NCBI GenBank assembly: GCA_015521825.1
Contig: WANL01000001.1
Coordinates: 1 to 48,448, forward strand
Direction of reading: 5' to 3'
DNA: 48,448 bases
DNA from: Candidatus Aenigmatarchaeota archaeon
GTDB lineage: Archaea; Aenigmatarchaeota; Aenigmatarchaeia; Aenigmatarchaeales; JAADFI01
Shown: piece by piece, positions 1 to 48,448 of the stretch
Layout: each line of letters opens with the position of its first letter
How positions within the stretch are numbered: position 1 is the first letter of the stretch
Made by a program: the position numbers and the translations under genes
The notes under the pieces: model-generated
Seen by the model: the letters and a program-made list of their open reading frames with translations, nothing else
The model's database searches: none
Told to the model about the DNA's origin: nothing

Positions 1-1
1 G

Positions 2-427
2 GCGGCCATCGAGTACTTGATGACCTGGGGCTGGATGATAGTTGTAATCGCTGTGGTATCCGCGGCTCTGTATTCCCTGGGTGTTTTCAACCCGTCGACC
101 TGGGTACAGAAGAGTTCCCGCGGGTTTTCCTCGTTCTCGGTCGAGGACTGGGTACTCTCCTCGACTTCCCTGACAATCACCCTGGCCTCCAAGGAAGACT
201 CGAGAATAAACGTCACAGAGATTTCCGCTTCTTCGGACGCGGTTTCCTGCTCCGGGGCACAGTCTAAGGTTCTGAATCCCGGTGAGAAAGCCACCCTCAC
301 TGCGGCGTGTACCGGCGTGCCTCCGCGCGGAACCGGGGTAACGCTCGAGGTAACGGTTTCTTTCAGGGACTTGGACTCCGGGCTTTACCACACGGACTAC
401 GGCTATCTCACCGGAAAGGTCGAGTAA
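2..427 (+). CDS. class III signal-peptide (type IV pilin-like) protein, 5' end cut by window edge
   Basis: Frame is open back to nt 2 and reads ..AAIEYL-MTWGWMIVVIAVVSAALY. This is an IEYL-type motif plus hydrophobic helix as in archaeal DUF361/class III signal peptides. The remainder is Ser/Thr-rich. Confidence 0.5.
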   Translation, partial: AAIEYLMTWGWMIVVIAVVSAALYSLGVFNPSTWVQKSSRGFSSFSVEDWVLSSTSLTITLASKEDSRINVTEISASSDAVSCSGAQSKVLNPGEKATLTAACTGVPPRGTGVTLEVTVSFRDLDSGLYHTDYGYLTGKVE

Positions 428-1108
428 TCAGCAGGAAGTGTCCACCGGAACAGAGGTAAAAACCCCGAGGCCGAGTTCCTTCGCGGAAACGACTTTAAAG
501 CCGCTGTTCGGAAGGAACGGCAGGAATCCGGAGTAGTAATCCGAAGCCGTGAGGTTCTCCCTGTACCTGAGAAGTCTACCGGAAGCGTCGTAGATCGCGA
601 CCCGGATTCCCCGGCCTTCGACCGGTAAGAGCGAGGTATTCAGGATCCGGATACGGTAGAAAAGATTCCAGGAGGAACAGTCCTTCCCGATGCTGAGGTT
701 CAGGTAGGAAACCGGAAGGTCGAGAATGAAAATGCCGGGGTAAACCGCGAAGGCCCTGAGTCTTCCTCCGTTCTCCGGAAGGGAACCCGAAGCATTGAAG
801 CCGATGTTGGTTATAACCTCGTACCTCTCCGGGGTTTTCGGCTTCACGCTTATCTCCCCGGACGAAATGTAGGAATCCGGATCGAGCTCCGGGAGGTTGA
901 GCTTCACCGGGATCGCGGTTCCCTCCGAAAAACTTCTCGCGGTCTTCAGCGCCCATTCCATCCTCGAAACCGAGTCCTGGGCCCACCTCAACTTGAGCTC
1001 GTTAGAGTAATCCGAGAGGTACGAAACCGAAACCGCGGCTACGGCCGTGAAGATGGCAAGACCCAGGGAAATCGTGAAAAGGTAATCCACAGAAGACTGG
1101 GCCTTCAC
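428..1108 (-). CDS. class III signal-peptide (pilin-like) protein, 226 aa
   Basis: GTG start. N-terminus is MKAQSSVDYLFTISLGLAIFTAVAAV (short basic leader, Q-x-S-x-D motif, hydrophobic helix). GTGA overlap with the upstream gene. Confidence 0.55.
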   Translation of the reverse strand: MKAQSSVDYLFTISLGLAIFTAVAAVSVSYLSDYSNELKLRWAQDSVSRMEWALKTARSFSEGTAIPVKLNLPELDPDSYISSGEISVKPKTPERYEVITNIGFNASGSLPENGGRLRAFAVYPGIFILDLPVSYLNLSIGKDCSSWNLFYRIRILNTSLLPVEGRGIRVAIYDASGRLLRYRENLTASDYYSGFLPFLPNSGFKVVSAKELGLGVFTSVPVDTSC

Positions 1109-1422
1109 ACCATCACCCTCCTTATCCCGGCTACTCTGTCCTCCACGACGAGGGGCGGTCCCCTTATGAACCCCTCGGGGTAGAACTTCGAGTACTCCGA
1201 AAGCGCGGAAAGGTAGACCCGCCCGGACTCCGCGGTCATGTTGGAAAGTCCGGTGAGGTCGGAAGAGATGTCGTCGAAAACGAAATTCACCCTCGAGTAG
1301 GCGGTTTTAACCGAGCCAACCTCCAAAGAGTAGGCGGATTCCGAAACGAAGGCGGACGCAACCGCCGAAAGGGACCCTAAGAGCACCAGAATCGTTACCG
1401 TGGCAAAAAGAGCCTTAGCCAT
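1105..1422 (-). CDS. small pilin-like / N-terminal hydrophobic-helix protein, 105 aa
   Basis: N-terminus is MAKALFATVTILVLLGSLSAVA. It overlaps both neighbours (8 nt and 4 nt), so it sits in the same operon. Confidence 0.45.
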   Translation of the reverse strand: MAKALFATVTILVLLGSLSAVASAFVSESAYSLEVGSVKTAYSRVNFVFDDISSDLTGLSNMTAESGRVYLSALSEYSKFYPEGFIRGPPLVVEDRVAGIRRVMV

Positions 1423-2071
1423 AGACCACCACCATTCCCGGCCTCGAAACCGTGAACACGGCCCAGCCGAGCTCCCTTCCGTCGACGCTTTCGATCGAAA
1501 CCCGGTAAAAGTCCGTTAGGGTCCGAGGCGGAACGGTTACGACGAACTCCGCGGAGTCACCGTAGACGTAGTCCGGTTCCACAGCCCAGGAAAGACGGTG
1601 TCCGGTCGAGTTGAAAACCCCGAGCGTGACATTCTCCGGTCGCGAAAAAACCGCGGAAACCGTTAGGTTCACAGGAGAGTCCAGGGAGTAGGTGCTGTTA
1701 ACGAAAACATTTCCCGAGGTTCTGGGAGGAAGGCCGTTCAGAAGGATCCTCCTGATCGCGACCCCTTCGGAAGGCTGCCCGGCGAGCCGGAAGAAACCAG
1801 AAGTGTACCCGTAAAGCTCGAAGGACTTCCCCCCGGCTTTTTTCACCAGTTCCGGAAAGTCGCACCCAAACCCGTTCACCGATCCTCTCTCGGCGGCCGC
1901 GGTGCAATTGAACAGGAGTCCGGAAACCTCGGCGGACTCCAGGAGGCTGAAAAGCTCGCCGTAGTCCCGCTGAACTTCCGGAGCCTGGAGACCGGCGACC
2001 AGGGAGGAAACGGCAACGGCCGCAACGGTGAGGGAAAGCGCCGCATCCAGGAGTATCGCAAATCCCTTCAT
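1415..2071 (-). CDS. pilin-like protein, 218 aa
   Basis: Start re-picked to the ATG at 2071, giving MKGFAILLDAALSLTVAAVAVSSL. This ATG forms an ATGA overlap with the stop of the upstream CoA-ligase gene. The longer track ORF runs into that gene. Confidence 0.5.
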   Translation of the reverse strand: MKGFAILLDAALSLTVAAVAVSSLVAGLQAPEVQRDYGELFSLLESAEVSGLLFNCTAAAERGSVNGFGCDFPELVKKAGGKSFELYGYTSGFFRLAGQPSEGVAIRRILLNGLPPRTSGNVFVNSTYSLDSPVNLTVSAVFSRPENVTLGVFNSTGHRLSWAVEPDYVYGDSAEFVVTVPPRTLTDFYRVSIESVDGRELGWAVFTVSRPGMVVVYG

Positions 2072-3405
2072 TTCCTCGCCTCCGAAAAAAGTCTCAGCGC
2101 GTTGATAGCAGCAACGGCCCTCTCGGGGCTCGGAAAAACCGGAATTCCGAGCCTCTCGAGCCTCCTGACCTGCCTTCTCGTATACTCCCCGCCGGAAGCA
2201 CAGACGACGAAAGGTTTTCCGTAAACCTTGCACTCCGCGAGGACATCGACGATTGCCTCGTCGAGCGTGGCTATCTGAAGGAGGGCGATCACCACAACAC
2301 CGTCGACATTCGGATCCGAAAACACCAGGGAAAGCACGCTCCTGTACCTTTCGGAATCAGAATCCCCGGTGAGGTCCAGGGGATTGGAAACCGAAGCGTA
2401 GTCCGGAAGCACCTCCCTTAGCTTTTTCCCGGTTTCGGACCCGAAATCCGGAAGCTCGAAACCCAGGTTCTCGGCCGTATCCGCGGCAAGGATTCCGAAA
2501 CCCCCACCGTCCGTGACTATCGCCAGCCGCCTACCCTTCATAGGAGGTTGGGACGCGAGGACTTTTGAAAAGTCCACCAGCTCCTCCAGGGTTTTCGCCT
2601 CCAGGACTCCGAACTGCCTGAAAACCGAAGAGTAAAGCCTGTAGGAACCGGCCAGGCTCCCGGTGTGTGAAGCCGCTGCCCTGGTCCCGCTCTCGCTCTT
2701 CCCGGCCTTAAGACAAACGACCGGCTTTTTACACCGCCTAACCTCGCGCACGAACTTTTTCCCGTCGGACACGGACTCCAGGTACATGGCGATGCACCTG
2801 GTGTTCGGATCGGACTCCAGAAACCGGAGGAGCTCGACCTCTGTCACGTCAACCCTGTTGCCTATGGACGCGAACTTGGAGATGCCGACCCCGATGTCGG
2901 AAAGAACGTCGAGGACCGCGGTGCCGACGGCCCCGGACTGGGTTACGAACGAGATGTGTCCCTTCCCCGGTCTCTTCATCCTTTCCTCGGGCATGAAAAG
3001 CGTGTCGACTCCGGTGTACGGGTCGAAGACCCCGACGCAGTTCGGACCTATTATTCTGAGCTTCCGTCCCTTCAGCCTCTCCTCCAGGTCCCGCCGCCCC
3101 ACCTCGGAAAATCCCGAAGAAATTATAACCGAAAACCTCACGCCTTTTTTCTCGCACTCGTCCAGAACATCCGGAACCGAAGCCGCCGGAACGCAGATAA
3201 CGGCGAGTTCTACCCTATCCTCCACATCGAGAACCGAGGGGTAGCACCGCAAACCGAGAATCTCTGCGGCGTTCGGATTCACAGGGTATATCCTGCCCTT
3301 AAACCCGGATTTAAGGCTTTTTAGGACGGCGTGTCCGACCTTTCCGGGAGTTCTGCTCGCCCCTATAACGGCAACGGACTCCGGTTCGAAAAATCCCCTT
3401 AACAT
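2068..3405 (-). CDS. ADP-forming acetyl-CoA synthetase alpha-subunit-like protein (CoA-binding plus succinyl-CoA-synthetase-like flavodoxin domains)
   Basis: N-terminus is SVAVIGASRTPGKVGHAVLKSL..RIYPVNPN (CoA-binding Rossmann). A later GPNCVGV and a phosphohistidine-loop-like SHTGSLAG motif are present. 445 aa. Confidence 0.8.
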   Translation of the reverse strand: MLRGFFEPESVAVIGASRTPGKVGHAVLKSLKSGFKGRIYPVNPNAAEILGLRCYPSVLDVEDRVELAVICVPAASVPDVLDECEKKGVRFSVIISSGFSEVGRRDLEERLKGRKLRIIGPNCVGVFDPYTGVDTLFMPEERMKRPGKGHISFVTQSGAVGTAVLDVLSDIGVGISKFASIGNRVDVTEVELLRFLESDPNTRCIAMYLESVSDGKKFVREVRRCKKPVVCLKAGKSESGTRAAASHTGSLAGSYRLYSSVFRQFGVLEAKTLEELVDFSKVLASQPPMKGRRLAIVTDGGGFGILAADTAENLGFELPDFGSETGKKLREVLPDYASVSNPLDLTGDSDSERYRSVLSLVFSDPNVDGVVVIALLQIATLDEAIVDVLAECKVYGKPFVVCASGGEYTRRQVRRLERLGIPVFPSPERAVAAINALRLFSEARK

Positions 3406-3419
3406 CCGTTATTATTTTT

Positions 3420-4721
3420 TCACGATCCAATATAAACTTTCGGGCAGAGGTCCGAGAGGTTACAGGATCCGCACCTCGGGCGCACGGGCCGGCAGACCTC
3501 GCGTCCGAACCTCACAAGACCCTGGTTCACGTACTTCCGGAACTTCGGCGGAATCTTTTCCTCCAGAATTCTTTTCACGGCCTCCCTGGAAGCATCTCCT
3601 GGAACAAGACCGAGTCGCTTCGAGATCCTGTTCACATGGGTATCGACGGCCACAACCGGCTTTCCGAAACCGTAGCAGAGGACGACGTCAGCGGTTTTCG
3701 GTCCGACGCCCGGGAGTCCCATCAACCCCTCCCTGGTATCCGGAACTCCGGAGGAAATTCTCTTACAGAGTTCAACGATTCTCGCGGCCTTCTCCCTGTA
3801 CAGTCCGGCCGGCTTTATCAGTTCGGAAACCTTCTCCGGTCCGAGTTCAACTATCTCCTCCGGGGTTTTCGCCCTGGAAAAAAGCCTTCTGCAAGCTTCT
3901 TCGGTTCTCTCTTCCCTGCTTCTCTGCGAAATCACGCAGGAAACCAGGACGCGAAACGGATCCGCCTCCCTCACCGGACCCGAAATCTCGCGAAGAAGCC
4001 GGGAAATCAGCAGCCTTTCCCGGACGTACTCCGCGAGCCTGCCCCCGGAAATTTTCTTAAGCTCCTTGACGACTCCGGATCCGTACTGGGCGGCCTTTTT
4101 CTTCCTGGAAGCCGCGTCCGGAAAGATCCGGGAAAGTTCGGACCTAAGGATCTTTTTGTCGGCGCGCTTCTCCAAGGGAAGCGAGAGGCAGAACTCGACG
4201 ACTTCCGGGTCCGTGAACGGGAGAACGAGTTCCTTCCCGAACCTGGCGAACATGGCTCTTTCCCTTTCCACGGTTTTCTCGAGCTCTTTAAGCAGGCGGA
4301 TCTGCTCCTCGGCTCCGATTCCGTTCCTGTACCTGTGGTATCCGAGCAGCAGCTCGTCGGAACCCTGACCGGCGACTACCACCCTCTCCCTGGAATTTTT
4401 CGCAACTAAGTACAGCGGGATTTCGAAGCAGACCTCCACAGGAAGCCTCGGACCCGGTTCGAGAAAGTCCAGAACCTCGATAACGGCCTCCTCGAGCCTT
4501 TCCCTGTCGAGAAGGATCGGGACCCAATCGAGTTCCAGGACCCGGGCGAGTTCCCGGGCGGCTTTCACATCGTGGGAATCCGGAAACCCGACAGTGTACA
4601 GCGTCGTCTCCGCGTGCCTGGAGCACAGGTAGGCAACGGTAAACGAGTCCACCCCGCCGGAGAAGGCGACCCCCACACGCTTTAAGTTTTCAACGCGCCT
4701 TTCCAGAAGCTCGAGAAGCAT
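3420..4721 (-). CDS. fusion protein: asparagine-synthase-like PP-loop ATP pyrophosphatase domain plus endonuclease III (HhH-GPD, 4Fe-4S)
   Basis: Start re-picked to the ATG at 4721 (ATGA overlap with the nitroreductase stop). The N-terminal half has the PP-loop VAFSGGVDS and GQGSDELLLGYHRY. The C-terminal half has LPGVGPKTADVVL, VDTHVNRI and CRPVRPRCGSCNLSDLC (C-x6-C-x2-C-x5-C). Confidence 0.8.
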   Translation of the reverse strand: MLLELLERRVENLKRVGVAFSGGVDSFTVAYLCSRHAETTLYTVGFPDSHDVKAARELARVLELDWVPILLDRERLEEAVIEVLDFLEPGPRLPVEVCFEIPLYLVAKNSRERVVVAGQGSDELLLGYHRYRNGIGAEEQIRLLKELEKTVERERAMFARFGKELVLPFTDPEVVEFCLSLPLEKRADKKILRSELSRIFPDAASRKKKAAQYGSGVVKELKKISGGRLAEYVRERLLISRLLREISGPVREADPFRVLVSCVISQRSREERTEEACRRLFSRAKTPEEIVELGPEKVSELIKPAGLYREKAARIVELCKRISSGVPDTREGLMGLPGVGPKTADVVLCYGFGKPVVAVDTHVNRISKRLGLVPGDASREAVKRILEEKIPPKFRKYVNQGLVRFGREVCRPVRPRCGSCNLSDLCPKVYIGS

Positions 4722-5293
4722 CACCCGTCCCTCCAGGGAACTCCGAACTTCTCCCTGTGGACGATGTCCTTCAGAGGCGCCCTGACCGGCATTTCGGGTT
4801 TTTCCTTCCCGTAGCCGAGGGTGATGATCGCGCACGGTCTCACGTAAGGTGGACACTCCAGGATCATGGAAACCCTGTCCTCGGAGAAGGCCCCGACCCA
4901 GCAGGTGGACAGGCCGAGGGACTCCGCCGCCAGAAGCATGTTCTGGATCGCGGCGGCCACGGACTGAATGCAGTAAAGCCTGACGCCCCTTTCGCCGTAG
5001 GTGGCCGAGGCGATTTTCATGTTGATGCAGGCGACTATGAAAACCGGGGCCTGAAGCATCCAGTCCTGGTTGAAGCACGCCTCGACCAGCATTTTCTTGA
5101 TATTCCCGTCCCTGACGACAACAAACTCCCAGGGCTGACGATTCCCGGCCGAGGGAGCGTACCTGGCAGCGTCCAGAACGGTTTCCAGAAGATCTTCCGG
5201 AACCTGCCCGGACCTGTACTTCCTGACGGACCTTCTGGACTTTATAACGTCCAGGACTCCGGGAGCCTTTTTCCTTTTACCGAACACATTCAC
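4721..5293 (-). CDS. nitroreductase family protein
   Basis: Contains RRSVRKYRSGQVPEDLLETVLDAARYAPSAGNRQPWEFVVV, typical of the NADH oxidase/nitroreductase fold. 190 aa. Confidence 0.85.
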   Translation of the reverse strand: MNVFGKRKKAPGVLDVIKSRRSVRKYRSGQVPEDLLETVLDAARYAPSAGNRQPWEFVVVRDGNIKKMLVEACFNQDWMLQAPVFIVACINMKIASATYGERGVRLYCIQSVAAAIQNMLLAAESLGLSTCWVGAFSEDRVSMILECPPYVRPCAIITLGYGKEKPEMPVRAPLKDIVHREKFGVPWRDG

Positions 5294-5312
5294 GAATTAT
5301 AGTATGCCCCGG

Positions 5313-5328
5313 AAAATATTTAAATATA
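5313..5328. promoter_or_regulatory. AT-rich TATA-like element between divergent nitroreductase and alba genes
   Basis: The sequence aaaatatttaaatata lies about 20-35 nt from the ATG at 5293 (minus) and about 45 nt from the alba ATG. The alba ATG has its own GGAGGTGA Shine-Dalgarno at 5359-5366. Confidence 0.4.
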
Positions 5329-5371
5329 CGGAAGCTTCAATTTTGATTAAAAAGTCGCGGAGGTGACAGGA

Positions 5372-5656
5372 ATGGCGGAGAAGCAGGTGGCGGAAAACGT
5401 GGTTCTCGTAGGCAAGAAGCCCGCGATGTCCTATGTGCTGGCGTGCGTGACCCAGTTCAACAACGGAAAGAACGAAGTGGTCCTCAGAGCCAGGGGAAGG
5501 GCTATCTCGCACGCTGTGGACGTGGCGGAAATAGTGAGAAACAAGTTCCTCACCGACGTAAAGGTGAAGGACATAAAGATTTCGACCGAAGAGGTCGAGG
5601 GTGAAAACGGAGAAAAGATGAACGTTTCCGCGATAGAAATCGTTCTTTCGAAGTAG
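5372..5656 (+). CDS. albA: Alba DNA/RNA-binding protein
   Basis: [53 protein letters not shown] matches the Alba family. The ATG at 5372 lies 5 nt after GGAGGTGA. Confidence 0.9.
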
Positions 5657-5657
5657 T

Positions 5658-6293
5658 TCAGATCCTGACGGCTATTATGGAGGCTCGGTCGGCGGCTTCC
5701 TCGGCCGAGTCCGCTATTTTTATTATTTTTTCCGAGAGGTCCGAAAGTATCACGAGGTCCTTGTGGTTTCTTAGGGAAAATATCAGGTGGCGGAGATCGT
5801 GAACCATCTTCCTTACCCGATCCCTCCTCTTTTTGACGGATTCGGAGTACTTCACGACCGAGGCCGGGTTCGAAAGGTCTGAAACGCACCTGACCAGGTC
5901 CGAAACCAGGATTTCAAGCTCCTTCCCGCAGGACACCAGGATTTCGGACATTTCCGGAGAAATTCTGACCGGCCTTATGTCCATATCCCAAGCCGCGCTC
6001 TCGGCGGCATCGGCCACATCGTCTATTTTTTCGACGAGTTCGATCGTGTTTTCCTTGTCCGTGACGAACCGGGAAAACACTATTCTCTCGACCTTCCTCC
6101 TCGCCTCGTCCGCCTCGGTTTCCAGGGCATCGACCTCCCGGGAAAGTCCGGACACGGAGTCCTTCCCTTCGCAGAAAGCCCGGAGGCACTCGGAAAACTT
6201 GGCAACCGTTTTTTTAACAGAGTCCAGGAACCTGGAAAACTCCTCGAGAAATTCCCGGTCGCCGTTCACCGGAAAGAGGGGTCGCATGAACAT
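5658..6293 (-). CDS. DUF47 / PhoU-like phosphate-transport-regulator family protein
   Basis: 211-aa all-helical protein. It has the repeated ..IE.EAD...R..... and ..DDVADAAE.. pattern typical of COG1392/TIGR00153. Confidence 0.6.
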   Translation of the reverse strand: MFMRPLFPVNGDREFLEEFSRFLDSVKKTVAKFSECLRAFCEGKDSVSGLSREVDALETEADEARRKVERIVFSRFVTDKENTIELVEKIDDVADAAESAAWDMDIRPVRISPEMSEILVSCGKELEILVSDLVRCVSDLSNPASVVKYSESVKKRRDRVRKMVHDLRHLIFSLRNHKDLVILSDLSEKIIKIADSAEEAADRASIIAVRI

Positions 6294-6302
6294 AATATTA
6301 TT

Positions 6303-7205
6303 TCACTTCTCCGTATTTATAAGGTTGTCCACGAACGCCTTCGGGTCGAACTCAAGAACCTCGTCGTAACCCTGACCCGAGGAAAGGAAAAGAACCGGCC
6401 TCTTCAGGGTGAAAAGAGCGGAAAGTACGGAACCGCCCTTCTCGCAAACGTCGAACTTCGTGAACACGAACGCGTCCACACCGACCGCACCGTCGAAAAG
6501 CCTGACCTGCTCCACGACGTCGTTACCGGTGAGGGAATCGATAACCAGCACCTTCAGGTCCGGCTTCCCCACCCTCACTATCTTTCTGAGCTCTTCCATC
6601 AGATTCCTGTTCGAATGGCTTCTTCCGGCGGTGTCCACCAGGACAGCGTCTACCCCCCTGGACTTCGCGTGGTTGATCGCGTCGTAAACAACGGCCGCGG
6701 GGTCCGATCCGTACCCCTGGGAAATGACCCTTATACCGAGTGTCTGACCGTGGACTTTGAGCTGCTCTATGGCCGCGGCCCTGAACGTGTCGGCAGCTGC
6801 GAACACGACCGAAAACCCGGAGTCCCTGAGAATTTTTCCGAATTTAGCCACCGAGGTGGTCTTCCCCGAACCGTTGAAACCCAGGAACAGAACGACCCAG
6901 GGTTTTTTCCGCGGCTTTATCTCGAGCGGTTCAACCGAGACTATCTCTAAGAGGGATTTCCTGATCGTGTCGAGCAGAAGTTTTCTGACCGGCCCCTTTC
7001 TTCCAACAAGCGAGGCCTTCACGTCCGAAATTATCTTTTCTGCAACCTCCTGGGCTACGTCCCCTTCCAGAAGCGAAACCTCGAAGTCCCAGAGAGCGTC
7101 CTCGAGATCCTCCTCGCGAATTATCCGGGTCGAAGAAACCTTCCTGGAGATTTTTTCAATTCCCTGCTTCAGTTTTTTTCTCAGAATCGACAGCACGGGA
7201 TTCAC
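6303..7205 (-). CDS. ftsY: signal recognition particle receptor FtsY
   Basis: Has the SRP GTPase motifs GFNGSGKTTS, DTAGR and TKFD. 300 aa with a GTG start. Overlaps the prefoldin 3' end by 50 nt, so the start is uncertain. Confidence 0.9.
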   Translation of the reverse strand: MNPVLSILRKKLKQGIEKISRKVSSTRIIREEDLEDALWDFEVSLLEGDVAQEVAEKIISDVKASLVGRKGPVRKLLLDTIRKSLLEIVSVEPLEIKPRKKPWVVLFLGFNGSGKTTSVAKFGKILRDSGFSVVFAAADTFRAAAIEQLKVHGQTLGIRVISQGYGSDPAAVVYDAINHAKSRGVDAVLVDTAGRSHSNRNLMEELRKIVRVGKPDLKVLVIDSLTGNDVVEQVRLFDGAVGVDAFVFTKFDVCEKGGSVLSALFTLKRPVLFLSSGQGYDEVLEFDPKAFVDNLINTEK

Positions 7206-7578
7206 CGGAGTATTCGGCCTGAAGCCTGCGGAGCTCGGAAGTGAGTCTGTGAATGTCGGAAACCGTCCTGTTCATCTCGGACTCGAGTTCAGAAATCCTC
7301 CTTTCGACGATCTTCAAGGCTTCCGCCCTGGTTTTGACGGCTGCCGCACCGCCTCCCAGACCGACGAGAACCCTCTCCGGATCCGTAACCTTTCCGGACA
7401 CGAAGTTCCCGGAACCCAGAGGTATCCAGGCGGGAGAGTCCGAATCCACTCCGTCCAGAGATTCCAGAGCCTCTCTGGTCTCGAGAAGCTCGTTCATCTT
7501 CTGAAGGAGAACGGCGTACTTCTCCTGAAGGGCTTCTATTCCCCTCTGGACAGCGTAAAGCTCTATTTCCGAAGTCAT
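7156..7578 (-). CDS. pfdA: prefoldin alpha subunit
   Basis: 140-aa coiled coil / beta hairpins / coiled coil. The central WIPLGSGNFVSGKVTDPERVLVGLGGG is typical of the alpha subunit. Confidence 0.75.
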   Translation of the reverse strand: MTSEIELYAVQRGIEALQEKYAVLLQKMNELLETREALESLDGVDSDSPAWIPLGSGNFVSGKVTDPERVLVGLGGGAAAVKTRAEALKIVERRISELESEMNRTVSDIHRLTSELRRLQAEYSGESRAVDSEKKTEAGN

Positions 7579-7799
7579 TTCTTTTTCTCCTCTTCCATTC
7601 TGGCGAGCTCATCGAGATATCCGTCTTTCAGCTCGATTTTAGTTTGGGTCGGCTCGAGGTGGGAAAGGTTGCACCTCCTCTTCCTGACGCCCGGGCCGTG
7701 AACCACGGCGAAGTTGGAGTCCAGAACCTCCAGGACCACGCACAGCCTTCCGGCCTCCCTTCCGGCGATTTTGACGCAAACCCTTCCAGGCTCGAACAT
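7575..7799 (-). CDS. rpl14e: 50S ribosomal protein L14e
   Basis: Start re-picked to MFEPGRVCVKIAGREAGRLCVVLEVLDSNFAVV (KOW motif). This start overlaps the L34e stop. Confidence 0.8.
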   Translation of the reverse strand: MFEPGRVCVKIAGREAGRLCVVLEVLDSNFAVVHGPGVRKRRCNLSHLEPTQTKIELKDGYLDELARMEEEKKK

Positions 7800-7996
7800 C
7801 ACACCACCCCAACCTCGGATTTTATTTTTTCCCTCATGCACCTGGGGCAGAGTTCCGGATAGGGTCTCTCCGGCCTCCTCGAGGACTTCGGCAGCTTCCT
7901 CAGTTCCGACGGCCTCAACCTGGCCCTCACCATCTTTTTACCGCAGGACCCGCAGTGAGGGTAATCCGGTTTCTTTTTTTTCGCCACGTCCACCAC
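7799..7996 (-). CDS. rpl34e: 50S ribosomal protein L34e (short form)
   Basis: Contains CGSCGKKM..LRPSELRKLPKSSRRPERPYPELCPRC, the L34e zinc-ribbon region. Only 65 aa. Confidence 0.7.
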   Translation of the reverse strand: MVDVAKKKKPDYPHCGSCGKKMVRARLRPSELRKLPKSSRRPERPYPELCPRCMREKIKSEVGVV

Positions 7997-7997
7997 C

Positions 7998-8420
7998 TCA
8001 AAGACCCATGATCCTCCTGAATATCAGGGTAGCGGGAACGGATATCACTATGTACCACAGGATCCAGTTGAGTTCTATTCCCCCGAAGGACACCACGGCC
8101 CCGGGAAAGGCGTGAGCCATCCAGGGTATAAATAAAAGGATCAAGCCCGTATTTAAAAGCATGGGTTTCATTATGAGTTTGAATCTCTGCTTCATCAGGG
8201 AAACAATTTCGTCGTAGGTCTCTTCCGTGGGCTTCTTCTTTTTCAGCTCCTGGAGTCTCTTTCCTATGTACCTGAGCTTTGCGTAGTCCGCCGCGTACCT
8301 GTAAAACAGGGAACCTGAAAAGCTGAGGAAAAGGGCTATAATCAGCTCTGCCAGGGCCGGACCCAGTGCGAGGAGCGGTCCGAAAATCGCGTTCATGACC
8401 GAATAGTAAAGCTCTATCAT
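7998..8420 (-). CDS. DUF106 (MJ0480-type) membrane protein, archaeal YidC/Oxa1-like insertase
   Basis: Three-TM protein with a basic coiled-coil loop (RLQELKKKKPTEE). It occupies the conserved archaeal position after adk. Start re-picked to MIELYY (4-nt overlap with adk). Confidence 0.7.
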   Translation of the reverse strand: MIELYYSVMNAIFGPLLALGPALAELIIALFLSFSGSLFYRYAADYAKLRYIGKRLQELKKKKPTEETYDEIVSLMKQRFKLIMKPMLLNTGLILLFIPWMAHAFPGAVVSFGGIELNWILWYIVISVPATLIFRRIMGL

Positions 8421-8974
8421 CCCATCAACCTCGCTATTTCCGAAGCCACCGAACCGGCATCGCCCCTGAGGATCCTGACCGGGCACCCGGTCAGAACCGA
8501 GCAGGCGAACGCTATCGCGCGGTTCACCTCCTGGTGCTCGGCGATGTCCTCCTCGCTTTCGACGTCTCTCCCGGTTCTCGATCCCGTGAGCCGGTCCAGG
8601 GACCTCCTGGAGGCGATGACGCGCGGCTCGTCTTCCCTCACGAGTATTAAGTGGGGTTTAAAAATATTTAAAACCTCCTGGGTCACACCGGGAAGGAATC
8701 CGGAGCTCGTTCGCACCGAGAGGTGGGTGTCGAGAATCACCTTGGTCCCGCGAACCCTGGAAAGGGCCTTTCTCCTGAGGTCGAGAATCTCCTCCGGTTC
8801 CAGCGACCTTATCTCGTCCCTCGAAGAAACAAGGCCCCTTCTCACGGCCTCGTCCAGCATGAGATCCCCGAGATTGTAGACCTCGAGGTCCGGAACCATT
8901 CCCTTCACGAGGTCGAGAACCGTGCTCTTACCGACACCCGGCACACCGGCTAAAATGGCGCGCATATCTTTCAT
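8417..8974 (-). CDS. adkA: archaeal-type adenylate kinase
   Basis: P-loop AGVPGVGKSTV. Length of 185 aa and overall pattern fit the AdkA family. Confidence 0.85.
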   Translation of the reverse strand: MKDMRAILAGVPGVGKSTVLDLVKGMVPDLEVYNLGDLMLDEAVRRGLVSSRDEIRSLEPEEILDLRRKALSRVRGTKVILDTHLSVRTSSGFLPGVTQEVLNIFKPHLILVREDEPRVIASRRSLDRLTGSRTGRDVESEEDIAEHQEVNRAIAFACSVLTGCPVRILRGDAGSVASEIARLMG

Positions 8975-9002
8975 ACCGTTTCCCGGTTTTATATTTCTAA
9001 CG

Positions 9003-9677
9003 TTACTTCAGCACCCTTCCGGTTTCGAGGTACCAGAGGTAGAGGTCAAGTTCCCCGGGCGCCATCCCGAGTTTTTCGGCAATGAGGAACACGGACTCCT
9101 CCGCCTCGGCGTAATTCCCGCAGGGCAGACCAACCGATGCGAGAATTCTTAAAATGTGTCTGTCGATCACGGCCACACCGAGCCTTCCCGTGTTTCTCAG
9201 AAAGTGGCTCGCTTCCTTCATTCCGAGCCCCTTAACGTTCGAGACCAGCCAGGTTCTCGCCCGGCGCTCGGGAAGGCGGATGATCTCCGGGAGTTCGGAA
9301 ATGTGCTTTCTCGCCTCCACTATGTATCCGGCCCTGACCCTGTAGAACCTGTGACCGAGAGACTTCAGCCCGGCTTCCAGTTCTGTAAGCCCGGACTCCA
9401 GAAACCGGTCTCCGAGCTTTTTCTGGATCTCGATGCACCTGTCGGCGCGAAATCCGGCCGTGAGAATGCAGAAGCAGAGTTCGGAAAAAATCCTCCGGGG
9501 CCCGGAAGACCCGATTCTCGCGAATTCTTCCAGCCTGCGGTTTACGAGTTCGCCAACCGGGCCCCGGGAAAGCCGCCGGACCTCTTCAATCAGCTCCGAG
9601 AGACTCCAGGGCCTTTCTGAACATCTCTCTGTGCTTCTTCTCCCTTTCCATCGCGATTCTGAACGACTCGGCCGCAT
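9003..9677 (-). CDS. ogg: archaeal 8-oxoguanine DNA glycosylase / N-glycosylase-DNA lyase (Ogg2-type, HhH-GPD)
   Basis: Contains FSELCFCILTA, GLGMKEASHFLRNTG and AVIDRHI. The ATG at 9677 would overlap the rubrerythrin 3' end by 92 nt, so the real start may be internal. Confidence 0.8.
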   Translation of the reverse strand: MRPSRSESRWKGRRSTERCSERPWSLSELIEEVRRLSRGPVGELVNRRLEEFARIGSSGPRRIFSELCFCILTAGFRADRCIEIQKKLGDRFLESGLTELEAGLKSLGHRFYRVRAGYIVEARKHISELPEIIRLPERRARTWLVSNVKGLGMKEASHFLRNTGRLGVAVIDRHILRILASVGLPCGNYAEAEESVFLIAEKLGMAPGELDLYLWYLETGRVLK

Positions 9678-9972
9678 CCTTCATCCCTTCCTCCTCGGCC
9701 TGCCTTATAAACTCCGGATACATCTCCTCGATCTCGTAGTTCTCGCCCTCGGCGGCCTTTTTCAGGTTCTCCTCCGTGGTTCCGATTTCGCCGAGAACCT
9801 TTAAGTGGTTAACCGCGTGCGCGCTTTCCGCGCCGGCCGCCTCTAAGAACAGCTGGGCTATCTCCGGCTTACCCTCCTCCATGGCCTTAACGGCGAATGC
9901 AAGGTACTTCCTGCTGGCCTGACTCTCCCCTGCGAATGCTTTTTTCAGATTTTCTACCGTTTTCATACCCAT
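9586..9972 (-). CDS. rubrerythrin/ferritin-like diiron four-helix-bundle protein (no rubredoxin domain)
   Basis: Two E..H-containing helix pairs (ESAHAVNH, EREKKHREMF). Candidate ATGs at 9972 and 9966. A TATA-like atatataaata lies just upstream. Confidence 0.75.
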   Translation of the reverse strand: MGMKTVENLKKAFAGESQASRKYLAFAVKAMEEGKPEIAQLFLEAAGAESAHAVNHLKVLGEIGTTEENLKKAAEGENYEIEEMYPEFIRQAEEEGMKDAAESFRIAMEREKKHREMFRKALESLGAD

Positions 9973-10015
9973 CACCTCCGAAAAATATATAAATAAGTCA
10001 CGAATATATAAAATT

Positions 10016-10453
10016 ATGGTTCGAATTTCGGACCCAAGGTCGGACACGTCCGTAAGGCTTCTGGAAATGCTGGAGGCTAACGGAAGGGCTACCTTTTCAG
10101 AACTCGCGAGGAGGCTCGGGGTCTCGGAAGCCGCGGTGAGAAAGAGGGTGAAAAGGTTGGAAAGGGAAGGTGTGATAAAGGGTTACTCCGCCCGCGTGGA
10201 TCCGAAAAAACTCGGCTTCGAGATTCACGCGGTAATCGGAATGGATGTGAAACCTGACAAACTCATATCGGTCATCAGATCCCTGAAGGAAATGAAACCG
10301 AAGTCGCTCTATCTTTGCGGGGGCGACCACTCGGTTCTGTTCGAGGCGTGGTTCAGAAACTCCGGGGAGCTGGAAAGGTTCGTGGAAACCGTCGAGTCCC
10401 TGGAAGGGGTTTCGCGGGTGTGCCCCTCGGTACTCCTCGAAAAAATAGTTTAA
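10016..10453 (+). CDS. Lrp/AsnC family transcriptional regulator
   Basis: HTH region RLLEMLEANGRATFSELARRLGVSEAAVRKRVKRLEREGVIKGY followed by a RAM domain. The start is uncertain because a TATA-like box abuts the ATG at 10016. Confidence 0.85.
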   Translation: MVRISDPRSDTSVRLLEMLEANGRATFSELARRLGVSEAAVRKRVKRLEREGVIKGYSARVDPKKLGFEIHAVIGMDVKPDKLISVIRSLKEMKPKSLYLCGGDHSVLFEAWFRNSGELERFVETVESLEGVSRVCPSVLLEKIV

Positions 10454-11904
10454 CCTATCACCTTTCTCACGGCCGGGTGGATGTCCTCTAAGTGCTGCCT
10501 GGTGATCTGCTCGTAGAACTGGTGGACGATCATGACCGTGAGGAGAATTCCGGTTCCCGTCCCTATGGCTCCGGTCAGATCGGCGAACGCCGCCAGGAAC
10601 CCGACGAACGCCCCACCGAGAACCGCAAGCGGCGGAATGTACCTCTCCAGAATTCTCTCGATTATCCTGGGATCCCTCCGGAAACCTGGAAGCGAGAGAT
10701 AGGAGGACTTGAACTGCTCGGCCACGGTCTTGGCGTCCATCCCGGCCGTGTTAACCCAGAAGATCGAAAACATCACGGAACCGAGGATCATTACCGAAGA
10801 GTAGGCGAGGGCCCGGAGGACATCGGAAAGGAGGATTTCCGGAATCGCCCCTGTTGCCGGACCGACGACCGCCCCGACTGCGAATCCGAGGATCCCGCCG
10901 AGCATGGTCATCCTGAGGGTGTACTTTCCGAAAAGGCGGGAAAGTCCGGCGAACGCGAGGGCGAAGAGTCCGCTGACTATTATCGCGAATTTCAGACCCA
11001 GGGCCTCTTCCTGACCCGGTGCCCTCAGAAACTCGGCCACCGGTTTGAGAGCCGGGACAGCGGCACCCATTAGCTGGAGGTTTGCCAGCAGGGCCGCGGT
11101 GAGGATCACCGGAATGTTGCTCGTATAGATGAACCTCAGGGGCCATCTCCTGGCGGCGAATCTTCCGAAGGGCATGGTAATCGCCATCGGTATTTCTATC
11201 TTCATGTTCTGGGCGAAAACCACGATGACGAAAACCGTGAGAAGTGCGATAAGCGGAAGCAGGGACCTGAGGGCTTCGGCCGGTTCCCCGGCCGAAAGGT
11301 AGGTGATCAGGCCGAGGAGAACGCTTCCGCTACCCTCGACCGGAGAAAACAGCCTGACGAATATCGTCTTGGACACACCAGCCGCGATGAACAGGGAAAC
11401 CCCGGAGCCGAAGCCCCACTTCGAACACACCTCGTCCATCAAAATGATTATTATCCCGCCCATGGCCAGCTGAAGGATGACGAACGGAACAAGCGATGGA
11501 GAGGAAACCGGAACCGCGCCTGCCATCACGTAGGCCGCTGCCTCGAAAAAGCTGAAAAACACGGCCAGGAGCTTCTGGGTTGATGTAAACTTGGCCCTAC
11601 CTTCCGGTGTTTTCGTATCCCAGTCCAGAACCTTGCTTCCGACCAACAGCTGAAGGATTATGGAAGCCGTGACTATGGGTCCTATTCCCAGGGTTATCAG
11701 GGAACCGAACTTCGACCCGAAAATGATTTCCAGAAATTCGAACCTCTCGAACGCGGTTTCCTCGACCCCGTAAACGGTTACCGAGCCGAGAACGAAGTAA
11801 AGGAGAAGGATTAAGGCCGTCCATTTCAGCTTCTGCCCGAAGCTCAACCTGAAGTCCGGCTTTTCAACGCTGGGAAGCCTGGAGGAAAGCGAAACCAGAT
11901 CCAT
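10450..11904 (-). CDS. secY: preprotein translocase subunit SecY
   Basis: Ten-TM protein. The N-terminus MDLVSLSSRLPSVEKPDFRLSFGQKLKWTALILLLYFVL is typical of archaeal SecY. Start re-picked to the ATG at 11904. Confidence 0.9.
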   Translation of the reverse strand: MDLVSLSSRLPSVEKPDFRLSFGQKLKWTALILLLYFVLGSVTVYGVEETAFERFEFLEIIFGSKFGSLITLGIGPIVTASIILQLLVGSKVLDWDTKTPEGRAKFTSTQKLLAVFFSFFEAAAYVMAGAVPVSSPSLVPFVILQLAMGGIIIILMDEVCSKWGFGSGVSLFIAAGVSKTIFVRLFSPVEGSGSVLLGLITYLSAGEPAEALRSLLPLIALLTVFVIVVFAQNMKIEIPMAITMPFGRFAARRWPLRFIYTSNIPVILTAALLANLQLMGAAVPALKPVAEFLRAPGQEEALGLKFAIIVSGLFALAFAGLSRLFGKYTLRMTMLGGILGFAVGAVVGPATGAIPEILLSDVLRALAYSSVMILGSVMFSIFWVNTAGMDAKTVAEQFKSSYLSLPGFRRDPRIIERILERYIPPLAVLGGAFVGFLAAFADLTGAIGTGTGILLTVMIVHQFYEQITRQHLEDIHPAVRKVIG

Positions 11905-11905
11905 C

Positions 11906-12073
11906 TTACCCCTCCGAGATTTCTCTGTAAAGGAAGTAAACCAACCCGGCCAGGAGCAGAGCGGCCCCCGCGGCTCCGAGAACGACCGAGCCGTCGACGA
12001 AGCTTCCGAGACCGATCGCCGCCGAAAGGAGAGCCGCACCCGAACCGAAAATGTAAAGATACACCCTTTTCAT
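11906..12073 (-). CDS. small two-TM membrane protein (55 aa), function unknown
   Basis: Sequence is MKRVYLYIFGSGAALLSAAIGLG..LLLAGLVYFLY. ATGA overlap with the bud32 stop, and it ends 1 nt before the secY start. Confidence 0.4.
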   Translation of the reverse strand: MKRVYLYIFGSGAALLSAAIGLGSFVDGSVVLGAAGAALLLAGLVYFLYREISEG

Positions 12074-12648
12074 CTGACGTACCTCGCCCTCTTCCGGATT
12101 TCCTCGAGTTTCCGGAGGACTTCCCCCGATCCCCCGGCTTCCAGGTATCCGGATATTATATTTTTCCACATTTCATTTAAATACTTGAAGTGAGCGGACT
12201 TCACGGACTCGAAGAGGACGGAGAGATCTGTTGCCGCGTCCTCACACCTGGAAGAAAAGAACCCCAGCCCGAAATCGATGAAGTAAACCCTCCCGTCCTT
12301 CAGGATCATGTTCGAGGTAGTGAGGTCGCCGTGAATTATTCCGCCGGTGTGGAGCTTCGCAACGGACCTGCCGACTTCCCTCGCGAGCTCCGGGTCGAAG
12401 CGCCCGGAAAAAACCTCCTTCAGGGTGGGTCCGTCCACGAACTCCATTTCTATGGAAAAACCGGTTACCGAAAAGACCCTGGGAGTCAGAACGCCGCATC
12501 TACGCGCTTCGGAAAGCAACCTCGCCTCGGTTCTGGTCCTCGTTTTCCTTATATCCTCGTCGAGCTCCGGTATCCTGTAACCTTTTTTTATCCTTTCCTT
12601 AACCACACGGTCGTCGGCGAACCTTACGATCGCCTCGGCCCCTCTCAT
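12070..12648 (-). CDS. bud32: KEOPS complex kinase Bud32 (PRPK)
   Basis: Small atypical kinase with IHGDLTTSNMIL and FIDFGLG. 192 aa. Confidence 0.85.
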   Translation of the reverse strand: MRGAEAIVRFADDRVVKERIKKGYRIPELDEDIRKTRTRTEARLLSEARRCGVLTPRVFSVTGFSIEMEFVDGPTLKEVFSGRFDPELAREVGRSVAKLHTGGIIHGDLTTSNMILKDGRVYFIDFGLGFFSSRCEDAATDLSVLFESVKSAHFKYLNEMWKNIISGYLEAGGSGEVLRKLEEIRKRARYVR

Positions 12649-12681
12649 AAACTTAAAGTGAAGCCCCTACAATTTAAGTTT
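12649..12681. promoter_or_regulatory. palindromic pair of TATA-like boxes for divergent, probably leaderless bud32 and PIN genes
   Basis: aaacttaaag (12649-12658) and atttaagttt (12672-12681) form an inverted repeat. Each box lies about 24-34 nt upstream of the start codon on the opposite side. Confidence 0.4.
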
Positions 12682-12682
12682 T

Positions 12683-13030
12683 ATGAAGGTGGTCCTGGAC
12701 TCGAACGTAATTATTTACGCGGTGAGGTTCGGCGTGGACCTCGGTGCCCTGAAACCGGCCTTCGTTCCGGAGTCCGTCCGCCGGGAACTCGAGACACTGT
12801 CGAGGAAGGGGGGTAGGATCGGAACCGCGGCGAGGGTGGCGCTCCGGATATGCGAAAGGTTCCCGGAGCTTCCGTCTCCGACCGGGAAGGCCGACGATGA
12901 CCTCGTTCACTACGCGCTCGAGGGTTACGCCGTTGCCACCCAGGACTCGGAACTGAGGAAAAGAATAGAAAGGCTTGGCGGAAAAGTTATTTATTTGAGG
13001 CAGAACAAATACTTCGAAGGGATAGAATGA
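12683..13030 (+). CDS. PIN-domain protein, Fcf1/Utp24-like
   Basis: Contains VVLDSNVIIYA .. DDDLVHYA .. VATQDSELRKRI, the acidic PIN residues. 115 aa. Confidence 0.7.
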   Translation: MKVVLDSNVIIYAVRFGVDLGALKPAFVPESVRRELETLSRKGGRIGTAARVALRICERFPELPSPTGKADDDLVHYALEGYAVATQDSELRKRIERLGGKVIYLRQNKYFEGIE

Positions 13031-13482
13031 TCGTGGAGGTCGTGATCGAGGTCCCTCTCGGAAGAACGCTGAGGTACTCATGTCCGGACAGGGCCAGGGT
13101 GGTCGCAAGACTTTCGGAACCGGCTCCCGGGAACTACGGAATCATTCCCCGGGCCCATTCGGTAAAGGGTCTCGGCTGCCTGGTCCTCGGATCCGAACCG
13201 GCGTCCCCGTGCTCCGTCCTGCCGGCGAGGGTTATAGGCGCGCTGAAAGTCGAGGCGAACGGCGTTCTGGACGACGAGATAATAGCCGTGGAGCCTTGGT
13301 CCGGGATAAAGGACCTGGCCGAGATCCCGGAGGAAACCATGGAAAGAATAACCAGGTTCATCGAGGCGGTTAAGACCCAGGAGTTCGGAGGAACAGTAAA
13401 GTTTAAATCTACGAAAGATAAAGAAAAAGCAGCGGAACTCGTTAAAAAATGCGCGGAACTCTACAGGATTTTCGGTGAGTGA
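13027..13482 (+). CDS. inorganic-pyrophosphatase-like protein with degenerate active site
   Basis: Family I PPase-like VVIEVPLGRTLRY, NYGIIP and DDEIIAVEP are present. The DxDPxD metal-binding stretch is replaced by VKGLGCLVL. Confidence 0.5.
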   Translation: MIVEVVIEVPLGRTLRYSCPDRARVVARLSEPAPGNYGIIPRAHSVKGLGCLVLGSEPASPCSVLPARVIGALKVEANGVLDDEIIAVEPWSGIKDLAEIPEETMERITRFIEAVKTQEFGGTVKFKSTKDKEKAAELVKKCAELYRIFGE

Positions 13483-13483
13483 G

Positions 13484-14020
13484 ATGTACGCGATTGCTAA
13501 ACTTCAGGGAGAGGTAAAGGTACCTCCTTCCAAGTTCGGGCTACCGGTCGAGGAGGCCGTGGCCGAAAGCGTGTCCGAGAAGCTGGAAGGCGTGATAGAC
13601 GAGGAGGTCGGCATAATTCTGGCCGTGACTTCTGTGGAGATCTCTGGCGAGGGGAAGATCCTTCCGGGGGATCCCTCGGTCCACTACCCGGCGGTGTTCA
13701 CCGTGCTCACCTGGATTCCCAAGGAGCAGGAGGTCGTTGAGGGCGAGGTCGTTGACATAACCGAATTCGGGGCTTTCGTCAGAATAGGTCCTGTGGACGG
13801 GCTGGTCCACATATCCCAGGTCATGGACGATTTCGTGAGCTACGACGAGAAGAACTCCCAGCTTTCCGGGAAGAACACTAAGCGGGTCCTGAAGGAAGGG
13901 GACGCGGTCCGCGCGAGAATAATCTCGATATCCCTGAAGGAGCAGAACAAAGTGGGTCTGACCATGAGGCAGCCGAATTTGGGGGCCCTGAAGTGGTTGG
14001 AGGGTGAAAGGAATGCCTGA
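13484..14020 (+). CDS. rpo7: DNA-directed RNA polymerase subunit E' (Rpo7)
   Basis: MYAIAKLQGEVKVPPSKFG.. followed by the S1 domain VEGEVVDITEFGAFVRIGPVDGLVHISQ. Confidence 0.9.
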   Translation: MYAIAKLQGEVKVPPSKFGLPVEEAVAESVSEKLEGVIDEEVGIILAVTSVEISGEGKILPGDPSVHYPAVFTVLTWIPKEQEVVEGEVVDITEFGAFVRIGPVDGLVHISQVMDDFVSYDEKNSQLSGKNTKRVLKEGDAVRARIISISLKEQNKVGLTMRQPNLGALKWLEGERNA

Positions 14021-14195
14021 GCAGGCGTGTAAAAACTGTAGAAGGTTAACCCAGGGTCAGGTCTGTCCGGTGTGCAAGTCTCCGGAACTGACCAGGTCCT
14101 GGAAGGGTATAGTCATCGTGTTCGATCCATCGTCCGAAATAGCAAAAGAAGCCGGTGTCACGGCTCCCGGAAGGTACGCCATAAGAGTCAAGTAA
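14013..14195 (+). CDS. spt4: transcription elongation factor Spt4 (RpoE'')
   Basis: Zinc ribbon CKNCRRL..CPVC followed by WKGIVIVFDP. The ATG lies 5 nt after GGAGGGTGA and overlaps the rpo7 end. Confidence 0.85.
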   Translation: MPEQACKNCRRLTQGQVCPVCKSPELTRSWKGIVIVFDPSSEIAKEAGVTAPGRYAIRVK

Positions 14196-14196
14196 G

Positions 14197-14475
14197 GTGG
14201 TGGCCGTGAAGATAAAGGTCGTGAAGGAGAAAAACAACCCTGTAATGAAAAGGAAGGACCTGGTTCTCGAGGTGGATTACGGCGGGGGACCCACACCGCC
14301 GAAGGAAGAGGTGAGGAAGGCTGTTTCCACCGAGCTCTCGGTGGAACCCGAGCGGGTGGAGGTCGAGAAGATCCTCTCGCACTCCGGAAAGGCCTCGGGA
14401 AGGGCCTGGGTGAAGATCTGGGACGAAAAGAAGGTTCCGGTAGAAAAGGATGAAAAAACTTCTGGTGAGGAGTGA
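14197..14475 (+). CDS. rps24e: 30S ribosomal protein S24e
   Basis: Contains KIKVVKEKNNPVMKRKDLVLEVDYGGGPTPPKEEVRKAV. GTG start. Confidence 0.85.
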   Translation: MVAVKIKVVKEKNNPVMKRKDLVLEVDYGGGPTPPKEEVRKAVSTELSVEPERVEVEKILSHSGKASGRAWVKIWDEKKVPVEKDEKTSGEE

Positions 14476-15424
14476 GGAAGGTTCCCTGTCACCCTGGGGA
14501 ATTTACCCCGGGGCAAGACCCACCGAAGAGCTCGTCAAAAAGGGAATCGTGATTGTAGACAAACCCCAGGGCCCAACCTCCCACCAGGTGACCTCCTGGG
14601 TGAGGGAGATTCTCGGTCTCAAAAAGGCCGGTCACGCAGGAACCCTGGACCCGAGGGTCAGCGGAGTGCTGCCAGTGGCCCTGGGCGAAGCAACCAAAGC
14701 GATGCCGGCCCTCGCCTCGACGACCAAGGAGTACGTGGCCGTGATGCACATTCACAGGAAGGTGGAAAGGGAAAAAATCCTGGAAGCCTGCTCGTCTTTC
14801 CTCGGAACGATAGTGCAGGTTCCGCCGAGAAAATCAGCGGTGGCAAGGCGGCCGAGAAAAAGGAGGATACACGAACTGACAGTCCTGGAAGTGGAGGGGA
14901 GGGACGTGCTGATGAGGGTGGTCTGCGACGCCGGAGTGTACATAAGAAAGCTGTGCTCGGACATAGGGGAAAAAATGGGCGTGAAAGCGCACATGCAGGA
15001 ACTAAGGAGGACGCGGGCCGGAATATTTACCGAAAAGCAGAGCGTGACCCTTCAGGATCTTAAAGACGCCGTGGAATTCTGGAAGGAAGGGAATGAAAAG
15101 CCGATACGGACGGTAATACATCCCGTGGAGTTGGCGGTTGACAATATTAAGGCCGTAGTGATAAAGGACTCGGCCGTGGATGCCGTATGCAACGGGGCGC
15201 CGCTGGCAGTTACCGGGGTGGTGCTCGTCGAGGACGGGATATCGCCCGGAGACCTTGTGGGAATTCTGACGCTGAAGGGCGAACTCGTGGCCCTCGCGTC
15301 GGCGAAAATGAGTTCCGGGCAAATCCTGAAGGCGAGGAAAGGGATAGCCGCGGCGACCGATAGAGTTTTTATGCGCAGAGGCACATATCCTGATTGGAGG
15401 GCTCGTGGTGTAGCTAGCGGGTAG
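14450..15424 (+). CDS. cbf5: tRNA/rRNA pseudouridine synthase Cbf5 (H/ACA RNP catalytic subunit)
   Basis: TruB motif DKPQGPTSHQV..GHAGTLDP plus a C-terminal PUA domain. The last 26 nt of the ORF overlap the tRNA-Pro 5' end. Confidence 0.9.
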   Translation: MKKLLVRSEEGSLSPWGIYPGARPTEELVKKGIVIVDKPQGPTSHQVTSWVREILGLKKAGHAGTLDPRVSGVLPVALGEATKAMPALASTTKEYVAVMHIHRKVEREKILEACSSFLGTIVQVPPRKSAVARRPRKRRIHELTVLEVEGRDVLMRVVCDAGVYIRKLCSDIGEKMGVKAHMQELRRTRAGIFTEKQSVTLQDLKDAVEFWKEGNEKPIRTVIHPVELAVDNIKAVVIKDSAVDAVCNGAPLAVTGVVLVEDGISPGDLVGILTLKGELVALASAKMSSGQILKARKGIAAATDRVFMRRGTYPDWRARGVASG

Positions 15425-15497
15425 ACCCCGCCTGCAGTGGTCAGCATGAGAGCTTCGGGAGCTCTTGACCGCGGTTCAAATCCGCGCGAGCCCACCA
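15399..15497 (+). tRNA. tRNA-Pro (anticodon CGG) with about 23-nt insertion in the D-loop and encoded CCA
   Basis: Hand fold: GGGCTCG TG GTGT AGC[TAGCGGGTAGACCCCGCCTGCAG]TGGTCA GCAT G AGAGC TTCGGGA GCTCT TGAC CGCGG TTCAAAT CCGCG CGAGCCC A CCA. Acceptor, anticodon and T stems are perfect. The D stem uses two G-U pairs. Confidence 0.7.
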
Positions 15498-15721
15498 TAA
15501 ATGGTCTGTGAAAATTCTCGGACCGTCCTCCCGATTCAGCTTCTACCGCGGATGTCGGAGAGAAGCGAAAAATTTAAGTATAATATAGTAACTACTTAAT
15601 AATAGTAAAATTAATCCGGTGGCTAAAATGAAAGAGACCAAGAACACGGACTCGGGATTTGAGCTGCTTACACCCACATCGAGAACGGTCATTTACGTAC
15701 ATATAGTGCCCAACTTGGAGG

Positions 15722-16194
15722 TAAAAAATATTCGGTAATCGTAGGGGGTGGTGGGAATAAAGGGCTTTGTCCAATGGAAGGCTAAAAACTCGGTAATCGA
15801 AGGAAAGAAAGTTATAGGAAGAACTGCTCAATGGAAGGCTGAAAATTCCACCATTAAAGCTAAAGTGGTGAGAATAGATGTCTCTGTCCAACCTAGGGCT
15901 AAAAACTCGGTAATCGAAGGGGAGGAAGTTATAGGAATAGATGCTCAAACCTGTGCTGAAGATTCCATCATTAAAGCTAAAGTGGTGAGAATAGGGGGGT
16001 TTGCTCAATGGTGTGCTGAAGATTCCATCATTGAAGCTGAAGTGGTGAGAATAGGGGACTCTGCTCAACGGTATGCTAAAAATTCCACCATTAAAGCTGA
16101 AGTGGTGAGAATAGGGGATGATGTACAATATGGTGCAGAAAATTGTTACATTCTTGTTGGGAAAGAGTTAATATGTAGAAGCATCGGTGACGGA
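15722..16194 (+). repeat. in-frame tandem repeat, 57/60-bp unit, about 7-8 copies of two alternating subtypes
   Basis: Units start at 15781, 15838, 15898, 15955, 16015, 16075 and 16135 (gctRaaaaYtc...). A degenerate copy lies at 15722-15780. The repeats encode 19/20-aa units AKNSVIEGxxVIGxxAQxx / AEDSIIKAKVVRIGxxAQxx. Confidence 0.85.
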
Positions 16195-17490
16195 AATGGT
16201 GGAGCAATTGTCGCAAAGACTATAACAACCGATGAGCCTCTGCGGAATCCTCAGCAGACTATTATAACGACTTCCGATCTACCGGGGGCGACGAAATGCA
16301 AAGAAGAAGACTTTAAAAAAATCCTGGAATTTTTTCAAACAGAGGAGCCGGAAGCCCTGAAACTGTTCAGAATAGAAAACGAAAAGATAGACTATGAAAG
16401 CTTTCTAAAAGAAATAGAAGACCTCGAAAAGCGCTTCAAAGAAGTAAATGAAGTGTACGAAAAACTGTTGGGATCAAGTACTGGCATTCACGAGTTGAAA
16501 ACAAACGAAGAAAAATATAAGTTTCTGTCTTCGATAAAAGATGAGGAAGAAATGATACGCTACCATCTGGATTTTCTCGAAAAGGAAGGATTGACCGATG
16601 ACTACCTGCTGTTCGAGAAAAGATACGTTATATCGCCGGAAGGTGTCATCGAAACCGGGGAAGAGGAAAACAGGGTAAACGAAGTTATTTACCGCCAAGG
16701 TATGGACATTATAAGGAAAATAAAACGCGGTGAAATACCGCTGAATCCGAGAACCCCGGAAATAGAAAGATTGAATGAGGAGCTGAAGAAAGTCAAGGAA
16801 AGGTTGAAAAGAACGAAAGGTAGGGAAGGTGGGGATGAGCTAAAGAAAATAAGAAGCAGAATAGAGGAACTGAAGAGGTCGGAAACCGAAAGAGTAAGAT
16901 CTTCGCTGAAAGATGAATGCACTCTGGATGAATTGAAAGAAGAACTCAACCAACTTTCCCAGCACTATTTGTCCGGTAAACCAAAGGAAATAGCGCGTTA
17001 CATATCGGACAGTATAAAAATAGAGGAAAAAGACGTATCTAACGTCATGAAAGTAAGCGTGTGGAACAAAACCGTAAAAGACATTCCAACCTATAGAGAA
17101 TACAGGTGCTGCGCGTTCCCCGGGTACTCTAACTCTACTACTTCAATTATAGAGTACATGAAAGAGCCGAGAGTGCAGCTCTTAAAAGTGGATATCGGTG
17201 ATAAAAACGCTATGGTAATAACCTTTGCCGACGGAAAAACTTTAATCGTCGACTCCGTAGAATCGAGGTACCACATTTTCGCGAGGAAGAACGTTTCTGA
17301 GGCGCTGATCAAAGCCATCAAGGATTACGCCAAAAGTTCCGGATTCGAAAGGGTAATAGTCTCAACCTCGGGCGGGAATTCCGCGCACAGAGAATTCCTC
17401 GAACACGTAAATGGGAAACAGGTTAAATATAAAGCATCACTACCGGAGTACTGTTATCTTGAATTCGGTGGAAGGGGAATAGAAATATGA
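15748..17490 (+). CDS. hypothetical 580-aa protein: N-terminal 20-aa beta-helix-like repeats, Lys/Glu-rich coiled-coil middle, unknown C-terminal globular domain
   Basis: Long ORF in an AT-rich patch with AAA/GAA/ATA-rich codon usage unlike its neighbours. GTG start directly after two in-frame stops. No family recognised by eye. Confidence 0.6.
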   Translation: MVGIKGFVQWKAKNSVIEGKKVIGRTAQWKAENSTIKAKVVRIDVSVQPRAKNSVIEGEEVIGIDAQTCAEDSIIKAKVVRIGGFAQWCAEDSIIEAEVVRIGDSAQRYAKNSTIKAEVVRIGDDVQYGAENCYILVGKELICRSIGDGNGGAIVAKTITTDEPLRNPQQTIITTSDLPGATKCKEEDFKKILEFFQTEEPEALKLFRIENEKIDYESFLKEIEDLEKRFKEVNEVYEKLLGSSTGIHELKTNEEKYKFLSSIKDEEEMIRYHLDFLEKEGLTDDYLLFEKRYVISPEGVIETGEEENRVNEVIYRQGMDIIRKIKRGEIPLNPRTPEIERLNEELKKVKERLKRTKGREGGDELKKIRSRIEELKRSETERVRSSLKDECTLDELKEELNQLSQHYLSGKPKEIARYISDSIKIEEKDVSNVMKVSVWNKTVKDIPTYREYRCCAFPGYSNSTTSIIEYMKEPRVQLLKVDIGDKNAMVITFADGKTLIVDSVESRYHIFARKNVSEALIKAIKDYAKSSGFERVIVSTSGGNSAHREFLEHVNGKQVKYKASLPEYCYLEFGGRGIEI

Positions 17491-17514
17491 CCGAAATCCG
17501 AAAACCAAAAAAGG

Positions 17515-18252
17515 TCAAAAAACCTCGGAAATCATTCTGGTGTAGTCGGCTCCCTGAAGCGCGCTCACCAGGTTCCAGAGGACCGGAATTAGGATCACGA
17601 ACAGGAAAATTATAACTAAGGACCTCCCCCGGTTCCTGGCTTCGGCGAATCCGAAGACCGCGCCGGCTCCGAGTCCGCCCAGATGGGAGATGTACGAAAT
17701 TCCAGTCGTCTCCCCGGTGGCCACGGTGTAGAAGAATCCGGCCAGATTGTAGAGAATGTACAGGATCGCAACGAGAACCATGGGAACCGGAACGAGGTAC
17801 GGGTAGAAGACCAGGTCAAGGGGCCGGGTGAACATGGCCGTTCCGAGCAGCCCGAATATAGCTCCGGAAGCCCCGACCGTAGGAATATCCACAGGATAAA
17901 GCCCCAGCTGGGTCATCAGCAGTATCAGAAGGTCTCCGAAAACCGCGGACCCGAAGAACACCAGGAAGAACCTCGCGGTACCGAGTTCGGTCTCAACCGC
18001 CCTTCCGAAAAAGAAAAGCGCGATCATGTTGAGAATCAGGTGCTCCGGACTCGCGTGGAGAAACACCGATGTGAAAAATGTCCAGAACCTGCCGGCGGAA
18101 ACGGCTTCCATGGAAAACCCGTACTGGGAGAACAGGTAGGCCAGACCCGGTCTGCCGAATGCGAAGCTCAGAAGGGACTCGAAAAAGAATACGCCGACGC
18201 ACATCAGGATGACGAGCTTGGTCCCGGGATAGCCCCTACCGTTCTCTTCCAT
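17515..18252 (-). CDS. rhomboid family intramembrane serine protease
   Basis: Contains FLHASPEHLILNM, GASGAIFGLLG (GxSG) and the SHLGG histidine. Multi-TM. Confidence 0.85.
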   Translation of the reverse strand: MEENGRGYPGTKLVILMCVGVFFFESLLSFAFGRPGLAYLFSQYGFSMEAVSAGRFWTFFTSVFLHASPEHLILNMIALFFFGRAVETELGTARFFLVFFGSAVFGDLLILLMTQLGLYPVDIPTVGASGAIFGLLGTAMFTRPLDLVFYPYLVPVPMVLVAILYILYNLAGFFYTVATGETTGISYISHLGGLGAGAVFGFAEARNRGRSLVIIFLFVILIPVLWNLVSALQGADYTRMISEVF

Positions 18253-20533
18253 CGGAACGCTCCTTCCTTATCTTTTCCAGCACGAGTCTCATTTCCGCCC
18301 TTGCGATCGCGCTCCTCACCCGGTCGACAGCATCCACGTTCGAGGACACCGAATCGATTCCGAACTCGACGAGCTTTTCAACGAAACCCGGATCGGATCC
18401 GGCCTCCCCGCATATAGATGTCTCCACCCCGTACTTTTTGCAGATCCTTATCACGCGTCTTACGAGTTTGAGAACCGCCGGGTGATCGGTCCTGAACATT
18501 TTGGACAGCCTCTCGTTATTCCGGTCCACCGCGAGGACCGTCTGGGTCAGGTCGTTGGTCCCGAAGGAGACGAAGTCCACACCTTCTTTACAGAAGTCTT
18601 CGACGATGAGGGCCGCGGCCGGCGTTTCCACCATGATTCCAAACCTGACGGTCTCGGGGAGGATTCCGGAAGCGAGTTCTTTCGCCTTTCTCAGTTCCTC
18701 CGGGTCCACGACGAAAGGTAGCATCACCGCAACGTTGGTCAGACCCGCCTCGTGAAGCTTCCTAACAGCCTCGAACTGGGCCCTCAGCAGTTCCGGCTCG
18801 TCGAGATCCCTCCTTATTCCGTGCCACCCGAGCATCGGGTTGTCTTCTTTCGGCTCCTTCTCCCCGCCCTCGAGGTGCCTGTACTCATCGGTTCTGGCGT
18901 CGAGGGTCCTAACCCAGACGGGCTTCGGGTAGAACGCCCTGGCGATTCTGGAGATGTTGTCGAAAAGAACGGATACCAGCTCATCCTTCCTTCCCTGGCG
19001 GATGTACTCCGCCGGGTGCTTCCCGCTTTTGGTGAGCATGTGCTCTATCCTTAAAAGACCGACCCCGTCGGTTCGTTCCGCGATCTCGAGCCTTTCCGGA
19101 AATGCGAGGTTCACCTTTACCCTGGTAACGGTAGGTGGAACCCAGGAAGCCGGGGAGGAAACCGGAGAAGCCGGAGCTTCCTCCCTCTTCACGCTGACCT
19201 CGCCCCTGAGAATCCTTCCGGTGTAGGCGTCGACAGTGACGATCTCCCCGTCCTTGAGGACGGAAGTTGCGTTCCCGGTTCCCACAACGCAGGGTATTCC
19301 GAGTTCCCTGGAAACAATCGCGGCGTGGGAAGTAACACCACCCCTGTCCGTGATTATTGCCGCGGATTTTTCCATGGCGACCACGAAGTCCGGGGAGGTC
19401 ATTTTAGTAACCAGAACATCCCCCTTCTCGACCTTCCCGAGTTCCCCGGGGTGCAGAACGATCTTGACCCTTCCGGAGGCTATTCCCGGGGAAGCCGGGG
19501 AACCTGTGAGAATGACCTCGCCCTCGGGTTCGTCCCCTTCCGGAGAATCCAGAACCGTGACCGCCCTGGTCTGGAGGATGTAAATCCTTCCCTTCTCGAT
19601 TCCGAATTCTATGTCCTGCGGTCTTCCGTAGTGTTCCTCTATTTTCTTTCCGTAAGCAGCGGTCTTCACTATTTCTTCGTCCGAAAGGACCTGAGCCTCA
19701 ACGCGCTCGGGCTCGACCTCCCTCTTAACGGTTTTTCCTGTAGGATCCCTAACCCTTTCCACTATCTTCCTGCCGAGCTTTTTCTCCAGAATCTCTCCGG
19801 TGTTTCTGTCCACAACGTACCTGTCGGGTGTGACCTCGCCCTGAACTATTGTCTCACCCAGGCCGAAAACCGCCTCGATGACTATGTTCCTGTTTTTCGG
19901 ATTCGCTGGATCCACGGTGAACATGACCCCGGACTTTTCCGAATTCACCATTCTCTGAACAATGACTCCTATTCCGGCGTCCTTCTGACCGTGCTTGTGT
20001 CTGTAGTAAATCGCCCGCGGGGTGAACAGCGAGGCCCAGCACTTCTGGACCGAGTAGCAGACGTTTTCCCCTCCCCGGACGTTAAGGTAGGTTTCCTGCT
20101 GACCGGCCGAAGAGGCCTTTTCCACGTCCTCAGTCGTCGCCGAGGACCGAACGGCCACGAACGGGAAGTCCCTTCCGGCCTTTATGAACTCTATTTCCTC
20201 GCTTCCGTCGGCGTACATCATCGAAGAGTACGCCTTCAGGATCTCGTCCTTCACGGACCCGGGCATCTCGGCCTCCAGGATCATCCTCTTTATTTCGGAA
20301 GAGGCCCTCATTATCGATTCCTGGTCCGAGAAGTCTATTTCGGAAAGCACCTTCCGGATCCTGGGTTCCAGCTCGTTCTCTGCGAGAAATTTCCTGAAAG
20401 CCTCCACGGTGACGAAAAAGCACTCAGGGACCGGGAACCCGGACTTTATGAGCTCGGCGAGGTTGGCGGCCTTTCCGCCCACGATCTGGACGTCGTTCTT
20501 CCCGACATTCTCCGGATAGAGAACGTATCTCAT
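18236..20533 (-). CDS. ppsA: phosphoenolpyruvate synthase (pyruvate, water dikinase)
   Basis: 765 aa. Has an ATP-grasp N-terminus (GGKAANLAEL), the phosphohistidine motif GGVTSHAAIVSRELGIPCVVG and a PEP-utilizing TIM barrel. Confidence 0.92.
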   Translation of the reverse strand: MRYVLYPENVGKNDVQIVGGKAANLAELIKSGFPVPECFFVTVEAFRKFLAENELEPRIRKVLSEIDFSDQESIMRASSEIKRMILEAEMPGSVKDEILKAYSSMMYADGSEEIEFIKAGRDFPFVAVRSSATTEDVEKASSAGQQETYLNVRGGENVCYSVQKCWASLFTPRAIYYRHKHGQKDAGIGVIVQRMVNSEKSGVMFTVDPANPKNRNIVIEAVFGLGETIVQGEVTPDRYVVDRNTGEILEKKLGRKIVERVRDPTGKTVKREVEPERVEAQVLSDEEIVKTAAYGKKIEEHYGRPQDIEFGIEKGRIYILQTRAVTVLDSPEGDEPEGEVILTGSPASPGIASGRVKIVLHPGELGKVEKGDVLVTKMTSPDFVVAMEKSAAIITDRGGVTSHAAIVSRELGIPCVVGTGNATSVLKDGEIVTVDAYTGRILRGEVSVKREEAPASPVSSPASWVPPTVTRVKVNLAFPERLEIAERTDGVGLLRIEHMLTKSGKHPAEYIRQGRKDELVSVLFDNISRIARAFYPKPVWVRTLDARTDEYRHLEGGEKEPKEDNPMLGWHGIRRDLDEPELLRAQFEAVRKLHEAGLTNVAVMLPFVVDPEELRKAKELASGILPETVRFGIMVETPAAALIVEDFCKEGVDFVSFGTNDLTQTVLAVDRNNERLSKMFRTDHPAVLKLVRRVIRICKKYGVETSICGEAGSDPGFVEKLVEFGIDSVSSNVDAVDRVRSAIARAEMRLVLEKIRKERSDGRER

Positions 20534-20572
20534 AGTTCTTTATTTCCCTTCCTATTAAATAAATTTAACCCG

Positions 20573-21088
20573 CTACTCGGCAACTACCCTGCAGGAACCG
20601 GGAAGCTTGCTAACGGCCCTTCTGAGGGCCTCTTTGGCGAACTTCTCCTTACCTTCGGGAACGTAGGCCGAAATTATCTTCTGGCCCTTTTTGACTATAG
20701 CCGCCTGGCCTATGGGCTTTCCGAAGGCCTTTCTCATTCCGGTGGAGTACCTGTCAGCACCGGCTCCGGTAGCGATCGGGTTGAACCTGAGAACGTGGTG
20801 GGGATAAACCCTGATTTTGAGGAAGAACTGCTTTTCCCCTACGTGCTTCGTCAGGTACTTTACAGCCGCAACCCTCGCGGCCTCGAGAGAGTTCGACCTT
20901 ATCTGGACATCCTCCCCGGAAACTATGTGGAGCTTCACCGGATAGTCCCCTTTCTGTCCGGACTCGAACTGGCGAACCCTGTTCGCCGGAACTCCTTTAA
21001 CGTAACTCTTCTTCGGAACCCTGAGGGAAACCCTGGTGTTCGGCCTTTCCGGCCTCGAGTAACATCTTCCCGGTCTGAGCGAAGCCAT
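20573..21088 (-). CDS. rpl10e: 50S ribosomal protein L10e (uL16)
   Basis: N-terminus MASLRPGRCYSRPERPNTRVS.. and 171 aa. Confidence 0.9.
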   Translation of the reverse strand: MASLRPGRCYSRPERPNTRVSLRVPKKSYVKGVPANRVRQFESGQKGDYPVKLHIVSGEDVQIRSNSLEAARVAAVKYLTKHVGEKQFFLKIRVYPHHVLRFNPIATGAGADRYSTGMRKAFGKPIGQAAIVKKGQKIISAYVPEGKEKFAKEALRRAVSKLPGSCRVVAE

Positions 21089-21129
21089 GAAAAAAGTTCC
21101 GGGACGTTATTTAAATAACTTTCGCTGCC

Positions 21130-21933
21130 TCAAATCCCGATTAGCATAGCCCTCCCTTCAACAGCCCTGAAAACAAGGTAACCGAGGAGGAGGAAAAGGA
21201 ACGTCAGGAAACCCAGGAAAGTTAGTTCCGGAAGAATCTCCTGAAGTCCGGAACCCTGTATTCCTATCTTTCTCAGCATCTCTATTGCCTGGGTGGTCGG
21301 CAAAGATTTGGAAACGGACCGCAGGGGTTCCGGAAATATTTCCACCGGGTACCAAACACCGGAAAGGATCGAAAGAATGTTTGAAAACATCCAGGAAAAG
21401 TCCGCGATACCCTCCCTCCACGCACCGAGCGCCGCTATGCACACACCCAGACCGTAAAAACAGAAAAAAGTAAGAGTAAAAACCAGAAATGCCAGGAGAA
21501 GACTCCCCTTAAACTCGAAATCGAAAAAATACAGGGCAACCGAAATGAGAAACACATTTGTAATCAGTATCTGCATCAGCGACGTTCCTGCTTTTGCGAG
21601 AAGGAAAGCCGTCCTTGAAGCCGGGGACAGGAAAAAGTACAGCGAAGTCCTCATGTACTTCTCCCTTACAAATACGTGGGAAACCGGGCCGAGATTCACC
21701 CCTATCACTTCCCATAACAGGGTTCCAGAGAGAATGAAAACAACGAAGGTCTCTCTCGTTAAATTCCCTATCCCTCCGAAGCCTTCTGCGAACACGGCAC
21801 TCCAGACGAAAACGAAGGCTATGAAGAAGGTTACGGAACCCATGAGATTCCAAAGCAATCTCTCCTTCCACCTGAGGAATTTCTTGATCTCGGCTGCCTG
21901 AAGCACGAAATAATCTTTTAAAAACCTTCTCAT
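21130..21933 (-). CDS. ABC-2 type transporter permease
   Basis: Six-TM protein of 267 aa. 4-nt overlap with the upstream ABC ATPase. Confidence 0.75.
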   Translation of the reverse strand: MRRFLKDYFVLQAAEIKKFLRWKERLLWNLMGSVTFFIAFVFVWSAVFAEGFGGIGNLTRETFVVFILSGTLLWEVIGVNLGPVSHVFVREKYMRTSLYFFLSPASRTAFLLAKAGTSLMQILITNVFLISVALYFFDFEFKGSLLLAFLVFTLTFFCFYGLGVCIAALGAWREGIADFSWMFSNILSILSGVWYPVEIFPEPLRSVSKSLPTTQAIEMLRKIGIQGSGLQEILPELTFLGFLTFLFLLLGYLVFRAVEGRAMLIGI

Positions 21934-22925
21934 ACCTCACCGCCTTTCAGATTTTTTCCGGTAAACTGGATGAACACGTCTTCAAGAGTCGGGAGGGCCG
22001 TCAGCACGTTCTCTATTTCGGTGAATTTTTTAACTTTCCCGATCAGCCTGTCTAAATTGCGAAGATCGTCGATCACAACCCTTAGCCTCCCGACCTCTTC
22101 CAGAAAATACGCGCTTTTTACAAACTCTTCCGACCTGAGCACCTCGACCAGCCTTGAAGAAAATTCCTTCACCCTTATTTCAACTATATCTTGCTTTTTA
22201 ATCATTCTTTTAAAATTCTCCGGAGAATCTATTTTGATTATCCTTCCACCGTCTATCATGGCAACTCTGTCGCACAAAATGTCCGCCTCTTCCATGTAAT
22301 GGGTCGATAAAAGAATCGTGGTCTTTTCATTTTTATTCAGATCCTTTAAAAACTCCCTCACCATTAAGGTTATGTTCGGATCCAGACCTATGGTGGGTTC
22401 GTCCAGGACGAGGAGATCCGGATCGTTTATCACCGCCTTTGCCAGAGAAAGGCGCATGATCTCTCCGGTAGAGTAGAGATCCGTGTAAGTGTCTGCTTTA
22501 TCTTTTAAACCGAATAGGTCCAGAAGCTTTTCGACTTTCTCCTCCAGGTCCCTCACACCGTAAAGCTTTCCGTAAACAATCAGGTTTTCCTTTCCTGTGA
22601 GTTCCCACCACAAATTCGCCCTGGCGAACACAGTGTTTATTTTTCCGGAAATTTTTGAAAAATTTTTGGTGACGTCCTCACCGAAGATACAAACCCTGCC
22701 TTTATCGGGGTGCAGGAGACCTGTAATTATTTTAAGGAGGGTCGTTTTTCCGGCCCCGTTCGGTCCGAGTAAACCGAATATCTCTCCGCGCCTCACTCTG
22801 AAACTTACATCGTTAAGAGCGGGTACGAGCTCCGGAAAGAAAAGTGACTTCATACCGTTTACGAATCCGACGGATCTCCTTCTGTAAAACTTGGAAACGT
22901 TGAAAACCTCGACTGCGTAAGCCAT
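21930..22925 (-). CDS. ABC transporter ATP-binding protein (DrrA/CcmA-like)
   Basis: Walker A GPNGAGKTT, signature YSTGEIMRL and Walker B LLVLDEPT, plus a C-terminal extension. Confidence 0.9.
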   Translation of the reverse strand: MAYAVEVFNVSKFYRRRSVGFVNGMKSLFFPELVPALNDVSFRVRRGEIFGLLGPNGAGKTTLLKIITGLLHPDKGRVCIFGEDVTKNFSKISGKINTVFARANLWWELTGKENLIVYGKLYGVRDLEEKVEKLLDLFGLKDKADTYTDLYSTGEIMRLSLAKAVINDPDLLVLDEPTIGLDPNITLMVREFLKDLNKNEKTTILLSTHYMEEADILCDRVAMIDGGRIIKIDSPENFKRMIKKQDIVEIRVKEFSSRLVEVLRSEEFVKSAYFLEEVGRLRVVIDDLRNLDRLIGKVKKFTEIENVLTALPTLEDVFIQFTGKNLKGGEV

Positions 22926-22946
22926 GAAATTTAATCGTTTACTTTC

Positions 22947-23495
22947 TTATTTAAAGTTCTCTACGGATATCAATAATTTAGCCGCCTCGTACTTTTTCCT
23001 CATACTTTCTCTTGCCTCAGGGATCGTTAACTTATTCCAGCTTCTTTCGATTCTTTCGCGCACCCATTTAACTGCTTTTTCAAGATCATTTTTCTTCTTC
23101 AGCCCGAGGTGAAGCAGAAAGGGAATCCCATCGAAATGGGCCATCGCATCGGCATTTGCAACAATCCGGGCTATTTTCGTTCCGGGTTTTACACTACCGC
23201 TTCCTCTGTGCGACTCTATACAGTGTCTTACCTCGTCGATAACTTCCGGTGGGCAATTCACCCGTTTCAGAATTTTCTCGGCTTCAGGAATTCCTGTTAC
23301 TTCGTGGTCTTTTCCGCCGAATTTTATCCTCCCGATATCGTGAAGCAGGGCTCCCAGTTCCGCAAGATCTGTATCGGCACCGAGTTTTTCGGCCAGCAAC
23401 CTCGCATATTTAACGGTCGGTAAAATGTGAAACTTCCAGTTTTCTTCATCGCATCCTTTTTTAACGATTTCTCTGACTCTTTCAACCGCAACCAC
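22947..23495 (-). CDS. HD-domain metal-dependent phosphohydrolase
   Basis: Contains H..LLHDIGR and later HCIESH. 182 aa. Confidence 0.75.
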   Translation of the reverse strand: MVAVERVREIVKKGCDEENWKFHILPTVKYARLLAEKLGADTDLAELGALLHDIGRIKFGGKDHEVTGIPEAEKILKRVNCPPEVIDEVRHCIESHRGSGSVKPGTKIARIVANADAMAHFDGIPFLLHLGLKKKNDLEKAVKWVRERIERSWNKLTIPEARESMRKKYEAAKLLISVENFK

Positions 23496-23569
23496 AGTAA
23501 TCTTTTTCTTGTTTGTGTTTATATACTTTCGTGGAAGATTTTAAGTACGTGCGGTGACAATATTTCGGT

Positions 23570-23848
23570 ATGAAGGACGAGAAGTACCTCGAGGAGAAAC
23601 TCGGCCTCCCTCCGGATCAGGTAAAGTACGTGATGGAGCATCTCTGTCTCTACGAGGAGGGAGTACCCAGAAACAAGCTAACCTGCGAGCGGTACAGAGA
23701 AATGGGCCGAAAGGGGTGCGCCGGTTGTATCTGTCTCAACGGCTTTATATGGGTTAAAACCCGGCCGAACGGACCTCCGAAGATGATAAGAGAAGTACGG
23801 GAAATTTTAAGAGAAAAGGCCGGGATGATGATGTGGTGGTTGGAATGA
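23570..23848 (+). CDS. hypothetical 92-aa Cys-containing protein
   Basis: ORF with an ATGA overlap onto the downstream GNAT start. No family recognised. Confidence 0.4.
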   Translation: MKDEKYLEEKLGLPPDQVKYVMEHLCLYEEGVPRNKLTCERYREMGRKGCAGCICLNGFIWVKTRPNGPPKMIREVREILREKAGMMMWWLE

Positions 23849-24291
23849 AAATCCGGAATGCCGCCGAAAGGGACAGGAAAGCGGTTTCCGAACTCTACTA
23901 CGAGCTCCATCCTGAAAGAAAGGGAGAGAAGAGAAAGGGGGATGTTGGTTCCGCTCCGGGGAAGATTGAAGACGATTCTCCTGGTCGCCGAGGAGGGTGA
24001 TCGGGTTGTAGGATTCGTATGGGGCAACTTAATAACCTACGGGTTTTTCGATACGGGGTAATAGAAGAGCTTTTCGTGAAGGAGGAATTCAGAAACAGAG
24101 GTATAGGGAGGTCCCTGGTAAGGGAAATTCTGAACCGATTTAAGCGCTTAAAGGCCGAAGCGGTGTTCGTCACAACGGATCCGGAAAATAAAAAGGCCGT
24201 AGATCTTTACGAAAAAATCGGATTCAAACCGTGTAGAGGTCCCTGGTTTTTCTGGGTACCGGAAGACCGATCCGACTCCGCAGTTTCCTAA
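23845..24291 (+). pseudogene. GNAT N-acetyltransferase split over three reading frames (two frameshifts at G-runs)
   Basis: Frame 1 reads MKIRNAAERDRKAVSELYYELHPE... Frame 2 reads ..ILLVAEEGDRVVGFVWGNLITYGFFDTG*. Frame 1 then resumes with GVIEELFVKEEFRNRGIGRSLV..DLYEKIGFK. The second shift is at acggggta (about 24053-24060). The first lies between about 23930 and 23985, near aaggggga. Confidence 0.7.
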
Positions 24292-24357
24292 ATCAGCGAC
24301 AGAACCCGAACTCATTTCCGGCTTCCGGCCGCGCGTCCAGGAAAACGCGAAAACCGG

Positions 24358-25941
24358 TCACCTCTCGGACAATCCGAACGCTTCCTGAGGTGTCAGCGCC
24401 CTGTCGAAGATCATAACATCGTCGATCACTGCGGTTCCTGGACTCGTTGCTCCGTCGAAATCACCGACAAACAGCCTCCAGTCTTTGCTCGAAGCCTGCG
24501 GATTTTTGTAGTCGTAGTAAATCTCGCCGCTCTGCTCAATACTTTCGAGCTCCCTTCCGTCGTAGTAAACCGATATATGGGTTCCGTTGTAACTCATCCC
24601 TATCAGGTGCCATTTCCCGTCGTAAAGTCCGGTCGCGTTGGCGTCGATGCATCTGATACCGTTCGTCACTGTGGAGAGGCAAGCACGGATTACATCCTCG
24701 CCCCTACTCTTTGTAACGGCGATGGCCCAGCTTCTCCAGCCGGCCCAGGTGGAATTCGTCGACCTTCTGTTTATTACCCACTTACCGAAGTCCCACGTTT
24801 TATTTATTCTCAGGAAAACGGAAATTTCCTTCTGCGGATCGTACTCCGAAAAGTTATCGACCTGAAGCCAGTCGTCATAGCCGTCGAAACTGATAGCGGT
24901 CCCGCTATACCCTTCGGTCCAGTCCGGGTAGTCCACATCACCATCTATGGTCAAGGGCTGGGCCTGAGTTGCGTGCTCGCAGATGAAATTGTACCAGTTC
25001 CAGCACCTCACATCGTACCAGGTACCTCTGTAGGAGAGGACCGCGCAGTGCTCGGTTCCACCGCCGTTGTTCGGTTCTCCCGTGTTCCAGTTCGTGTAGG
25101 AACTCGTTTCGTTTGGAAGCCACTTCCAGCACCCCGCCGGTTCGTTGGGGCAGCCGTCGGGCCAGCCGTTGTTGTTGCTCAGGTCGTTCCTGTCCTGGTA
25201 GTATCCTATCCACTTCCAGCCTCGACCGGCCAGATTCAGCAGAAACGAATTTTCATTCGAGGAAGAAACAACCGGAATGTAGCCTCCCCTTCTATCACAG
25301 AAGCTCTTCGCTTCTTTCCACCTGGGATATAGCTTCCTGGGATATAGCTTCGGATATAGCTTCAGGGTGTCCATGCACCCCATGTCGATGTACTCGTACC
25401 AGTGGGTGCCGTAGGTTCCGGTTCTGTACACACACTTCCGGTCCTTTAGAAGCAGGTCGATCCTGTTCACGCTGTCCTCGGTGACCAGGCCGCTGCCTTC
25501 GTCGAAACTCCAGAAGGCAATCGCGGATTCGTCGGGTTTTAATCTAACCGACTTCTGAGCAGTAACGGTTCCGGAAGATACCTTTACCGTGTGGGTTCCG
25601 GGAGAAAACCTCCACAGGTCGAGTATCTCCAGCTCTCCTGATTTCGAACTCTGAATGTCCTGCTTTAAGCTAAAGGAAACCGGTGCGCCGTCGACAAATA
25701 CAGAAATTGAATCGTTCGTTATCACGCCGAAGCCGCAGTTTCTGAGGTATATTCTGTTTCCGGAAACCGAATCTATTCTCATGCAGGTGGAGAGCTGCTT
25801 GGTAACCTGCTGAACTTGCTTCTTTCCGGTAGCGGTCAGGCCTCCGGTGGTGGAGGTCGTCCAGGTGTAAATCACGGAAACGAGAGCGATGGTTATGACG
25901 AAAATCATGATAACCGTCAGCACAGCGGACACGCCTTTCAT
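24358..25941 (-). CDS. type IV pilin-like protein fused to a C-type lectin domain (EPN type) and a LamG/Laminin_G_3 domain, 527 aa
   Basis: N-terminus MKGVSAVLTVIMIFVITIALV. CTLD region WKEAKSFCDRRGGYIPVV..WKWIGYYQD..WNTGEPNN..HCAVL..WYDVRC..FICEH. LamG region ISFDGYDDWLQV..GKWHLIGMSYNGTHISVYYDG..IDDVMIFDRALTPQEA. Confidence 0.8.
   Translation of the reverse strand: MKGVSAVLTVIMIFVITIALVSVIYTWTTSTTGGLTATGKKQVQQVTKQLSTCMRIDSVSGNRIYLRNCGFGVITNDSISVFVDGAPVSFSLKQDIQSSKSGELEILDLWRFSPGTHTVKVSSGTVTAQKSVRLKPDESAIAFWSFDEGSGLVTEDSVNRIDLLLKDRKCVYRTGTYGTHWYEYIDMGCMDTLKLYPKLYPRKLYPRWKEAKSFCDRRGGYIPVVSSSNENSFLLNLAGRGWKWIGYYQDRNDLSNNNGWPDGCPNEPAGCWKWLPNETSSYTNWNTGEPNNGGGTEHCAVLSYRGTWYDVRCWNWYNFICEHATQAQPLTIDGDVDYPDWTEGYSGTAISFDGYDDWLQVDNFSEYDPQKEISVFLRINKTWDFGKWVINRRSTNSTWAGWRSWAIAVTKSRGEDVIRACLSTVTNGIRCIDANATGLYDGKWHLIGMSYNGTHISVYYDGRELESIEQSGEIYYDYKNPQASSKDWRLFVGDFDGATSPGTAVIDDVMIFDRALTPQEAFGLSER
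25322..25364 (-). repeat. short tandem repeat (about 13-15-bp unit, 3 copies) encoding KLYP-KLYPR-KLYPR
   Basis: Plus strand reads gggatatagcttcct gggatatagcttc ggatatagcttca, just upstream of the CTLD. The paralog at 42378-44000 has a single LYPDW. Confidence 0.7.
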
Positions 25942-25962
25942 ATTAAAAATTTCCCGGAAGAC

Positions 25963-25972
25963 TAATATAAAG
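25963..25972 (-). promoter_or_regulatory. TATA box for the pilin-lectin gene
   Basis: The minus strand reads ctttatatta, 22-31 nt upstream of the ATG at 25941. This is consistent with a leaderless or very short-leader transcript. Confidence 0.4.
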
Positions 25973-26205
25973 TTATCCGATATCTAAAAGATGGTGAGGA
26001 ATCCGACAGGTCAGTAATCAAAGGACTGAGTAAATTTTTTTCATCTTACTGCCTGAAACTACACCGCGTTTGCTATGGCGGTTGCGGTAATTCGCTGGTA
26101 TCCGGGCGGTCTCAACTTCTGGTAGACCATGTCCAAAAACAAAACCCCTTTACTTGTTTAAAACAAGCATAGGGAGATAATTTCCCATGCTACATAGAAT
26201 TTTAG

Positions 26206-26358
26206 AGGTTATTACAGAAGGTGGATAAGAATTGGATAAAGAGAAGGGAAATGTATAAGCAAAGAGTTAGGGGAGAAGCGATATTTAGCGCTTTATCTAA
26301 TTGGTTTGGAAGTAGATTGAATACCAGAAGAGATGAGGGTTATTTTTGGTTTAAATGA
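26206..26358 (+). pseudogene. possible C-terminal remnant of a DDE (IS4/IS5-like) transposase
   Basis: A 50-codon open stretch ends ..MYKQRVRGEAIFSALSNWFGSRLNTRRDEGYFWFK*. It shows the Y-x2-R-x3-E pattern of DDE transposase C-termini. It lies in a 480-bp AT-rich non-coding gap with no intact upstream part. Confidence 0.3.
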
Positions 26359-26422
26359 TAATTTTCGGACACGACCCCGAACGGGAAAATCTTTTTATTT
26401 TACCTTGAGAATTATTTAAGTA

Positions 26423-27580
26423 ATGGTGCTCGAAACCGGGATAGAAAAGCTGGACAGGCTTCTCGCCGGGAAGCCGGAAAAGAACAGAAAATTTCTGTTT
26501 TTAACAACCCCCGGTATAGACGCACCGGCCTTCGCACAACAGGTCCTTTTCTCCGGGTTAGAAGCCGGGCTGTCAGGTGTCTACCTGGTCTTCAACAAAC
26601 CCCCGGAAGCCGTGAGGGAAACCATGAAAGAGTACCTCTGGGACGTATCTTCGTTCGAGGAATCAGGAAAGCTGACGTTCGTCGACGGGTTCTCTAAACT
26701 CGCGAATTCTGAAACCGGCGAAAAATTCGTGTGCAATCCGAAGAATCCTGACGAACTGATCAGTGCTACCATGGATGCCCTTAAGTCGGTTGGGGAAACG
26801 AAAATAGTGGTGGTTGACGAGATTTCCAACCTCGTCGATCTGATAGGGACCGAAGAAACCGAGCGCTTCATAGAGAAACTCAATTCCGAATCCTCTGTCC
26901 TGGGAATCTTCACCAACTGGCTCTACCCGGAAGAAACCGTGAACTCCGTTAAGGCGGTTTTCGATGAGATCGTCGAACTCAAAGCCGTGGAGGAAAAGGT
27001 CATCCTCAGAAACTACCTTTACATAGAAGGTAGGGCGGTGCCGTTTAAAATCGCGAAACCCGGCGGAATAAACATATACATTCCGAAAATCCTGGTCACC
27101 GGTCCGTACCACGCCGGAAAGAGCACCATAGTCAAAAACCTGAGCGACAGGTCGGTATCGGTGAACCGTCTCGGAACCACTATAGCCCTGGACCACGGCT
27201 ACGTTGAAATGGAAGGGTTCACCTGCGAACTCTTCGGTACCCCGGGCCAGGAAAGATTCGACTTCATCCTTTCCATACTCGCGAAGGACGTTTTCGGGGT
27301 CATCTTGGTCGTGGATTCAACGCTTCCGGAAAGCTTTCCGAGGGCCAAAAACATGCTTTCCAAGGTCAGAGGATACGGAATTCCCTTCGTGGTGATCGCA
27401 AACAAGCAGGATCTCCCGGAGGCCTTACCGCCCGAGGAGGTCAAAAGGCTCCTCGGAGTAGAGGCCCCGGTAATACCGGGTGTGGCGACAGAGGGCAAAG
27501 GTCTGAGGGAAGCCCTGAAGGAGCTGTTCAAACTCATACTGAAAGGTGGTGAGAATGGGAAAGAAGGAGGAAATAGATAA
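26423..27580 (+). CDS. fusion: degenerate KaiC/RecA-like domain (no Walker A) plus MglA/COG2229-type small GTPase
   Basis: N-terminal half TGIEKLDRLLAG..FLFLTTPGIDAPAF aligns with the neighbouring KaiC-like GIPGLDELLEGG..LLSGGPGTGKTTF but lacks GxxGxGKT. IVVVDEIS is kept. C-terminal half has G1 GPYHAGKST, G3 FGTPGQ and G4 NKQD. Confidence 0.75.
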   Translation: MVLETGIEKLDRLLAGKPEKNRKFLFLTTPGIDAPAFAQQVLFSGLEAGLSGVYLVFNKPPEAVRETMKEYLWDVSSFEESGKLTFVDGFSKLANSETGEKFVCNPKNPDELISATMDALKSVGETKIVVVDEISNLVDLIGTEETERFIEKLNSESSVLGIFTNWLYPEETVNSVKAVFDEIVELKAVEEKVILRNYLYIEGRAVPFKIAKPGGINIYIPKILVTGPYHAGKSTIVKNLSDRSVSVNRLGTTIALDHGYVEMEGFTCELFGTPGQERFDFILSILAKDVFGVILVVDSTLPESFPRAKNMLSKVRGYGIPFVVIANKQDLPEALPPEEVKRLLGVEAPVIPGVATEGKGLREALKELFKLILKGGENGKEGGNR

Positions 27581-27923
27581 CATACTGAAAGAGCTGAACC
27601 AGAGCAGTCCCAGCATAAAAGCCTCCCTGCTCGCCAGGGTTGATGGACTGGTGATACACAGCAGGTTGATGGAAGGGGTGGACGGAAGAAGTCTCGCGGC
27701 GATGACGGCGACAATAGTGGGAACGGCCCAGACGATCTCGAAGGAGCTGGAACAGGGGAAGCTGAACCAGGTGATCGTGGAGAGCGAGAACGGAAAGCTC
27801 GTCTCCATAAACGCCGGTAAGCTCGCGATCCTCAGCTGCCTGGTGGATCCGAACGCCAACCTCGGTTTCGTGCTTCTGGAGATGGGGAAGGCCGCGAAAA
27901 AGCTCGAGGAGATCCTGGAGTAA
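27555..27923 (+). CDS. Roadblock/LC7 (MglB-like) domain protein
   Basis: About 120 aa with ..ASLLARVDGLVIHS..AAMTATIVGTAQTISKEL..VIVESENGKLVSINAGK.. The ATG at 27555 follows GGTGGTGA. Confidence 0.75.
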   Translation: MGKKEEIDNILKELNQSSPSIKASLLARVDGLVIHSRLMEGVDGRSLAAMTATIVGTAQTISKELEQGKLNQVIVESENGKLVSINAGKLAILSCLVDPNANLGFVLLEMGKAAKKLEEILE

Positions 27924-27977
27924 AGTATTTAAAACGTTCGCCCCAAACTTTATGGTAGTAAAGTTAGGGGGGCGAAC

Positions 27978-28346
27978 ATGGTTTCGGAATCCGAACTCAG
28001 GGAGATTCTCGAAGAGTTCGTGAAATCCGCAGGAGTCATAGGCGCGGCCATAGTTTCGAACGAGGGTTTGATGATGTGCTCCCTGTTACCCGAAGACTCG
28101 GATCCCAACCTCGTGGCCGCTATGTCGGCTTCCCTGTTCGGAACTTCCAGGAAGGTCGTGGAGGAACTGAATCTGGGCCCGCTCCAGCAGGCCATAGTCG
28201 AGGCAAGGGAAGGCAAGCTGGTTGCCTGCTCCGCCGGTAAGTACGGAATTCTGGTCTCCCTTGTGCCGCACACGACCAACATCGGCCTTGTGATCCTGGA
28301 ACTCGGGAAAACCAGCGAGAGGATCAGAAGACTTCTGGAAGAGTAA
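27978..28346 (+). CDS. Roadblock/LC7 (MglB-like) domain protein
   Basis: 122 aa with ..GVIGAAIVSNEGLMMCS..AAMSASLFGTSRKVVEEL..AIVEAREGKLVACSAGK.. It is a paralog of the previous gene. Confidence 0.75.
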   Translation: MVSESELREILEEFVKSAGVIGAAIVSNEGLMMCSLLPEDSDPNLVAAMSASLFGTSRKVVEELNLGPLQQAIVEAREGKLVACSAGKYGILVSLVPHTTNIGLVILELGKTSERIRRLLEE

Positions 28347-29027
28347 TCAGATGAAGACCTCTTCCTTCGAAAAGACCTCGATTCCTCCGGGGCCGATTCT
28401 TACCGGGTGGAGTCTGGTGGAGTGGTTCGTGCCCCTCATCTTTAAGATTGAAAGCACCCTTGTGTACATGTTGCCTTCCATGACTCTCCTGAGAACGACG
28501 ATCCCGTCCGACACGAACTCCTCGACCCCGTAGGGTGAAACCGAGTCAGAGCCTTCCGGAATCTCGCAGGAAATTATAGAGGTGGCTCCTGTTTTCTTCA
28601 GTTGCTTCCCCAGTTCCACGAGACCCTTCCTTATCTCCAGGGGGTGCTCCAGGAACATTCCGAGAATCGTGGCCGGATCTATGACTATCCTCCTGGCGTT
28701 CAGCCGGAGAACGTTCTCCTCGATCACGGACCTGAGACTTGAAAAATCGTAAAGGTCCAGGCGGACCACGTCCATTTTTCCGGACTTTATCTGCTTTCCG
28801 ACCTTCCAGCCGAACCTTTCCGAGTTTCTCACGATCTGCTCCGGCTCCTCCTCGAGGGAGATGAAAACACCGGGCTCGCCGGAAAGTGATCCGTGGTAAA
28901 TGTAGGAAAGGCCGAAGGTTGTTTTCCCCGTGCCCGGACCTCCCGACAGGAGGATTAGGGAACCGGAAGGAAAGCCGCCTTCCAAAAGCTCGTCCAGGCC
29001 GGGAATCCCGGTGGAAACCCTTTCCAT
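28347..29027 (-). CDS. single-domain KaiC-like RecA-superfamily ATPase
   Basis: Contains GIPGLDELLEGGFPSGSLILLSGGPGTGKTTFGLSY, Walker B RIVIDP and the C-terminal ILKMRGTNHS..HPVRIGPGGIEV. Confidence 0.85.
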   Translation of the reverse strand: MERVSTGIPGLDELLEGGFPSGSLILLSGGPGTGKTTFGLSYIYHGSLSGEPGVFISLEEEPEQIVRNSERFGWKVGKQIKSGKMDVVRLDLYDFSSLRSVIEENVLRLNARRIVIDPATILGMFLEHPLEIRKGLVELGKQLKKTGATSIISCEIPEGSDSVSPYGVEEFVSDGIVVLRRVMEGNMYTRVLSILKMRGTNHSTRLHPVRIGPGGIEVFSKEEVFI

Positions 29028-29061
29028 AAAATTTTTATAAGACCGGGCGAATAAATAGTTT

Positions 29062-29409
29062 ATGATGAATCTTTTCGAGCTGATCCTGGTTTACTCTTCC
29101 ATAGGGTTTGCCGTGCTTTCCGTGGTTTTCATCTACCTCTCCCTTAATCTAACCAGGGAAGCGGTCAGAAAGAAAATGCTGGCCTCGATATTCAACCTCA
29201 GATTCAGGCAGTTCGAAAGGTTCTGGAAGTGGGTCTTCCTCCTTCCGTTTATAATAATAATCTCGAGGTCGGTCGAACTGATAAAGGAGATCCAGGGCCT
29301 CGAGTTCATAAACGGGGCCTACAGGATTTTCGACTTCATAATAATATTCATAATTTTCGTCCTCACGATATCCTACTACTTTATCCTGAAAACCTACATG
29401 AAGTCTTAA
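29062..29409 (+). CDS. small three-TM membrane protein, function unknown
   Basis: 115-aa hydrophobic ORF, AT-richer than its surroundings. Confidence 0.4.
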   Translation: MMNLFELILVYSSIGFAVLSVVFIYLSLNLTREAVRKKMLASIFNLRFRQFERFWKWVFLLPFIIIISRSVELIKEIQGLEFINGAYRIFDFIIIFIIFVLTISYYFILKTYMKS

Positions 29410-30203
29410 AGGAGCAGCGTGAGGAGAAGGGCCAGCGGGAACACCGGGCCGTACCTTACCCCGTCCCGAACTGTAACGAACTTCCTGACTCTTTTAAGTC
29501 TCGATACCTCTTCCTCGGTCAGACCTTTTATGTATTTCTTGAACACACCGGCTTCCGGAACGTCCTCACCTATCACATCGCCTTTCTTGAGCCTCGAGAC
29601 CGGTATCCGCCTGTAAAATCCGTAAGCCTCGACCGCCCTGGCGAAGCGAATCGCAAATGGCGACAGGGCCAGGAGGATCCCTACCGCGAGGAACAGCGGA
29701 CTTTCAAGGACGAAGGATGCGAGGCCGAAAGCGGTAAGAAACACCGAAGCTGTGAAGAGATCCTTTCCCCGATTCCTCCTGACCGAAGCTCCGAACTCCC
29801 TCCAGACCCTGGGGTTTTTTCTGGTAACCACAGCGGAATAGACCAGGGAGTAGATACCGCCGACCAGGAAAACATTCAGGAAAAATAGCGGTGTGAACAG
29901 CGGTGTCAGGAAGCCTACGGGCAGGAGAACGCCGATGGCGACGAGGAGCTCGCCGTCCCCGCCTCCCCACGAGCCCGTGTAGTACATCAGAAGACCGAAC
30001 GTCAGGAAAAGGAGTCCGGTACCGGCCGAAAGCAGGAAGGGAAGGGGATCGCCCAGGAGGAAGGACTCGTAAGCGTGGATCCCGAGGCCGAAAATTATCA
30101 TTCCTATCGCGAGGGCATCCAGCATGTCGCTCGTTTTCAGATCGTAAAGGGCGCAGGCCGTACTCCCACCGAGGGCAACGGCCAGCTTGACGGCTTCGAA
30201 CAT
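29406..30203 (-). CDS. A24-family archaeal prepilin/preflagellin peptidase (FlaK/PibD/EppA-like) with C-terminal extension
   Basis: Start re-picked to MFEAVKLAV (ATG at 30203). First catalytic Asp context is ALYDLKTSD and the second is WGGGDGELL (GxGD). Multi-TM. The extra C-terminal part is RIPVSRLKKGDVIGEDV.. Confidence 0.75.
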   Translation of the reverse strand: MFEAVKLAVALGGSTACALYDLKTSDMLDALAIGMIIFGLGIHAYESFLLGDPLPFLLSAGTGLLFLTFGLLMYYTGSWGGGDGELLVAIGVLLPVGFLTPLFTPLFFLNVFLVGGIYSLVYSAVVTRKNPRVWREFGASVRRNRGKDLFTASVFLTAFGLASFVLESPLFLAVGILLALSPFAIRFARAVEAYGFYRRIPVSRLKKGDVIGEDVPEAGVFKKYIKGLTEEEVSRLKRVRKFVTVRDGVRYGPVFPLALLLTLLL

Positions 30204-30207
30204 ATAA

Positions 30208-30948
30208 ATGAAAAGGATTCCTGTTAAATTTAAATATTTCCCGGAACCTCTAAATATTGTGCACGTGGCTGTGATTCTGGACGGAAACAGAAGATTCGCC
30301 AGAAGATTGATGCAAAAGCCGTGGAAGGGCCACGAGTGGGGGGCCAAAAAGGTCAGGTCGCTTCTCGAATGGGGAAGGGAAAAGGGTATCAAAAGGTTCA
30401 CGCTCTACTCCCTGTCGATAGAGAATATTAAAAAAAGACCGAAGAGGGAGCTCGACTACCTTTTCAGGCTTTTCGAAAGGGAATTCCGCGACATCCTGAA
30501 GCCGGACCACGAGGTTCACCGGCACCGGATAAGAATCAGGGTGATAGGAAGGAAGGAACTTCTCCCCGAAACCCTGAGGGACCTGATAGATCGGGTGGAG
30601 TCCGAGACCGAAAGTTACGACGGTTACGAGCTGGTACTCGCCATAGCCTACGGGGGTCAGCAGGAAATAACCGACGCCGCGAAAAAACTGGCTGAAGCCG
30701 TGAAAAACGGTTCGGTTGACCCGGAAAAAATCGACGAAGCCGAGTTCTCCAGGCATCTCTACGCCGCGGACTGTCCGGACATAATTATAAGAACCGGTGG
30801 GGAAAAGAGGCTGAGTAACTTTTTGCTGTGGCAGAGCGCCTACTCCGAGCTTTTCTTCGTGGACAAGATGTGGCCGGAATTCGAGAAGGAGGACTTCGAA
30901 CGAATCCTGGAGGAATTCAGGAAGAGGCAGAGGAGGTTCGGCGGCTGA
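30208..30948 (+). CDS. uppS: undecaprenyl (cis-prenyl) diphosphate synthase
   Basis: Contains HVAVILDGNRRFA, and later AYGGQQEI and RTGGEKRLSNFLLWQSAYSELFF. An alternative GTG start lies at 30259. Confidence 0.9.
   Translation: MKRIPVKFKYFPEPLNIVHVAVILDGNRRFARRLMQKPWKGHEWGAKKVRSLLEWGREKGIKRFTLYSLSIENIKKRPKRELDYLFRLFEREFRDILKPDHEVHRHRIRIRVIGRKELLPETLRDLIDRVESETESYDGYELVLAIAYGGQQEITDAAKKLAEAVKNGSVDPEKIDEAEFSRHLYAADCPDIIIRTGGEKRLSNFLLWQSAYSELFFVDKMWPEFEKEDFERILEEFRKRQRRFGG
30226..30239. promoter_or_regulatory. shared AT-rich TATA-like element between divergent peptidase and uppS genes
   Basis: aaatttaaatattt lies about 23-36 nt from the ATG at 30203 (minus) and about 20-33 nt from the in-frame GTG at 30259 (plus). 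This suggests uppS may really start at 30259. Confidence 0.35.
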
Positions 30949-32335
30949 CGACCTCTTTAACAAGGGAGAACACCTCGGAACCGGGCGCCCTTCCCTTCAC
31001 TTTTTTCATCACCTCGCCCATGAGGGCTTTCAGGTTTTTCCTCTCAACGAGGTCCGGATTCTCCGCCGCGACTTCCAGAACTATTCTCTCGAGCTCCGAC
31101 CTGTCCAGCGGCGAGTACTTCGGTACCACATCTTCGAACGCCTTCCCGGAGGAGACCTCCTCGAGTAGGTCCGGGATGGCCTTTTCCTCGATTTTTCCCT
31201 TTTCCGCGAGGGAAAATGCCGAAATGACATCCTCCTCCCTGACTTCGAGGCCTCTTCTTCTGAAGTCCTTAAGAACCGAGGTGAAAAAGTGGGCCACGAA
31301 AACAGGATCGTGCTTTTCGGAAAGTTTCTCGACGAGGTCGAGGTACTCGCTTTTCAACACCTGCCTGGCCAGTTGCTCTGGAATCCTGCGCTTCAGCCTT
31401 TCCAGCCTTTCCTCGAGTGTTTCCGGCACTTCCACCTCCGGCACATCAAGGGGACCTATGTCCGTTTCGGGGTACATCCTCTCGCTTCCCGGGAGCGGGC
31501 GCATGAACTCCGAAGATCCGTCCGGAAGGGCTGCCCTGGTCTCCGGCTCCGGTTTTTTCCCGGAGGAAATGAGCCCGGCCTGGCGTTCGACCTCGGCCTC
31601 GATGATCTTCGGTATCATTTCCAGCTCCTGAACCCCCTTGATCTCTACCCTCGTTCCACCCTCTACGGAGACGTTTAAGTCCTGGCGAACGCTTCCGAGA
31701 CCGCGGTGGGCGAGACCGGTGGACCTCACGATCATGCACAGTTTTTCCGCCACCTTCCTGGCGAATTCGGCGTCCGTGATGACCGGTTCGGTCGAGATTT
31801 CAACGAGAGGTATTCCGAGCCTGTCGAGTCTGAAAACCGTTTTTTTCTCGCCTTTTTCCACTATCCCGGCCGACTCCTCCTCCAGGCATACGCTTTTTAT
31901 TCCCACCTTCCTCCGGTCGACCTCGATCCATCCGTTAAGACCGACCAGAACCGTTCTCTGAAATCCGGATGTGTTGCTTCCGTCCACGACTATTTTTCTC
32001 ATAACGTAGAGTCTGTCCGGAATATCGCAGTGAAGAAGTCTGGCCACCTTGACCGCGCACTCGAGGGACTCCGGATCGATTTCGTGAATCGGTTCCTCGT
32101 CCAGCTCGACCAGGCAGCAGGTGTCCGGGTAAAAAAGGTAGACGAATTCCCTCCCGCTTCTTTCCTCGAAAATCGCGGCTCTGTCCTTGAGGCCGGCCTC
32201 CCCGCTGACCGCCCTGAGCCTCCTCGTTACCCTGAGACTCGGTTCCGTGTCCGAAAGCCTCGGCGGGCAGTGGCAGAAGAGCTTTCTCTTTTTTCCCACC
32301 CTCACGTGAACCTCGAGACCGCACCTGAACTTCAA
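30917..32335 (-). CDS. gatE: Glu-tRNA(Gln) amidotransferase subunit E (GatE), short form
   Basis: GatE-specific MRKIVVDGSNTSGFQRT, plus GLEVHV.., VRQDLNVSVEGGTRVEIKGVQ and a YqeY-like tail. A TTG at 32335 overlaps the gatD TGA and lies 8 nt after AGGAGG. The alternative ATG at 32425 would overlap gatD by 94 nt. Confidence 0.85.
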   Translation of the reverse strand: MKFRCGLEVHVRVGKKRKLFCHCPPRLSDTEPSLRVTRRLRAVSGEAGLKDRAAIFEERSGREFVYLFYPDTCCLVELDEEPIHEIDPESLECAVKVARLLHCDIPDRLYVMRKIVVDGSNTSGFQRTVLVGLNGWIEVDRRKVGIKSVCLEEESAGIVEKGEKKTVFRLDRLGIPLVEISTEPVITDAEFARKVAEKLCMIVRSTGLAHRGLGSVRQDLNVSVEGGTRVEIKGVQELEMIPKIIEAEVERQAGLISSGKKPEPETRAALPDGSSEFMRPLPGSERMYPETDIGPLDVPEVEVPETLEERLERLKRRIPEQLARQVLKSEYLDLVEKLSEKHDPVFVAHFFTSVLKDFRRRGLEVREEDVISAFSLAEKGKIEEKAIPDLLEEVSSGKAFEDVVPKYSPLDRSELERIVLEVAAENPDLVERKNLKALMGEVMKKVKGRAPGSEVFSLVKEVVSRRTSSASS

Positions 32336-33561
32336 GGCATCGACCTCCTGGAGATTTCTCCCGCCAGGTTTCGGGTCATCATTTCTCTGACCCTGTCCAG
32401 ATCCTTCGTACGCCCGAGGACGCAACCCAGCTTCACGAAGGCCGTCTCCGGAAACATATCGAGCCCGGGAATGACCCCGGTCCTGTAAAGGATGCGGAGG
32501 TTCGAGTAAACCGCTGTGTGAACCCTCCCGAAAATGGTCTGGGTGGTTACAACCACGGGTTTTTCTTCGGCCACGCGTTTCACCACCGGAATCCAGCTTT
32601 TTCTCGCCGAAACCGGGAGGTGTCCCAGGCCCGTTCCCTCGAGAACGAATCCAGAAGAGTCCAGAAGCTCGAGAATCGAGGGATCCGAACCCGGGTGGAC
32701 CTTTATAAGCGAGACCCGATCGTCGAACCTTGTGTCGAGAGAGGTCTTCCCTCCCCGCCTTCTGATACCGGAAAGCTCCTCCACCCTTCCGTCGGCCCAG
32801 ATTTTCGCGAGAGGTTCGGAGTTGACGGACACGAAAGCGTCCCTCCTGGAGGAGTGCATTTTCCTGACCCTGGTGCCGCGGTGGAGAAAGCAGAAATCGT
32901 CGTTAAGGGATCCGTGCATACACACGCAGACCTCGGCCATGTCGTGAAGCGCAGCCCTGACCGCGCAGAGTACGTTGAGAAAGGCGTCGGAACTCGGTCT
33001 GTCGGAAGATCGCTGGGAACCGACGAAAACCACGGGCTTGGATAGAGAGGTGAACATGAAGGACAGGGCGGCCGAGCTGTACCCCATGGTGTCCGTTCCG
33101 TGAAACACCACAACACCCTCGGAGTCCCTGAGAGCGGTCTCCACGCAAACGGCAAGCTCCTTCCAGTCCTCCCAGTCCATGTCCTCGGACATTTTCTCGA
33201 AAGGTTTGAAAAACCTTAGGGAGAAGTTGCGAAGCTCCGGAACGTTCTCGACGATCTCTTCCGGAGTCTCCAGGGCGTAAACCCCCCCGGTCCTGTAGTC
33301 GACCCTGGAAAGAATGGTTCCGCCGGCTGCCACGAGTCCAATCGACGGACCGGACCCCGGACGGACAGTTGACCGCTTCTTCACAACCCTCCTGGAAAGA
33401 ACCCTAACGGTCTCGGCTCTGATGCCTATATTATATCCGGACGGAAGCTTGAGGACAACGATTCCACCGTCCTCTGTAACAAAGGTTCCGCGGTATTTCT
33501 TCCCGGATTTCCTTACCTCAACCTCGTCTCCGAATTCCGGTTTAGAATTCATGGAAATCAC
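32332..33561 (-). CDS. gatD: Glu-tRNA(Gln) amidotransferase subunit D (GatD)
   Basis: N-terminal beta domain GDEVEVRKSGKKYRGTFV plus an asparaginase fold (GGTILS, VVFHGTDTMGYSSAAL). Confidence 0.9.
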   Translation of the reverse strand: MISMNSKPEFGDEVEVRKSGKKYRGTFVTEDGGIVVLKLPSGYNIGIRAETVRVLSRRVVKKRSTVRPGSGPSIGLVAAGGTILSRVDYRTGGVYALETPEEIVENVPELRNFSLRFFKPFEKMSEDMDWEDWKELAVCVETALRDSEGVVVFHGTDTMGYSSAALSFMFTSLSKPVVFVGSQRSSDRPSSDAFLNVLCAVRAALHDMAEVCVCMHGSLNDDFCFLHRGTRVRKMHSSRRDAFVSVNSEPLAKIWADGRVEELSGIRRRGGKTSLDTRFDDRVSLIKVHPGSDPSILELLDSSGFVLEGTGLGHLPVSARKSWIPVVKRVAEEKPVVVTTQTIFGRVHTAVYSNLRILYRTGVIPGLDMFPETAFVKLGCVLGRTKDLDRVREMMTRNLAGEISRRSMP

Positions 33562-33592
33562 AAAAAAAATAAAAAAGAAGGGACCCGCTCCT

Positions 33593-34051
33593 TTAAGAGC
33601 AGGTTAGACCTTCTTCAACCGCACCCAGAGGACCGGCGATTCTCAGCGTCCTCGTGACCTTCGTGTCCCCCGGAGCAGTCTGATAGTTTATGTTCTTGGT
33701 CTCCCCGGTCTTGATTCCGACCGCTGAGAGGCTCGGTGTCGTCTTTGCGGTTATGTCCTCGCCGTCAAGGAACGCCCGAAGGTCTCCTGGTTCGATGTCA
33801 ACGGTTCCGATGTTCCTCAGTGTAAAGTTGATGGCATTGACGTTCGAAACGTTAGTGCACTTACTATTGATTATGATGACCTGCTTTCCCGCCGACTGCT
33901 GGAGCTGCTGTGCCTGCTGACTTCCTCCGGCCTGCATCCCTGTGACCATAGTGGTACTCCAGGCCCAGAGTATTCCCACCAGCGCCACCGCAATCACTAC
34001 GATCATTATCACTGCGATCACTGTCGATATACCTTTGCTGCTTCCCTTCAA
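33593..34051 (-). CDS. archaeal type IV pilin (Pilin_N-type class III signal peptide), 152 aa
   Basis: TTG start 4-5 nt after GAGGTGA. N-terminus is KGSSKGISTVIAVIMIVVIAVALVGIL, followed by a beta-sandwich-like region similar to the stalk of the pilin-lectin proteins. Confidence 0.7.
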   Translation of the reverse strand: MKGSSKGISTVIAVIMIVVIAVALVGILWAWSTTMVTGMQAGGSQQAQQLQQSAGKQVIIINSKCTNVSNVNAINFTLRNIGTVDIEPGDLRAFLDGEDITAKTTPSLSAVGIKTGETKNINYQTAPGDTKVTRTLRIAGPLGAVEEGLTCS

Positions 34052-34211
34052 AACATCACCTCACTGTTTTTTTATCAGAGATACTTTTTATTATTTGTTG
34101 TATAAGGTGATATATAAATCTTCATTTTTCCGCCAGAAAGTGATAAAACCGTTTCGGTGCTCCGATTTTCTCCGGCACGGCCCACTTCCCTGTCCGACGA
34201 ACCCCACAAGC

Positions 34212-34613
34212 TTATTTCAGGGCTGTCATCAGCGTCTTCACTCCGGTGCAGTTCGTGACGACCCTTACCTGGCTGACATCGGCCCTGTTAACCGGGAGGG
34301 GTTCGGAAATCACGGTTCCCAGAGTACCCGGAGCCACCGAAGAATTCAGAACATCCCTTAGGTGCAGAACGGTTGCGTTCTGGAGCACGACCTCGAACAC
34401 GAATCCCCCGAGCGGCGCACCGCTCACCTCCACGACCGCCTTTATAGAACCGGAATCGTACTTCGGAAAGCCGGATATGAACCTTATCGAAGCATCGCAG
34501 TTCGGTCTTTCCGGGGCCGGAACCTTGGAGGTAAGGGCGGCGAGAAAGGCGGCGAGAATCATGGTGAGAATTATCAAAAACACGGTCATTCCGAGAGGGC
34601 TCATCCCCTTCAT
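34212..34613 (-). CDS. pilin-like protein (class III signal peptide)
   Basis: ATG at 34613 gives MKGMSPLGMTVFLIILTMILAAFLAAL. Confidence 0.55.
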   Translation of the reverse strand: MKGMSPLGMTVFLIILTMILAAFLAALTSKVPAPERPNCDASIRFISGFPKYDSGSIKAVVEVSGAPLGGFVFEVVLQNATVLHLRDVLNSSVAPGTLGTVISEPLPVNRADVSQVRVVTNCTGVKTLMTALK

Positions 34614-34654
34614 CGAAAGCACCTAAAAATTATCTTTTTCGGCGCCATATAAAG

Positions 34655-34966
34655 TTAACTTATTTTAAACATCCTCCCGGACCTTTTAAGGTCCCCGGGA
34701 GACGCGAAAATCCATTTACCGTTTTTCCTGACGGCCAGAACCGGCTCGGCCCCGAAAGCCTCGGCGTACCTCTCGAGTTCCCTGACCTTTTCGGGATAGA
34801 TGTAATCCGAGGTCTGGACCTGGAACGCAAGGACCCTTCCGTTTTTACCAGCGAGTATGTCTACCCCGGTTTTGCTGGCAGAACTCCTTATCACGAGGTA
34901 TCCCTCATCTTCCAGGTGTCTCTTCAGCAACCACTCCTTTTTTATTCCCTTACTCTTATTCGACAT
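34655..34966 (-). CDS. Hjc-like (archaeal Holliday junction resolvase fold) protein with altered catalytic motif
   Basis: KGIKKEWLLKRHLEDEGYLVIRSSASKTGVDILAGKNGRVLAFQVQT aligns by eye to Hjc (..ERE..GF.V.RS.GS..VDLVA....IEVK). The E-x-K motif is Q-V-Q here. Start at the ATG at 34966 (TAATG overlap). Confidence 0.55.
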   Translation of the reverse strand: MSNKSKGIKKEWLLKRHLEDEGYLVIRSSASKTGVDILAGKNGRVLAFQVQTSDYIYPEKVRELERYAEAFGAEPVLAVRKNGKWIFASPGDLKRSGRMFKIS

Positions 34967-35244
34967 TACCTCCTCACCGGCCACAGCAGGATTCTGATCA
35001 CGGACGCCAGGAGCTTGAGAAAGTGGTAGGCGATGAAAAGCGCGAGACCGAAGGCCGCGAAGTAAAGGCCTGTCTGGAGGTCGGCCGAAACCGGAATGTC
35101 GAGACCGAAAAACTTTACAATCCACGGGAAGGAAAAGGAAATAGCGGCGATGAGCGCGGCCTGGATAGCAAGCTTCACGGCCCGGTACACGAGAAACACG
35201 AAGACCGCGAATATCAAAAGCACGAAAATCGTCTGGGCGTCCAT
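34966..35244 (-). CDS. small three-TM membrane protein, function unknown
   Basis: 92-aa hydrophobic ORF, translationally coupled to the Hjc-like gene. Confidence 0.4.
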   Translation of the reverse strand: MDAQTIFVLLIFAVFVFLVYRAVKLAIQAALIAAISFSFPWIVKFFGLDIPVSADLQTGLYFAAFGLALFIAYHFLKLLASVIRILLWPVRR

Positions 35245-35276
35245 AATTAAACTTTGAGTGCGGAAGTTAAAAACTT

Positions 35277-35459
35277 TTACAGGACTTTAACGATTCTTGC
35301 CTTTACCCTTCCCTTTCCGCCGGTTGGCTCGGCCAGAACTGAACCGCAGACCAGACACCGCACCACGGTGGACGGTCTGTTGAATATTATCTGCTCGTTC
35401 TTACACCTGCACACAACTTTAAGGAACCTCGACGCCGGGGAAGGTATTTCAACCGTCAT
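35277..35459 (-). CDS. rps27e: 30S ribosomal protein S27e
   Basis: Contains [38 protein letters not shown], the S27e zinc ribbon. Confidence 0.88.
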
Positions 35460-35744
35460 TCACTTCACCAAAACGAACTTTTTCACACGGAAACCGGAGC
35501 CGACCGTGTGTTTTTTACCGCACTCCTTGCACAGGTACCTGAGGTCGAGCTTCCTCGTCGGTTTTTCCCTGCCACGCGGATTCGGCTTCGGAAAGGAGCC
35601 GTATCCCTTCAGCTTTCTTTTGAACCTCCGCTGCCCCTCTGCCAGAGCCCGCTTTTTCTTAGAGACGCTCACTCGGTGGACTTCGTGGTCCGTGTGCCTC
35701 TTGCAAAAGGGGCAGTACCTCCGCTGGGAATTCGGAACCTCCAT
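35460..35744 (-). CDS. rpl44e: 50S ribosomal protein L44e
   Basis: Contains [22 protein letters not shown] and the basic tail. Confidence 0.88.
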
Positions 35745-36254
35745 TCACACCCTCTCCGCGAATCCTCTGGTGACCAGCATGTTAGCGACGTCCCCGGGCA
35801 CCTCGATCTCGTCCCCGGGTTTGAACGGCCCGTAGGACTTCATGGACGAATCCACGATCCTTGGTACATCCTTTTTTACTCTTAGTTTTACTACATTTTC
35901 ATTTATATTCTTTTCCCCAGGTGCTTTCGGGACCGAAGACGATAGGTGTTCCTTAAGGAGGGATACCACGGCATCGTAGAGCTCGGCTTCCTTTTCTGTC
36001 ATGTACCTCGGGGGAGGAACGCCCTTGAGGGAGAAAACCGCTGCCCTGACGGTCTTCCCTGCTCTCAGCATGACTATTTCGTCCAAAAGCTTTCTCGCGT
36101 TTTCCGACTCCACGGCCGAAAGGGGGTCGTTTTCCCTTTTTCTCCTCTCCGCCCACTCGGCTGCCTGGGAAAAGAAGTCTTCCGGAAGCTCCTGGAGATC
36201 GTGGTTTTCCCTCTCCGCTCTGTGTACCGACCTTATGGTTTCGTAGGTTATCAT
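35745..36254 (-). CDS. GINS complex subunit (Gins51/Gins23-like)
   Basis: 169 aa. Starts ITYETIRSVHRAERENHDLQELPEDFF.. and has the C-terminal small beta domain GPFKPGDEIEVPGDVANMLVTRGFAE. Located directly downstream of priS, as in many archaea. Confidence 0.65.
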   Translation of the reverse strand: MITYETIRSVHRAERENHDLQELPEDFFSQAAEWAERRKRENDPLSAVESENARKLLDEIVMLRAGKTVRAAVFSLKGVPPPRYMTEKEAELYDAVVSLLKEHLSSSVPKAPGEKNINENVVKLRVKKDVPRIVDSSMKSYGPFKPGDEIEVPGDVANMLVTRGFAERV

Positions 36255-36255
36255 A

Positions 36256-37473
36256 CTATTTCTTTCTCCTTCCTCTCTTTAAAATCTTTGCCGGGTACTG
36301 AACCGGATTCTTTATCCCGCGGCAGACGTCGTCCGGTCTGCAGATTCCGAGGGAGCCGATGAAAAGTTCGTTGGAACACCCGGGCGGCAGAAGTCTCCTG
36401 CTCTGCCTGAGGTGCCACTTGAGCTGGGTTCTGATGGTGTTTTCCCTGAGAGGGGGTCTGTTTCTCGAGTTCCAGTTTTCGAGAGCCGACTCTATTTCCT
36501 TGGCAGACCAGCCGGAAGATCTTAAGAACGTAACGAGGGTGAAGATAGACCTCTTCCTTCCGTCCGAAAGCCCGGAGAGAATGTTCTTGATACACGGGGG
36601 GAACGCGCTTTCCGGCACCTTCACCCCGGCGGTGTGCCTGACCCCGGTCTTCGGTTTTTTCTTCGGCAGGAAGGCCGAGGCCTCGTCCACAAGGGTAGAG
36701 GCGTCCCCGGACCCGGAAAATTCGAGAGAGAGATCGGCGTTCTCGGGTCTGGCCGATTCCGGATCGAAGGAGAGCGGATCCCTGACCGGAACGGAAACGA
36801 GCAGAGTCTTGTGGTGTATTGTGTAGGGTGCCCTGAACAGGTGCCGGGAACCCCAGTTCGACTCTATTTCTACCGCCTCGAAGGCGGAGAATTTTTCAAA
36901 CCCTCCTATCGCTCTGGAAAGGGAAGCGTAGCCGCCTTCGAAGGAAGCGAGCCTCTCCAGGATTTCTTTATCCACCTTAGACTTAACGAATTCAACTATG
37001 GCCCTCGGAAGCTCTGGGTACAGAGACGCCGTGGGTCTGAGGTCCACGGACTCCGGAAAGCAGGAAAAAGGGATGAAAATGTGAAAGCCCCTTCTCCCGG
37101 AAAACTTGACCCCGGCCTTTATTCCGAAATCCGAGAGGAACTCGAGGACGGCGGAGGCCGCGATCTTGGAGTGCTCGAGACTGAACTTCGCGTCTATGTC
37201 GATGAGAAGGTCCCATCCGATCCTCAGTTCATCGAGTTCCTCGGCCTTCATCTCGCTTTTCAGCCTCAGCGGGTCCTTCCAGAGCTCGACTGAACAGTGG
37301 AAGCTGATCACCCCGGACTCCACGCGCTGAATCAGGTCCCCGGGGTATACAAGAGTGTCCGGCCTTTTTAAGAAGGAGCCGTCAGGAAGCGAGCACGCCA
37401 CCTCCCGGTTAGCCGCGAATTCCACTATCCTTCTCGCGACATCCTTCCGCGAATAGTAATCCTTCGGATCCAT
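36256..37473 (-). CDS. priS: DNA primase small subunit PriS fused to a PriL-CTD-like Fe-S helical domain
   Basis: Catalytic core WDLLIDIDAKF, SGRRGFHIFIP. The C-terminal 115 aa or so read FPPCIKNILSGL..RSIFTLVTFLRSSGWS..PPGCS..GICRPDDVCRGIKNPVQY, with four Cys. Confidence 0.8.
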   Translation of the reverse strand: MDPKDYYSRKDVARRIVEFAANREVACSLPDGSFLKRPDTLVYPGDLIQRVESGVISFHCSVELWKDPLRLKSEMKAEELDELRIGWDLLIDIDAKFSLEHSKIAASAVLEFLSDFGIKAGVKFSGRRGFHIFIPFSCFPESVDLRPTASLYPELPRAIVEFVKSKVDKEILERLASFEGGYASLSRAIGGFEKFSAFEAVEIESNWGSRHLFRAPYTIHHKTLLVSVPVRDPLSFDPESARPENADLSLEFSGSGDASTLVDEASAFLPKKKPKTGVRHTAGVKVPESAFPPCIKNILSGLSDGRKRSIFTLVTFLRSSGWSAKEIESALENWNSRNRPPLRENTIRTQLKWHLRQSRRLLPPGCSNELFIGSLGICRPDDVCRGIKNPVQYPAKILKRGRRKK

Positions 37474-37497
37474 GTATAATATTCGGTGGGTAAAACT

Positions 37498-38424
37498 TTA
37501 ATTTGTGCCGAGCCCCGGTTTCTTCCTTCCCGAGCTCAGAAGGACCACCCGGCTGTCCGGTTTCTCGTTCTCCACCCGGTATCCCAGAAGTTCGGAGATT
37601 TTTTCCGAAAACTCCCGGATCTCGCGGTGGAGCGGCATCTGAGAGTACTTCAGCCTATCCTTTGCGAAACCCACGGGCATGGCCGCCTTGACTTCAACGA
37701 AGTCCGGTTCGGCTATCGAAATAAGTTCGGCGTACTTCTCCGGAAGCTCGAAATTGAGTCCTTTGGCCAGGGTCAGCCTCACGACCCTCCTCGTGTTCAT
37801 ATCCCTCATCAGTTCCAGACTACGCAGAAGCCTGGGCCAGCCGTTTCGGATCTCCGGTGCGTGAACCTTCCTGAAGTGCTTCTCCGTCGGAGAACAGACC
37901 GAGATGTAAAACTGGGTCGGAAGGGTTTCGAGCGCCTCTATTCTTTCGGGCAGGGTTCCGTTTGTGACCAGAAAGGTCGTCATCCCGCGCCTGTGAAACT
38001 CGGAAAGAAGGCCGGACATTCTCGAGTAGATCATGGGTTCCCCGGCAAGGGAAATGGCCGCGTGCTTCGGGCTCCTCGCCTCCCTGAGTTTTTCTGGATC
38101 GTGCGGAACACCCCCGAGCCCTGTTAAAAGCTGGTTATGAAGCCGTAGGATGCTATCAACGACTTCCTTCGGCTCCAACTCTTCCGGAATCTCGCAACCG
38201 AGGGATGCCTCGGTTATGGGTCTCCAGCAGTAGGTGCACCTCAGAGTGCACCACGCCACAGAAGGCGTGCACTGAACGCAGCGGTGGGACTTTATTCCGT
38301 AAAATTTTTCCTTGTAGCAGAAACCCAGGCCCCGGACGGACTTTTTCGTCCACAGGCAGAGCTTGACCGCGGCGTGACCGTGGATTTTGTACCTCTGTCT
38401 GGCGAGAATTTCGAAAGCGTCCAT
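37498..38424 (-). CDS. taw1: tRNA 4-demethylwyosine synthase Taw1/TYW1 (radical SAM)
   Basis: Contains HRCVQCTPSVAWCTLRCTYCWRP and the AISLAGEPMIY motif. 308 aa. Confidence 0.85.
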   Translation of the reverse strand: MDAFEILARQRYKIHGHAAVKLCLWTKKSVRGLGFCYKEKFYGIKSHRCVQCTPSVAWCTLRCTYCWRPITEASLGCEIPEELEPKEVVDSILRLHNQLLTGLGGVPHDPEKLREARSPKHAAISLAGEPMIYSRMSGLLSEFHRRGMTTFLVTNGTLPERIEALETLPTQFYISVCSPTEKHFRKVHAPEIRNGWPRLLRSLELMRDMNTRRVVRLTLAKGLNFELPEKYAELISIAEPDFVEVKAAMPVGFAKDRLKYSQMPLHREIREFSEKISELLGYRVENEKPDSRVVLLSSGRKKPGLGTN

Positions 38425-38427
38425 ACT

Positions 38428-39141
38428 TCACCAGAACTTCTTTATGAACTTCGGGTCATCGATACCGGTGTACTTCCTGAAGCCGTCCCCGTCCACCACG
38501 GCGAGCTCGACTTCCTGAACCTTCGCATCCTTCTCCCCGGCCCTGAGGGCTTTCAAAATCAGCTTTATCGCCGACTTCTCGTCCAGCCCCTCCTTCCACT
38601 CCTTCCTCAGCACCTTCACGGACTTTTCGGAACCCCGGCCTATTACGTGGGCCTTCCACCCGTAGTAGGCCGAGGACGGGTCCACCTCGAAGAGCTGGGG
38701 ACCACTCTCATCCACACCCCCAACCAGCAGCGCCACCCCGAAGGGCCTGACTCCTCCGTACTGGGTGAAAATCTGCATCCTGTCCGATATTTCCCTTACG
38801 CAGCCGAGAACGTCGAGCGGCTCGTCGTAGGTGATTCTGTGAATCTGGGCCTTGATCCTGGCGGTGTCTATGAGGACCCTGCCGTCAGCGAGAAACCCGG
38901 ACATGGCGGCCGCAAGGTTGTCGTCTATCTGGTGAATTTTGTCGCTGCCCGCGTTCGGAACGCTCAGAGGCTGCAGGTTCCGGATAGCCGCGAAAACCAC
39001 ACCGTCTCTGAACACCAGGGCAAGGGAAGTAGACCCCCTCTTAACAGCTTCCCTGGCGTATTCCACCTGGAAGAGTCTGCCGTCCGGGGAAAATGTTACT
39101 ATAGCCCTGTCGTAACCCATGAACTCGGGCATGACCTCCAT
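38428..39141 (-). CDS. psmA: proteasome subunit alpha
   Basis: Contains YDRAIVTFSPDGRLFQVEYAREAVKRGST. Confidence 0.92.
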   Translation of the reverse strand: MEVMPEFMGYDRAIVTFSPDGRLFQVEYAREAVKRGSTSLALVFRDGVVFAAIRNLQPLSVPNAGSDKIHQIDDNLAAAMSGFLADGRVLIDTARIKAQIHRITYDEPLDVLGCVREISDRMQIFTQYGGVRPFGVALLVGGVDESGPQLFEVDPSSAYYGWKAHVIGRGSEKSVKVLRKEWKEGLDEKSAIKLILKALRAGEKDAKVQEVELAVVDGDGFRKYTGIDDPKFIKKFW

Positions 39142-39170
39142 AAAACCACCCGAAATAAGGTTTCTCTCGG

Positions 39171-39479
39171 TTATTTATAAAGATTAACCGATTCGAGCAC
39201 CTTTTTCCTGAGTTCCAGGTCCAGTTTTCCGGCATCGATAAGGACCTCGGCTCTGGCCTCGAAGGAATCCGTAAGGGGGAGGATTCTGGCTATGACCATT
39301 ACCTTTTTCCCGGATTCCGGAACCTCGTCCGAAACAACCTCAACGGTCCCGGTACCGTCGTCGAGAACGAAAGATCCGGATCCGGTATGAACGACAGTCC
39401 CGGCGATCCGAACCCTGACGTCATCCGGTCCGATGTCCTTTACGAGTTTTTCTTTCGCCGGAATTCTCTGGGAGCGCAT
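39171..39479 (-). CDS. OB-fold nucleic-acid-binding protein (RPA/Stn1-like small OB)
   Basis: 102 aa with VRVRIAGTVVHTGSGSFVLDDGTGTVEVV, a typical tRNA_anti-like OB start. Confidence 0.5.
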   Translation of the reverse strand: MRSQRIPAKEKLVKDIGPDDVRVRIAGTVVHTGSGSFVLDDGTGTVEVVSDEVPESGKKVMVIARILPLTDSFEARAEVLIDAGKLDLELRKKVLESVNLYK

Positions 39480-39974
39480 TTAACCACACTTGTAACCGAT
39501 GTCTCTAAGGAATTTTTTCCTTTCCCCAACATCTGCCTCGGTCTCGACCCCGAGAGGCGGCGACCCGTCAACCACGCCGAGAATCCCCCTTCCCTGTTCG
39601 GTCTCGGCAACGATGACCTGAAGGGGGTTGGCCGTGGCGCAGTACACCGAACAGACTTCGGAAACGGATTTCACCCTGTTCAGAACGTTTATCGGATATC
39701 CTTCCCTGAGAAGGATCACGAAGCAGTGGCCGGCGCCGATTTCCCGGGCTATCTCCGAGGCCCGGTTCTCCAGATCCTTCTCGTTCCCGGCGGTCCTGAC
39801 GAGTCTCTTTCCCGAAGCCTCGCAAAACGCTATTCCGAACCTGAGACCCGGGGAGGATTCGACAAGGGTCTCGTAAAGGTCCTCGACCGTTTTTATGAAG
39901 TGGGCCTGGCCCAGGATGATGTTGCAGTTTTCCGGAATTTCCACCCTCACGACTTTTATCTCCATGCCGTCCAC
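39480..39974 (-). CDS. adenosine-specific kinase family protein (PF04008-like)
   Basis: Contains [49 protein letters not shown] and [16 protein letters not shown]. Confidence 0.7.
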
Positions 39975-39986
39975 CGTACTTCGAAT

Positions 39987-40114
39987 GGTGGGGTCGCCAG
40001 GATTTCCGCCGCTTTGAACCTGGATCTGCCGGTTTCTTCATCCTCCCGTCGGAGCTCCAGCTCTGGAGCCGGCCGTAATTTCCAGCCGCAGAGCCTGGTT
40101 ATACTACGACCCCC
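39987..40114 (-). tRNA. tRNA-Trp (anticodon CCA) with three insertions (D-loop about 12 nt, anticodon loop 29 nt, T-loop about 10 nt) and encoded CCA
   Basis: Hand fold of the minus strand: GGGGTCG TA GTAT AACC[AGGCTCTGCGGC]TGGAAA TTAC G GCCGG CTCCAG[AGCTGGAGCTCCGACGGGAGGATGAAGAA]A CCGGC AGAT CCAGG TTCAAA[GCGGCGGAAA]T CCTGG CGACCCC A CCA. Acceptor (7 bp), anticodon (5 bp) and T (5 bp) stems are perfect. Confidence 0.6.
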
Positions 40115-40151
40115 TTCTTTTATAATCCCCTTTCCTCCTTAAAAATTTTTG

Positions 40152-41759
40152 CTACATCCTGGACACGGTTTCTATTCCGAGAAGCCCGAGACCGGTCTCC
40201 AGAACGGTAGAAACGCACCTTACGATCTCCAGCCTCCTTCCCTCGTGCTCCGAGCCGACGACCCTGTGTTTTTCGTAGAATCTGTTAAAAGCATCGGAAA
40301 GGTCGAAGAGGAAGCGGGCGAGACGGTGCGGTTTCAGGTCCTCGGCGGACTTTTTTACGACGGACGGGAACCGGGATATCAGCCTGAGGAGTTCGATCTC
40401 CTCGGGGGCCAGATCCGAGAACTCTAAACCGCCGGGGTCTCCGGCCTTTTCGAGTATGGATTTTGCCCTGACCAGGGTGTAGAGGAGATAGGGACCGGTG
40501 TCTCCCTTCAGCTTCGTCGCCTCCTCCAGGTCGAAGGAAACCGGGGTGTTCGTGTCCATTTTGAGCATCCCGTACTTAAGCGCGGCCAAGGCGACCTTCC
40601 CGGCGGATTCGCTTCCGTACTCAGCCTCCACCTTCTTCCTGAGTGCTTCGGTCACATCGTGATACGTCACGACATTACCCTCCCTCGAGGACATCTTTCC
40701 GGATTTCAGTCTGACGAGCTCGTAGGAAAGGTGGTGACTCTTCGCCGAAAGTTCCGGATCCATCATCTCGAAAATTTTGAACACCTGCTTAAAGTAGAGA
40801 TTCTGCTCAGAGGCAACCACGTGAATACATCGATCTATACCTTCCGAAAACTGGAGTTCGGCCAGCCCCAGTTCCTTCGCCGGGTAAAGGGGGTATCCTT
40901 CCTTCGTGACCAGGACCACGATGCCGAGGTCGAATTCGGTGAGGTCGACCACAACGGCGCCGTCGCTGATTTTCGCGATCCCCCTCCGAAGAAGATCGAG
41001 GGCTATTCTCTTCCCGGGTTCCGCCGTCTGGCTTTCGAAGTAAAGTCTGTCGAACCTCACTCCGAACTCCCGGTAAATGGAGTCGAAGTACTCCAGACTC
41101 CACTCTCTGGTTTTTCTCCAGACCTCAACGGTTTCCGGGTCACCCTCGTACAGGGCCTTGGTTATTCTTTTAACTTCCTCTTCCGGAGCCTTTTTACAGG
41201 CTTCGGTGTAGAGCTTTCCTAACAGCCTTCCCTTCTCAACCGGGTCCTTCGGCTCCGGGAATTCTAGGTTCAGGTACCCCCAGATACACTTTGCCACATG
41301 CGGCCCGATATCGCCCTGGTAATTGGCCCTCAGGACTCTGTTTCCCCTGAACTCGAGAATTCTTGCCACGGCCTCGCCTATGCAGAGGTTCCTGACGTGA
41401 CCTATGTGAAGCTCCTTGTGGGTATTCGCGTGGCAGAATTCCACCATCACCTTTTTTCCTTCGTTTCCCCTCCCGTAAGACGGACCGACGGCCTTCAGAA
41501 GCCGCGGAGCGAATTTCTCCCAGTCGATCCGAAAATTCAGATACGGACCTTCGGAAATGGGGATAACGAACTCCGCCCGGACCGAGGACGCGAGATCCGA
41601 AGCCGCGGAAACCGGATCCGGAGAGAGCCCGAAGCAAGGAAGGCAGAAGTCCCCGTGCGGGCTGCCGGCCGGAAGTTCCCTTACCTCCACATTCTTTCCC
41701 AGGACACGGGAGAGAGTGGAGGATAACTCTGACTTAAGACTGCTCCAGGGGTCGGACAC
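40152..41759 (-). CDS. argS: arginine--tRNA ligase
   Basis: Class I HIGH region CHANTHKELHIGHVRN, a KMSS-like GKMSSREGNVV and the C-terminal DALR anticodon-binding domain. GTG start. Confidence 0.9.
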   Translation of the reverse strand: MSDPWSSLKSELSSTLSRVLGKNVEVRELPAGSPHGDFCLPCFGLSPDPVSAASDLASSVRAEFVIPISEGPYLNFRIDWEKFAPRLLKAVGPSYGRGNEGKKVMVEFCHANTHKELHIGHVRNLCIGEAVARILEFRGNRVLRANYQGDIGPHVAKCIWGYLNLEFPEPKDPVEKGRLLGKLYTEACKKAPEEEVKRITKALYEGDPETVEVWRKTREWSLEYFDSIYREFGVRFDRLYFESQTAEPGKRIALDLLRRGIAKISDGAVVVDLTEFDLGIVVLVTKEGYPLYPAKELGLAELQFSEGIDRCIHVVASEQNLYFKQVFKIFEMMDPELSAKSHHLSYELVRLKSGKMSSREGNVVTYHDVTEALRKKVEAEYGSESAGKVALAALKYGMLKMDTNTPVSFDLEEATKLKGDTGPYLLYTLVRAKSILEKAGDPGGLEFSDLAPEEIELLRLISRFPSVVKKSAEDLKPHRLARFLFDLSDAFNRFYEKHRVVGSEHEGRRLEIVRCVSTVLETGLGLLGIETVSRM

Positions 41760-41763
41760 GGAA

Positions 41764-42339
41764 TCACCTGACGGTTATCTTTATTACCGTGGTGTTCTCG
41801 CTGGACCTGTACCTCACGAGTTCAAGGCTCTTTCCTTTCATGGTGGCGTTGGGCGAGAACTGAATCATGAGGAATCCCTTCTGAACGAGGCTGTAGGTCT
41901 CCTCTCCGGTAGGTGTCCTGACCACCACATCGCCTGAAAGAAGGATCGCATCGGATTCCGGGTACATGAACCTCATCGAATACCTGGTTACCCCGTCGGC
42001 CTCACAGGATTCCCACAGTCTTTTACCGGAGTCGATAGGTCTCCATGGGTATCCGGAGCACACAGGGTACCTGGAAATTATGGTGTAGTAGATTCCGTCC
42101 GGTCTGACCTCGAGGTCCCCGCGGCTGACCGAAAAGACACACCTGTTTCCGGCTCCCGTCCTGGCCGTCTCCAGAATTTTCTGGGCGCATTTAGTGAACT
42201 CGGACTTCACCTTGTCTATCTCGGAAGCGTCGAAGCCGCCCTGAAGGGTGTCGTATGCCCAGGGAGCCGCCACAATCGCGAGGGAAACCAGAACGGAGAA
42301 AATGAGAACCGCCTGCAGGACCGTGGACTGTGCCTTCAT
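41764..42339 (-). CDS. class III signal-peptide (minor-pilin-like) protein, 191 aa
   Basis: N-terminus MKAQSTVLQAVLIFSVLVSLAIVAAP has the same MKAQS leader as the gene at 428-1108. It ends 4 nt before the argS start. Confidence 0.55.
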   Translation of the reverse strand: MKAQSTVLQAVLIFSVLVSLAIVAAPWAYDTLQGGFDASEIDKVKSEFTKCAQKILETARTGAGNRCVFSVSRGDLEVRPDGIYYTIISRYPVCSGYPWRPIDSGKRLWESCEADGVTRYSMRFMYPESDAILLSGDVVVRTPTGEETYSLVQKGFLMIQFSPNATMKGKSLELVRYRSSENTTVIKITVR

Positions 42340-42377
42340 AGTTTATTCTTTCTTACTGTTCTTTAAAAAAGTTTCGG

Positions 42378-44000
42378 TCACTCGAGCGAAACCATTTCCT
42401 TCGGATCGACAGCCTCGGAGAGTACCCTCACGAAGTCGAGAACCATCGGAACCTGACCGAACTGGAACTCCTTCACGTAATACGTGTTGCCGTTATCTAC
42501 GACCGGCTTCGAGTAGTTTATGGGCCCGGTCTGCGGAACCGAACCGATCTTATTACCGTCGAAGTAGAGGGAAATCTCGCTTCCGTCGTAGGTCAGGCCC
42601 AGGAGGTGGAACTTCCCGTCATTTAGGTTAATACTCCCGTCTGCGCACCTGTACTCCGAAGTGTAAACACAGGCCTTGGCCAGGGTTCCGTCACCGTAAA
42701 CCTCGATACCGTAAGCCGGGTTCAGGGAATGAGCCGCCCTGTAAGCGATTCTGACGCCCTCCCACCAGTATCCGGTCTTCTTGACCCGGACGAACAGGGA
42801 AACCCGGTTCGGGGGATCGTGATCCTCGGTTATAACGGTCTTTCCACCCGGCCCAGCCTCGGTTTTGAAAAACCCGGCCGAGACAATATCGTCGTAGCCG
42901 GAGAATTTCATTACCCCGTTTTCAATGACCGGGAGCCAGGGGTACCTCAGCTCGGGTCGATCCGGCTTCTGATCGTACTCGCAGATGAATCCCATACCGT
43001 AGGTGCAGTCGGCATCCGTGAAGTTATCGTTTTTCAATCCGCAGTTGGCCGGCGGAAAACCGACCCCGATCAACCGCTCAGCGGCCGAATCAACGTTATC
43101 GGGTTGTCCGCTTTCCCAGTTGAAGTAGGACGACGGTTCGACCGAAAGCCACTTCCAGTCTCCGGCGGGCTCGTTCGCCGAACCGCTCGGAACGGAATCG
43201 GAGTATGTGAGGTCGTTAGGATCCTGGTACAGACCGATCCAGAGACCGTTGGCCCAGTAGGGCATGGAACTGAGTTCGTCCCAGGAGGAGAACACGGCCA
43301 GGTAGCCTCCGTCGTTTTCGCAGAACTTCTTGGCCGAGACCCAGTCCGGATACAGGTTCGGATCTATTTCGTCCAGGCAGCCGTAGGGATACACGATGTA
43401 GTAGCTCGAACCGTAGTTCAGGGGGTCGAGACTCGAAGACCAGCAGGGTCCATCGACTGCGCGGGCGTCAATGCCGTTAACGGTGTCGTAAACGTAGTAG
43501 CGGTAACCGACCACATTTCCCTGAAAGTCGAGCTCGGGAACGGCCGTCCAGTTGTCGTCGAACTCGAAAAAGGCGACCGAGGAGTCCGAAGGCTTTATCT
43601 TCACGAATCTCTGGCTAACGAAGGATCCGGCCGAAATTGTCATGTCGTGATCCCCGACTCCGAAGTCGTAGAGGTTCGTCAGCTCGGCGTAACCGACCTG
43701 GTTGGGCGGAATGTCCCTGCTGAGAGAGTAATCCACGGGCTTTCCGTCTATGAAGATGTTAAGGGTTCCGTTTCTCACGACTCCGGGGCCGCAGTTTCTC
43801 AGATACACCCTGTTTTTCGCTACCTGGTCTATCCTTAGACAGTACATCTGCTCGGCCTGGGTAGTTATCCTCTCCCCGGATTCCCGCATGGTCTTTCCGG
43901 TAACTCCGAAGATCCAGTTTGCCAGAAGGTAGAGCAGGGCAATTGTTACGATTATCACAAGCGTGACGGCAACCGCGGACGAAATTCCCTTCGCGCTCAC
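42378..44000 (-). CDS. type IV pilin-like protein fused to a C-type lectin domain (QPD type) and a LamG/Laminin_G_3 domain, 540 aa
   Basis: GTG start. N-terminus SAKGISSAVAVTLVIIVTIALLYLL. CTLD region WVSAKKFCENDGGYLAVFSS..LWIGLYQD..WESGQPDN..FTDADC..FICEY. LamG region KFSGYDD..GKFHLLGLTYDGSEISLYFDG. Confidence 0.8.
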   Translation of the reverse strand: MSAKGISSAVAVTLVIIVTIALLYLLANWIFGVTGKTMRESGERITTQAEQMYCLRIDQVAKNRVYLRNCGPGVVRNGTLNIFIDGKPVDYSLSRDIPPNQVGYAELTNLYDFGVGDHDMTISAGSFVSQRFVKIKPSDSSVAFFEFDDNWTAVPELDFQGNVVGYRYYVYDTVNGIDARAVDGPCWSSSLDPLNYGSSYYIVYPYGCLDEIDPNLYPDWVSAKKFCENDGGYLAVFSSWDELSSMPYWANGLWIGLYQDPNDLTYSDSVPSGSANEPAGDWKWLSVEPSSYFNWESGQPDNVDSAAERLIGVGFPPANCGLKNDNFTDADCTYGMGFICEYDQKPDRPELRYPWLPVIENGVMKFSGYDDIVSAGFFKTEAGPGGKTVITEDHDPPNRVSLFVRVKKTGYWWEGVRIAYRAAHSLNPAYGIEVYGDGTLAKACVYTSEYRCADGSINLNDGKFHLLGLTYDGSEISLYFDGNKIGSVPQTGPINYSKPVVDNGNTYYVKEFQFGQVPMVLDFVRVLSEAVDPKEMVSLE

Positions 44001-44033
44001 ACTATAGTTTTACACACTAAGTTACTTAAAGGT

Positions 44034-46208
44034 TTACCTTGTGAGAATGTAGGTCTCGGCGTAGCCTCTGTCGGTCACAACCGCTACCTTGTACCTTTCG
44101 TTCTTTTCGAGGGAGGCGTTTACCGTGAGCGTGAAGCCTCCGTCCGGACCGGTGAGGGTATAATTCCTGTAGAGCCAGGGCGCGTCCTCGGTGCAGTAGA
44201 CAACATCCGGCTTACAGACGAAGAGGGAAACCGGAATGTTCGGAACCGGTGTCATGTTTGAAGAAAGGGCGTAGGCGGAAACCGAAATTATGTAAGGATA
44301 AACGTTCGGAACTATTCTAAAGGAAAGGATGGAGGTTCCGAAAGTGTCGGGATAGCCCGTTGTCTTGACTATTCTCACGTAATAGGTTCCGGGGTCTGCG
44401 GTGAAGGTGAGGGAGGCGTTGCTCCTCGTGTAGTTAACGAGCTCCCAGGTGGAATTGTCCCCGTCAGTGTCTACGAAAATCGTGTAGTTGTCGATGTACT
44501 CGAGCGTGGCCTCCATTTCGGCGGAATCGATGTAAAACGCACCGTTGAATCCGTTGTAGCTCAGGTCGAACCTTATTCTGACCTCGGAGTCCGGTACGCT
44601 AAAGGTCGAGGGATCGAGGTCTATTACAACCGGTCGGAATTCCTTGGAGGAGTTTACAGAAGTTACCTGCCCGGCTTTTGTCCCGTTGACAAAAACGCTT
44701 ATCGAAGTTACGTTGGTCAAAAATCCTGTGCCGTTGTCCGAAAGGAACAGCGTTACTCTGGCGCTCTTCACCCTCACCTGAGAATCCGGATACGCCTTAG
44801 CGACCGGGTTGAAGGGAATCTCGATTCCGTTGAACCGAACCGGCTGGGACATCTCGAAGTACGCGAGCTGGCCCGGTCTGGCCGCTACGGACCAAGCGGT
44901 TCTGACCTCAAGCACACCCCTTCCGGAAACATCGTCCCTAATGCTTTTCATCCCGAGAGTCGACGGGTCCTTAAAACTTTCGTGAATGTTAACGGCAGCG
45001 AACCTCCACTTTTTATCCGCGTAAAGCGGGGTGGAATATCTCTTTTTGTCCGGGTAAAAGTAGGGGTTCCCGAAAAGTTTGAACGCTGAAACCGGGGATT
45101 CCTTCGGAGAGGAGGTCAGGTTCCTGGTGGACGGAAGCGGTGAAATCGTTACGGTCACGTTGGAAGGCACCGTTATATTGTAAACTATAACCTTCGAGCA
45201 CTCGTCTGCACAGGACGGATCGAAACAGTCTATCCTTCCGTCGAAATTGTCGTCTAGTCCGTCCCTGCAGTTCTTTTCCTTCCTGTAGCACCCGACGGTA
45301 TTGTAAACACTCCCTCCCGGAGTCACCGCCCCACACTCCGCGGTGTACCACTCAACACCGAACGGTTTTTTACAACAGTAAGCGTAATTCGGATCGTTCG
45401 GATCCACCGCACAACCTTCGCCATCGGGGCAGGTCTCAGTAGGACTGTAAGATATTCTTACTATTTTCCATTTATTATTCCAGTAGAAGCTGGTGTAACC
45501 TACTCCCGGAGAAGACTGGCTTCCGCCGACAGCGCAGACAGTCCCATCTGGCTCGCCCTCGCAGGCTCTTTCCCTCGGTTTACACTTCCCGTTGACCCAG
45601 GCGCAGGCAGCGGTCTGAAGACACTGCTCGTAAGTGAAATCCGAGCAGTTCACGCGATAGATCCGGAACATTTCTGACTCGGTACACGGAAGCCACTGGT
45701 ACTCAATCCGACCGTCTTCAATTCCGCACGGATAATTTGGATTATAATTCTGCCACCAGTAATCATTGTAATCTGTAATTATATAAACGGGACAATCATT
45801 GTCTCCGGTCCCGAAAACAGTACAGGACTGAGTCACGAAAGTTTTATCCAACCCCCCGTACCTCGCCGTTGTTTTATAAGAAAGCATATTAGCCGGCGCG
45901 CACGGAGCTCCCATTACTTTGTCGATCTCGTATTCACAGTTAGGATCTCTGTGAAAGGATGTTTCAGCTCCCATGGGTTTTTGTAACAAGTAATGAAGGT
46001 AATTTACCTTATTGGGGTCTGTATCCACACACGGATTGGTATACTCACAACACTCTCCGTACGTACAACTGCTAGTAATGTAAGCGCTTCCGTAGTTATC
46101 GTAGCAGTAACCGGAAGTAACCCAGTCACAAACTACGGCATACGAACCTTCGGTGAGTAGGAACAGACCGGTTCCGATGGCAGCCACCAGGAAAATCAAA
46201 GACCTCAT
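44034..46208 (-). CDS. secreted 724-aa protein: Cys-rich N-terminal half, beta-rich C-terminal half
   Basis: Signal peptide MRSLIFLVAAIGTGLFLLTEGSYA. Dozens of Cys lie in the first 340 aa or so, including CRDGLDDNFDGRIDCFDPSC (MopE/TSP3-like metal-binding pattern). Many N-x-S/T sequons. The C-terminus is CarboxypepD_reg-like (YTLTGPDGGFTLTV..YKVAVV). Confidence 0.7.
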   Translation of the reverse strand: MRSLIFLVAAIGTGLFLLTEGSYAVVCDWVTSGYCYDNYGSAYITSSCTYGECCEYTNPCVDTDPNKVNYLHYLLQKPMGAETSFHRDPNCEYEIDKVMGAPCAPANMLSYKTTARYGGLDKTFVTQSCTVFGTGDNDCPVYIITDYNDYWWQNYNPNYPCGIEDGRIEYQWLPCTESEMFRIYRVNCSDFTYEQCLQTAACAWVNGKCKPRERACEGEPDGTVCAVGGSQSSPGVGYTSFYWNNKWKIVRISYSPTETCPDGEGCAVDPNDPNYAYCCKKPFGVEWYTAECGAVTPGGSVYNTVGCYRKEKNCRDGLDDNFDGRIDCFDPSCADECSKVIVYNITVPSNVTVTISPLPSTRNLTSSPKESPVSAFKLFGNPYFYPDKKRYSTPLYADKKWRFAAVNIHESFKDPSTLGMKSIRDDVSGRGVLEVRTAWSVAARPGQLAYFEMSQPVRFNGIEIPFNPVAKAYPDSQVRVKSARVTLFLSDNGTGFLTNVTSISVFVNGTKAGQVTSVNSSKEFRPVVIDLDPSTFSVPDSEVRIRFDLSYNGFNGAFYIDSAEMEATLEYIDNYTIFVDTDGDNSTWELVNYTRSNASLTFTADPGTYYVRIVKTTGYPDTFGTSILSFRIVPNVYPYIISVSAYALSSNMTPVPNIPVSLFVCKPDVVYCTEDAPWLYRNYTLTGPDGGFTLTVNASLEKNERYKVAVVTDRGYAETYILTR

Positions 46209-47905
46209 ATGACCACCCAGGTTTCAGTATCCTTTTTTATTTCTCCCAGCTCCTGAATCTTTCCGGTAGGCGGGATGCAGTAGTAGTATTCCGGCACGCA
46301 CTTCGAAGCCCCGGGAGTGTAAGCAGCGTACGGGCACCATTTACAGCCCTGAGTGTTATCACATACCCTCTTTTTCTCTTCGTCCGTGGTCAGACCTTTT
46401 TCACATGCAGCGCAGTCCCACGCTCCACAACCCCGATCCGGCGGACAAGCCCCGGCCTCCTTACAGCCTATTTGAAAGCCGCACCAGTCGCAGGTGGAGA
46501 AACTCTCGCAGGTCGTCGGGTCCCAGTAATTCTGGCAGCAGTCTTCCGGACAATTCTCCGGAGTCTCGCCATAAGCAGTCTCGCAGATGCCGTTGGGAGT
46601 CCCGGTGAGAGTTCCGGTAGCCGGGTCGTAGCAGGATCCGCACGGCGTGGGCTTACAGGTTCCGGAACACCAGTAACAGCCGGCGTTCTCACAGTCCGTC
46701 TGGGTCTGGCAGTTAACGCAGCTGGAAGCCGTACAGTCGGAAGGAACCGTGCCCGTGGGCTGGCACTTAACGGTTAAACCGGCCGGAAGGGTACACGACT
46801 CCAGCCAGGACTCGCAGTTTATCTTTCTGTCCCGGTAGTAACTCCACCCGTTCGTTTTCGAAGGTCTGCAGGTGAACCTGGTCGGGTCGCTGTTGGTGCA
46901 GGGCGAATCGTCCGTTCCGGTCATGCAGTACAGCCCGTCCGCGCACTCGTCGTTACACTGGCAGACGTCTCCCTCGGTCTTCGCGAACCCGAGGACCTTG
47001 AGGCAGGGATCGCACTTTTCCGTGTCTATCGCGTCCTCGTAACTGCAGATCGGAACGCACTTACCGTTTTCGCACTTGAAATCCGGCGGGCACACGAGCT
47101 TTCCGTAGGAGCACTGCGAATCCCTGGAAGGACAGAAGGCCTCGAGAACGGTCGTGTTGTCGACGCAGTAGTCCGAGATGGTTTGAAGGACTTTGTCTCC
47201 CTCTCCGTACTCGCAGGTACCGGAGGAAAACTTAGTGTCCGGATACAGGCCAGGAACATCTGGAGAATCACTATCGTAGCACCACGGCCACGGTGGGGGT
47301 TCCGACTTTTTACAGAAAAACTTGTGGGTGGAGTTGTAAGATATTTCGTAACCTTCCGGGCATCCGACCTCGACATTAAACCATACCGAAGCGTTTACAG
47401 ACTTTACATTCTTGGGATTTACACAGACGTCCGAGTAAAAAGACCAAGAAGCATCGATTAGCAAAACGGTTCCGGAAGCACCTTTTAAATTATAGGTATA
47501 ATCCGTTGCTGTCCACCTTTCCCATCCTGAAATTAACCCACACCGTTCATTCAGGGGCTGTGGATTTGAAAGACATTCGTAAGTCACCCTGCTCTTAACC
47601 TGTTCATTAACTCCGTTGTTATCCGTGCAGGTAGTTATTCTATGACCAACACCCGTGATTGCGCACCATCCTACGTTATTCTCGTCCCAGTCGCACGGAA
47701 CTTCTACGAGCAATTGACGGGTAAGCGTTGTCTCCTCAGCTGTATCTATAACGTAACAGGTAGCGCCAACGAGAGTTGGATCCGTCGGGGCTCTTTCAAG
47801 AGGGCAGTCGCTCTCCAGACGAACTTGAAGGGTGGTCCCGAAAGCGGGTGGAAACAGTAGTAAAAACCCTATCAGAATTAAAATCAAAGGGGTACCCCTG
47901 TTCAT
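46205..47905 (-). CDS. secreted 566-aa protein, about 10% cysteine, with PSI-like Cys patterns
   Basis: Signal peptide MNRGTPLILILIGFLLLFPPAFG. About 56 Cys by hand count. Contains CTASSCVNCQTQTDCENAGCYWCSGTC and CAACEKG..CDNTQGCKWC (C..C..C...CxWC). ATGA overlap with the downstream 724-aa gene. Confidence 0.7.
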   Translation of the reverse strand: MNRGTPLILILIGFLLLFPPAFGTTLQVRLESDCPLERAPTDPTLVGATCYVIDTAEETTLTRQLLVEVPCDWDENNVGWCAITGVGHRITTCTDNNGVNEQVKSRVTYECLSNPQPLNERCGLISGWERWTATDYTYNLKGASGTVLLIDASWSFYSDVCVNPKNVKSVNASVWFNVEVGCPEGYEISYNSTHKFFCKKSEPPPWPWCYDSDSPDVPGLYPDTKFSSGTCEYGEGDKVLQTISDYCVDNTTVLEAFCPSRDSQCSYGKLVCPPDFKCENGKCVPICSYEDAIDTEKCDPCLKVLGFAKTEGDVCQCNDECADGLYCMTGTDDSPCTNSDPTRFTCRPSKTNGWSYYRDRKINCESWLESCTLPAGLTVKCQPTGTVPSDCTASSCVNCQTQTDCENAGCYWCSGTCKPTPCGSCYDPATGTLTGTPNGICETAYGETPENCPEDCCQNYWDPTTCESFSTCDWCGFQIGCKEAGACPPDRGCGAWDCAACEKGLTTDEEKKRVCDNTQGCKWCPYAAYTPGASKCVPEYYYCIPPTGKIQELGEIKKDTETWVVI

Positions 47906-47910
47906 AGTTT

Positions 47911-48448
47911 TTATTTTACCTCTGTTGTATTTATATATTTTAATTTTAACGAATCCAGAATCCAGGGAAAATCTTCCCGGAGCTTTTCCACGTCCTCGGT
48001 AACGTCGACCGTGATGTTCTTCGGTGGAGAATACTCGTCTATACTTTCATTACTGTATCTAACCCTTTTCTGCAGATCCTCCCAAACACGCTTTACGAAT
48101 CCTTCCTCGTCCCCTGCTAAGAGTTTATCCACCCCTATTCTCCGCAGGTATTCTTCGGTGGTCTCACCCTTTATTTCCGTTTCAACGACCGGCACCTTTC
48201 CGGTCTTGTTACCGATGGTGACATTTTTATATTTCACCTCAATCACGGGGCCGCAGAAAGGTATAAGACCCCTGTGGGTCTGGACGAATGTTTCCCGATC
48301 CACGTAAGGAATGGATTTCTCACCCCTTATCAGCTTTAAGTAAATTTCGGCCAATCTGCTCGGGAATCCGGTCACATGCGAATCTTCGTGGCCAATAATG
48401 TTAATAGTGGTATAGGACTCGTGAGGAGATAAAGCCAAATCTTCATTC
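47911..48448 (-). CDS. hypothetical protein, 5' end outside the window; contains an HExxH-like HEDSH motif
   Basis: The frame stays open to the window edge (the TTG at 48438 is only a track artefact). Reads ..TINIIGHEDSHVTGF.. It ends 5 nt before the 566-aa gene start. Confidence 0.45.
   Translation of the reverse strand, partial: NEDLALSPHESYTTINIIGHEDSHVTGFPSRLAEIYLKLIRGEKSIPYVDRETFVQTHRGLIPFCGPVIEVKYKNVTIGNKTGKVPVVETEIKGETTEEYLRRIGVDKLLAGDEEGFVKRVWEDLQKRVRYSNESIDEYSPPKNITVDVTEDVEKLREDFPWILDSLKLKYINTTEVK

Follow-up and report, generated by a model that had tools for sequence, protein, structure and literature searches.

Archaeal pilin-like proteins with a C-type lectin-like domain carry EPN and QPD at an incomplete calcium site in two divergent paralogues

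Two genes in a 48,448-nucleotide stretch of an archaeal contig (WANL01000001.1, Candidatus Aenigmatarchaeota; hereafter the window) each encode a pilin-like protein with a C-type lectin-like domain (CTLD), which raises the question of whether the two are lectins for different sugars. A sequence-only reading had proposed exactly this, since one protein carries the tripeptide EPN and the other QPD. The reading of EPN as mannose-type and QPD as galactose-type is established for animal domains with a complete site. We therefore address what the two proteins are, how much of the calcium site each retains, and how far the animal code can be applied to them.

Domain architecture of the two paralogues

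Both open reading frames are present, and comparison of the predicted proteins, of 527 aa (gene A) and 540 aa (gene B), identifies them as full-length paralogues (32% identity, E 6e-89). In each, the N-terminus resembles that of archaeal pilins and is followed by an Ig-like stalk, and the protein also contains Lectin_C and Laminin_G_3 domains. The Pfam Lectin_C model scores 51.4 bits in A (2.1e-13) and 26.9 bits in B (8.8e-6), both above the cut-off of 22.6, and Laminin_G_3 likewise lies above Pfam's cut-off in A (1.5e-8) and B (8.5e-9). The features of the two genes, with residue numbers of A, are as follows:

24358..25941, minus strand: gene A, pilin-like lectin (ORF, Pfam; AlphaFold2 model, pLDDT 86.3, pTM 0.79)
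42378..44000, minus strand: gene B, paralogue (ORF, Pfam; AlphaFold2 pLDDT 79.6)
25531..25791, minus strand: A residues 51-137, Ig-like beta-sandwich stalk with Cys53-Cys69 (all-beta, pLDDT 87-97)
25438..25530, minus strand: A residues 138-168, strands beginning AFWSFDEGSG (alignment A2; strands 140-144, 153-155 and 162-167 in the model)
24967..25437, minus strand: A residues 169-325, long-form CTLD (Pfam, phmmer, Foldseek, cysteine positions)
24361..24966, minus strand: A residues 326-527, LamG or concanavalin-A-like jelly roll (Pfam Laminin_G_3, Foldseek)
25321..25363, minus strand: tandem repeat encoding three copies of KLYP(R), in the loop preceding CTLD helix 1 (TRF)

Inspection of the CTLD of A reveals a fold familiar from animal lectins. 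A phmmer search of the PDB with the CTLD of A returns CL-P1 (2e-12) and MBP-C (7e-11), and a family profile (A1) matches CL-P1 at 8e-16 in addition to many other CRDs. The structural model of A reaches Foldseek TM(target) values of 0.77-0.85 to the CRDs of SRCL, MGL, CD23, ASGR1 and langerin, and its LamG region matches the clostridial neurotoxin HCN and the PAPP-A LamG domains. For the model of B, the best 50 Foldseek matches are LamG-type only and include no CTLD, so the CTLD fold of B rests on sequence profiles. With disulfide pairing assigned from cysteine position, A contains the pairs 170-189, 215-321 and 299-313 and an extra pair, 264-271, in its long loop; B contains 186/208, 227/340 and 320/332 and lacks the long-loop pair. 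The WIG[LY] core motif reads WIGY in A and WIGL in B.

The two CTLDs share 62 of 157 residues (39% identity), and B carries an 11-residue insertion between QPDN and Cys320. The claim that the paralogues differ exactly at the tripeptide is thus contradicted by some 95 differing positions. AlphaFold2 assigns a pLDDT below 50 to B residues 303-315 and of 46-71 across the B long loop.

The arrangement of the domains also departs from a simple chain. The sequence-only reading described one architecture for both proteins, and the pilin N-terminus, CTLD and LamG are indeed common to the two; the linear order of stalk, CTLD and LamG needs refining. Approximately 100 of the best 150 matches are pilin, stalk and LamG proteins of ~350 aa that lack a CTLD. 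In alignment A2 these relatives are contiguous across the point at which the CTLD occurs and are homologous to A on both sides, and the strands that match A residues 138-168 directly precede their LamG body. Because the flanking segments are contiguous in the CTLD-less relatives, the CTLD is best described as an insertion into an older pilin-stalk-LamG scaffold. One relative, P0004, has a different, unrecognised insert of ~190 aa at the same point, which argues that this position tolerates arbitrary modules. On a smaller scale, the KLYP(R) repeat of A is present as a single copy in orthologues, where P0001 and P0177 are 9 residues shorter.

Calcium site 2 and its variation across the family

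To place the tripeptides, we compared the CTLDs with reference domains of known binding site. The residues concerned are:

25069..25077, minus strand: EPN of A, residues 289-291, equivalent to Glu185-Pro186-Asn187 of MBP-A (ungapped alignment to MBP-C)
25051..25053, minus strand: Glu297 of A, in TEHC, equivalent to Glu193 of MBP-A (alignment)
25012..25020, minus strand: WYD of A, residues 308-310, a WND motif with Asn replaced by Tyr (alignment)
43098..43106, minus strand: QPD of B, residues 299-301, pLDDT 46-54 (aligned to the QPD of CL-P1)
43053..43085, minus strand: insertion of B, residues ~306-316 (alignments)
43014..43022, minus strand: FTD of B, residues 327-329, a WND motif with Trp replaced by Phe and Asn by Thr (alignment)

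The phmmer alignments set EPN...E...WYD of A gap-free upon EPN...E...WND of MBP-C, and QPD of B upon QPD of CL-P1; the tripeptides are therefore the homologous counterparts of Ca2+ site 2, and not strings that match it by chance. On these points the sequence-only reading was accurate, both in the strings that it quoted (WNTGEPNN...WYDVRC in A, WESGQPDN...FTDADC in B) and in assigning the tripeptides to site 2, as alignment to reference CTLDs confirms.

The remainder of the site is less complete. Of its five ligands (Glu185, Asn187, Glu193, Asn205 and Asp206 in MBP-A numbering), A keeps four, reading E, N, E, Tyr and D, and B keeps three, reading Q, D, Ala, Thr and D. The placement of EPN and QPD at site 2 holds, and the Ca2+-ligating residues are partly missing. 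The WND motif is incomplete in both proteins, which keep only the Asp of its two ligands Asn and Asp, and the position of Glu193, two residues before Cys C2, is occupied by Glu297 in A and by Ala318 in B. A Glu upstream of Ala318, within the low-confidence insertion of B, might substitute. In MBP-A, Asn205 serves as a ligand to Ca2+ and to the sugar alike, and loss of its equivalent in A and B could abolish canonical binding.

The site region of A is modelled at pLDDT 89-96. Its four ligands are strictly conserved among the orthologues of A, and the WYD motif is conserved in the orthologues P0001, P0177, P0178 and P0180. Comparison of A with a near-identical strain gives a pN/pS of 0.24, which points to purifying selection but, from 13 differences, is only indicative. 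Among 193 unrelated CTLD motifs with EPN or QPD and the Glu retained, 7% read WYD or WFD.

The wider family is very small. Word-indexed homology searches yielded few matches (20, 3 and 13), and it was an exhaustive search of 1.84 billion representatives that revealed the family, as 5 full-length clusters. Those relatives that are named belong to Micrarchaeota and Woesearchaeota; PMC12892359 makes no mention of pili or lectins in Micrarchaeota. Within the family, EPN is carried by A, P0182/P0002, P0052 and P0135, and QPD by B, P0023 and P0005, such that the two tripeptides do alternate across related sequences. The complete canonical set of EPN, Glu and WND is found in P0182/P0002 (the closest orthologue lineage, ~53% identity) and P0052 and also in the nearest bacterial CTLDs, from which we infer that the ancestral site was complete. 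Site-2 sets in other members include EPN/E/WND, QPD/E/WFD, QPD/Q/WDD, EPD, YPN and EPS, and a legal acid/amide pair, EPN or QPD, is kept in 7 of 10 family lineages. In P0005, Glu193 is replaced by Gln together with Asn205 by Asp, a compensating swap that argues for selection on the Ca2+ site in the family. Trees group the A-type sequences (A, P0177 and P0182, all EPN) at 100% bootstrap, and a clade of B, P0023 and P0003 at a weak 32-43%.

DPANN archaea are known for C-type-lectin-fold proteins diversified by DGRs, and this origin was considered for A and B and rejected: the window contains no TR/VR-like direct repeat, no RT was found among the scanned ORFs, and the CTLDs are of the PF00059 type rather than the DGR CLec type.

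The variation at site 2 bears on whether the CTLDs bind sugars at all. Most members of the CTLD superfamily are not sugar-binding lectins, and the CTLDs described here, at least that of B, could be a Ca2+-independent scaffold for a protein or other ligand, or a module that decorates or stabilises the head, with the older LamG domain as the real binding unit. The far greater abundance of the CTLD-less scaffold is consistent with this reading, as are the alternative insert of P0004, the poorly modelled site loop of B, and the eroded sites of P0003 (EPS without WND), P0042 (EPD/Tyr/HYD), P0054 (YPN/YND) and B (QPD/Ala/FTD). However, complete canonical sites persist in P0182/P0002, P0052 and the bacterial relatives, A retains four of five ligands that do not vary among its orthologues, and the swap in P0005 points to a site that has been maintained. 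We regard this reading as rather unlikely.

The proposal that the tripeptide itself sets specificity, such that A would bind mannose/GlcNAc-type and B galactose-type sugars through a canonical Ca2+ site 2 in each, has the homologous position of EPN and QPD in its favour. The E..N to Q..D change is coordinated in three lineages (B, P0023 and P0005), uncoordinated intermediates are rarer, the A-type clade is uniformly EPN opposite the QPD of B and P0023, and near-identical strains keep both paralogues intact. In contrast, the Asn of WND is absent from both proteins, and B additionally lacks the Glu193 equivalent and has its low-confidence insertion adjoining QPD. The many other differences between the CTLDs add to this, and B shows no sign of strong constraint against a 98%-identical relative (pN/pS 0.66 from 9 nonsynonymous and 4 synonymous changes, 13 differences in all and indicative only). 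In animals, too, EPN and QPD are predictive only with complete sites. For the one example found with EPN and WYD, a fish DC-SIGN, mannose and galactose are both reported as ligands (PMC11084180). We regard a specificity set by the tripeptide as unlikely.

As neither sugar/calcium site is complete, the ligands of A and B are not readable from the motifs alone, and the EPN/QPD code is not confidently transferable to them, least of all to B. As judged from its residues, the site of A is nearly canonical (EPN, Glu297 and Asp310, with Tyr309 for Asn); A probably still binds Ca2+ and mannose-, GlcNAc- or glucose-type sugars with altered geometry, and is plausibly a Ca2+-dependent lectin. The site of B (QPD, Ala318, Thr328, Asp329 and a floppy 11-residue insert) is degenerate and its function doubtful; B may bind something else, bind without Ca2+, or leave binding to its LamG domain. 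The difference between EPN and QPD is real and counts among the features of an old, extensive divergence of the two paralogues; it is not a clean switch of specificity. Of the proposal of two pilus lectins with different sugars, what stands is that the proteins are pilin-like, that each contains a true CTLD and that the tripeptides lie at site 2; the step to distinct specificities is weakened by the missing ligands.

Pilin module and gene neighbourhood

Each protein begins with a putative prepilin-type signal, and further pilin-related features lie within the window:

25846..25941, minus strand: A residues 1-32, prepilin-type class III signal MKG|VS, then a hydrophobic helix (sequence; helix 6-32 in the model)
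25963..25971, minus strand: TATA-like TTTATATTA, centred ~26 nt before the ATG of A (sequence; pattern match only)
33593..34051, minus strand: 152-aa headless pilin with KG|IS signal, helix and Ig-like domain (sequence, homology to A)
41764..42339, minus strand: 191-aa pilin-like protein with MKA|QS signal, immediately downstream of B (sequence)
29406..30401, minus strand: type IV prepilin/preflagellin peptidase of family A24 (Pfam Peptidase_A24, 34.5 bits, cut-off 26.5)

A class III signal consists of a short charged leader ending in [KR]-[GA] and a subsequent hydrophobic helix of ~20 residues (a FlaFind-type rule). Cleavage motifs of the form [KR]-[GA] are readable in four genes of the window. 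The predicted leader and mature start are MKG|VSAVLTVIMIFVITIALVSVIY in A and MSAKG|ISSAVAVTLVIIVTIALLYLL in B, and the models place the helix at residues 6-32 and 8-33, respectively. Profile matches are weak: Pfam Pilin_N scores 19.6 bits in A, below its cut-off of 25.2, and has no match in B, and NCBIfam UpsA scores 28.3 (A) and 16.2 bits, far below its cut-off of 130. Residues 1-122 of A are homologous to the headless pilin of the same genome (30% identity, E 2e-16), and for this reason the helix and Ig-like domain of A together make up a complete pilin module. The headless pilin, a candidate major subunit, has weak NCBIfam matches to BasA and to UpsA. The 191-aa protein has no significant match in Pfam or NCBIfam, and the order of B and this gene recurs at locus L011. 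The peptidase has a weak NCBIfam FlaK match and an orthologue at locus L009, with synteny in L009 and L010; its coordinates describe the longest ORF, and because the orthologue is called at 265 aa, its start is probably near 30203.

Gene A was described as standing alone with its own TATA box, and it does stand alone. It is monocistronic: a GNAT gene converges on it from downstream, and upstream 480 nt separate it from a divergent gene. The position of the TATA-like TTTATATTA, a pattern match only, suggests a leaderless mRNA. A fused PriS-PriL primase, which we take to be typical of DPANN archaea, is also encoded within the window and, like the named relatives, agrees with a probable DPANN affiliation of this small archaeon.

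The N-terminus might alternatively serve as a mere membrane anchor or in a bindosome-like surface assembly of the kind known for Sulfolobus sugar-binding proteins, in which case the proteins would not be pilus subunits. Their heads would then collect free sugars or polymers to be taken up, or would tether the cell directly. Within the 48-kb window, no pilus assembly ATPase or membrane platform gene is found near A or B, and genes of the A, B, P0023, P0003 and P0005 types are solitary amid housekeeping genes. The BasA match of the headless pilin and the description of a Nanobdella analogue simply as having an N-terminal TM helix agree with this alternative, and sugar-binding proteins of Sulfolobus use class III signals (PMC3047682). 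Against this, residues 1-122 make up an entire pilin module with a short pilin as its homologue, and the A24 peptidase, KaiC-type ATPases and a small GTPase/Roadblock pair adjoin A in conserved synteny. Neither gene adjoins an ABC sugar transporter, and the ABC-2 pair at 21130-22925 is of the exporter type. We consider it improbable that the proteins act apart from a pilus.

Proposed role and comparison with known systems

Taken together, these data lead us to favour, with moderate confidence, the explanation that the two paralogues are surface proteins of modular build that resemble archaeal type IV pilins and are most likely glycan adhesins. The A24 prepilin peptidase, whose gene lies at a distance of 3.5 kb, would cleave the class III signal (MKG|VS in A, MSAKG|IS in B). 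The pilin module would then be incorporated into a pilus beside the headless pilin, with a minor or tip subunit as its probable role, or would anchor the protein in the membrane. The head comprises a LamG jelly roll and a bacterial-type long-form CTLD, which the alignment suggests is nested in it, and would bind glycans of a partner cell or surface. As the named relatives belong to the DPANN archaea, the most likely target is a glycosylated host envelope. The broader idea that the animal EPN/QPD code operates in archaea, such that two pilus-borne C-type lectins of a DPANN-like archaeon recognise distinct host-envelope glycans and turnover at site 2 (EPN, QPD, EPD, YPN, EPS; WND, WYD, WFD, WDD) records host-range evolution, strikes us as unlikely.

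The candidates put forward so far, to our knowledge, for host recognition and attachment by DPANN archaea are surface proteins of ConA/LamG type whose lectin-like character is a structure-based prediction. To these the family described here contributes a second lectin module, whose fold is well understood and whose predicted binding site is readable and open to site-directed design. It presents a canonical PF00059 lectin domain, probably of bacterial origin, grafted into an archaeal pilin. If A and B have different sugars as ligands, they would form the first archaeal host-recognition pair with specificities readable from sequence; if not, they would be a warning that EPN/QPD should be interpreted only together with the remaining site residues.

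The animal Ca2+-dependent CRDs (MBP-A/MBP-C, CL-P1/SRCL, ASGPR, MGL, langerin and CD23) share their Pfam family, the six long-form cysteines and the WIG motif with A and B, and their fold with A. They also share EPN or QPD, the Glu and the Asp at homologous site-2 positions, except for the Glu in B. They differ in the Asn of WND, which is Tyr in A and Thr in B, and in lacking a 16-residue extra loop, QDxxDLxxNNGxPxGCxNEPxGC, that has its own disulfide in A. The archaeal domain, moreover, sits inside a LamG module on a pilin.

The nearest CTLDs from outside the family belong to bacterial Lectin_C proteins with PEP-CTERM or IPTL-CTERM anchors (P0024-P0035; Verrucomicrobiae locus L006). These have the GHxY start and the extended loop WIGLYQD..D...EP.GGWKW of the family and carry EPN, Glu and WND, and are likely to represent the source of the archaeal CTLD via gene transfer. 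In contrast to A and B, they are small stand-alone lectins (~170-250 aa), secreted or anchored, that lack the pilin module and LamG and often the canonical cysteine pairs.

Among archaeal systems, the Ups pili of Sulfolobus contain a pilin that recognises species-specific N-glycans on the S-layer of a partner, and mannose inhibits aggregation (PMC7064770). UpsA, a pilin of ~140 aa whose model the N-terminus of A matches weakly (28 versus an equivalog cut-off of 130 bits), binds by a variable surface patch and not by a dedicated lectin domain as proposed for A and B. Closer in architecture are the DPANN pilin, Ig stalk and LamG/ConA-like proteins (Nanobdella aerobiophila MJ1_0179, Nanohalobium LC1Nh_0399-0401, P0006, P0049 and P0057), which have the helix, Ig-like domain and LamG head of A and B without the CTLD that the latter add as a second lectin module with an EPN/QPD site. 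Such proteins have been proposed as lectins for host recognition, among them MJ1_0179, which combines an N-terminal TM helix with an Ig fold and a lectin domain of ConA type.

In Streptococcus sanguinis, two type IV pilins are modular: PilC bears a ConA-like lectin module and PilB a vWA module. They likewise combine a class III signal, a pilin module and a bulky C-terminal adhesion module, and are minor subunits with an adhesion role proposed or shown. They are bacterial, unrelated in sequence, and carry one grafted module and no CTLD. Modular pilins are thus known from bacteria, and A and B extend the concept to archaea.

Two paralogous pilin-lectin genes and their setting

The window encodes two pilin-like lectins, A and B, as well as a 'headless' pilin and a prepilin peptidase:

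Gene A, 24358-25941, minus strand: 527-aa ORF
Gene B, 42378-44000, minus strand: 540-aa ORF
'Headless' pilin, 33593-34051: 152 aa, with a KG/IS signal, helix and Ig-like domain
A24 prepilin peptidase, 29406-30401: in the cluster adjoining A

A and B are 32% identical end to end (E 6e-89). Both exceed the curated Pfam threshold for Laminin_G_3 (LamG), and both carry a C-type lectin-like domain (CTLD; Pfam Lectin_C, curated cut-off 22.6 bits), at residues 208-322 in A (51.4 bits) and 220-341 in B (26.9 bits). Residues 1-122 of A are homologous to the headless pilin (30% identity, E 2e-16), and thus the 'pilin N-terminus plus stalk' appears to be a single complete pilin module. In 4/4 pilin-like genes of the window, a hydrophobic helix comes after a [KR]-[GA] cleavage motif; matches to curated pilin profiles all fall below threshold.

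A stands alone, as the sequence-only reading claimed, with a converging GNAT gene at its 3' end and a 480-nt spacer to a divergent gene. The TATA box also assigned to it is a pattern match only (TTTATATTA, centred ~26 nt 5' of the ATG), at a spacing that would suit an archaeal mRNA without a leader. Within A, a tandem repeat of period 12-15 nt (25321-25363) encodes three copies of KLYP(R) in the loop preceding helix 1 of the CTLD, where model pLDDT drops to 61-71; only one copy occurs in orthologues P0001, P0177, P0178 and P0180, which are 9 residues shorter there. The cluster divergent from A (26423-30401) encodes a KaiC-GTPase fusion, two Roadblock/LC7 proteins, a KaiC-like ATPase and the A24 peptidase in an order unchanged in related strains (loci L009, L010), and might control surface filaments through a GTPase/Roadblock switch. 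Its GTPase is small and Arf/Ras-like, its Roadblock/LC7 proteins are MglB-like, and a 115-aa membrane ORF is also present.

B lies within a tight co-directional array (566-aa Cys-rich, 724-aa Cys-rich, B, 191-aa pilin-like, ArgRS) whose order is retained in a 98%-identical strain (L011). The two large Cys-rich secreted proteins directly upstream (44034-47905), whose genes have a 4-nt start/stop overlap, had no match in a Pfam scan; their sole match is a weak one to an 'acidic double-disulfide repeat'. Both may belong with B to a single surface structure.

Housekeeping genes of the window are of archaeal type. One 405-aa ORF (36256-37473) joins the small-subunit domain of DNA primase to a large-subunit/PriCT domain, a PriS-PriL fusion taken to be typical of DPANN archaea. 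Together with the named relatives (below), these genes suggest that the window probably comes from a DPANN-type archaeon. A 552-aa ORF (3420-5078) is an unusual fusion of asparagine-synthase-type and HhH-GPD base-excision glycosylase domains. A 580-aa ORF (15748-17490) adjoining tRNA-Pro (15424-15497) had no match in a Pfam scan; its N-terminal ~20-residue repeats (60- and 117-nt direct repeats) precede a Glu/Lys-rich region that is probably coiled-coil, and this region of the window has its lowest GC (0.45) and strongest AT skew.

Calcium site 2 in A and B

The strings quoted in the sequence-only reading are correct to the letter, NWNTGEPNNGGGTEHCAVLSYRGTWYDVRC in A (EPN 289-291, Glu297, WYD 308-310) and NWESGQPDNVDSAAERLIGVGFPPANCGLKNDNFTDADC in B (QPD 299-301, FTD 327-329), and their placement at Ca2+ site 2 is borne out by alignment. 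In phmmer comparisons with PDB sequences, YTNWNTGEPNNGGGTEHCAVLSYRGTWYDVRC of A aligns ungapped with a 32-residue segment of mannose-binding protein C, EPN on EPN; CL-P1 also aligns to A (E 2e-12), and the QPD of B falls on that of CL-P1. The site-2 ligands of MBP-A are Glu185, Asn187, Glu193, Asn205 and Asp206. These are only partly present in the two proteins.

Site-2 residues (MBP-A numbering)
A: 185 Glu, 187 Asn, 193 Glu, 205 Tyr, 206 Asp; 4/5 ligands kept
B: 185 Gln, 187 Asp, 193 Ala, 205 Thr, 206 Asp; 3/5 ligands kept

B additionally has Phe for the Trp of WND and an 11-residue insertion after QPDN. All six long-form CTLD cysteines are present in both proteins, and A has a further pair, Cys264 and Cys271, within an enlarged loop. 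The AlphaFold2 model of A (mean pLDDT 86.3, pTM 0.79; 89-96 across residues 281-320) places its lectin domain close to the CRDs of human SRCL, MGL, CD23, ASGR1 and langerin (Foldseek TM 0.77-0.85). The model of B (mean pLDDT 79.6) falls below 50 at residues 303-315 and to 46-54 in the QPD region, and its top 50 Foldseek matches include no CTLD. The incomplete ligand sets might suggest that the CTLDs are not lectins, which we consider unlikely given the four retained ligands of A. A is plausibly a Ca2+-dependent lectin with a modified site; for B a working site 2 is doubtful, and any binding may depend on surfaces elsewhere on the protein.

Loss of Asn205 is not necessarily fatal, because 193 CTLD motifs of unrelated top-scoring proteins, all retaining the Glu as well as [EQ]P[ND], have Asn at position 205 in 79% of cases and Tyr/Phe in 7%, and because a fish DC-SIGN with EPN/WYD reportedly binds both mannose and galactose (PMC11084180). 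That dual binding undercuts a simple reading from tripeptide to specificity. A and B do not differ 'exactly at this tripeptide', since their lectin domains are identical at only 62/157 residues. A clean switch from mannose in A to galactose in B seems improbable.

The lectin domain as an insertion and its family

About 100 of the best 150 library matches are ~350-aa proteins that lack the lectin domain but share the helix at the N-terminus, the Ig-like domain and the LamG. In the family alignment, 'WSFDEGSG..D..GN' of these proteins runs directly into 'P.W..G.FG.AL.FDG.DD', whereas ~160 CTLD residues separate the 'WSFDEGSG' and 'P.W..G.FG' segments in A and B; the CTLD therefore reads as an insertion into an older pilin-stalk-LamG scaffold. 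True structural nesting of the CTLD in LamG is inferred only, because the Pfam Laminin_G_3 model begins past the insertion point. In P0004 the place of the A/B CTLD is taken, at exactly the same point, by another insert of ~190 residues that has no Pfam match. The N-terminal ~145 residues of P0004 are almost identical to those of P0006 (both ENA metagenome proteins), and the point of insertion thus looks like a hot spot where head modules are exchanged.

When 1.84 billion representatives were searched exhaustively with HMMER, five clusters only matched A end to end, namely its own, P0002, P0023, P0003 and that of B. The peculiar lectin domain also occurs on archaeal pilin-like P0005, P0042, P0052, P0054, P0120 and P0135; named relatives are one Micrarchaeota MAG and one Woesearchaeota MAG.

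Site-2 states (positions 185-187 / 193 / 204-206)
A and orthologues: EPN / E / WYD
P0182/P0002 (53% identical to A): EPN / E / WND
P0052: EPN / E / WND
P0023: QPD / E / WFD
P0005: QPD / Q / WDD
B: QPD / A / FTD
P0042: EPD / Y / HYD
P0054: YPN / E / YND
P0003: EPS / K / none

These states indicate that the ancestral site 2 was complete. It has eroded repeatedly, and most lineages retain a 'legal' acid/amide pair. The compensating Glu193 to Gln and Asn205 to Asp exchange in P0005 argues for selection on a metal site. Acid and amide ligands trade positions in this way, as if the Ca2+ site were conserved, in both Woesearchaeota P0005 (L004/L007), which also lacks the C2-C3 cysteine pair, and bacterial P0034. 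In a neighbour-joining tree, A and P0182 form a group with 100% bootstrap, the grouping of B, P0023 and P0003 is weak (32-43%), and the QPD of P0005 has a separate origin. The canonical EPN/WND orthologue at L001 10001-11508 (GCA_054017115.1) is split into 392-aa and 123-aa gene calls without the pilin N-terminus, attributed to a frameshift or assembly error; its intact 539-aa counterpart is P0182, from an ENA metagenome.

Outside the family, the closest lectin domains belong to bacterial PEP-CTERM/IPTL-CTERM proteins, which share the 'WIGLYQD...EP.GGWKW' loop and have a canonical EPN/WND of their own. This kinship points to a probable bacterial origin of the domain.

Proposed display of the lectin heads and known systems

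Domain content, the homology of EPN/QPD to site 2, the incomplete ligand sets, family distribution and synteny have direct support. In the mechanism we propose, the A24 peptidase would cut a class III-type leader, A and B would be displayed on a pilus or on the membrane, and the LamG plus CTLD head would bind glycans of partner cells or surfaces. On a pilus, A and B would probably be minor or tip subunits, the headless pilin being the candidate major subunit of the filament they might join. No pilus assembly ATPase or platform gene occurs in the 48-kb window, as might be expected of bindosome-like or membrane-anchored display; this rival reading, display off the pilus, appears rather improbable.

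C-type-lectin-fold proteins discussed for DPANN in the literature searched are DGR targets only; A and B were rejected as such, the DGR reading being inapplicable because the window holds no template/variable repeat. The literature searched yielded no account of an archaeal pilin that bears a canonical PF00059 domain with EPN/QPD. The binding hypothesis is open to direct testing. Among archaeal type IV pili, the Ups pili of Sulfolobus have known glycan recognition (PMC7064770), PilC of S. sanguinis is a known pilin bearing a lectin module, and host recognition has been proposed for surface proteins of DPANN archaea that combine an N-terminal helix, Ig fold and ConA-like lectin. An EPN/QPD CTLD on an archaeal pilin is a rare variant of these glycan-binding pilin and lectin-module themes.

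Follow-up and report, generated by a model that had tools for sequence, protein, structure and literature searches.

The small GTPases of MglA groups 2-5 have two published hallmarks, a GTPGQ motif and a Thr-Thr pair, and a D-G pair has been reported in their MglB partners (PMC4316618). In archaea, KaiC-family and Roadblock genes have been noted in pilus loci (Makarova et al. 2016, PMC4858521). We characterized a locus encoding an MglA-type GTPase, Roadblock proteins and KaiC-like proteins, situated in a window (the whole stretch of DNA that was analysed) of 48,448 nt. Six genes make up the locus (Table 1); the coordinates and domains assigned to them in a preliminary description of this DNA agreed throughout with ORF calls and with independent public gene calls.

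Table 1. Coordinates of genes, domains and putative control regions at the locus.
Feature	Position	Strand	Size or extent	Evidence
Pilin-lectin context gene	24358..25941	-		Lectin_C 2e-13, Laminin_G_3 1.5e-8, Pilin_N 0.0017
TATA-like box CTTTTTATTTTA	26391..26402	+		A/T-rich, read from sequence
Fusion protein	26423-27580	+	385 aa	KaiC PF06745 and small-GTPase profile matches
Degenerate KaiC/RecA-like domain ('iKaiC')	26423..27058	+	residues 1 to ~212	N-terminal
MglA-family small GTPase domain	27059..27580	+	residues ~213-385	C-terminal
Roadblock 1	27555-27923	+	122 aa	Robl_LC7 E 1.3e-14
Roadblock 2	27978-28346	+	122 aa	Robl_LC7 E 6e-16
KaiC, intact single-domain	28347-29027	-	226 aa	PF06745 E 3.9e-63
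KaiC/3-TM divergent intergenic region	29028..29061	.	34 nt	two A/T-rich boxes, read from sequence
Small 3-TM protein	29062-29409	+	115 aa	three hydrophobic segments
A24 prepilin/preflagellin peptidase	29406-30203	-	265 aa	Peptidase_A24 34.5 bits

The first of the six genes had been described as a fusion of a degenerate KaiC-like domain with an MglA-type GTPase. We observed profile matches to both halves and no Walker A motif. In the N-terminal half, residues 4-190 match Pfam KaiC PF06745 (E 1.4e-18); the position of the P-loop GxxGxGK[ST] is occupied by PGIDAPAF, and in 119 of 119 aligned family members this position reads PG[IV][DE]xxxF and lacks the Lys-Ser/Thr. Neither the catalytic Glu pair nor the KxRG arginine finger is present in the family alignment and profile. 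Still, the iKaiC family profile matches KaiC, PH0186 and PH0284 at ~1e-29, and in a single-chain AlphaFold model (pLDDT 89, pTM 0.77) the predicted fold resembles that of PH0284 (TM 0.83), a hexameric RecA-superfamily ATPase. The junction between the two domains, PGG-x-x-Y-IPKILVTGP, is nearly invariant in the family alignment.

In the C-terminal half, residues 219-370 match Arf (2e-13), Ras (1e-9) and TIGR00231 (5e-17). The GTPase motifs of the window protein are intact: G1 GPYHAGKS (227), TT (252-253), G3 GTPGQ (272) and G4 NKQD (327), and G1, TT, GTPGQ and NKxD are invariant across the family. With T. thermophilus MglA as its top solved-structure match (2.2e-14), and with the GTPGQ and Thr-Thr of MglA groups 2-5, the domain is, judging by its sequence, an MglA-family GTPase, as had been proposed, and falls into the 'GTPGQ' class.

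Two Roadblock paralogs had been reported downstream, the first overlapping the GTPase gene by 26 nt. Both match Robl_LC7 and are 39% identical to each other, and with an ATG start the overlap is exactly 26 nt; a translational overlap of the two genes also occurs in Archaeoglobaceae loci. Roadblock 1 is the orthologue of the single Roadblock adjoining the fusion gene in most archaea (mean identity to Roadblocks of other loci 39%) and retains the r-D-G-L motif of the family, thus sharing the D-G pair with the MglB partners of MglA groups 2-5; among solved structures it matches Roadblock 9jue (1e-15), CvnB5 (1.4e-5) and MglB (0.01). Roadblock 2, with a mean identity of 31% to Roadblocks of other loci and N-E-G-L in place of D-G-L, is by its sequence a divergent paralogue. 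Additional Roadblock copies are also present in the closest relatives (loci L001, L173 and L085 in our set).

Because the centre of CTTTTTATTTTA, ~27 nt 5′ of the ATG of the fusion gene, matches the usual archaeal TATA spacing, we read the box as the putative promoter of a transcription unit of the fusion, Roadblock 1 and Roadblock 2 genes. Likewise, each A/T-rich box of the intergenic region between the KaiC and 3-TM genes is centred ~27 nt from one of both start codons, suggesting putative back-to-back promoters.

We found the ~390-aa iKaiC-GTPase architecture in at least 592 archaeal species genomes, including those of DPANN, Bathyarchaeia, Methanosarcinales, Methanobacteriaceae, Archaeoglobaceae and others; the fusion is also encoded on at least 594 metagenome stretches. 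Matches were obtained to 1336 protein clusters, and the best 120 of the 1336 all have the same architecture. Linkage was counted over a de-duplicated set of 98 loci that spans many archaeal phyla: a Roadblock gene is located within 300 bp of the fusion gene in 76 loci and within 2.5 kb in 89; for a KaiC-like gene the numbers are 70 and 79, respectively, while no locus (0/98) had neither. Counts from earlier locus subsets agree with this set. Therefore, the linkage of GTPase, Roadblock and KaiC-like genes that the preliminary description had invoked is decisively a conserved one, and the observations support a functional module. What usually accompanies the fusion is another KaiC-like protein that is itself degenerate; this stand-alone partner, overlooked in the preliminary description, is missing from the window. 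Neighbours of the module in other lineages include PAS, HAMP, FIST, V4R or histidine-kinase genes.

On balance, we favour reading the module as a GTPase switch of generic use that docks on KaiC-type ATPases. The GTPase domain would bind GTP by its canonical G1, G4 and G5 motifs and hydrolyse it by the conserved Gln276; as in MglA groups 2-5, there is no intrinsic arginine finger. A Roadblock dimer (in the window, a Roadblock 1 homodimer or a Roadblock 1/2 heterodimer) would speed up or reset the GTPase by GAP/GEF action in the manner of MglB or CvnB. The GTPase would be rigidly and covalently linked to a KaiC/RecA-fold domain that can neither bind nor split ATP; this dead domain most likely serves as a docking piece placing the GTPase into or onto KaiC-type ring assemblies. 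In most archaea the ring partner would be the second degenerate KaiC-like protein from the neighbouring gene, while in the window genome the only available partner would be the intact KaiC. This would couple the state of the switch (GTP or GDP) to that of KaiC (ATPase or phosphorylation). The module itself would be generic, with lineage-specific wiring.

The intact KaiC, which had been described as a convergent single-domain ATPase, does match PF06745 on the opposite strand and has all of its catalytic motifs (Walker A GGPGTGKT, Glu pair LEEE, Walker B RIVID and KMRG finger); against solved structures it matches KaiC at 1e-66 and PH0186 at 1.5e-44. No nucleotide (0 nt) separates its stop codon from that of Roadblock 2. 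The neighbouring small protein is predicted from hydropathy to have three membrane-spanning segments, in line with the preliminary description, and has no Pfam or NCBIfam match; only one other representative was found among 1.8 billion proteins. Its homologues occur only in L001 and in L173 (two tandem copies, 49% and 42% identity), always beside the KaiC orthologue, so that by sequence and gene order it is a lineage-restricted partner of the intact KaiC.

Being convergent, the KaiC gene is not co-transcribed with the GTPase gene. In L173, a 63%-identical relative whose KaiC orthologue is 61% identical, this orthologue is 3.9 kb from the fusion gene and adjoins the pilus operon; thus, the intact KaiC may belong to a separate unit from the GTPase. 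In the extreme, there would be two unrelated units: a self-contained switch of the fusion and the Roadblocks, in which the dead KaiC domain does no more than self-associate, and a pilus accessory of KaiC and the 3-TM protein (with or without the A24 peptidase), with no cross-talk to the GTPase. Such a division is consistent with the putative divergent promoter region common to KaiC and the 3-TM gene, and not to the GTPase operon, with the L173 arrangement (T2SSE, T2SSF and T2SSF beside the 3-TM/KaiC pair, and four opposite-strand genes between the pair and the fusion gene), and with the family-wide partner being of a different, degenerate KaiC-like class. However, this would have to be reconciled with the absence of loci lacking both Roadblock and KaiC-like genes. 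Moreover, canonical KaiC of the window's type is found within 5 kb of the fusion in 26 of the 98 loci and adjoins it directly in Bathyarchaeia (in the order KaiC, fusion, Roadblock), L085, L089 and L090, and apart from the intact KaiC, the window offers the dead domain no KaiC-like partner gene. We consider complete independence of the two units rather unlikely, though worth keeping in mind.

The preliminary description had further proposed that the cluster controls the pilins encoded around it. Taken strictly, the whole cluster would be dedicated to regulating how type IV pili are assembled or positioned, as an archaeal counterpart of MglA/MglB (or SofG) that acts on the pilus motor, with an ArlH-like KaiC. 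In the window, the A24 peptidase, identified as before (34.5 bits against the 26.5-bit cut-off; catalytic-type motifs D21 and GGGD80; FlaK model match of 5e-10, under the cut-off of that model), is 0.4 kb from KaiC, and four genes in the 48 kb (24358, 33593, 34212 and 42378) have archaeal class III (pilin) signal peptides. One of these, which is transcribed away from the fusion gene with 480 nt in between, codes for the N-terminus of a type IV pilin (signal MKG/VSAVLTVIMIF) joined to C-type lectin and LamG domains; this gene is not kept 5′ of the fusion in L001. The A24 adjacency is kept in L001 only, and may be plain inherited gene order, since the L001 synteny also takes in UppS and GatDE. 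The 48-kb window contains neither a gene for a pilus assembly ATPase nor one for TadC.

Across the loci, pilus assembly genes abut the module only in ~7 separate, mostly DPANN-type lineages, including the window's clade. In L088, pilins, T2SSE, T2SSF and T2SSF are followed on the same strand, after 134 nt, by the fusion gene; in L085, KaiC and the fusion adjoin a pilus operon and a pilin; in L087, KaiC is within a pilus operon 4 kb from the module; in L089 and L002, the module is followed by KaiC and then by six pilins and assembly genes. With 36-53% mutual identity, and with differing gene orders, these loci (and L173) represent separate, divergent lineages. The canonical KaiC either separates the pilus genes from the fusion gene or flanks the former, its orthologues adjoin pilus assembly genes, and in the window's clade KaiC and the 3-TM gene are always beside pilus biogenesis genes; the published observation of Roadblock and KaiC-family members at pilus loci of archaea points the same way. 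Yet hundreds of genomes keep the module with no pilus gene nearby. Only 6 of the 89 loci flanked by enough sequence have T2SSE/F genes; such genes are absent from every euryarchaeal and Bathyarchaeia locus, do not occur outside DPANN-type or unnamed lineages, and are found at none (0/46) of the metagenome loci spanning 6 kb or more; no pilus family is among the 25 commonest neighbour families; and the A24 and 3-TM genes recur only in close relatives of the window. Close relatives of pilus-linked fusions (L015, L007 and L091) have no pilus genes nearby, and the DPANN loci L090, L091 and L092 have PAS, HAMP, FIST or V4R genes instead. A dedicated pilus regulator is thus unlikely. Given the patchy linkage, a pilus-related role is plausible in the window's lineage, where control of type IV pilus assembly or adhesion is tentatively the leading candidate output, and is not a property of the family.

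In 16 of the 98 loci, among them L173, the gene after Roadblock encodes a V4R protein, which is Bet3/TRAPPC3-related (PMC3791482, PMC10933270). One could therefore think of a membrane- or vesicle-directed GTPase platform, a prokaryotic analogue of Roadblock/longin and Bet3-like (TRAPP or Ragulator type) complexes, instead of a pilus regulator; the best structure matches of Roadblock 1 are stand-alone Roadblock-domain proteins rather than MglB, and by profile the G domain is closest to Arf-type GTPases. But no V4R gene is present in the window, the V4R domain is also a plain sensor of small ligands, and nothing in the loci indicates membrane remodelling, which makes this quite improbable. Compact NTPase-rich clusters like this one are typical of defence islands, and KaiC has one weak PADLOC match (mad8, 4e-5, 21 bits), but anti-phage defence or mobile-element cargo is extremely unlikely, with no PADLOC match for the fusion, both Roadblocks, the 3-TM protein or A24, housekeeping neighbours in stable synteny across lineages and no clear composition shift limited to the cluster.

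The generic switch docked on KaiC-type ATPases would make the window cluster, probably though far from certainly, the form taken in a single lineage by an archaeal signalling module that is widespread and built around an MglA-type GTPase switch. The fusion itself is not a local oddity; it represents a conserved and widespread archaeal signalling family.

We read the cluster as an MglA/MglB-type GTPase switch hard-wired to KaiC-fold proteins. ORF calls returned all six genes of the preliminary description at the positions listed in the table, with gene boundaries identical to those of independent public gene calls on identical contigs. The fusion gene (dead KaiC-like domain plus MglA-family GTPase) overlaps the Roadblock 1 gene by exactly 26 nt, as described earlier, and the stop codon of the intact KaiC gene directly abuts that of Roadblock 2. 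The assignments of the small three-TM (3-TM) protein and of the A24 prepilin peptidase also held: the former has its three hydrophobic segments, the latter passes the family threshold and has both catalytic Asp motifs. Rfam and tRNA scans gave nothing relevant within the cluster, and defence-system models produced no meaningful match to it. The same contig is present repeatedly in hydrothermal metagenome assemblies; its nearest named relative, among the matches listed, is a Candidatus Micrarchaeota genome.

Positions of features in the window and in fusion-bearing loci of other genomes and metagenomes (handles beginning with L)
Sequence	Feature	Coordinates	Strand	Remarks
Window	Two-domain ORF	3420-5078	-	Asparagine-synthase-like and HhH-GPD DNA glycosylase domains
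Window	Lectin pilin	24358-25941	-	Archaeal type IV pilin N-terminus, C-type lectin, LamG
Window	Gap, lectin pilin to fusion gene	25942-26422		480 nt; G+C-rich at ~26040-26130, otherwise A/T-rich; no Rfam match
Window	Fusion gene	26423-27580	+	385 aa; Pfam KaiC, residues 4-190 (1.4e-18); small-GTPase models, residues 219-370 (Arf 2e-13, Ras 1e-9, TIGR00231 5e-17)
Window	R249 codon	27167-27169	+	In V-x-R-L-G-T-T
Window	Roadblock 1	27555-27923	+	122 aa; Robl_LC7 1.3e-14
Window	Roadblock 2	27978-28346	+	122 aa; Robl_LC7 6e-16
Window	KaiC-like, intact	28347-29027	-	226 aa; KaiC PF06745 3.9e-63, 213 bits
Window	3-TM protein	29062-29409	+	Three hydrophobic segments; without family hit
Window	A24 peptidase	29406-30203	-	Peptidase_A24 34.5 bits, cut-off 26.5 bits; D21, GGGD80
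Window	Short pilin-like gene	33593-34051	-	Class III signal peptide MKGSSKG/ISTVIAV; beside GatD
Window	Short pilin-like gene	34212-34622	-	Class III signal peptide MLSMKG/MSPLGMTVF; beside GatD
Window	Primase-like protein	36256-37473	-	405 aa; matches small subunit, large subunit, PriCT
Window	Lectin pilin	42378-44000	-	Paralogue of 24358-25941, same domains
Window	724-aa protein	44034-46208	-	No Pfam hit; Cys-rich
Window	566-aa protein	46205-47905	-	No Pfam hit
L087	Canonical KaiC in pilus operon	9647-10357		Between T2SSE and two T2SSF genes
L016	Degenerate partner	9260-9997		Unusual Walker A
L010	Degenerate partner	2515-3216		Unusual Walker A
L023	Degenerate partner	5789-6493		Unusual Walker A
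L029	Degenerate partner	11134-11793		Unusual Walker A
L011	V4R	8860-9462		Beside Roadblock
L173	V4R	10151-10651		Beside Roadblock
L093	V4R	11550-12170		Beside Roadblock
L130	V4R	7396-8001		Beside Roadblock
L138	V4R	5079-5666		Beside Roadblock
L164	V4R	3255-3863		Just before Roadblock
L088	Long operon with module	9938-17215		Nano/Woesearchaeota-type
L090	Long operon with module	7111-13182		Nano/Woesearchaeota-type
L091	Long operon with module	9219-14188		Nano/Woesearchaeota-type

The KaiC-like domain of the fusion protein had been called degenerate, and it is: the P-loop position reads PGIDAPAF and the catalytic motifs are missing. In 119 aligned members of the family (the homologues of the fusion) the Walker A position has the form PG[IV][DE]xxxF, without Lys-Ser/Thr, and the Walker B Asp is not conserved; KaiC's catalytic Glu pair and the KxRG Lys/Arg finger are missing family-wide. 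The fold of the dead domain is kept in an AlphaFold model (pLDDT 89, pTM 0.77) that superposes on PH0284, a hexameric ATPase of the RecA superfamily, with a TM of 0.83, and the family profile matches KaiC, PH0186 and PH0284 at ~1e-29. The inter-domain junction, PGG-x-x-Y-IPKILVTGP, is among the most conserved stretches of the family; such conservation suggests that the two domains are rigidly coupled, not loosely tethered.

All the motifs of a G domain are present in the C-terminal part: GPYHAGKS (G1), TT, GTPGQ (G3), NKQD (G4) and VAT. Among the 119 family members T252, T253, G272, T273 and G275 are invariant and Q276 is nearly so, the G3 motif (residues 272-276) including P274 as well. The top solved-structure match of the domain by sequence is Thermus thermophilus MglA (2.2e-14), followed by Arf-like proteins and Myxococcus MglA (~1e-10). 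GTPGQ combined with Thr in place of Arg beside the G2 Thr is the signature of MglA groups 2-5, which include the conservon GTPases of actinobacteria as well as archaeal group 4 (PMC4316618). The fusion GTPase has the sequence features and the gene context of these groups; with 385 aa and an N-terminal KaiC-like domain it falls outside their single-domain limit (≤240 aa). As the MglA survey of Wuichet and Sogaard-Andersen (2014) dropped proteins longer than 240 aa and listed archaeal group 4 as lacking conserved neighbours (PMC4316618), the fusion is not described there. R249, three residues ahead of the G2 threonines, is nearly invariant family-wide. Its candidacy as an MglA-like intrinsic Arg finger was ruled out, since the published finger Arg is the immediate neighbour of the G2 Thr, a position where groups 2-5 and the fusion carry Thr.

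Homologues of the fusion make up at least 1336 protein clusters at E ≤1e-5; the best 120 of the 1336 are all 357-426 aa long and have both domains. At a minimum, 592 species-representative genomes and 594 metagenome stretches encode the fusion. Named carriers include Micrarchaeota, Aenigmatarchaeota, Nano- and Woesearchaeota, Altiarchaeota, Bathyarchaeia, Methanosarcinales with ANME-2 and Methanoperedens, Methanocellales, Methanobacteriaceae, Archaeoglobaceae, Alkanophagales, Hydrothermarchaeales and Thermoplasmatota. A metagenome scan for close relatives of the window's fusion gave none above 45% identity among the matches listed, and provided a replicate census.

Sequence identity between the two Roadblock proteins is 39%. 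Roadblock 1 corresponds, as orthologue, to the lone Roadblock encoded beside the fusion in other loci (mean identity 39%), and its V-D-G-L motif fits the family consensus r-D-G-L; MglB partners of group 2-5 GTPases are reported to have an Asp-Gly pair (PMC4316618). Against solved structures it matches Roadblock proteins at 1e-15, CvnB5 (3leq) at 1.4e-5 and MglB at 0.01. Roadblock 2 is a divergent paralogue with N-E-G-L at the motif and a mean identity of 31% to the Roadblocks of other loci. The window's nearest relatives also carry extra Roadblock copies, and in Archaeoglobaceae loci the Roadblock start likewise overlaps the GTPase gene.

To assess how far the gene linkage is conserved in archaea, we called ORFs in all fetched loci and labelled them by profiles, which were derived from the proteins of the window and from an alignment of fusion-family homologues. 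De-duplication at 90% identity left 130 fusion clusters, of which 98 had at least 1 kb on both sides. The linkage of GTPase, Roadblock and KaiC-like genes is widespread. Of the 98 loci, 76 have a Roadblock gene no farther than 300 bp from the fusion gene and 89 have one within 2.5 kb; the respective counts for a KaiC-like gene were 70 and 79. Both partners were within 2.5 kb in 70 loci, and there was no locus with neither (0/98). The first, genome-only subset agrees (57/69 for Roadblock and 57/69 for KaiC-like). The commonest order is KaiC-like, fusion, Roadblock, on a single strand, with genes abutting or overlapping; in Methanobacteriaceae it is Roadblock, fusion and two KaiC-like genes.

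The usual adjacent partner is not a KaiC of the window type. This stand-alone protein matches the DUF7504 and DUF7090 models, and KaiC weakly; the Glu pair and arginine finger are absent in all lineages, and the Walker A ends, depending on lineage, in GK[ST], GK[ED] or GxEK[FLVM]. This degenerate partner is thus itself likely to be a weak or dead ATPase. Its Walker A reads GPPMSGK[ED], with an acidic residue replacing Ser/Thr, in Methanosarcinales, ANME-2 and Methanoperedens, and GPPGxEK[FLVM] in Micrarchaeia; such unusual variants recur in many loci besides the four tabulated. A canonical intact KaiC of the window type was found within 5 kb of the fusion gene in 26 of the 98 loci; it is directly adjacent in Bathyarchaeia and close by in several DPANN-type loci. 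The window and locus L001, a relative at 74% identity, are unusual in having no degenerate partner, extra Roadblocks and the canonical KaiC only.

In 16 of the 98 de-duplicated loci a V4R (Bet3/TRAPPC3-related) gene is no more than 3 kb from the fusion gene; where it lies beside the Roadblock gene it mostly follows directly. Operons of GTPase, Roadblock and V4R thus exist in Euryarchaeota, Bathyarchaeia and DPANN; a 2024 study of Asgard archaea found that such genes are generally not together in operons. Some relatives of the module (fusion, Roadblock and KaiC-like gene) are adjoined by PAS-histidine kinases. Among Nano/Woesearchaeota-type fusions, the module lies inside long same-strand operons with HAMP, FIST, PAS and a second Roadblock, resembling a multi-input signalling pathway; the L088 operon adds a metallo-beta-lactamase-fold protein, and L090 and L091 have a TrmB regulator upstream. 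The DPANN loci L090, L091 and L092 have no pilus genes and instead carry long operons in which PAS, HAMP, FIST, V4R and a second Roadblock occur.

The convergent single-domain KaiC of the window was described as intact, and GGPGTGKT, LEEE, RIVID and KMRG are all in place; it matches solved KaiC at 1e-66. Its start codon is 34 nt from that of the 3-TM gene. The region between contains two A/T-rich boxes, each ~27 nt from one start, and is consistent with putative back-to-back promoters of leaderless mRNAs; a similar A/T-rich box precedes the fusion gene. The canonical KaiC is accompanied by the 3-TM protein in the window's clade. According to the main rival explanation, the KaiC/3-TM/A24 unit and the fusion/Roadblock unit are mere neighbours. 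Iterated searches of 79 genome loci returned 3-TM and A24 homologues from L001 only, a full search of 1.8 billion representatives gave one relative of the 3-TM protein, and a word-indexed search for its relatives gave no match; there is, then, no family-wide link of these two proteins to the module. Nor is L001 independent evidence for a pilus link, since its whole stretch through UppS and GatE/D is syntenic with the window. On the other side stands L173, with a fusion 63% identical to the window's: here T2SSE (pilus ATPase) and two T2SSF (TadC-like) genes lie beside two tandem 3-TM homologues (49% and 42% identity) and a KaiC orthologue (61%); the fusion, Roadblock and V4R genes are 3.9 kb away.

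The preliminary description had suggested that the switch regulates pili. This idea stood in part: pilus assembly operons are situated near the module in about seven lineages and are absent from most loci. Of the 89 de-duplicated loci that have 8 kb or more of flank, T2SSE/T2SSF profiles matched 6, the other ~83 giving none; there were no matches in 46 metagenome loci with a length of 6 kb or more and none in euryarchaeal or Bathyarchaeia loci. By Pfam, the 148 nearest genes in other genome loci were led by YhbY (12), V4R (10), S19e (9) and HhH-GPD (8), with otherwise housekeeping synteny; no pilus family was among the 25 most frequent.

Full pilus assembly operons were seen near the module in L173 and six further loci. 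In L088 (Nanoarchaeota by source name) a LamG protein, four pilins, T2SSE and two T2SSF genes are followed 134 nt downstream, on the same strand, by the fusion gene. L085 has T2SSE, two T2SSF genes and a pilin, then a divergent KaiC/fusion pair, Roadblocks and the degenerate partner. In the Micrarchaeia loci L089 and L002 the fusion, degenerate partner, Roadblock and KaiC genes are joined by six MR[AG]Q-type pilins and assembly genes, and in L022 assembly genes and KaiC are ~4-6 kb upstream. In L087, T2SSE, KaiC and two T2SSF genes lie 4 kb from the module; a canonical KaiC inside a pilus operon recalls ArlH of the archaellum operon, the L087 pilus being of a non-archaellum kind. The pilus-linked fusions are 36-53% identical to one another, come from about seven lineages and differ in gene order, and some of their nearest relatives are without pilus genes. 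We treat the enrichment of pilus genes near the module with caution, as modest. Our reading is that the module is a general-purpose device and that the canonical KaiC is the element recurrently common to pilus loci and module, in agreement with KaiC-family and Roadblock genes reported in archaeal pilus loci (PMC4858521).

Archaeal pilin signal peptides are present on four genes of the 48-kb window; no pilus assembly ATPase or TadC-like gene was detected in it by T2SSE/T2SSF-type profiles. The two lectin/LamG paralogues are candidate sugar-binding adhesive pilins, and the archaeon is probably host-dependent. The 724- and 566-aa proteins, with hydrophobic, signal-peptide-like N-termini, directly adjoin a lectin pilin. 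The remaining window is housekeeping (SecY, ArgRS, PEP synthase, GatD/E, UppS and primase, the last of which appears to be a fused PriS-PriL protein).

Several known systems share parts of this arrangement. Like MglA/MglB of Myxococcus xanthus and Thermus thermophilus, the cluster has a Ras-like GTPase with a G3 motif lacking the usual Asp (xxPGQ) and a GTPase gene adjoining that of a Roadblock-fold regulator. In Myxococcus this switch controls type IV pilus polarity (PMC4316618). Unlike group 1 MglA, with TVPGQ and an intrinsic Arg finger, the fusion has GTPGQ and Thr-Thr; a fused dead KaiC domain, two Roadblock paralogues, an archaeal host and the lack of a RomR/Frz context are further differences from MglA/MglB.

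The actinobacterial conservon consists of the histidine-kinase-like CvnA, the Roadblock CvnB, CvnC (DUF742) and the GTPase CvnD. It too has, in one operon, an MglA-family GTPase of the GTPGQ class, a Roadblock and a signalling protein that binds ATP. However, the ATP-binding partner here is of KaiC/RecA fold, the GTPase and a partner-like domain form one polypeptide and the distribution is archaeal; as neither a histidine kinase nor CvnC/DUF742 is encoded in the cluster, it is not a conservon.

Makarova et al. 2017 reportedly described archaeal KaiC-like 'signalling hub' ATPases, ArlH included, along with inactivated domains for which they are said to have coined the name 'iKaiC'. The term is used in PMC5847659. 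The cluster resembles these systems in having an intact single-domain KaiC beside type IV pilus-type genes and a degenerate KaiC as a fusion module. The window KaiC is not ArlH, given that it scores 31 bits against the ArlH model NF052589 (cut-off 215); no arl genes are present in the window. With cyanobacterial KaiC it shares the fold and all catalytic motifs of a KaiC domain; unlike clock KaiC, it has one 226-aa domain instead of the CI-CII tandem, and nothing points to timekeeping. It scores 172.7 bits with circadian KaiC models, under the 408-bit cut-off, and no KaiA- or KaiB-like gene is near it.

In the Ragulator-Rag and TRAPP systems of eukaryotes and Asgard archaea, Roadblock-fold dimers similarly serve as a docking or regulatory surface for a small GTPase. 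The presence of two distinct Roadblock paralogues points to a heterodimer of the LAMTOR2/3 kind, and operons of relatives contain V4R/Bet3-like genes. Unlike Rag or Rab, the GTPase is of MglA class; the KaiC-type component has no counterpart in those systems, and the module shows no sign of a role in membrane trafficking. No accessible source in the literature searched describes the iKaiC-GTPase fusion, which Makarova et al. 2017 may well list, or the triad that it forms with Roadblock and KaiC-like genes, and none suggests experimental work on the fusion.

We propose that the GTPase would cycle between GTP- and GDP-bound states and, with the intrinsic Arg finger missing, would need Roadblock to stimulate hydrolysis and/or exchange, in the manner of MglA/MglB and the conservon. 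Two paralogues would allow an asymmetric Roadblock heterodimer. The dead KaiC domain, which has kept a ring-forming fold and lost the chemistry, most plausibly docks the switch on KaiC-type oligomers; the state of the GTPase may then affect, and be affected by, the nucleotide or phosphorylation state of KaiC. Because the sole KaiC-type protein at hand is the intact KaiC, paired with a membrane protein and a prepilin peptidase, the leading candidate for the output here is control over pilus biogenesis or adhesion, a role that we advance tentatively and rate somewhat below an even chance.

A much bolder reading, which we consider unlikely, would make the triad, with Bet3-like V4R in a sixth of loci, an uncharacterized archaeal signalling machine. 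A KaiC-fold ring would display several MglA/Arf-like switches, their state set by Roadblock dimers, and thereby link a GTP switch to a KaiC cycle that ATP or phosphorylation drives. The machine would be a pre-eukaryotic relative of the Roadblock/longin platforms Ragulator and TRAPP, and in DPANN symbionts, the organism of the window among them, it would gate the deployment of lectin-tipped type IV pili for host attachment.

Classical two-component systems are few in archaea. A role in archaeal signalling has been proposed both for pairs of small GTPase and Roadblock and for KaiC-like ATPases; to our knowledge, no GTPase/Roadblock member has been tied mechanistically to KaiC-like ATPases. The family described here physically joins a GTPase switch and a KaiC-type domain in one polypeptide, kept with its partners across most archaeal phyla, and its presence, by lineage, in cultivable methanogens and Archaeoglobi makes the coupling testable by biochemistry and genetics. 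For the organism of the window, the cluster is a concrete candidate regulator of lectin-bearing pili, which are probably host-attachment organelles of a host-dependent archaeon. Operon-encoded GTPase and Roadblock, sometimes with V4R, outside Asgard bear on the origin of eukaryotic Arf-type GTPases and of Roadblock/longin regulators. The value of the finding lies mainly in the breadth of the family, its testability and these operons outside Asgard, and less in the adjacency to pilus genes.

Follow-up and report, generated by a model that had tools for sequence, protein, structure and literature searches.

A tRNA-Trp(CCA) gene interrupted at three positions, probably by introns, in an Aenigmarchaeota-like DPANN archaeon

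Archaeal multi-intron tRNA genes and hBH introns at position 59/60 are already published. In ARMAN-2 (Ca. Micrarchaeum), the pre-tRNA-Cys(GCA) carries a 13-nt hBH intron at 59/60, which is cut in vitro by a broad-specificity splicing endonuclease (EndA) (Fujishima et al., 2011, PMC3239211). [quoted passage not shown] The crenarchaeal specific loop (L1) has not been found in DPANN (PMC5829648). Kaneta et al. took the incompleteness of tRNA sets in DPANN as a sign of disrupted genes that have escaped detection (PMC5829648). Among the short introns reported in the literature are those of 13 nt in ARMAN-2 (PMC3239211) and 11 bp in C. merolae (PMC3728597).

In this study, a tRNA-Trp(CCA) gene with three inserts was analyzed in a 495-kb assembly (88% complete) of a DPANN (Aenigmarchaeota-like) host, for which named homologues come from Aenigmarchaeota and 'Micrarchaeota' metagenome bins. 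The initial annotation had named Thermoproteales as an example of lineages with such genes; the multi-intron type stands, but the host is DPANN, which makes the 59/60 hBH intron of ARMAN-2 the closest published precedent. The two cases share a DPANN host, the position in the T-loop, the T stem as outer helix, one true bulge, a cut in the terminal loop and a very short intron. They differ in intron length (13 nt there, 10 nt here) and in the enzyme, which is a three-unit epsilon2 EndA in ARMAN-2 and has two separate subunits here. They also differ in frequency: 20 of about 43 tRNA genes carry the intron type here, and 18 of these 20 inserts are stereotyped (NNNN-CGGR-NN). As in Crenarchaeota, up to three BHB-type introns occur, including D- and T-loop sites; however, the host belongs to another superphylum, the introns are shorter and far more uniform, and the enzyme has (by homology) an insertion of the Nanoarchaeum-type, i.e., as in N. 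equitans, near the catalytic His. Up to five introns per tRNA gene have been reported in Asgard archaea (bioRxiv 10.64898/2026.10.13.758758). As in this further system from a different superphylum, hidden introns here escape annotators, occur several per gene and are enriched at BHB-compatible sites.

The window, i.e., the whole stretch of DNA analyzed, is 48,448 nt long, and all coordinates are counted from its first letter. The gene and its parts are as follows (the insert sequences are listed as the proposed introns):

39986..40113, minus strand: whole tRNA-Trp(CCA) gene, 128 nt, CCA encoded, found by structural scan
40093..40113, minus strand: exon 1, with the acceptor 5' strand, U8 A9, D-stem 5' strand GUAU and D-loop AACCAGGC
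40080..40092, minus strand: D-loop intron, 13 nt, UCUGCGGCUGGAA, position 20/21
40063..40079, minus strand: exon 2, with A21, D-stem 3' strand UUAC, G26, anticodon-stem 5' strand GCCGG and CUCCAG
40066-40064, minus strand: anticodon CCA, within exon 2
40034..40062, minus strand: canonical intron, 29 nt, AGCUGGAGCUCCGACGGGAGGAUGAAGAA, position 37/38
40013..40033, minus strand: exon 3, with A38, anticodon-stem 3' strand CCGGC, variable region AGAU, T-stem 5' strand CCAGG and UUCAAA
40003..40012, minus strand: T-loop intron, 10 nt, GCGGCGGAAA, position 59/60
39986..40002, minus strand: exon 4, with U60, T-stem 3' strand CCUGG, acceptor 3' strand CGACCCC, A73 and CCA

The gene sits in the 177 nt that separate the ArgRS gene (40152-41759) from an adenosine-kinase gene (39480-39974). 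The acceptor stem is perfect over 7 bp (GGGGTCG, 40113-40107, with CGACCCC, 39996-39990) and is followed by the discriminator A at 39989 and an encoded CCA at 39988-39986. The 5-bp anticodon stem (GCCGG/CCGGC, loop beginning CUCCAG) and the 5-bp T stem (CCAGG/CCTGG) are also perfect. These stems, the discriminator and the CCA had all been read correctly in the initial annotation, as had the minus strand, the 128-nt span and the 177-nt gap, although its coordinates (39987-40114) were one base off. It had likewise proposed an insert of about 12 nt in the D-loop, which is present and measures 13 nt (40092-40080), a 29-nt insert after position 37 with the loop reading CU-CCA-G..A, and one of about 10 nt in a TTCAAA/T context of the T-loop; the last two can be read in the sequence as proposed, the T-loop insert being 10 nt. 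The identity features of tRNA-Trp are present, namely the anticodon CCA in a 7-nt loop with U33, the pair G1-C72 and the discriminator A73, and they are the same as in the orthologues that ARAGORN calls tRNA-Trp.

The unmodified locus was not called by ARAGORN, run without or with introns, nor was it found by Rfam at the gathering threshold or at E <= 10, in agreement with the earlier remark that automated annotation often misses such genes. These misses reflect limits of the tools and do not count against the gene. A structural scan was based on features of the cloverleaf: a CCA preceded by a 7-bp acceptor stem and an adjacent 5-bp T stem, a loop starting UUCRA-like ([U/G]U[C/U][G/A]A), and U or A at position 8. 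In the real 495-kb genome, 44 loci satisfied the scan; the reversed genome gave 1 and each of two shuffled genomes gave 0, which places the observation well beyond chance. Almost all of the 44 are recognizable tRNA genes; the two odd ones are a probable false locus on C21 and a locus on C15 whose start lies within tRNA-Tyr. Among the 44, the anticodon CCA is found in the candidate alone. Whether the genome has another tRNA-Trp gene had been named as a check; none was found by the structural scan in the 88%-complete assembly, and the locus is very probably the only tRNA-Trp gene of the genome. A second CUCCGAC, which might be read as the anticodon loop of Arg(CCG), was rejected, as it is without a flanking stem.

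Excision of the three segments 40092-40080, 40062-40034 and 40012-40003 led ARAGORN to call a 76-nt tRNA-Trp(CCA) with a standard cloverleaf, as had been predicted for three removals. When the T-loop insert and one of the other two were excised, tRNA-Trp was called and the remaining insert was reported as its only intron. If fewer inserts were excised, ARAGORN found no tRNA-Trp, and one spurious tRNA-Ser was called if only the T-loop insert was removed. Folded to minimum free energy, the precursor does not adopt a cloverleaf (z = -2.8). In this fold the D-loop insert pairs with the T-loop insert; this pairing was set aside because the inserts in a genome of the same family (G001, below) differ in sequence and length.

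The tRNA-Trp genes of related genomes of the same order were compared with the gene described here (genome G000):

G012 and G005 (family f5): canonical intron only, 76 nt; D-loop AACCAGGYA and T-loop UUCAAAU; called tRNA-Trp by ARAGORN run with introns
G028 (f3): canonical intron only, 33 nt; called tRNA-Trp by ARAGORN
G014 (f2): canonical intron and a 14-nt insert at the same place in the T-loop
G007 (f7): canonical intron and an insert of ~22 nt near 25/26, a different non-canonical site
G001 (f1, sister genus in the same family as G000): all three introns; exons identical at 76/76 positions

An intron at 37/38 is present in every orthologue, with a length of 29 to 76 nt. The D-loop insert is absent in G012, G005, G014 and G028, and the exon-1 D-loop of our gene agrees with the AACCAGGCA/AACCAGGUA of the uninterrupted orthologues. 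The T-loop insert is absent in G012, G005, G028 and G007. Between the two members of the same family the introns diverge, while the exons remain 100% identical. The D-loop insert of G001 is also 13 nt long, with 7/8 of the first positions different and CUGGAA kept; its canonical intron is again 29 nt, with about ten differences; and its T-loop intron has 27 nt instead of 10 nt. A metagenome contig of a near-identical strain (L054) has the same exons and differs by four substitutions, which all fall within the proposed introns and leave the H helices described below untouched. In the alignment of the spliced orthologues the cloverleaf is 97.6% paired, and 7 pairs are changed on both sides; as a control, the structure was shifted by 1-3 columns, and then 0-1 such pairs were counted. 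Compensatory changes are seen in all four stems. One of them, the A12-U23 pair, is specific to G000 and G001 and flanks the D-loop insert. The gene order tRNA-Trp, adenosine kinase is kept in G001 and G012.

The junctions were evaluated with the standard BHB geometry of a 4-bp helix H and two 3-nt bulges, each cut after the second bulge nucleotide (marked here by a slash):

D-loop site: H formed by CCAG and CUGG, 4 of 4 positions paired; bulges GC/U and AA/A; outer helix UAA with UUA (3 bp)
Anticodon-loop site: H formed by CUCC and GAAG, 3 of 4 paired, C34.A mismatch; bulges AG/A and AA/A; outer helix the 5-bp anticodon stem
T-loop site: H formed by UUCA and CGGA, 3 of 4 paired, A57.C mismatch; bulges AA/G and AA/U; outer helix the 5-bp T stem

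A real inner helix is missing at all three junctions (there is almost none at the canonical site), and for this reason the motifs were classed as relaxed (hBH/BHL). The outer helix at the D-loop requires an alternative 3-bp pairing in competition with the D stem. When the 128 nt were scanned loosely for BHB motifs, dozens were returned, and this unspecific search was therefore replaced by a test of the fixed geometry across all interrupted tRNA genes of the genome, with shuffled inserts as the control. About 31 of the ~43 tRNA genes are interrupted. The T-loop inserts all follow UUCRAA at the same site, and seventeen of them are 10 nt long, two 9 nt and one 29 nt. Under the fixed geometry, 71/80 of their H positions pair, compared with 37 +/- 4 after shuffling (reached in 0/10000 cases). 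For the anticodon-loop introns (n=15) the corresponding values are 56/60 and 29.5 +/- 3.6 (again 0/10000). Five D-loop introns of 13-15 nt were found genome-wide, and canonical introns of 11-14 nt are also present. For tRNA-Ile(UAU), whose D-loop insert is 13 nt long, the cut rule yielded the D-loop AGCCUGGUUA, identical to that of the uninterrupted tRNA-Ile(GAU). Thus the question raised at the outset, whether BHB-like structures can be formed at the junctions, has a positive answer: a relaxed BHB/BHL forms at each, and the geometry is enriched throughout the genome.

It could be argued that only the canonical intron is spliced and that the mature tRNA retains the other two inserts as enlarged D- and T-loops, a reading with which the very small size of the two inserts (13 and 10 nt) and the imperfect H helices of tRNA-Trp are compatible. 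We consider it very unlikely. The pairing partners of the inserts are G18/G19 and U54-A57, which form the elbow between the D- and T-loops; the T insert has 10, 27, 14 or 0 nt in the orthologues, whose T arms are otherwise conserved; the exact combination of a 4-bp helix and 3-nt bulges occurs in all 20 T-loop inserts; and for ARMAN-2, in vitro cleavage has been reported of an insert that shares this type and site and is 13 nt long (PMC3239211). A further alternative is that all inserts are removed, but at other cut sites or by another route than the BHB rule, e.g., in an obligate order of introns. The junctions are A-rich, so that boundaries at 57/58, 58/59 and 59/60 (and likewise at 37/38 or 38/39) yield the same product; the competition between the D-loop motif and the D stem also speaks for this alternative, as does the report that the canonical intron is removed first in M. 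kandleri pre-tRNA-Glu (PMC5829648). The fixed rule nevertheless fits the genome-wide helix positions in the proportions given above and reproduces the paralogue D-loop in tRNA-Ile, and a departure from it in tRNA-Trp appears improbable to us, with a chance of a few percent at best.

A promoter-like element lies upstream of the gene:

40137..40150, minus strand: promoter-like BRE/TATA element AAAAATTTTTAAGG, -37 to -24 of the mature 5' end

A consensus of about AAAAWTTTTTAAAT is found equally far upstream of most tRNA genes identified by the scan, with an A+T content of 78-90% at -37 to -26. Leaderless transcripts combined with the loss of RNase P were considered for this genome and found unsupported, as the genome has an RNase P RNA that scores slightly under the Rfam cut-off (76.7 bits, E = 3.5e-22).

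The type of EndA had been suggested as a further check. Two translationally coupled EndA genes were identified on contig C11. The downstream gene encodes the catalytic protein (177 aa), whose best structural-database match (E = 4.7e-32) is 3IEY_A, the alpha subunit of N. equitans; the two share a basic 7-residue insertion just before the catalytic His (GVHPLKRGKKSPREH compared with GVIP-KKGKRSEREH in 3IEY_A). The protein encoded upstream (166 aa) is 51% identical to the catalytic one, including a 39-residue identical block. It is without the insertion, and Ile replaces the catalytic His; on these grounds it was read as a structural, beta-like subunit. The check thus revealed a two-subunit EndA with an insertion of the N. 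equitans type in the catalytic subunit, and judging from the protein sequences the enzyme is probably of broad specificity. The basic insertion and the separate non-catalytic partner are features in common with the heterotetrameric EndA of N. equitans (3IEY). In contrast to that enzyme, the partner here is a close paralogue encoded by the gene immediately upstream, and the position of the catalytic Lys is Ala. The canonical Lys position aligns with Ala in the EndA of the whole clade, so the chemistry may differ in detail. The idea that the EndA duplication is unique to the intron-rich family was rejected, since the tandem pair is widespread and occurs in most families of the order. An RtcB ligase is encoded on C9.

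Based on these data, the most probable interpretation is that the locus is a working tRNA-Trp gene with three spliced introns; we assign it a probability of roughly 0.87. We infer the occurrence of splicing, the exact cut sites and the order of cuts from the observations above, and the proposed course of events is the following. Transcription would start from the BRE/TATA element about 26-32 nt upstream and give a 128-nt precursor with introns of 13 nt in the D-loop (20/21), 29 nt at the canonical site (37/38) and 10 nt in the T-loop (59/60). At each site conserved exon loop nucleotides and four intron nucleotides would form the central 4-bp helix of a relaxed hBH/BHL motif, by pairing of CCAG with CUGG, CUCC with GAAG and UUCA with CGGA. 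The 3' cut would fall inside the 3-nt bulge (AA/A, AA/A and AA/U, respectively) and the 5' cut two nucleotides beyond the helix. The two-subunit (alpha-beta) EndA would make the cuts, and RtcB would ligate the four exons into a 76-nt tRNA in which CCA is already encoded. That the locus is instead a decaying pseudogene or unused relic, with a working tRNA-Trp in the unassembled part of the genome, would accord with the 88% completeness and with the silence of standard finders at the locus but is extremely unlikely in view of exons that are fully conserved in G001 and L054 next to diverged introns, four perfect stems, a lineage-specific compensatory D-stem pair that is retained, a standard promoter, conserved synteny and like interruptions in many other essential tRNAs of the genome.

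Without this gene the genome would seem unable to read tryptophan codons, so that recognizing it puts right the annotation of an essential function. The case is in line with a caution from the literature that disrupted tRNA genes lie hidden in DPANN genomes (PMC5829648). Added interest comes from the recurrence of the T-loop insert at one site in 20 of about 43 tRNA genes, with 9-10 nt in 19 of them. Matches to the 10-nt T-loop pattern number 15 in this genome, 7 in the sister genus and 0-2 in 39 other relatives, in which a reversed-pattern control likewise gave 0-2 matches. Together, the T-loop, D-loop and short canonical introns are a compact natural resource for studying how small a substrate of the archaeal splicing endonuclease can be, and they bear on the multiplication of non-canonical introns.

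A more far-reaching interpretation can be proposed only tentatively, and we would put it at clearly less than even odds as a whole. According to this proposal, a 9-10-nt intron at 59/60, with a fixed CGGR that pairs with the near-invariant UUCR, would have spread to about half of the tRNA genes in an Aenigmarchaeota-like family, and a 13-nt analogue in the D-loop would pair with the G18/G19 region. Introns would have been gained repeatedly or by templating. In addition, the canonical introns of at least five tRNAs (Trp, Gln, Glu, Arg and Met) would act as one-sided C'/D' guides for their own position 34. If the proposal is correct, the 9-10-nt T-loop introns would be the shortest splicing-endonuclease substrates of which we are aware; a non-exhaustive literature search gave 13 nt (ARMAN-2) and 11 bp (C. 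merolae) as the shortest lengths, and that the 10-nt intron of tRNA-Trp lies below both is a point against its being spliced. Identity between T-loop introns of different tRNAs is not claimed here as proof of copying: few positions are free, so that identity by chance among 190 pairs is not negligible.

The guide component of this proposal concerns the canonical introns. In euryarchaeal pre-tRNA-Trp, the intron contains a box C/D guide for Cm34 and Um39 (Clouet d'Orval, 2001; Singh, 2004; summarized in PMC4090602), and C34 is methylated by way of this intron-encoded guide (PMC4090602). The following elements were found in the 29-nt intron, the two boxes being a matter of interpretation:

40054..40060, minus strand: CUGGAGC, complementary to tRNA positions 31-37, duplex of 7 bp
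40049..40052, minus strand: putative box D'-like CCGA, one U after CUGGAGC
40038..40043, minus strand: putative box C'-like GGAUGA

The CUGGAGC motif is found in all orthologue introns with one or two changes. The spacing agrees with that of a guide, i.e., the fifth nucleotide upstream of CCGA pairs with C34; four nucleotides separate CCGA and GGAUGA. The same tRNA, the same intron site, and a complement to 31-37 that is followed by NNGA and then by GAUGA are shared with the euryarchaeal guide. The differences are that a single imperfect C'/D'-like pair is present in 29 nt and that a position-39 guide is missing. Full C/D and C'/D' pairs were likewise not found in the 29-nt intron, which could be at most a half-guide. 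Of the proteins for box C/D methylation, fibrillarin (E = 3.4e-65) and Nop5 (E = 5.2e-45) are encoded by neighbouring genes on C14. Because there is only one imperfect box pair, we offer the guide as a hypothesis, and the odds appear about even that the 29-nt intron retains half of the euryarchaeal pre-tRNA-Trp box C/D guide and directs 2'-O-methylation of C34.

Similar elements were seen in other canonical introns of the genome. A box D'-like motif stands at the equivalent place in Gln(UUG) (CUGA), Arg(UCU) (UCGA) and Met (CCGA), and GAUGA occurs near the 3' end of the Trp, Gln, Arg(UCU), Glu(UUC) and Lys(CUU) introns, with AAUGA in Met. In our reading, the canonical introns of Gln(UUG), Arg(UCU), Glu(UUC) and Met(CAU) may have a like layout directed at position 34. 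To our knowledge, intron-guided 2'-O-methylation of position 34 has so far been described for tRNA-Trp only, and intron-encoded guides would, if the reading is correct, reach beyond this tRNA. Among the related genomes, the 76-nt Trp introns of G012 and G005 may contain a full guide.

Insertions in the T-loop are widespread among the tRNA genes of the source genome. An insert 3' of UUCRAA was found in 20 of the approximately 43 tRNA genes genome-wide; it is 10 nt long in 17 of them, 9 nt in two and 29 nt in one, and the pattern NNNN-CGGR-NN followed by U60 is matched by 18 of the 20. Some inserts are shared between genes with no differences: AATCCGGGAT is common to Gly(GCC), Gly(UCC) and Arg(GCG), and GCCGCGAAAT to Glu(CUC) and Lys(CUU). 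Examples of genes with a T-loop insert:
C4:3148-3065
C12:2550-2467
C24:10830-10746
C29:2574-2658

Further D-loop inserts of 13-15 nt were identified, in which the central helix is of the CYGG/CCAG type, as in tRNA-Trp, and the bulge reads AAA (AAG in Lys), with the proposed cut after AA. Like tRNA-Trp, tRNA-Lys(CUU) carries three introns; D-loop and canonical introns are combined in tRNA-Ile(UAU) and tRNA-Tyr(GUA), and D-loop and T-loop introns in tRNA-Thr(GGU). These D-loop inserts, a D-loop insert within the window and a class II gene are located as follows:
C26:13593-13454, D-loop insert
C19:23065-22957, D-loop insert
C3:1571-1473, D-loop insert
C15: ~5015-5138, D-loop insert
window 15399-15497, plus strand, tRNA-Pro(CGG) with a D-loop insert of ~22 nt
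C23:1171-1328, class II tRNA gene, 158 nt, discriminator G

The tRNA-Pro(CGG) gene was miscalled by ARAGORN, either as a 74-nt Pro gene starting at 15424 or as a "Cys" gene with an intron, and its Rfam match is limited to positions 10-63. The class II gene is probably Ser(UGA), with Leu(CAA) as the alternative reading. The gene appears to carry four inserts, in the D-loop, anticodon loop, variable arm and T-loop; the putative T-loop insert is 9 nt long and that of the variable arm is GATCCGGGAA-like.

Canonical introns resembling that of tRNA-Trp were found in four other genes:
C15:12338-12441, Gln(UUG)
C19:25874-25754, Arg(UCU)
C19:22629-22508, Glu(UUC)
C26:13449-13326, Met(CAU)

Each contains, as in Trp, a segment complementary to positions 31-37, followed by U and NNGA (CUGA, UCGA or UGGA), in Met instead by UU and CCGA. 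Downstream of NNGA lie a short spacer, GAUGA or AAUGA, and a purine-rich RRGG-AAA end with the proposed cut before the last A. Position 34 is paired by the fifth nucleotide 5' of NNGA. The canonical introns of these four genes and of tRNA-Trp may be one-sided C'/D' methylation guides. In a relative from another family (G007), tRNA-Trp has, besides its canonical intron, an insert of ~22 nt with an ATGTCT...AGACAT hairpin near 25/26, a non-canonical site unlike those of the source-genome tRNA-Trp:
L032 (G007:C14) 545-683, tRNA-Trp

Two EndA genes are adjacent on contig C11, the start of one overlapping the stop of the other:
C11:1789-2819 (locus L016 1291-2321), EndA gene pair

Both proteins contain an identical 39-residue block (IDPRFEFRYAVYKDLRSRGLPTRTGFKFGCDFRVYERG without the initial residue), an identity suggestive of gene conversion. 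The database protein P0004 is a chimera of the alpha N-terminus and the beta C-terminus, joined at this block. At residues ~150-158 of EndA alpha (LAHNIRANM), Ala aligns with K156 of the M. jannaschii enzyme, the canonical catalytic Lys, as it does in all aligned Aenigmarchaeota-like homologues; Tyr and His are retained.

Examination of the upstream 50 nt revealed, in most tRNA genes of the genome, a strongly conserved AAAAWTTTTTAAAT-like element at approximately -37 to -24; a second A/T-rich patch lies at -12 to -3 upstream of most of them. RNase P RNA was nonetheless located at C20:3157-3391, scoring 76.7 bits, below the 84-bit Rfam cut-off. One tRNA-Asn(GUU) is found twice, its flanks identical, at the end of contig C9 (25933-26008) and the start of C11 (42-117); these contigs probably overlap.

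Follow-up and report, generated by a model that had tools for sequence, protein, structure and literature searches.

Putative lectin-bearing modular pilin beside a conserved pair of genes for Cys-rich proteins in an aenigmatarchaeal genome

Results

Gene layout and genomic context

The window (the whole 48,448-nt stretch of DNA analyzed here) belongs to an uncultured archaeon; assemblies of hydrothermal deposit samples from Brothers volcano include near-identical contigs. Five ORFs, all on the minus strand, follow one another with spacers of 5 nt, -4 nt (a 4-nt ATGA overlap), 33 nt and 38 nt (Table 1), and both the ORFs and the spacers given in the original prediction were exactly reproduced. 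The partial ORF carries the HExxH motif reported for it, HEDSH (HEYSH in a strain variant). It was lengthened to 272 aa by means of L050, with the 5' end still missing, and the same-species assemblies that reach this end of the cluster all terminate within this ORF or the adjoining 566-aa gene. Searches of Pfam, NCBIfam and PHROGs gave no significant match and no family assignment, and a word-based search returned no homologues.

At the other end of the cluster, the GTG start of argS lies 4 nt past the p191 stop, with a Shine-Dalgarno-like GGTGA element within the 3' end of p191, so the co-oriented array extends beyond position 41764 into housekeeping genes. This minus-strand array continues for ~17 kb, and 14 of its 17 junctions are 41 nt or shorter, including some between unrelated housekeeping genes; the spacing within the cluster is thus no more than the genome norm. 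The gene order 566-724-540-191-argS is retained in a relative (L051) at ~90% amino-acid identity, which makes some functional link between the modules possible in this lineage, and strains and relatives with identities as low as about 88-93% share the order of the cluster.

Upstream of five starts, we scored TATA-like boxes, which are inferred from base composition (the background probability of at least 9/10 A/T is 0.061). The boxes before p566, p724, p191 and argS lie at about -27 and score 9-10/10 A/T, while that before p540 is weaker (8/10). For p566, the box falls within the terminal (3') part of the preceding ORF. Free-standing genes of the window (p527, PEP synthase, L10e, HD and A24) carry a box at the same position. 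Internal promoters are frequent in archaeal operons.

Table 1 Features of the cluster and of related genes in the window
Feature	Position	Strand	Basis or remarks
Partial HExxH ORF	47911->48448	-	3' part, 178 codons; cut by contig end
TATA-like box TTAAAATATATAAATACAAC	47924..47943	-	10/10 A/T; about 20-38 nt upstream of p566 ATG
p566, Sec-signal protein, 566 aa	46205..47905	-	56 Cys (9.9%)
p724, Sec-signal protein, 724 aa	44034..46208	-	Start overlaps p566 stop (ATGA)
TATA-like element TAAACCTTTAAGTAACT, weaker	44020..44036	-	Upstream of p540 GTG; 8/10 A/T
p540, modular type IV pilin-like protein, 540 aa	42378..44000	-	GTG start
p540 aa 1-49: class III signal MSAKG|ISSAVAVTLVIIVTIAL... and long N-terminal alpha-helix	43854..44000	-	Motif scan; AF2
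p540 aa 50-140: beta-strand pilin module with CxRIDxVxxNRxYLRNCG signature	43581..43853	-	tblastn; AF2
p540 aa 186-342: long-form C-type lectin-like domain	42975..43445	-	Pfam Lectin_C
p540 aa 400-535: LamG / concanavalin-A-like jelly-roll domain	42396..42803	-	Pfam Laminin_G_3
TATA-like box GAAACTTTTTTAAAGA	42360..42375	-	Upstream of p191 ATG; 9/10 A/T
p191, orphan pilin-like protein MKA|QSTVLQAVLIFSVLVSLAIVAA...	41764..42339	-	Motif scan; 191 aa, 4 Cys
argS (arginyl-tRNA synthetase)	40152..41759	-	Pfam tRNA-synt_1d, DALR_1
p136/133, second small pilin-like ORF MKG|MSPLGMTVFLIILTMIL..	34212..34622	-	Motif scan; tandem with p152
p152, small type IV pilin ..KG|ISTVIAVIMIVVIAVAL..	33593..34051	-	Homologous to p540 pilin module
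A24-family prepilin (class III signal) peptidase	29406..30401	-	Pfam Peptidase_A24, 34.5 bits (cut-off 26.5)
p527, p540 paralogue (36% identity)	24358..25941	-	Same architecture; EPN-type lectin; stands alone

The lectin-bearing pilin p540

From the N- to the C-terminus, p540 consists of a class III signal, a pilin module, a C-type lectin domain of the QPD type and a LamG domain. The architecture proposed in the original prediction (a class III N-terminus, a C-type lectin and LamG) held up: the predicted cleavage motif is KG|ISS, and both Pfam domains lie above their cut-offs. Residues 4-133 share 26.5% identity with the stand-alone 152-aa pilin p152 (tblastn E 1e-7), and the signature of the pilin module (Table 1) is also conserved in p527 and in P0003. 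The N-terminus shows weak similarity to the UpsA pilin (E 0.009, below cut-off), and all curated pilin profile matches obtained in this study lie below their cut-offs.

Lectin_C matches residues 220-341 with 26.9 bits (cut-off 22.6). The domain contains WIG at 254, QPD at 299-301, an invariant D329 at the WND position and six conserved Cys (186, 208, 227, 320, 332 and 340), and among PDB sequences the collectin placenta 1 CRD matches it best (E 5e-4), with QPD in its aligned segment as well. The canonical Ca2+/sugar-site Asn of the WND motif is replaced (FTD in p540, WYD in p527), so sugar binding is not assured. Laminin_G_3 matches residues 400-535 with 36.2 bits (cut-off 27.6), and Foldseek retrieved laminin LG, agrin, PAPP-A LamG and BoNT Hc at E about 1e-5.

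AlphaFold models, suggested as a check in the original prediction, bear out most of this layout, although not the C-type lectin region. AF2 predicts a helix at residues 5-49, strands at 55-135 in the pilin module (pLDDT 66-80) and a LamG fold (pLDDT 83-95 over aa 430-490, 60-85 on the flanks), whereas the C-type lectin region was not modelled (pLDDT about 25). Taken together, the domains, the signal motif and the pilin-module homology make the identification of p540 as a lectin pilin well supported in silico.

Other pilus-related genes and lectin-pilin relatives

A FlaFind-style scan of the six frames of the 48 kb for the motif [KR][GA]|x[ST] followed by an uncharged 20-mer returned exactly five ORFs with class-III-signal-like N-termini, among them p540 and p191. 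The pilin-type N-terminus claimed for the latter was found by this motif scan, and a second hydrophobic segment is absent. Against a profile built from the pilin modules of the window, p191 matches with its N-terminal helix only (11 bits); its match to Pfam DUF7289 is below cut-off (E 0.048), and among the loci fetched there was no homologue beyond close strains.

The window had been described as lacking assembly machinery. This is correct for the assembly ATPase and platform genes, none of which was found by Pfam searches or among precomputed Pfam hits, but an A24 peptidase, two small pilins and p527 had been missed. The likely start of the peptidase is M67 at 30203; both catalytic-Asp motifs (YDLK and WGGGD) are kept, and the protein is FlaK-like (E 5e-10, below the equivalog cut-off). 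The small pilin p152 matches Arch_flagellin (E 1.5e-4) as well as UpsA (E 8.6e-8), ArlG and BasA, the latter three below cut-off; p136/133 is annotated as a 133-aa gene in related contigs. In p527, Lectin_C scores 51.4 bits and Laminin_G_3 35.4 bits, the lectin motifs are EPN at 289 and WYD at 308, and the N-terminus is UpsA-like (E 1.6e-6, below cut-off).

The combination of a class III signal and a C-type lectin domain, with or without LamG, was found in three other archaeal lineages (P0003/L004, L009 and L029). Lectin_C and Laminin_G_3 reach 57.9 and 69.8 bits in the woesearchaeotal L009, and Pilin_N, another of the profiles named in the original prediction, appears at E 0.0011 in P0003, the p540 orthologue. 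WIG, QPD/EPN and the six Cys form conserved alignment columns. Like p527 in the window itself, the lectin-pilin relatives occur without the Cys-rich pair.

The Cys-rich pair p566-p724

The predicted signal-peptide protein with about 56 Cys could be recognized in p566, where we found a Sec-type signal and counted 56. Three CxWC-type Cys modules occupy its C-terminal third, the N-terminal hydrophobic segment is its only one, and searches of Pfam, NCBIfam, PDB and PHROGs returned no match. The Sec-signal protein p724 is Cys-rich in its N-terminal half, as stated before, with 28 of its 30 Cys within the first 400 residues; its C-terminal half is a beta-sandwich, and 15 NxS/T sequons are present in the whole protein. 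At 566 and 724 aa, the two proteins are not the "giant" ones they had been called.

The end of p724 (about aa 640-724) is a conserved beta-sandwich domain, modelled by AF2 with pLDDT 85-95, the remainder being poor. The domain is common to P0035, P0038 and others, and it occupies the extreme C-terminus in each one checked. HMMER with p724 against 1.84e9 representatives gave 36 matches, including the orthologue P0034 (E 7.5e-91), while Foldseek gave generic Ig/FN3/macroglobulin-like strings. The PSI-like domain postulated earlier has no match to Pfam PSI at E<=1, and the postulated MopE/TSP3-like Cys repeats come down to one sub-threshold repeat. This is the acidic double-disulfide/MopE-like repeat at residues 310-335 of p724 (NCRDGLDDNFDGRIDCFDPSC), which scores 24.1 bits against NCBIfam acid_disulf_rpt, below the 41-bit cut-off. 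It resembles the metal-binding repeats of NF033662 (NCBIfam) and PF11617 (Pfam). HMMER ties it to proteins carrying 10-12 such repeats, from which p724 differs by its single copy, and the relative P0037 passes the PF11617 cut-off. p724 itself has no Pfam hit, and no described family matches any part of p566, or of p724 outside the repeat.

p566 and p724 are a conserved gene pair, found again in two further archaeal lineages where no pilin genes accompany it. The p566 homologues of L058 (46.7% over 120 aa, E 1.4e-27) and L059 (25% over 272 columns, E 4e-11) each lie directly upstream of a p724 homologue, with gaps of 12 nt and 5 nt in L058 and L059/L060, respectively, and there were no pilin genes near these pairs. 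Of the five-gene synteny proposed in the original prediction, the order from p566 to p191 is kept in L051, and the modules stand apart in other lineages.

Discussion

Comparison with known systems

The original prediction recognized no described archaeal pilus system of this content. For archaea the architecture is indeed undescribed in the literature we found, but the concept of a pilin joined to sugar-binding-type domains is known from bacteria, and the bindosome and Ups pili are known from archaea. Among bacterial modular type IV pilins, PilB of Streptococcus sanguinis carries a vWA module and PilC of that species a ConA/LamG-like lectin module; a survey covering more than 1,200 proteins used the bacterial motif alone and leaves archaea unmentioned (PMC8179133). 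PilC forms a glycan-binding complex with the non-modular minor pilin PilA (PMC9934059). As in these proteins, a bulky functional domain is grafted behind a small N-terminal pilin module in p540 and p527, and their PF13385 (Laminin_G_3) is among the commonest grafted modules. Unlike them, p540 and p527 have archaeal-type class III signals (KG|IS, no Glu5, no IPR012902 motif) and a tandem of lectin-type modules, a C-type lectin followed by LamG, the first of which is a canonical Lectin_C with EPN or QPD.

The Sulfolobus bindosome consists of large class-III-signal sugar-binding proteins (PMC4371748). p540 and p527 resemble its subunits in being several-fold larger than a pilin and in combining a prepilin-type signal with a surface carbohydrate-binding-type domain. 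The bindosome subunits are ABC-transporter substrate-binding proteins for uptake, whereas p540 and p527 have lectin-type domains and a full pilin beta module, with no transporter or bas genes nearby. The Ups pili of Sulfolobales (UpsA/UpsB) mediate species-specific recognition of S-layer N-glycans (PMC7064770) and are an archaeal type IV pilus in which a pilin recognizes another cell's glycans, as we propose here. Of the curated profiles, UpsA also fits the p540, p527 and p152 N-terminal modules best, though below threshold; with scores of 16-32 bits against an equivalog cut-off of 130 these proteins are not Ups orthologues. In addition, the binding pocket of UpsA, itself a small pilin, lies within the pilin fold, while p540 and p527 append a separate C-type lectin and LamG domain.

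The Lectin_C profile, WIG, the long-form disulfides and the EPN/QPD spacing are shared with animal C-type lectin CRDs (collectins, mannose receptor family), from which the archaeal domain differs in the replaced WND Asn and in its fusion to a prokaryotic pilin. Calling the domain content a vocabulary of eukaryotic matrix proteins was an overstatement, since Lectin_C-type domains turned up in many bacterial genomes and phage contigs in our scans and Laminin_G_3 is so frequent in bacterial pilins (PMC8179133). The closest DNA-level relatives in the genome scans came from bacteria (Planctomycetota, Firmicutes) and archaea rather than from eukaryotes.

Alternative explanations

These data raise the question of whether the five genes are all co-transcribed as a single adhesion operon, in which the Cys-rich and HExxH proteins serve a pilus-displayed cell-contact apparatus. 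The common strand, the short spacers, the export of four of the five products and the gene order retained among relatives speak in its favor. Yet the Cys-rich pair occurs without pilins in L058 and L059/L060, lectin pilins (p540 relatives and p527) occur without the pair, argS and unrelated housekeeping genes are joined by equally short spacers, and individual genes are preceded by their own TATA-like boxes. A single five-gene operon is thus unsupported and appears unlikely; the Cys-rich pair looks separate from the lectin pilin, and the interpretation in the original prediction is, overall, partly supported. It is very improbable that the N-termini are ordinary uncleaved signal anchors or Sec signals and that p540, p527 and p191 are unrelated to type IV filaments. 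Such a reading would suit the sub-threshold scores of the curated pilin profiles and the lack of ATPase and platform genes in the window, but the signal motif is limited to five ORFs in six frames, the homology to the small pilin extends past the helix, an A24 peptidase with its catalytic motifs is encoded in the window, and the N-terminal design recurs in the lectin proteins of L009 and L029.

If p540 and p527 are prepilin-processed, they still need not be part of long pili: the pathway might serve surface anchoring, a short pseudopilus or an envelope lectin layer, with polysaccharide capture or binding of the cell's own S-layer glycans as possible roles. Their length of 527-540 aa, three to four times that of the window's small pilins, parallels the bindosome subunits (PMC4371748), p152 matches BasA weakly, and dedicated assembly genes are absent beside p540 and p527. 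This variant is conceivable, though not probable, given that there is neither a substrate-binding-protein domain nor an adjoining ABC sugar transporter and that the pilin beta module is complete, as in the filament-located modular pilins of bacteria (PMC8179133). Another important question is whether the lectin and LamG domains bind protein or a mineral or metal-sulfide chimney surface instead, or are structural, with EPN/QPD as relics. The organism's habitat is mineral deposits, and the replaced Asn is a Ca2+ ligand in canonical C-type lectins. Many C-type lectin-like and LamG domains have non-sugar ligands. Nevertheless, distantly related archaeal lineages have retained EPN/QPD together with the acidic/amide residues that follow, the Asp and the disulfides of the framework, a pattern suggestive of selection on the site. 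Moreover, PF13385 pilin modules are predicted to bind glycans in bacteria and, in PilC, have been shown to do so (PMC8179133, PMC9934059), and we consider a non-glycan role doubtful.

Proposed model

We rather favor the explanation that two separable surface-protein modules lie head-to-tail in a long co-directional array and that p540 is a modular pilin. In the first module, p566 followed by p724, the ATGA overlap implies translational coupling; the proteins would be Sec-exported, disulfide-rich, probably N-glycosylated and extracellular, and may constitute a two-subunit cell-surface or matrix component. The second module would comprise p540 and p191. The class III signal of p540 is a predicted substrate of the A24 prepilin peptidase, whose gene lies 12 kb away, with cleavage at KG|ISS. 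Through its hydrophobic N-terminal helix and its small beta pilin module, p540 would become part of a type IV filament. The shaft of this filament may consist of p152, p136 or similar small pilins, with the assembly ATPase and platform presumably encoded outside the window. With its MKA|QS N-terminus, p191 might most simply be a partner minor pilin of the lectin pilin, like PilA for PilC in S. sanguinis.

The bulky C-type lectin (QPD) and LamG domains of p540 would face outward from the filament, with its tip or scattered positions along the shaft as their most likely sites, and the EPN motif of p527 may provide a second sugar specificity (mannose-type versus galactose-type, by analogy with animal C-type lectins). 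We therefore infer that p540 is an archaeal counterpart of the bacterial "modular pilins", encoded beside a conserved Cys-rich pair, and that its lectin-type domains may bind glycans on another cell or surface.

Gene layout of the cluster and its surroundings

The original prediction described five co-oriented minus-strand genes, and the open reading frames are arranged as claimed, with spacers of 5 nt, an ATGA overlap, 33 nt and 38 nt. The minus-strand run does not stop at 41764, where it had been delimited: the start codon of argS lies 4 nt past the p191 stop codon. The co-directional run continues past argS through genes for the proteasome alpha subunit, Tyw1, primase, GINS, ribosomal proteins, Hjc and GatDE, and 14 of the 17 junctions in it (gene calls) measure 41 nt or less. 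Short spacers are thus the norm in this genome, and tight spacing is no evidence for shared function. Each of the products p566, p724, p540 and p191 (named by length in aa) contains one hydrophobic segment, which is N-terminal in all four.

Coordinates of the cluster genes and of further pilus-related genes in the window
Feature	Coordinates	Strand	Basis
HExxH ORF, partial (HEDSH)	47911->48448	-	ORF reading
p566	46205-47905	-	ORF reading
p724	44034-46208	-	ORF reading
p540	42378-44000	-	ORF reading
p191	41764-42339	-	ORF reading
p527, pilin + C-type lectin + LamG, 527 aa	24358-25941	-	36% identical to p540; Pfam
A24 prepilin peptidase	29406-30401	-	Peptidase_A24 34.5 bits vs 26.5 cut-off
p152, small class-III-signal pilin	33593-34051	-	motif scan, sub-cut-off profiles
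p136, small class-III-signal pilin	34212-34622	-	motif scan

The window is a complete MAG contig of 48,448 nt. The gene set is archaeal (GatDE, Hjc, archaeal primase, GINS, L44e, S27e and proteasome alpha), and Brothers volcano hydrothermal deposit samples (e.g. SAMN12239308/SRR10312490; sample table in PMC9793634) yield near-identical contigs. A search of PHROGs gave zero matches and thus no hint of a viral origin. Rfam and tRNA scans detected a tRNA-Pro only; downstream of this tRNA-Pro(CGG) comes an ORF of 580 aa (15424-17490 for the two together, plus strand) in a region with a local GC content of 45% vs 54% overall. The 5' end of the ORF consists of 60-nt and 117-nt tandem repeats, and Pfam and NCBIfam searches with it were blank. 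The window, with its several genes for exported proteins, also encodes a rhomboid-family intramembrane protease (17515-18252, minus strand).

At the contig end, the partial ORF has the HExxH motif HEDSH in the window and HEYSH in the close-strain locus L050, which extends the ORF by 94 codons only, and the N-terminus is missing from both fragments (178 and 272 aa). With zinc metalloproteases as the candidate group for this motif, neither fragment matched any family, and the word-based homologue search was empty. Exact-protein look-ups brought up contigs from several samples and MAGs; all independent assemblies of the species that extend to this end of the cluster (loci L001, L002, L003, L008, L050 and L051) break in or near this ORF or the p566 gene, and such breaks suggest a repeat or strain-variable region just upstream. 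A 100-N scaffold gap is also present inside p724 in L050.

Pilin modules and pilus-related genes

Pilin character was judged by the class III signal, defined here by a short, basic n-region that leads to a cleavage motif, [KR][GA]-x[ILMVTAS], and then to ~20 uncharged, hydrophobic residues. The N-termini of p540 (MSAKG-ISSAVAVTLVIIVTIAL) and p191 (MKA-QSTVLQAVLIFSVLVSLAIV) fit this definition, and a FlaFind-style scan of the six frames of the window revealed five fitting ORFs, all on the minus strand. Residues 4-133 of p540 are homologous to the stand-alone pilin p152 (26.5% identity, E 1e-7), and in the AF2 model of p540, a helix (residues 5-49) is followed by a beta module. Curated pilin profiles all remained below cut-off: UpsA gave E 0.009 for p540, 1.6e-6 for p527 (the in-window paralogue of p540) and 8.6e-8 for p152; TIGR02537 gave E 0.045 for p152; ArlG and BasA matches were also sub-cut-off, that of BasA being weak and limited to p152; and Pilin_N (PF07790) reached 20.2 bits vs a cut-off of 25.2 in P0003, a p540 relative. 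With these profiles below cut-off, the prepilin-type N-terminus proposed for the 540-aa protein is upheld by the class III motif and the homology to a small pilin. The pilin-like nature proposed for the 191-aa protein holds for its class III N-terminus, but its match to the pilin-module profile is confined to the helix; in Pfam, p191 returned DUF7289 at E 0.048, below cut-off, and nothing else.

The original prediction had overlooked several pilus-related genes in the window, namely, the A24 peptidase, p152, p136 and the paralogue p527. The peptidase possesses both catalytic-Asp motifs (YDLK and WGGGD), and its ORF probably starts at M67 (30203). p152 and p136 are arranged in tandem between Hjc and GatD; in a comparison with the close relative L051, p152 is the most diverged protein (86.8%). 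p527 is isolated among unrelated genes, with a GNAT gene on one side and a divergent KaiC-GTPase gene on the other. In line with the original prediction, the scanned ORFs of the window included neither an ATPase of the PilB/FlaI type nor a platform protein of the PilC/FlaJ type.

Two neighboring loci deserve separate mention. A generic KaiC-like ATPase gene (28347-29027) lies just downstream of the A24 peptidase gene on the same strand; its assignment as ArlH was rejected, since its ArlH match falls far short of the cut-off and it belongs to the generic KaiC family. At 26423-28346 (plus strand), a 385-aa fusion of a KaiC-like domain and an Arf/Ras-type small GTPase is followed by two Roadblock/LC7 (MglB-like) genes, which is a predicted MglA/MglB-style module with an unusual KaiC fusion.

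Lectin-type domains of p540

Both the C-type lectin and LamG signatures attributed to the 540-aa protein were recovered above the Pfam cut-offs: Lectin_C (PF00059) at residues 220-341 (26.9 bits vs 22.6) and Laminin_G_3 (PF13385) at residues 400-535 (36.2 bits vs 27.6). Lectin_C also exceeded the gathering cut-off in the relatives, with 51.4 bits in p527, 38.4 bits in P0003 and 57.9 bits in the Woesearchaeota MAG locus L009; the p527 score lies well above that of p540, and p527 has a LamG score of 35.4 bits. Across the four aligned sequences, W254, I255 and G256 (p540 numbering) are invariant, as are six Cys in the long-form pattern (C186, C208, C227, C320, C332 and C340), from which we infer a disulfide connectivity of C1-C4 and C2-C3 plus the N-terminal long-form pair in p540. 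At the putative Ca2+/sugar site, p540 has QPD (299-301) where p527 has EPN (289); D329, at the WND position, is invariant, and the Asn of WND is replaced (FTD in p540, WYD in p527). Among PDB sequences, p540 is best matched by the CRD of collectin placenta 1, which likewise has QPD in the printed alignment.

Structure prediction was informative for parts of the proteins. The mean pLDDT of the AF2 models was 50 for p540 (4 sequences) and 47 for p724 (17 sequences), and the usable parts are the LamG domain and the pilin module of p540 and the C-terminal domain of p724 only. In the model of p540 built from the four-sequence alignment, residues 160-359 have a pLDDT of about 25, so its C-type lectin fold is predicted from sequence evidence. 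The LamG domain reached a pLDDT of 83-95 at residues 430-490, and Foldseek linked it to laminin LG, agrin, PAPP-A and BoNT Hc jelly-rolls (E about 1e-5). Taken as a modular pilin carrying two lectin-type domains, p540 is well grounded at the sequence level. A DGR hypothesis for the C-type lectin domain was rejected, the template/variable repeat pair being absent from the window in a repeat search, and an IMG/VR scan gave nothing beyond generic phage C-type lectin matches.

Probable lectin pilins in other archaea

A word-based homologue search with p540 recovered, besides the query, a 98% variant and one relative at 36%; the in-window paralogue was not among them. The relative, P0003, combines its Lectin_C domain with the sub-threshold Pilin_N match and comes from another vent MAG, in which POR/PheRS genes lie on one side and unrelated genes on the other. 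A partial orthologue lies in L057, the sole locus from the JGI metagenome scan with a pilin-lectin alignment. In L009, a 530-aa protein begins with MRG-ISPLATAVLSLLIV and contains a QPD-type Lectin_C (57.9 bits) and Laminin_G_3 (69.8 bits), and in L029, from another lineage, a 317-aa protein with KKG-VSPIVATLLIIG carries a C-type lectin domain of the QPD type, scoring at the Pfam cut-off. No p566- or p724-like neighbors were found beside the P0003, L009 or L029 lectin pilins. The lectin pilin gene of L009 is followed by a gene (11907-13889, plus strand) for a 660-aa protein whose N-terminus is MRG-QFIIIATLLICLLLV (it begins MRG-QFIII); Pfam was blank for this protein, which may be another large class-III-signal protein.

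The cysteine-rich pair

The cysteine content proposed for the two secreted proteins was borne out. The claim of about 56 Cys in the 566-aa protein corresponds to an exact count of 56 (9.9%), and in the 724-aa protein, said to have a Cys-rich N-terminal half, 28 of the 30 Cys lie within the first 400 residues; p724 also has 15 NxS/T sequons. A HMMER search with p724 as query, covering 1.84 billion representatives, gave 36 matches only. One of them, P0034, is a p724 orthologue (E 7.5e-91) in L058, a locus of another lineage, where a fragment 12 nt upstream shows clear homology with the C-terminus of p566 (46.7% over 120 aa) and a ribonucleotide reductase gene comes next after P0034 on the opposite strand. 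P0034 shows an apparent frameshift (L058 2516-2719), with the true C-terminal domain, 62% identical to that of p724, in another frame; thus, the tail of the deposited protein is spurious. L059/L060 encode a Cys-rich secreted protein of 654 aa with homology to p566 (residues 51-258, E 4e-11); 5 nt further on begins P0035 (1101 aa), in which the final ~100 residues share 45-47% identity with the C-terminus of p724. Pilin-like ORFs were not found beside this pair. To judge from these homologies, the p566 and p724 genes are a conserved pair distinct from the pilins.

The C-terminal domain of p724 (~residues 640-724; window 44037-44291) is a beta-sandwich of ~85-100 aa in the AF2 model (pLDDT 85-95), with two near-invariant Cys and a GYAET motif, and no Pfam family covers it. 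Relatives include P0035, P0038 and P0040-P0043, among others; the domain lies at the extreme C-terminus in P0035 and P0038, and the remaining hits match in their last residues. This beta-sandwich might be a sorting or anchoring domain.

Other resemblances had also been proposed for the pair. Of the MopE/TSP3-like Cys repeats, a single copy resembles the type: residues 310-335 of p724 are similar to an acidic double-disulfide/MopE repeat, at 24.1 bits and thus below the 41-bit cut-off; HMMER ties this stretch to multi-repeat proteins (E about 1e-8). A PSI-like domain is not supported: PSI (PF01437) had no match in p566 or p724 at E<=1, no PSI-containing PDB chain was found at E<=10, and a CxWC pattern resemblance is what remains. 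Relatedness of p566 and p724 to each other was likewise discarded, with no significant similarity and a shared CxWC-type motif at E 0.11. p566 matched no family in Pfam or NCBIfam and no solved structure in a PDB sequence search, and a word-based search returned only a 97% variant; Foldseek gave generic matches for p724. The two proteins would define a family of archaeal extracellular proteins without prior characterisation.

One conserved unit or two halves

Another important question is whether the five genes form one conserved functional unit, as had been proposed. The order 566-724-540-191-argS is kept in L051, in which these genes show 88-95% identity and nearby housekeeping genes show 91-97%; L051 is too close for the kept order to be informative. 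Gene order is preserved only where amino-acid identity is about 88% or more, and at 36-39% identity, and likewise in the L059 pair, which has diverged further, the two halves occur apart. Hence, the five genes do not behave as one conserved unit; in this sample, lectin pilins show no linkage to p566/p724-like genes where amino-acid identity is 39% or lower.

Promoter-like elements were scored as the number of A/T among 10 nt, a sigma-70 tool being inapplicable to archaea. Free-standing genes of the window have an A/T-rich box centered ~27 nt upstream of the start codon, which suggests leaderless-type promoters. The boxes score 10/10 for p566, 10/10 for p724, 9/10 for p191, 9/10 for argS and, more weakly, 8/10 for p540, with a background P(>=9/10) of 0.061 and a score of 7 for internal genes of evident operons; as evidence for separate promoters, these values are suggestive only. 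The boxes of p566, p540 and p191 lie at 47924-47943, 44020-44036 and 42360-42375, respectively. The ATGA overlap argues for translational coupling of p566 and p724. The argS start is preceded by a GGTGA Shine-Dalgarno-like element and an A/T box in the p191 3' end (window 41763-41790, minus strand), so argS may share a transcript with a surface-protein gene or be initiated inside it.

Discussion

The design of p540 and p527 is that of bacterial modular pilins, among which PF13385 lectin modules are one of the commonest grafts and PilC pairs with PilA in a complex that binds glycans (PMC8179133, PMC9934059). The signal of p540 and p527 is of the archaeal type, and the survey in PMC8179133 left archaea out. 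In contrast to the bacterial proteins, the window N-termini (KG-ISS, KG-VSA and KA-QST, without Glu5) lack the G-F/M-x-x-x-E motif (IPR012902), and without this prepilin N-methylation motif, they are not members of the bacterial IPR012902 family. Archaeal precedents are the bindosome (PMC4371748) and the glycan-recognising Ups pili (PMC7064770). Bindosome subunits carry an ABC substrate-binding domain and are accompanied by bas genes, whereas the Pfam domains of p540 and p527 are Lectin_C and Laminin_G_3 only, and no bas-like genes were seen near them. For archaeal pilins with C-type lectin domains, a literature search yielded only DGR papers and a single passing mention in a Haloquadratum genome paper.

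The functional side of the C-type lectin and LamG pilins is predicted. The A24 peptidase would cut p540, p527 and p191, with Ile6 of p540 and Gln4 of p191 as the predicted first residues of the mature proteins, and type IV machinery encoded elsewhere would polymerise p152 and p136 into a shaft. The lectin pilins would join the filament through the pilin module; given some 400 aa of cargo, they would probably sit at the tip and present C-type lectin and LamG for Ca2+-dependent glycan binding. QPD in p540 vs EPN in p527 would mean two specificities, galactose-type and mannose-type, respectively, and p191 may be a partner minor pilin. p566 and p724 would form a separate extracellular, disulfide-rich glycosylated complex.

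A much broader scenario can be drawn, which we regard as rather unlikely: in several archaeal phyla, DPANN Woesearchaeota among them, type IV pilins would carry grafted canonical C-type lectin domains of the EPN or QPD type, mostly with LamG behind them, and the filaments would recognise sugar codes of other cells, for instance in host-symbiont attachment or in species-specific aggregation in vent biofilms, as a prokaryotic counterpart of animal C-type lectin recognition; in the present lineage, p566 and p724 would then belong to the same apparatus, perhaps as a glycosylated ligand or anchoring matrix.

The finding that no single conserved unit unites the five genes guards against over-reading adjacency in a tightly packed genome. 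The Cys-rich pair, with its C-terminal beta-sandwich, points to an archaeal extracellular family outside the described ones. If true, the reading of p540 and p527 as lectin pilins would carry the bacterial "modular pilin" principle over to archaea. The specificity code of the EPN and QPD variants of C-type lectins is well understood in animals. Provided that the lectin pilins sit on filaments and bind sugar, they would offer a concrete, testable molecular entry point to the recognition of surfaces or partner cells by uncultured vent archaea, which may include DPANN lineages attached to hosts.
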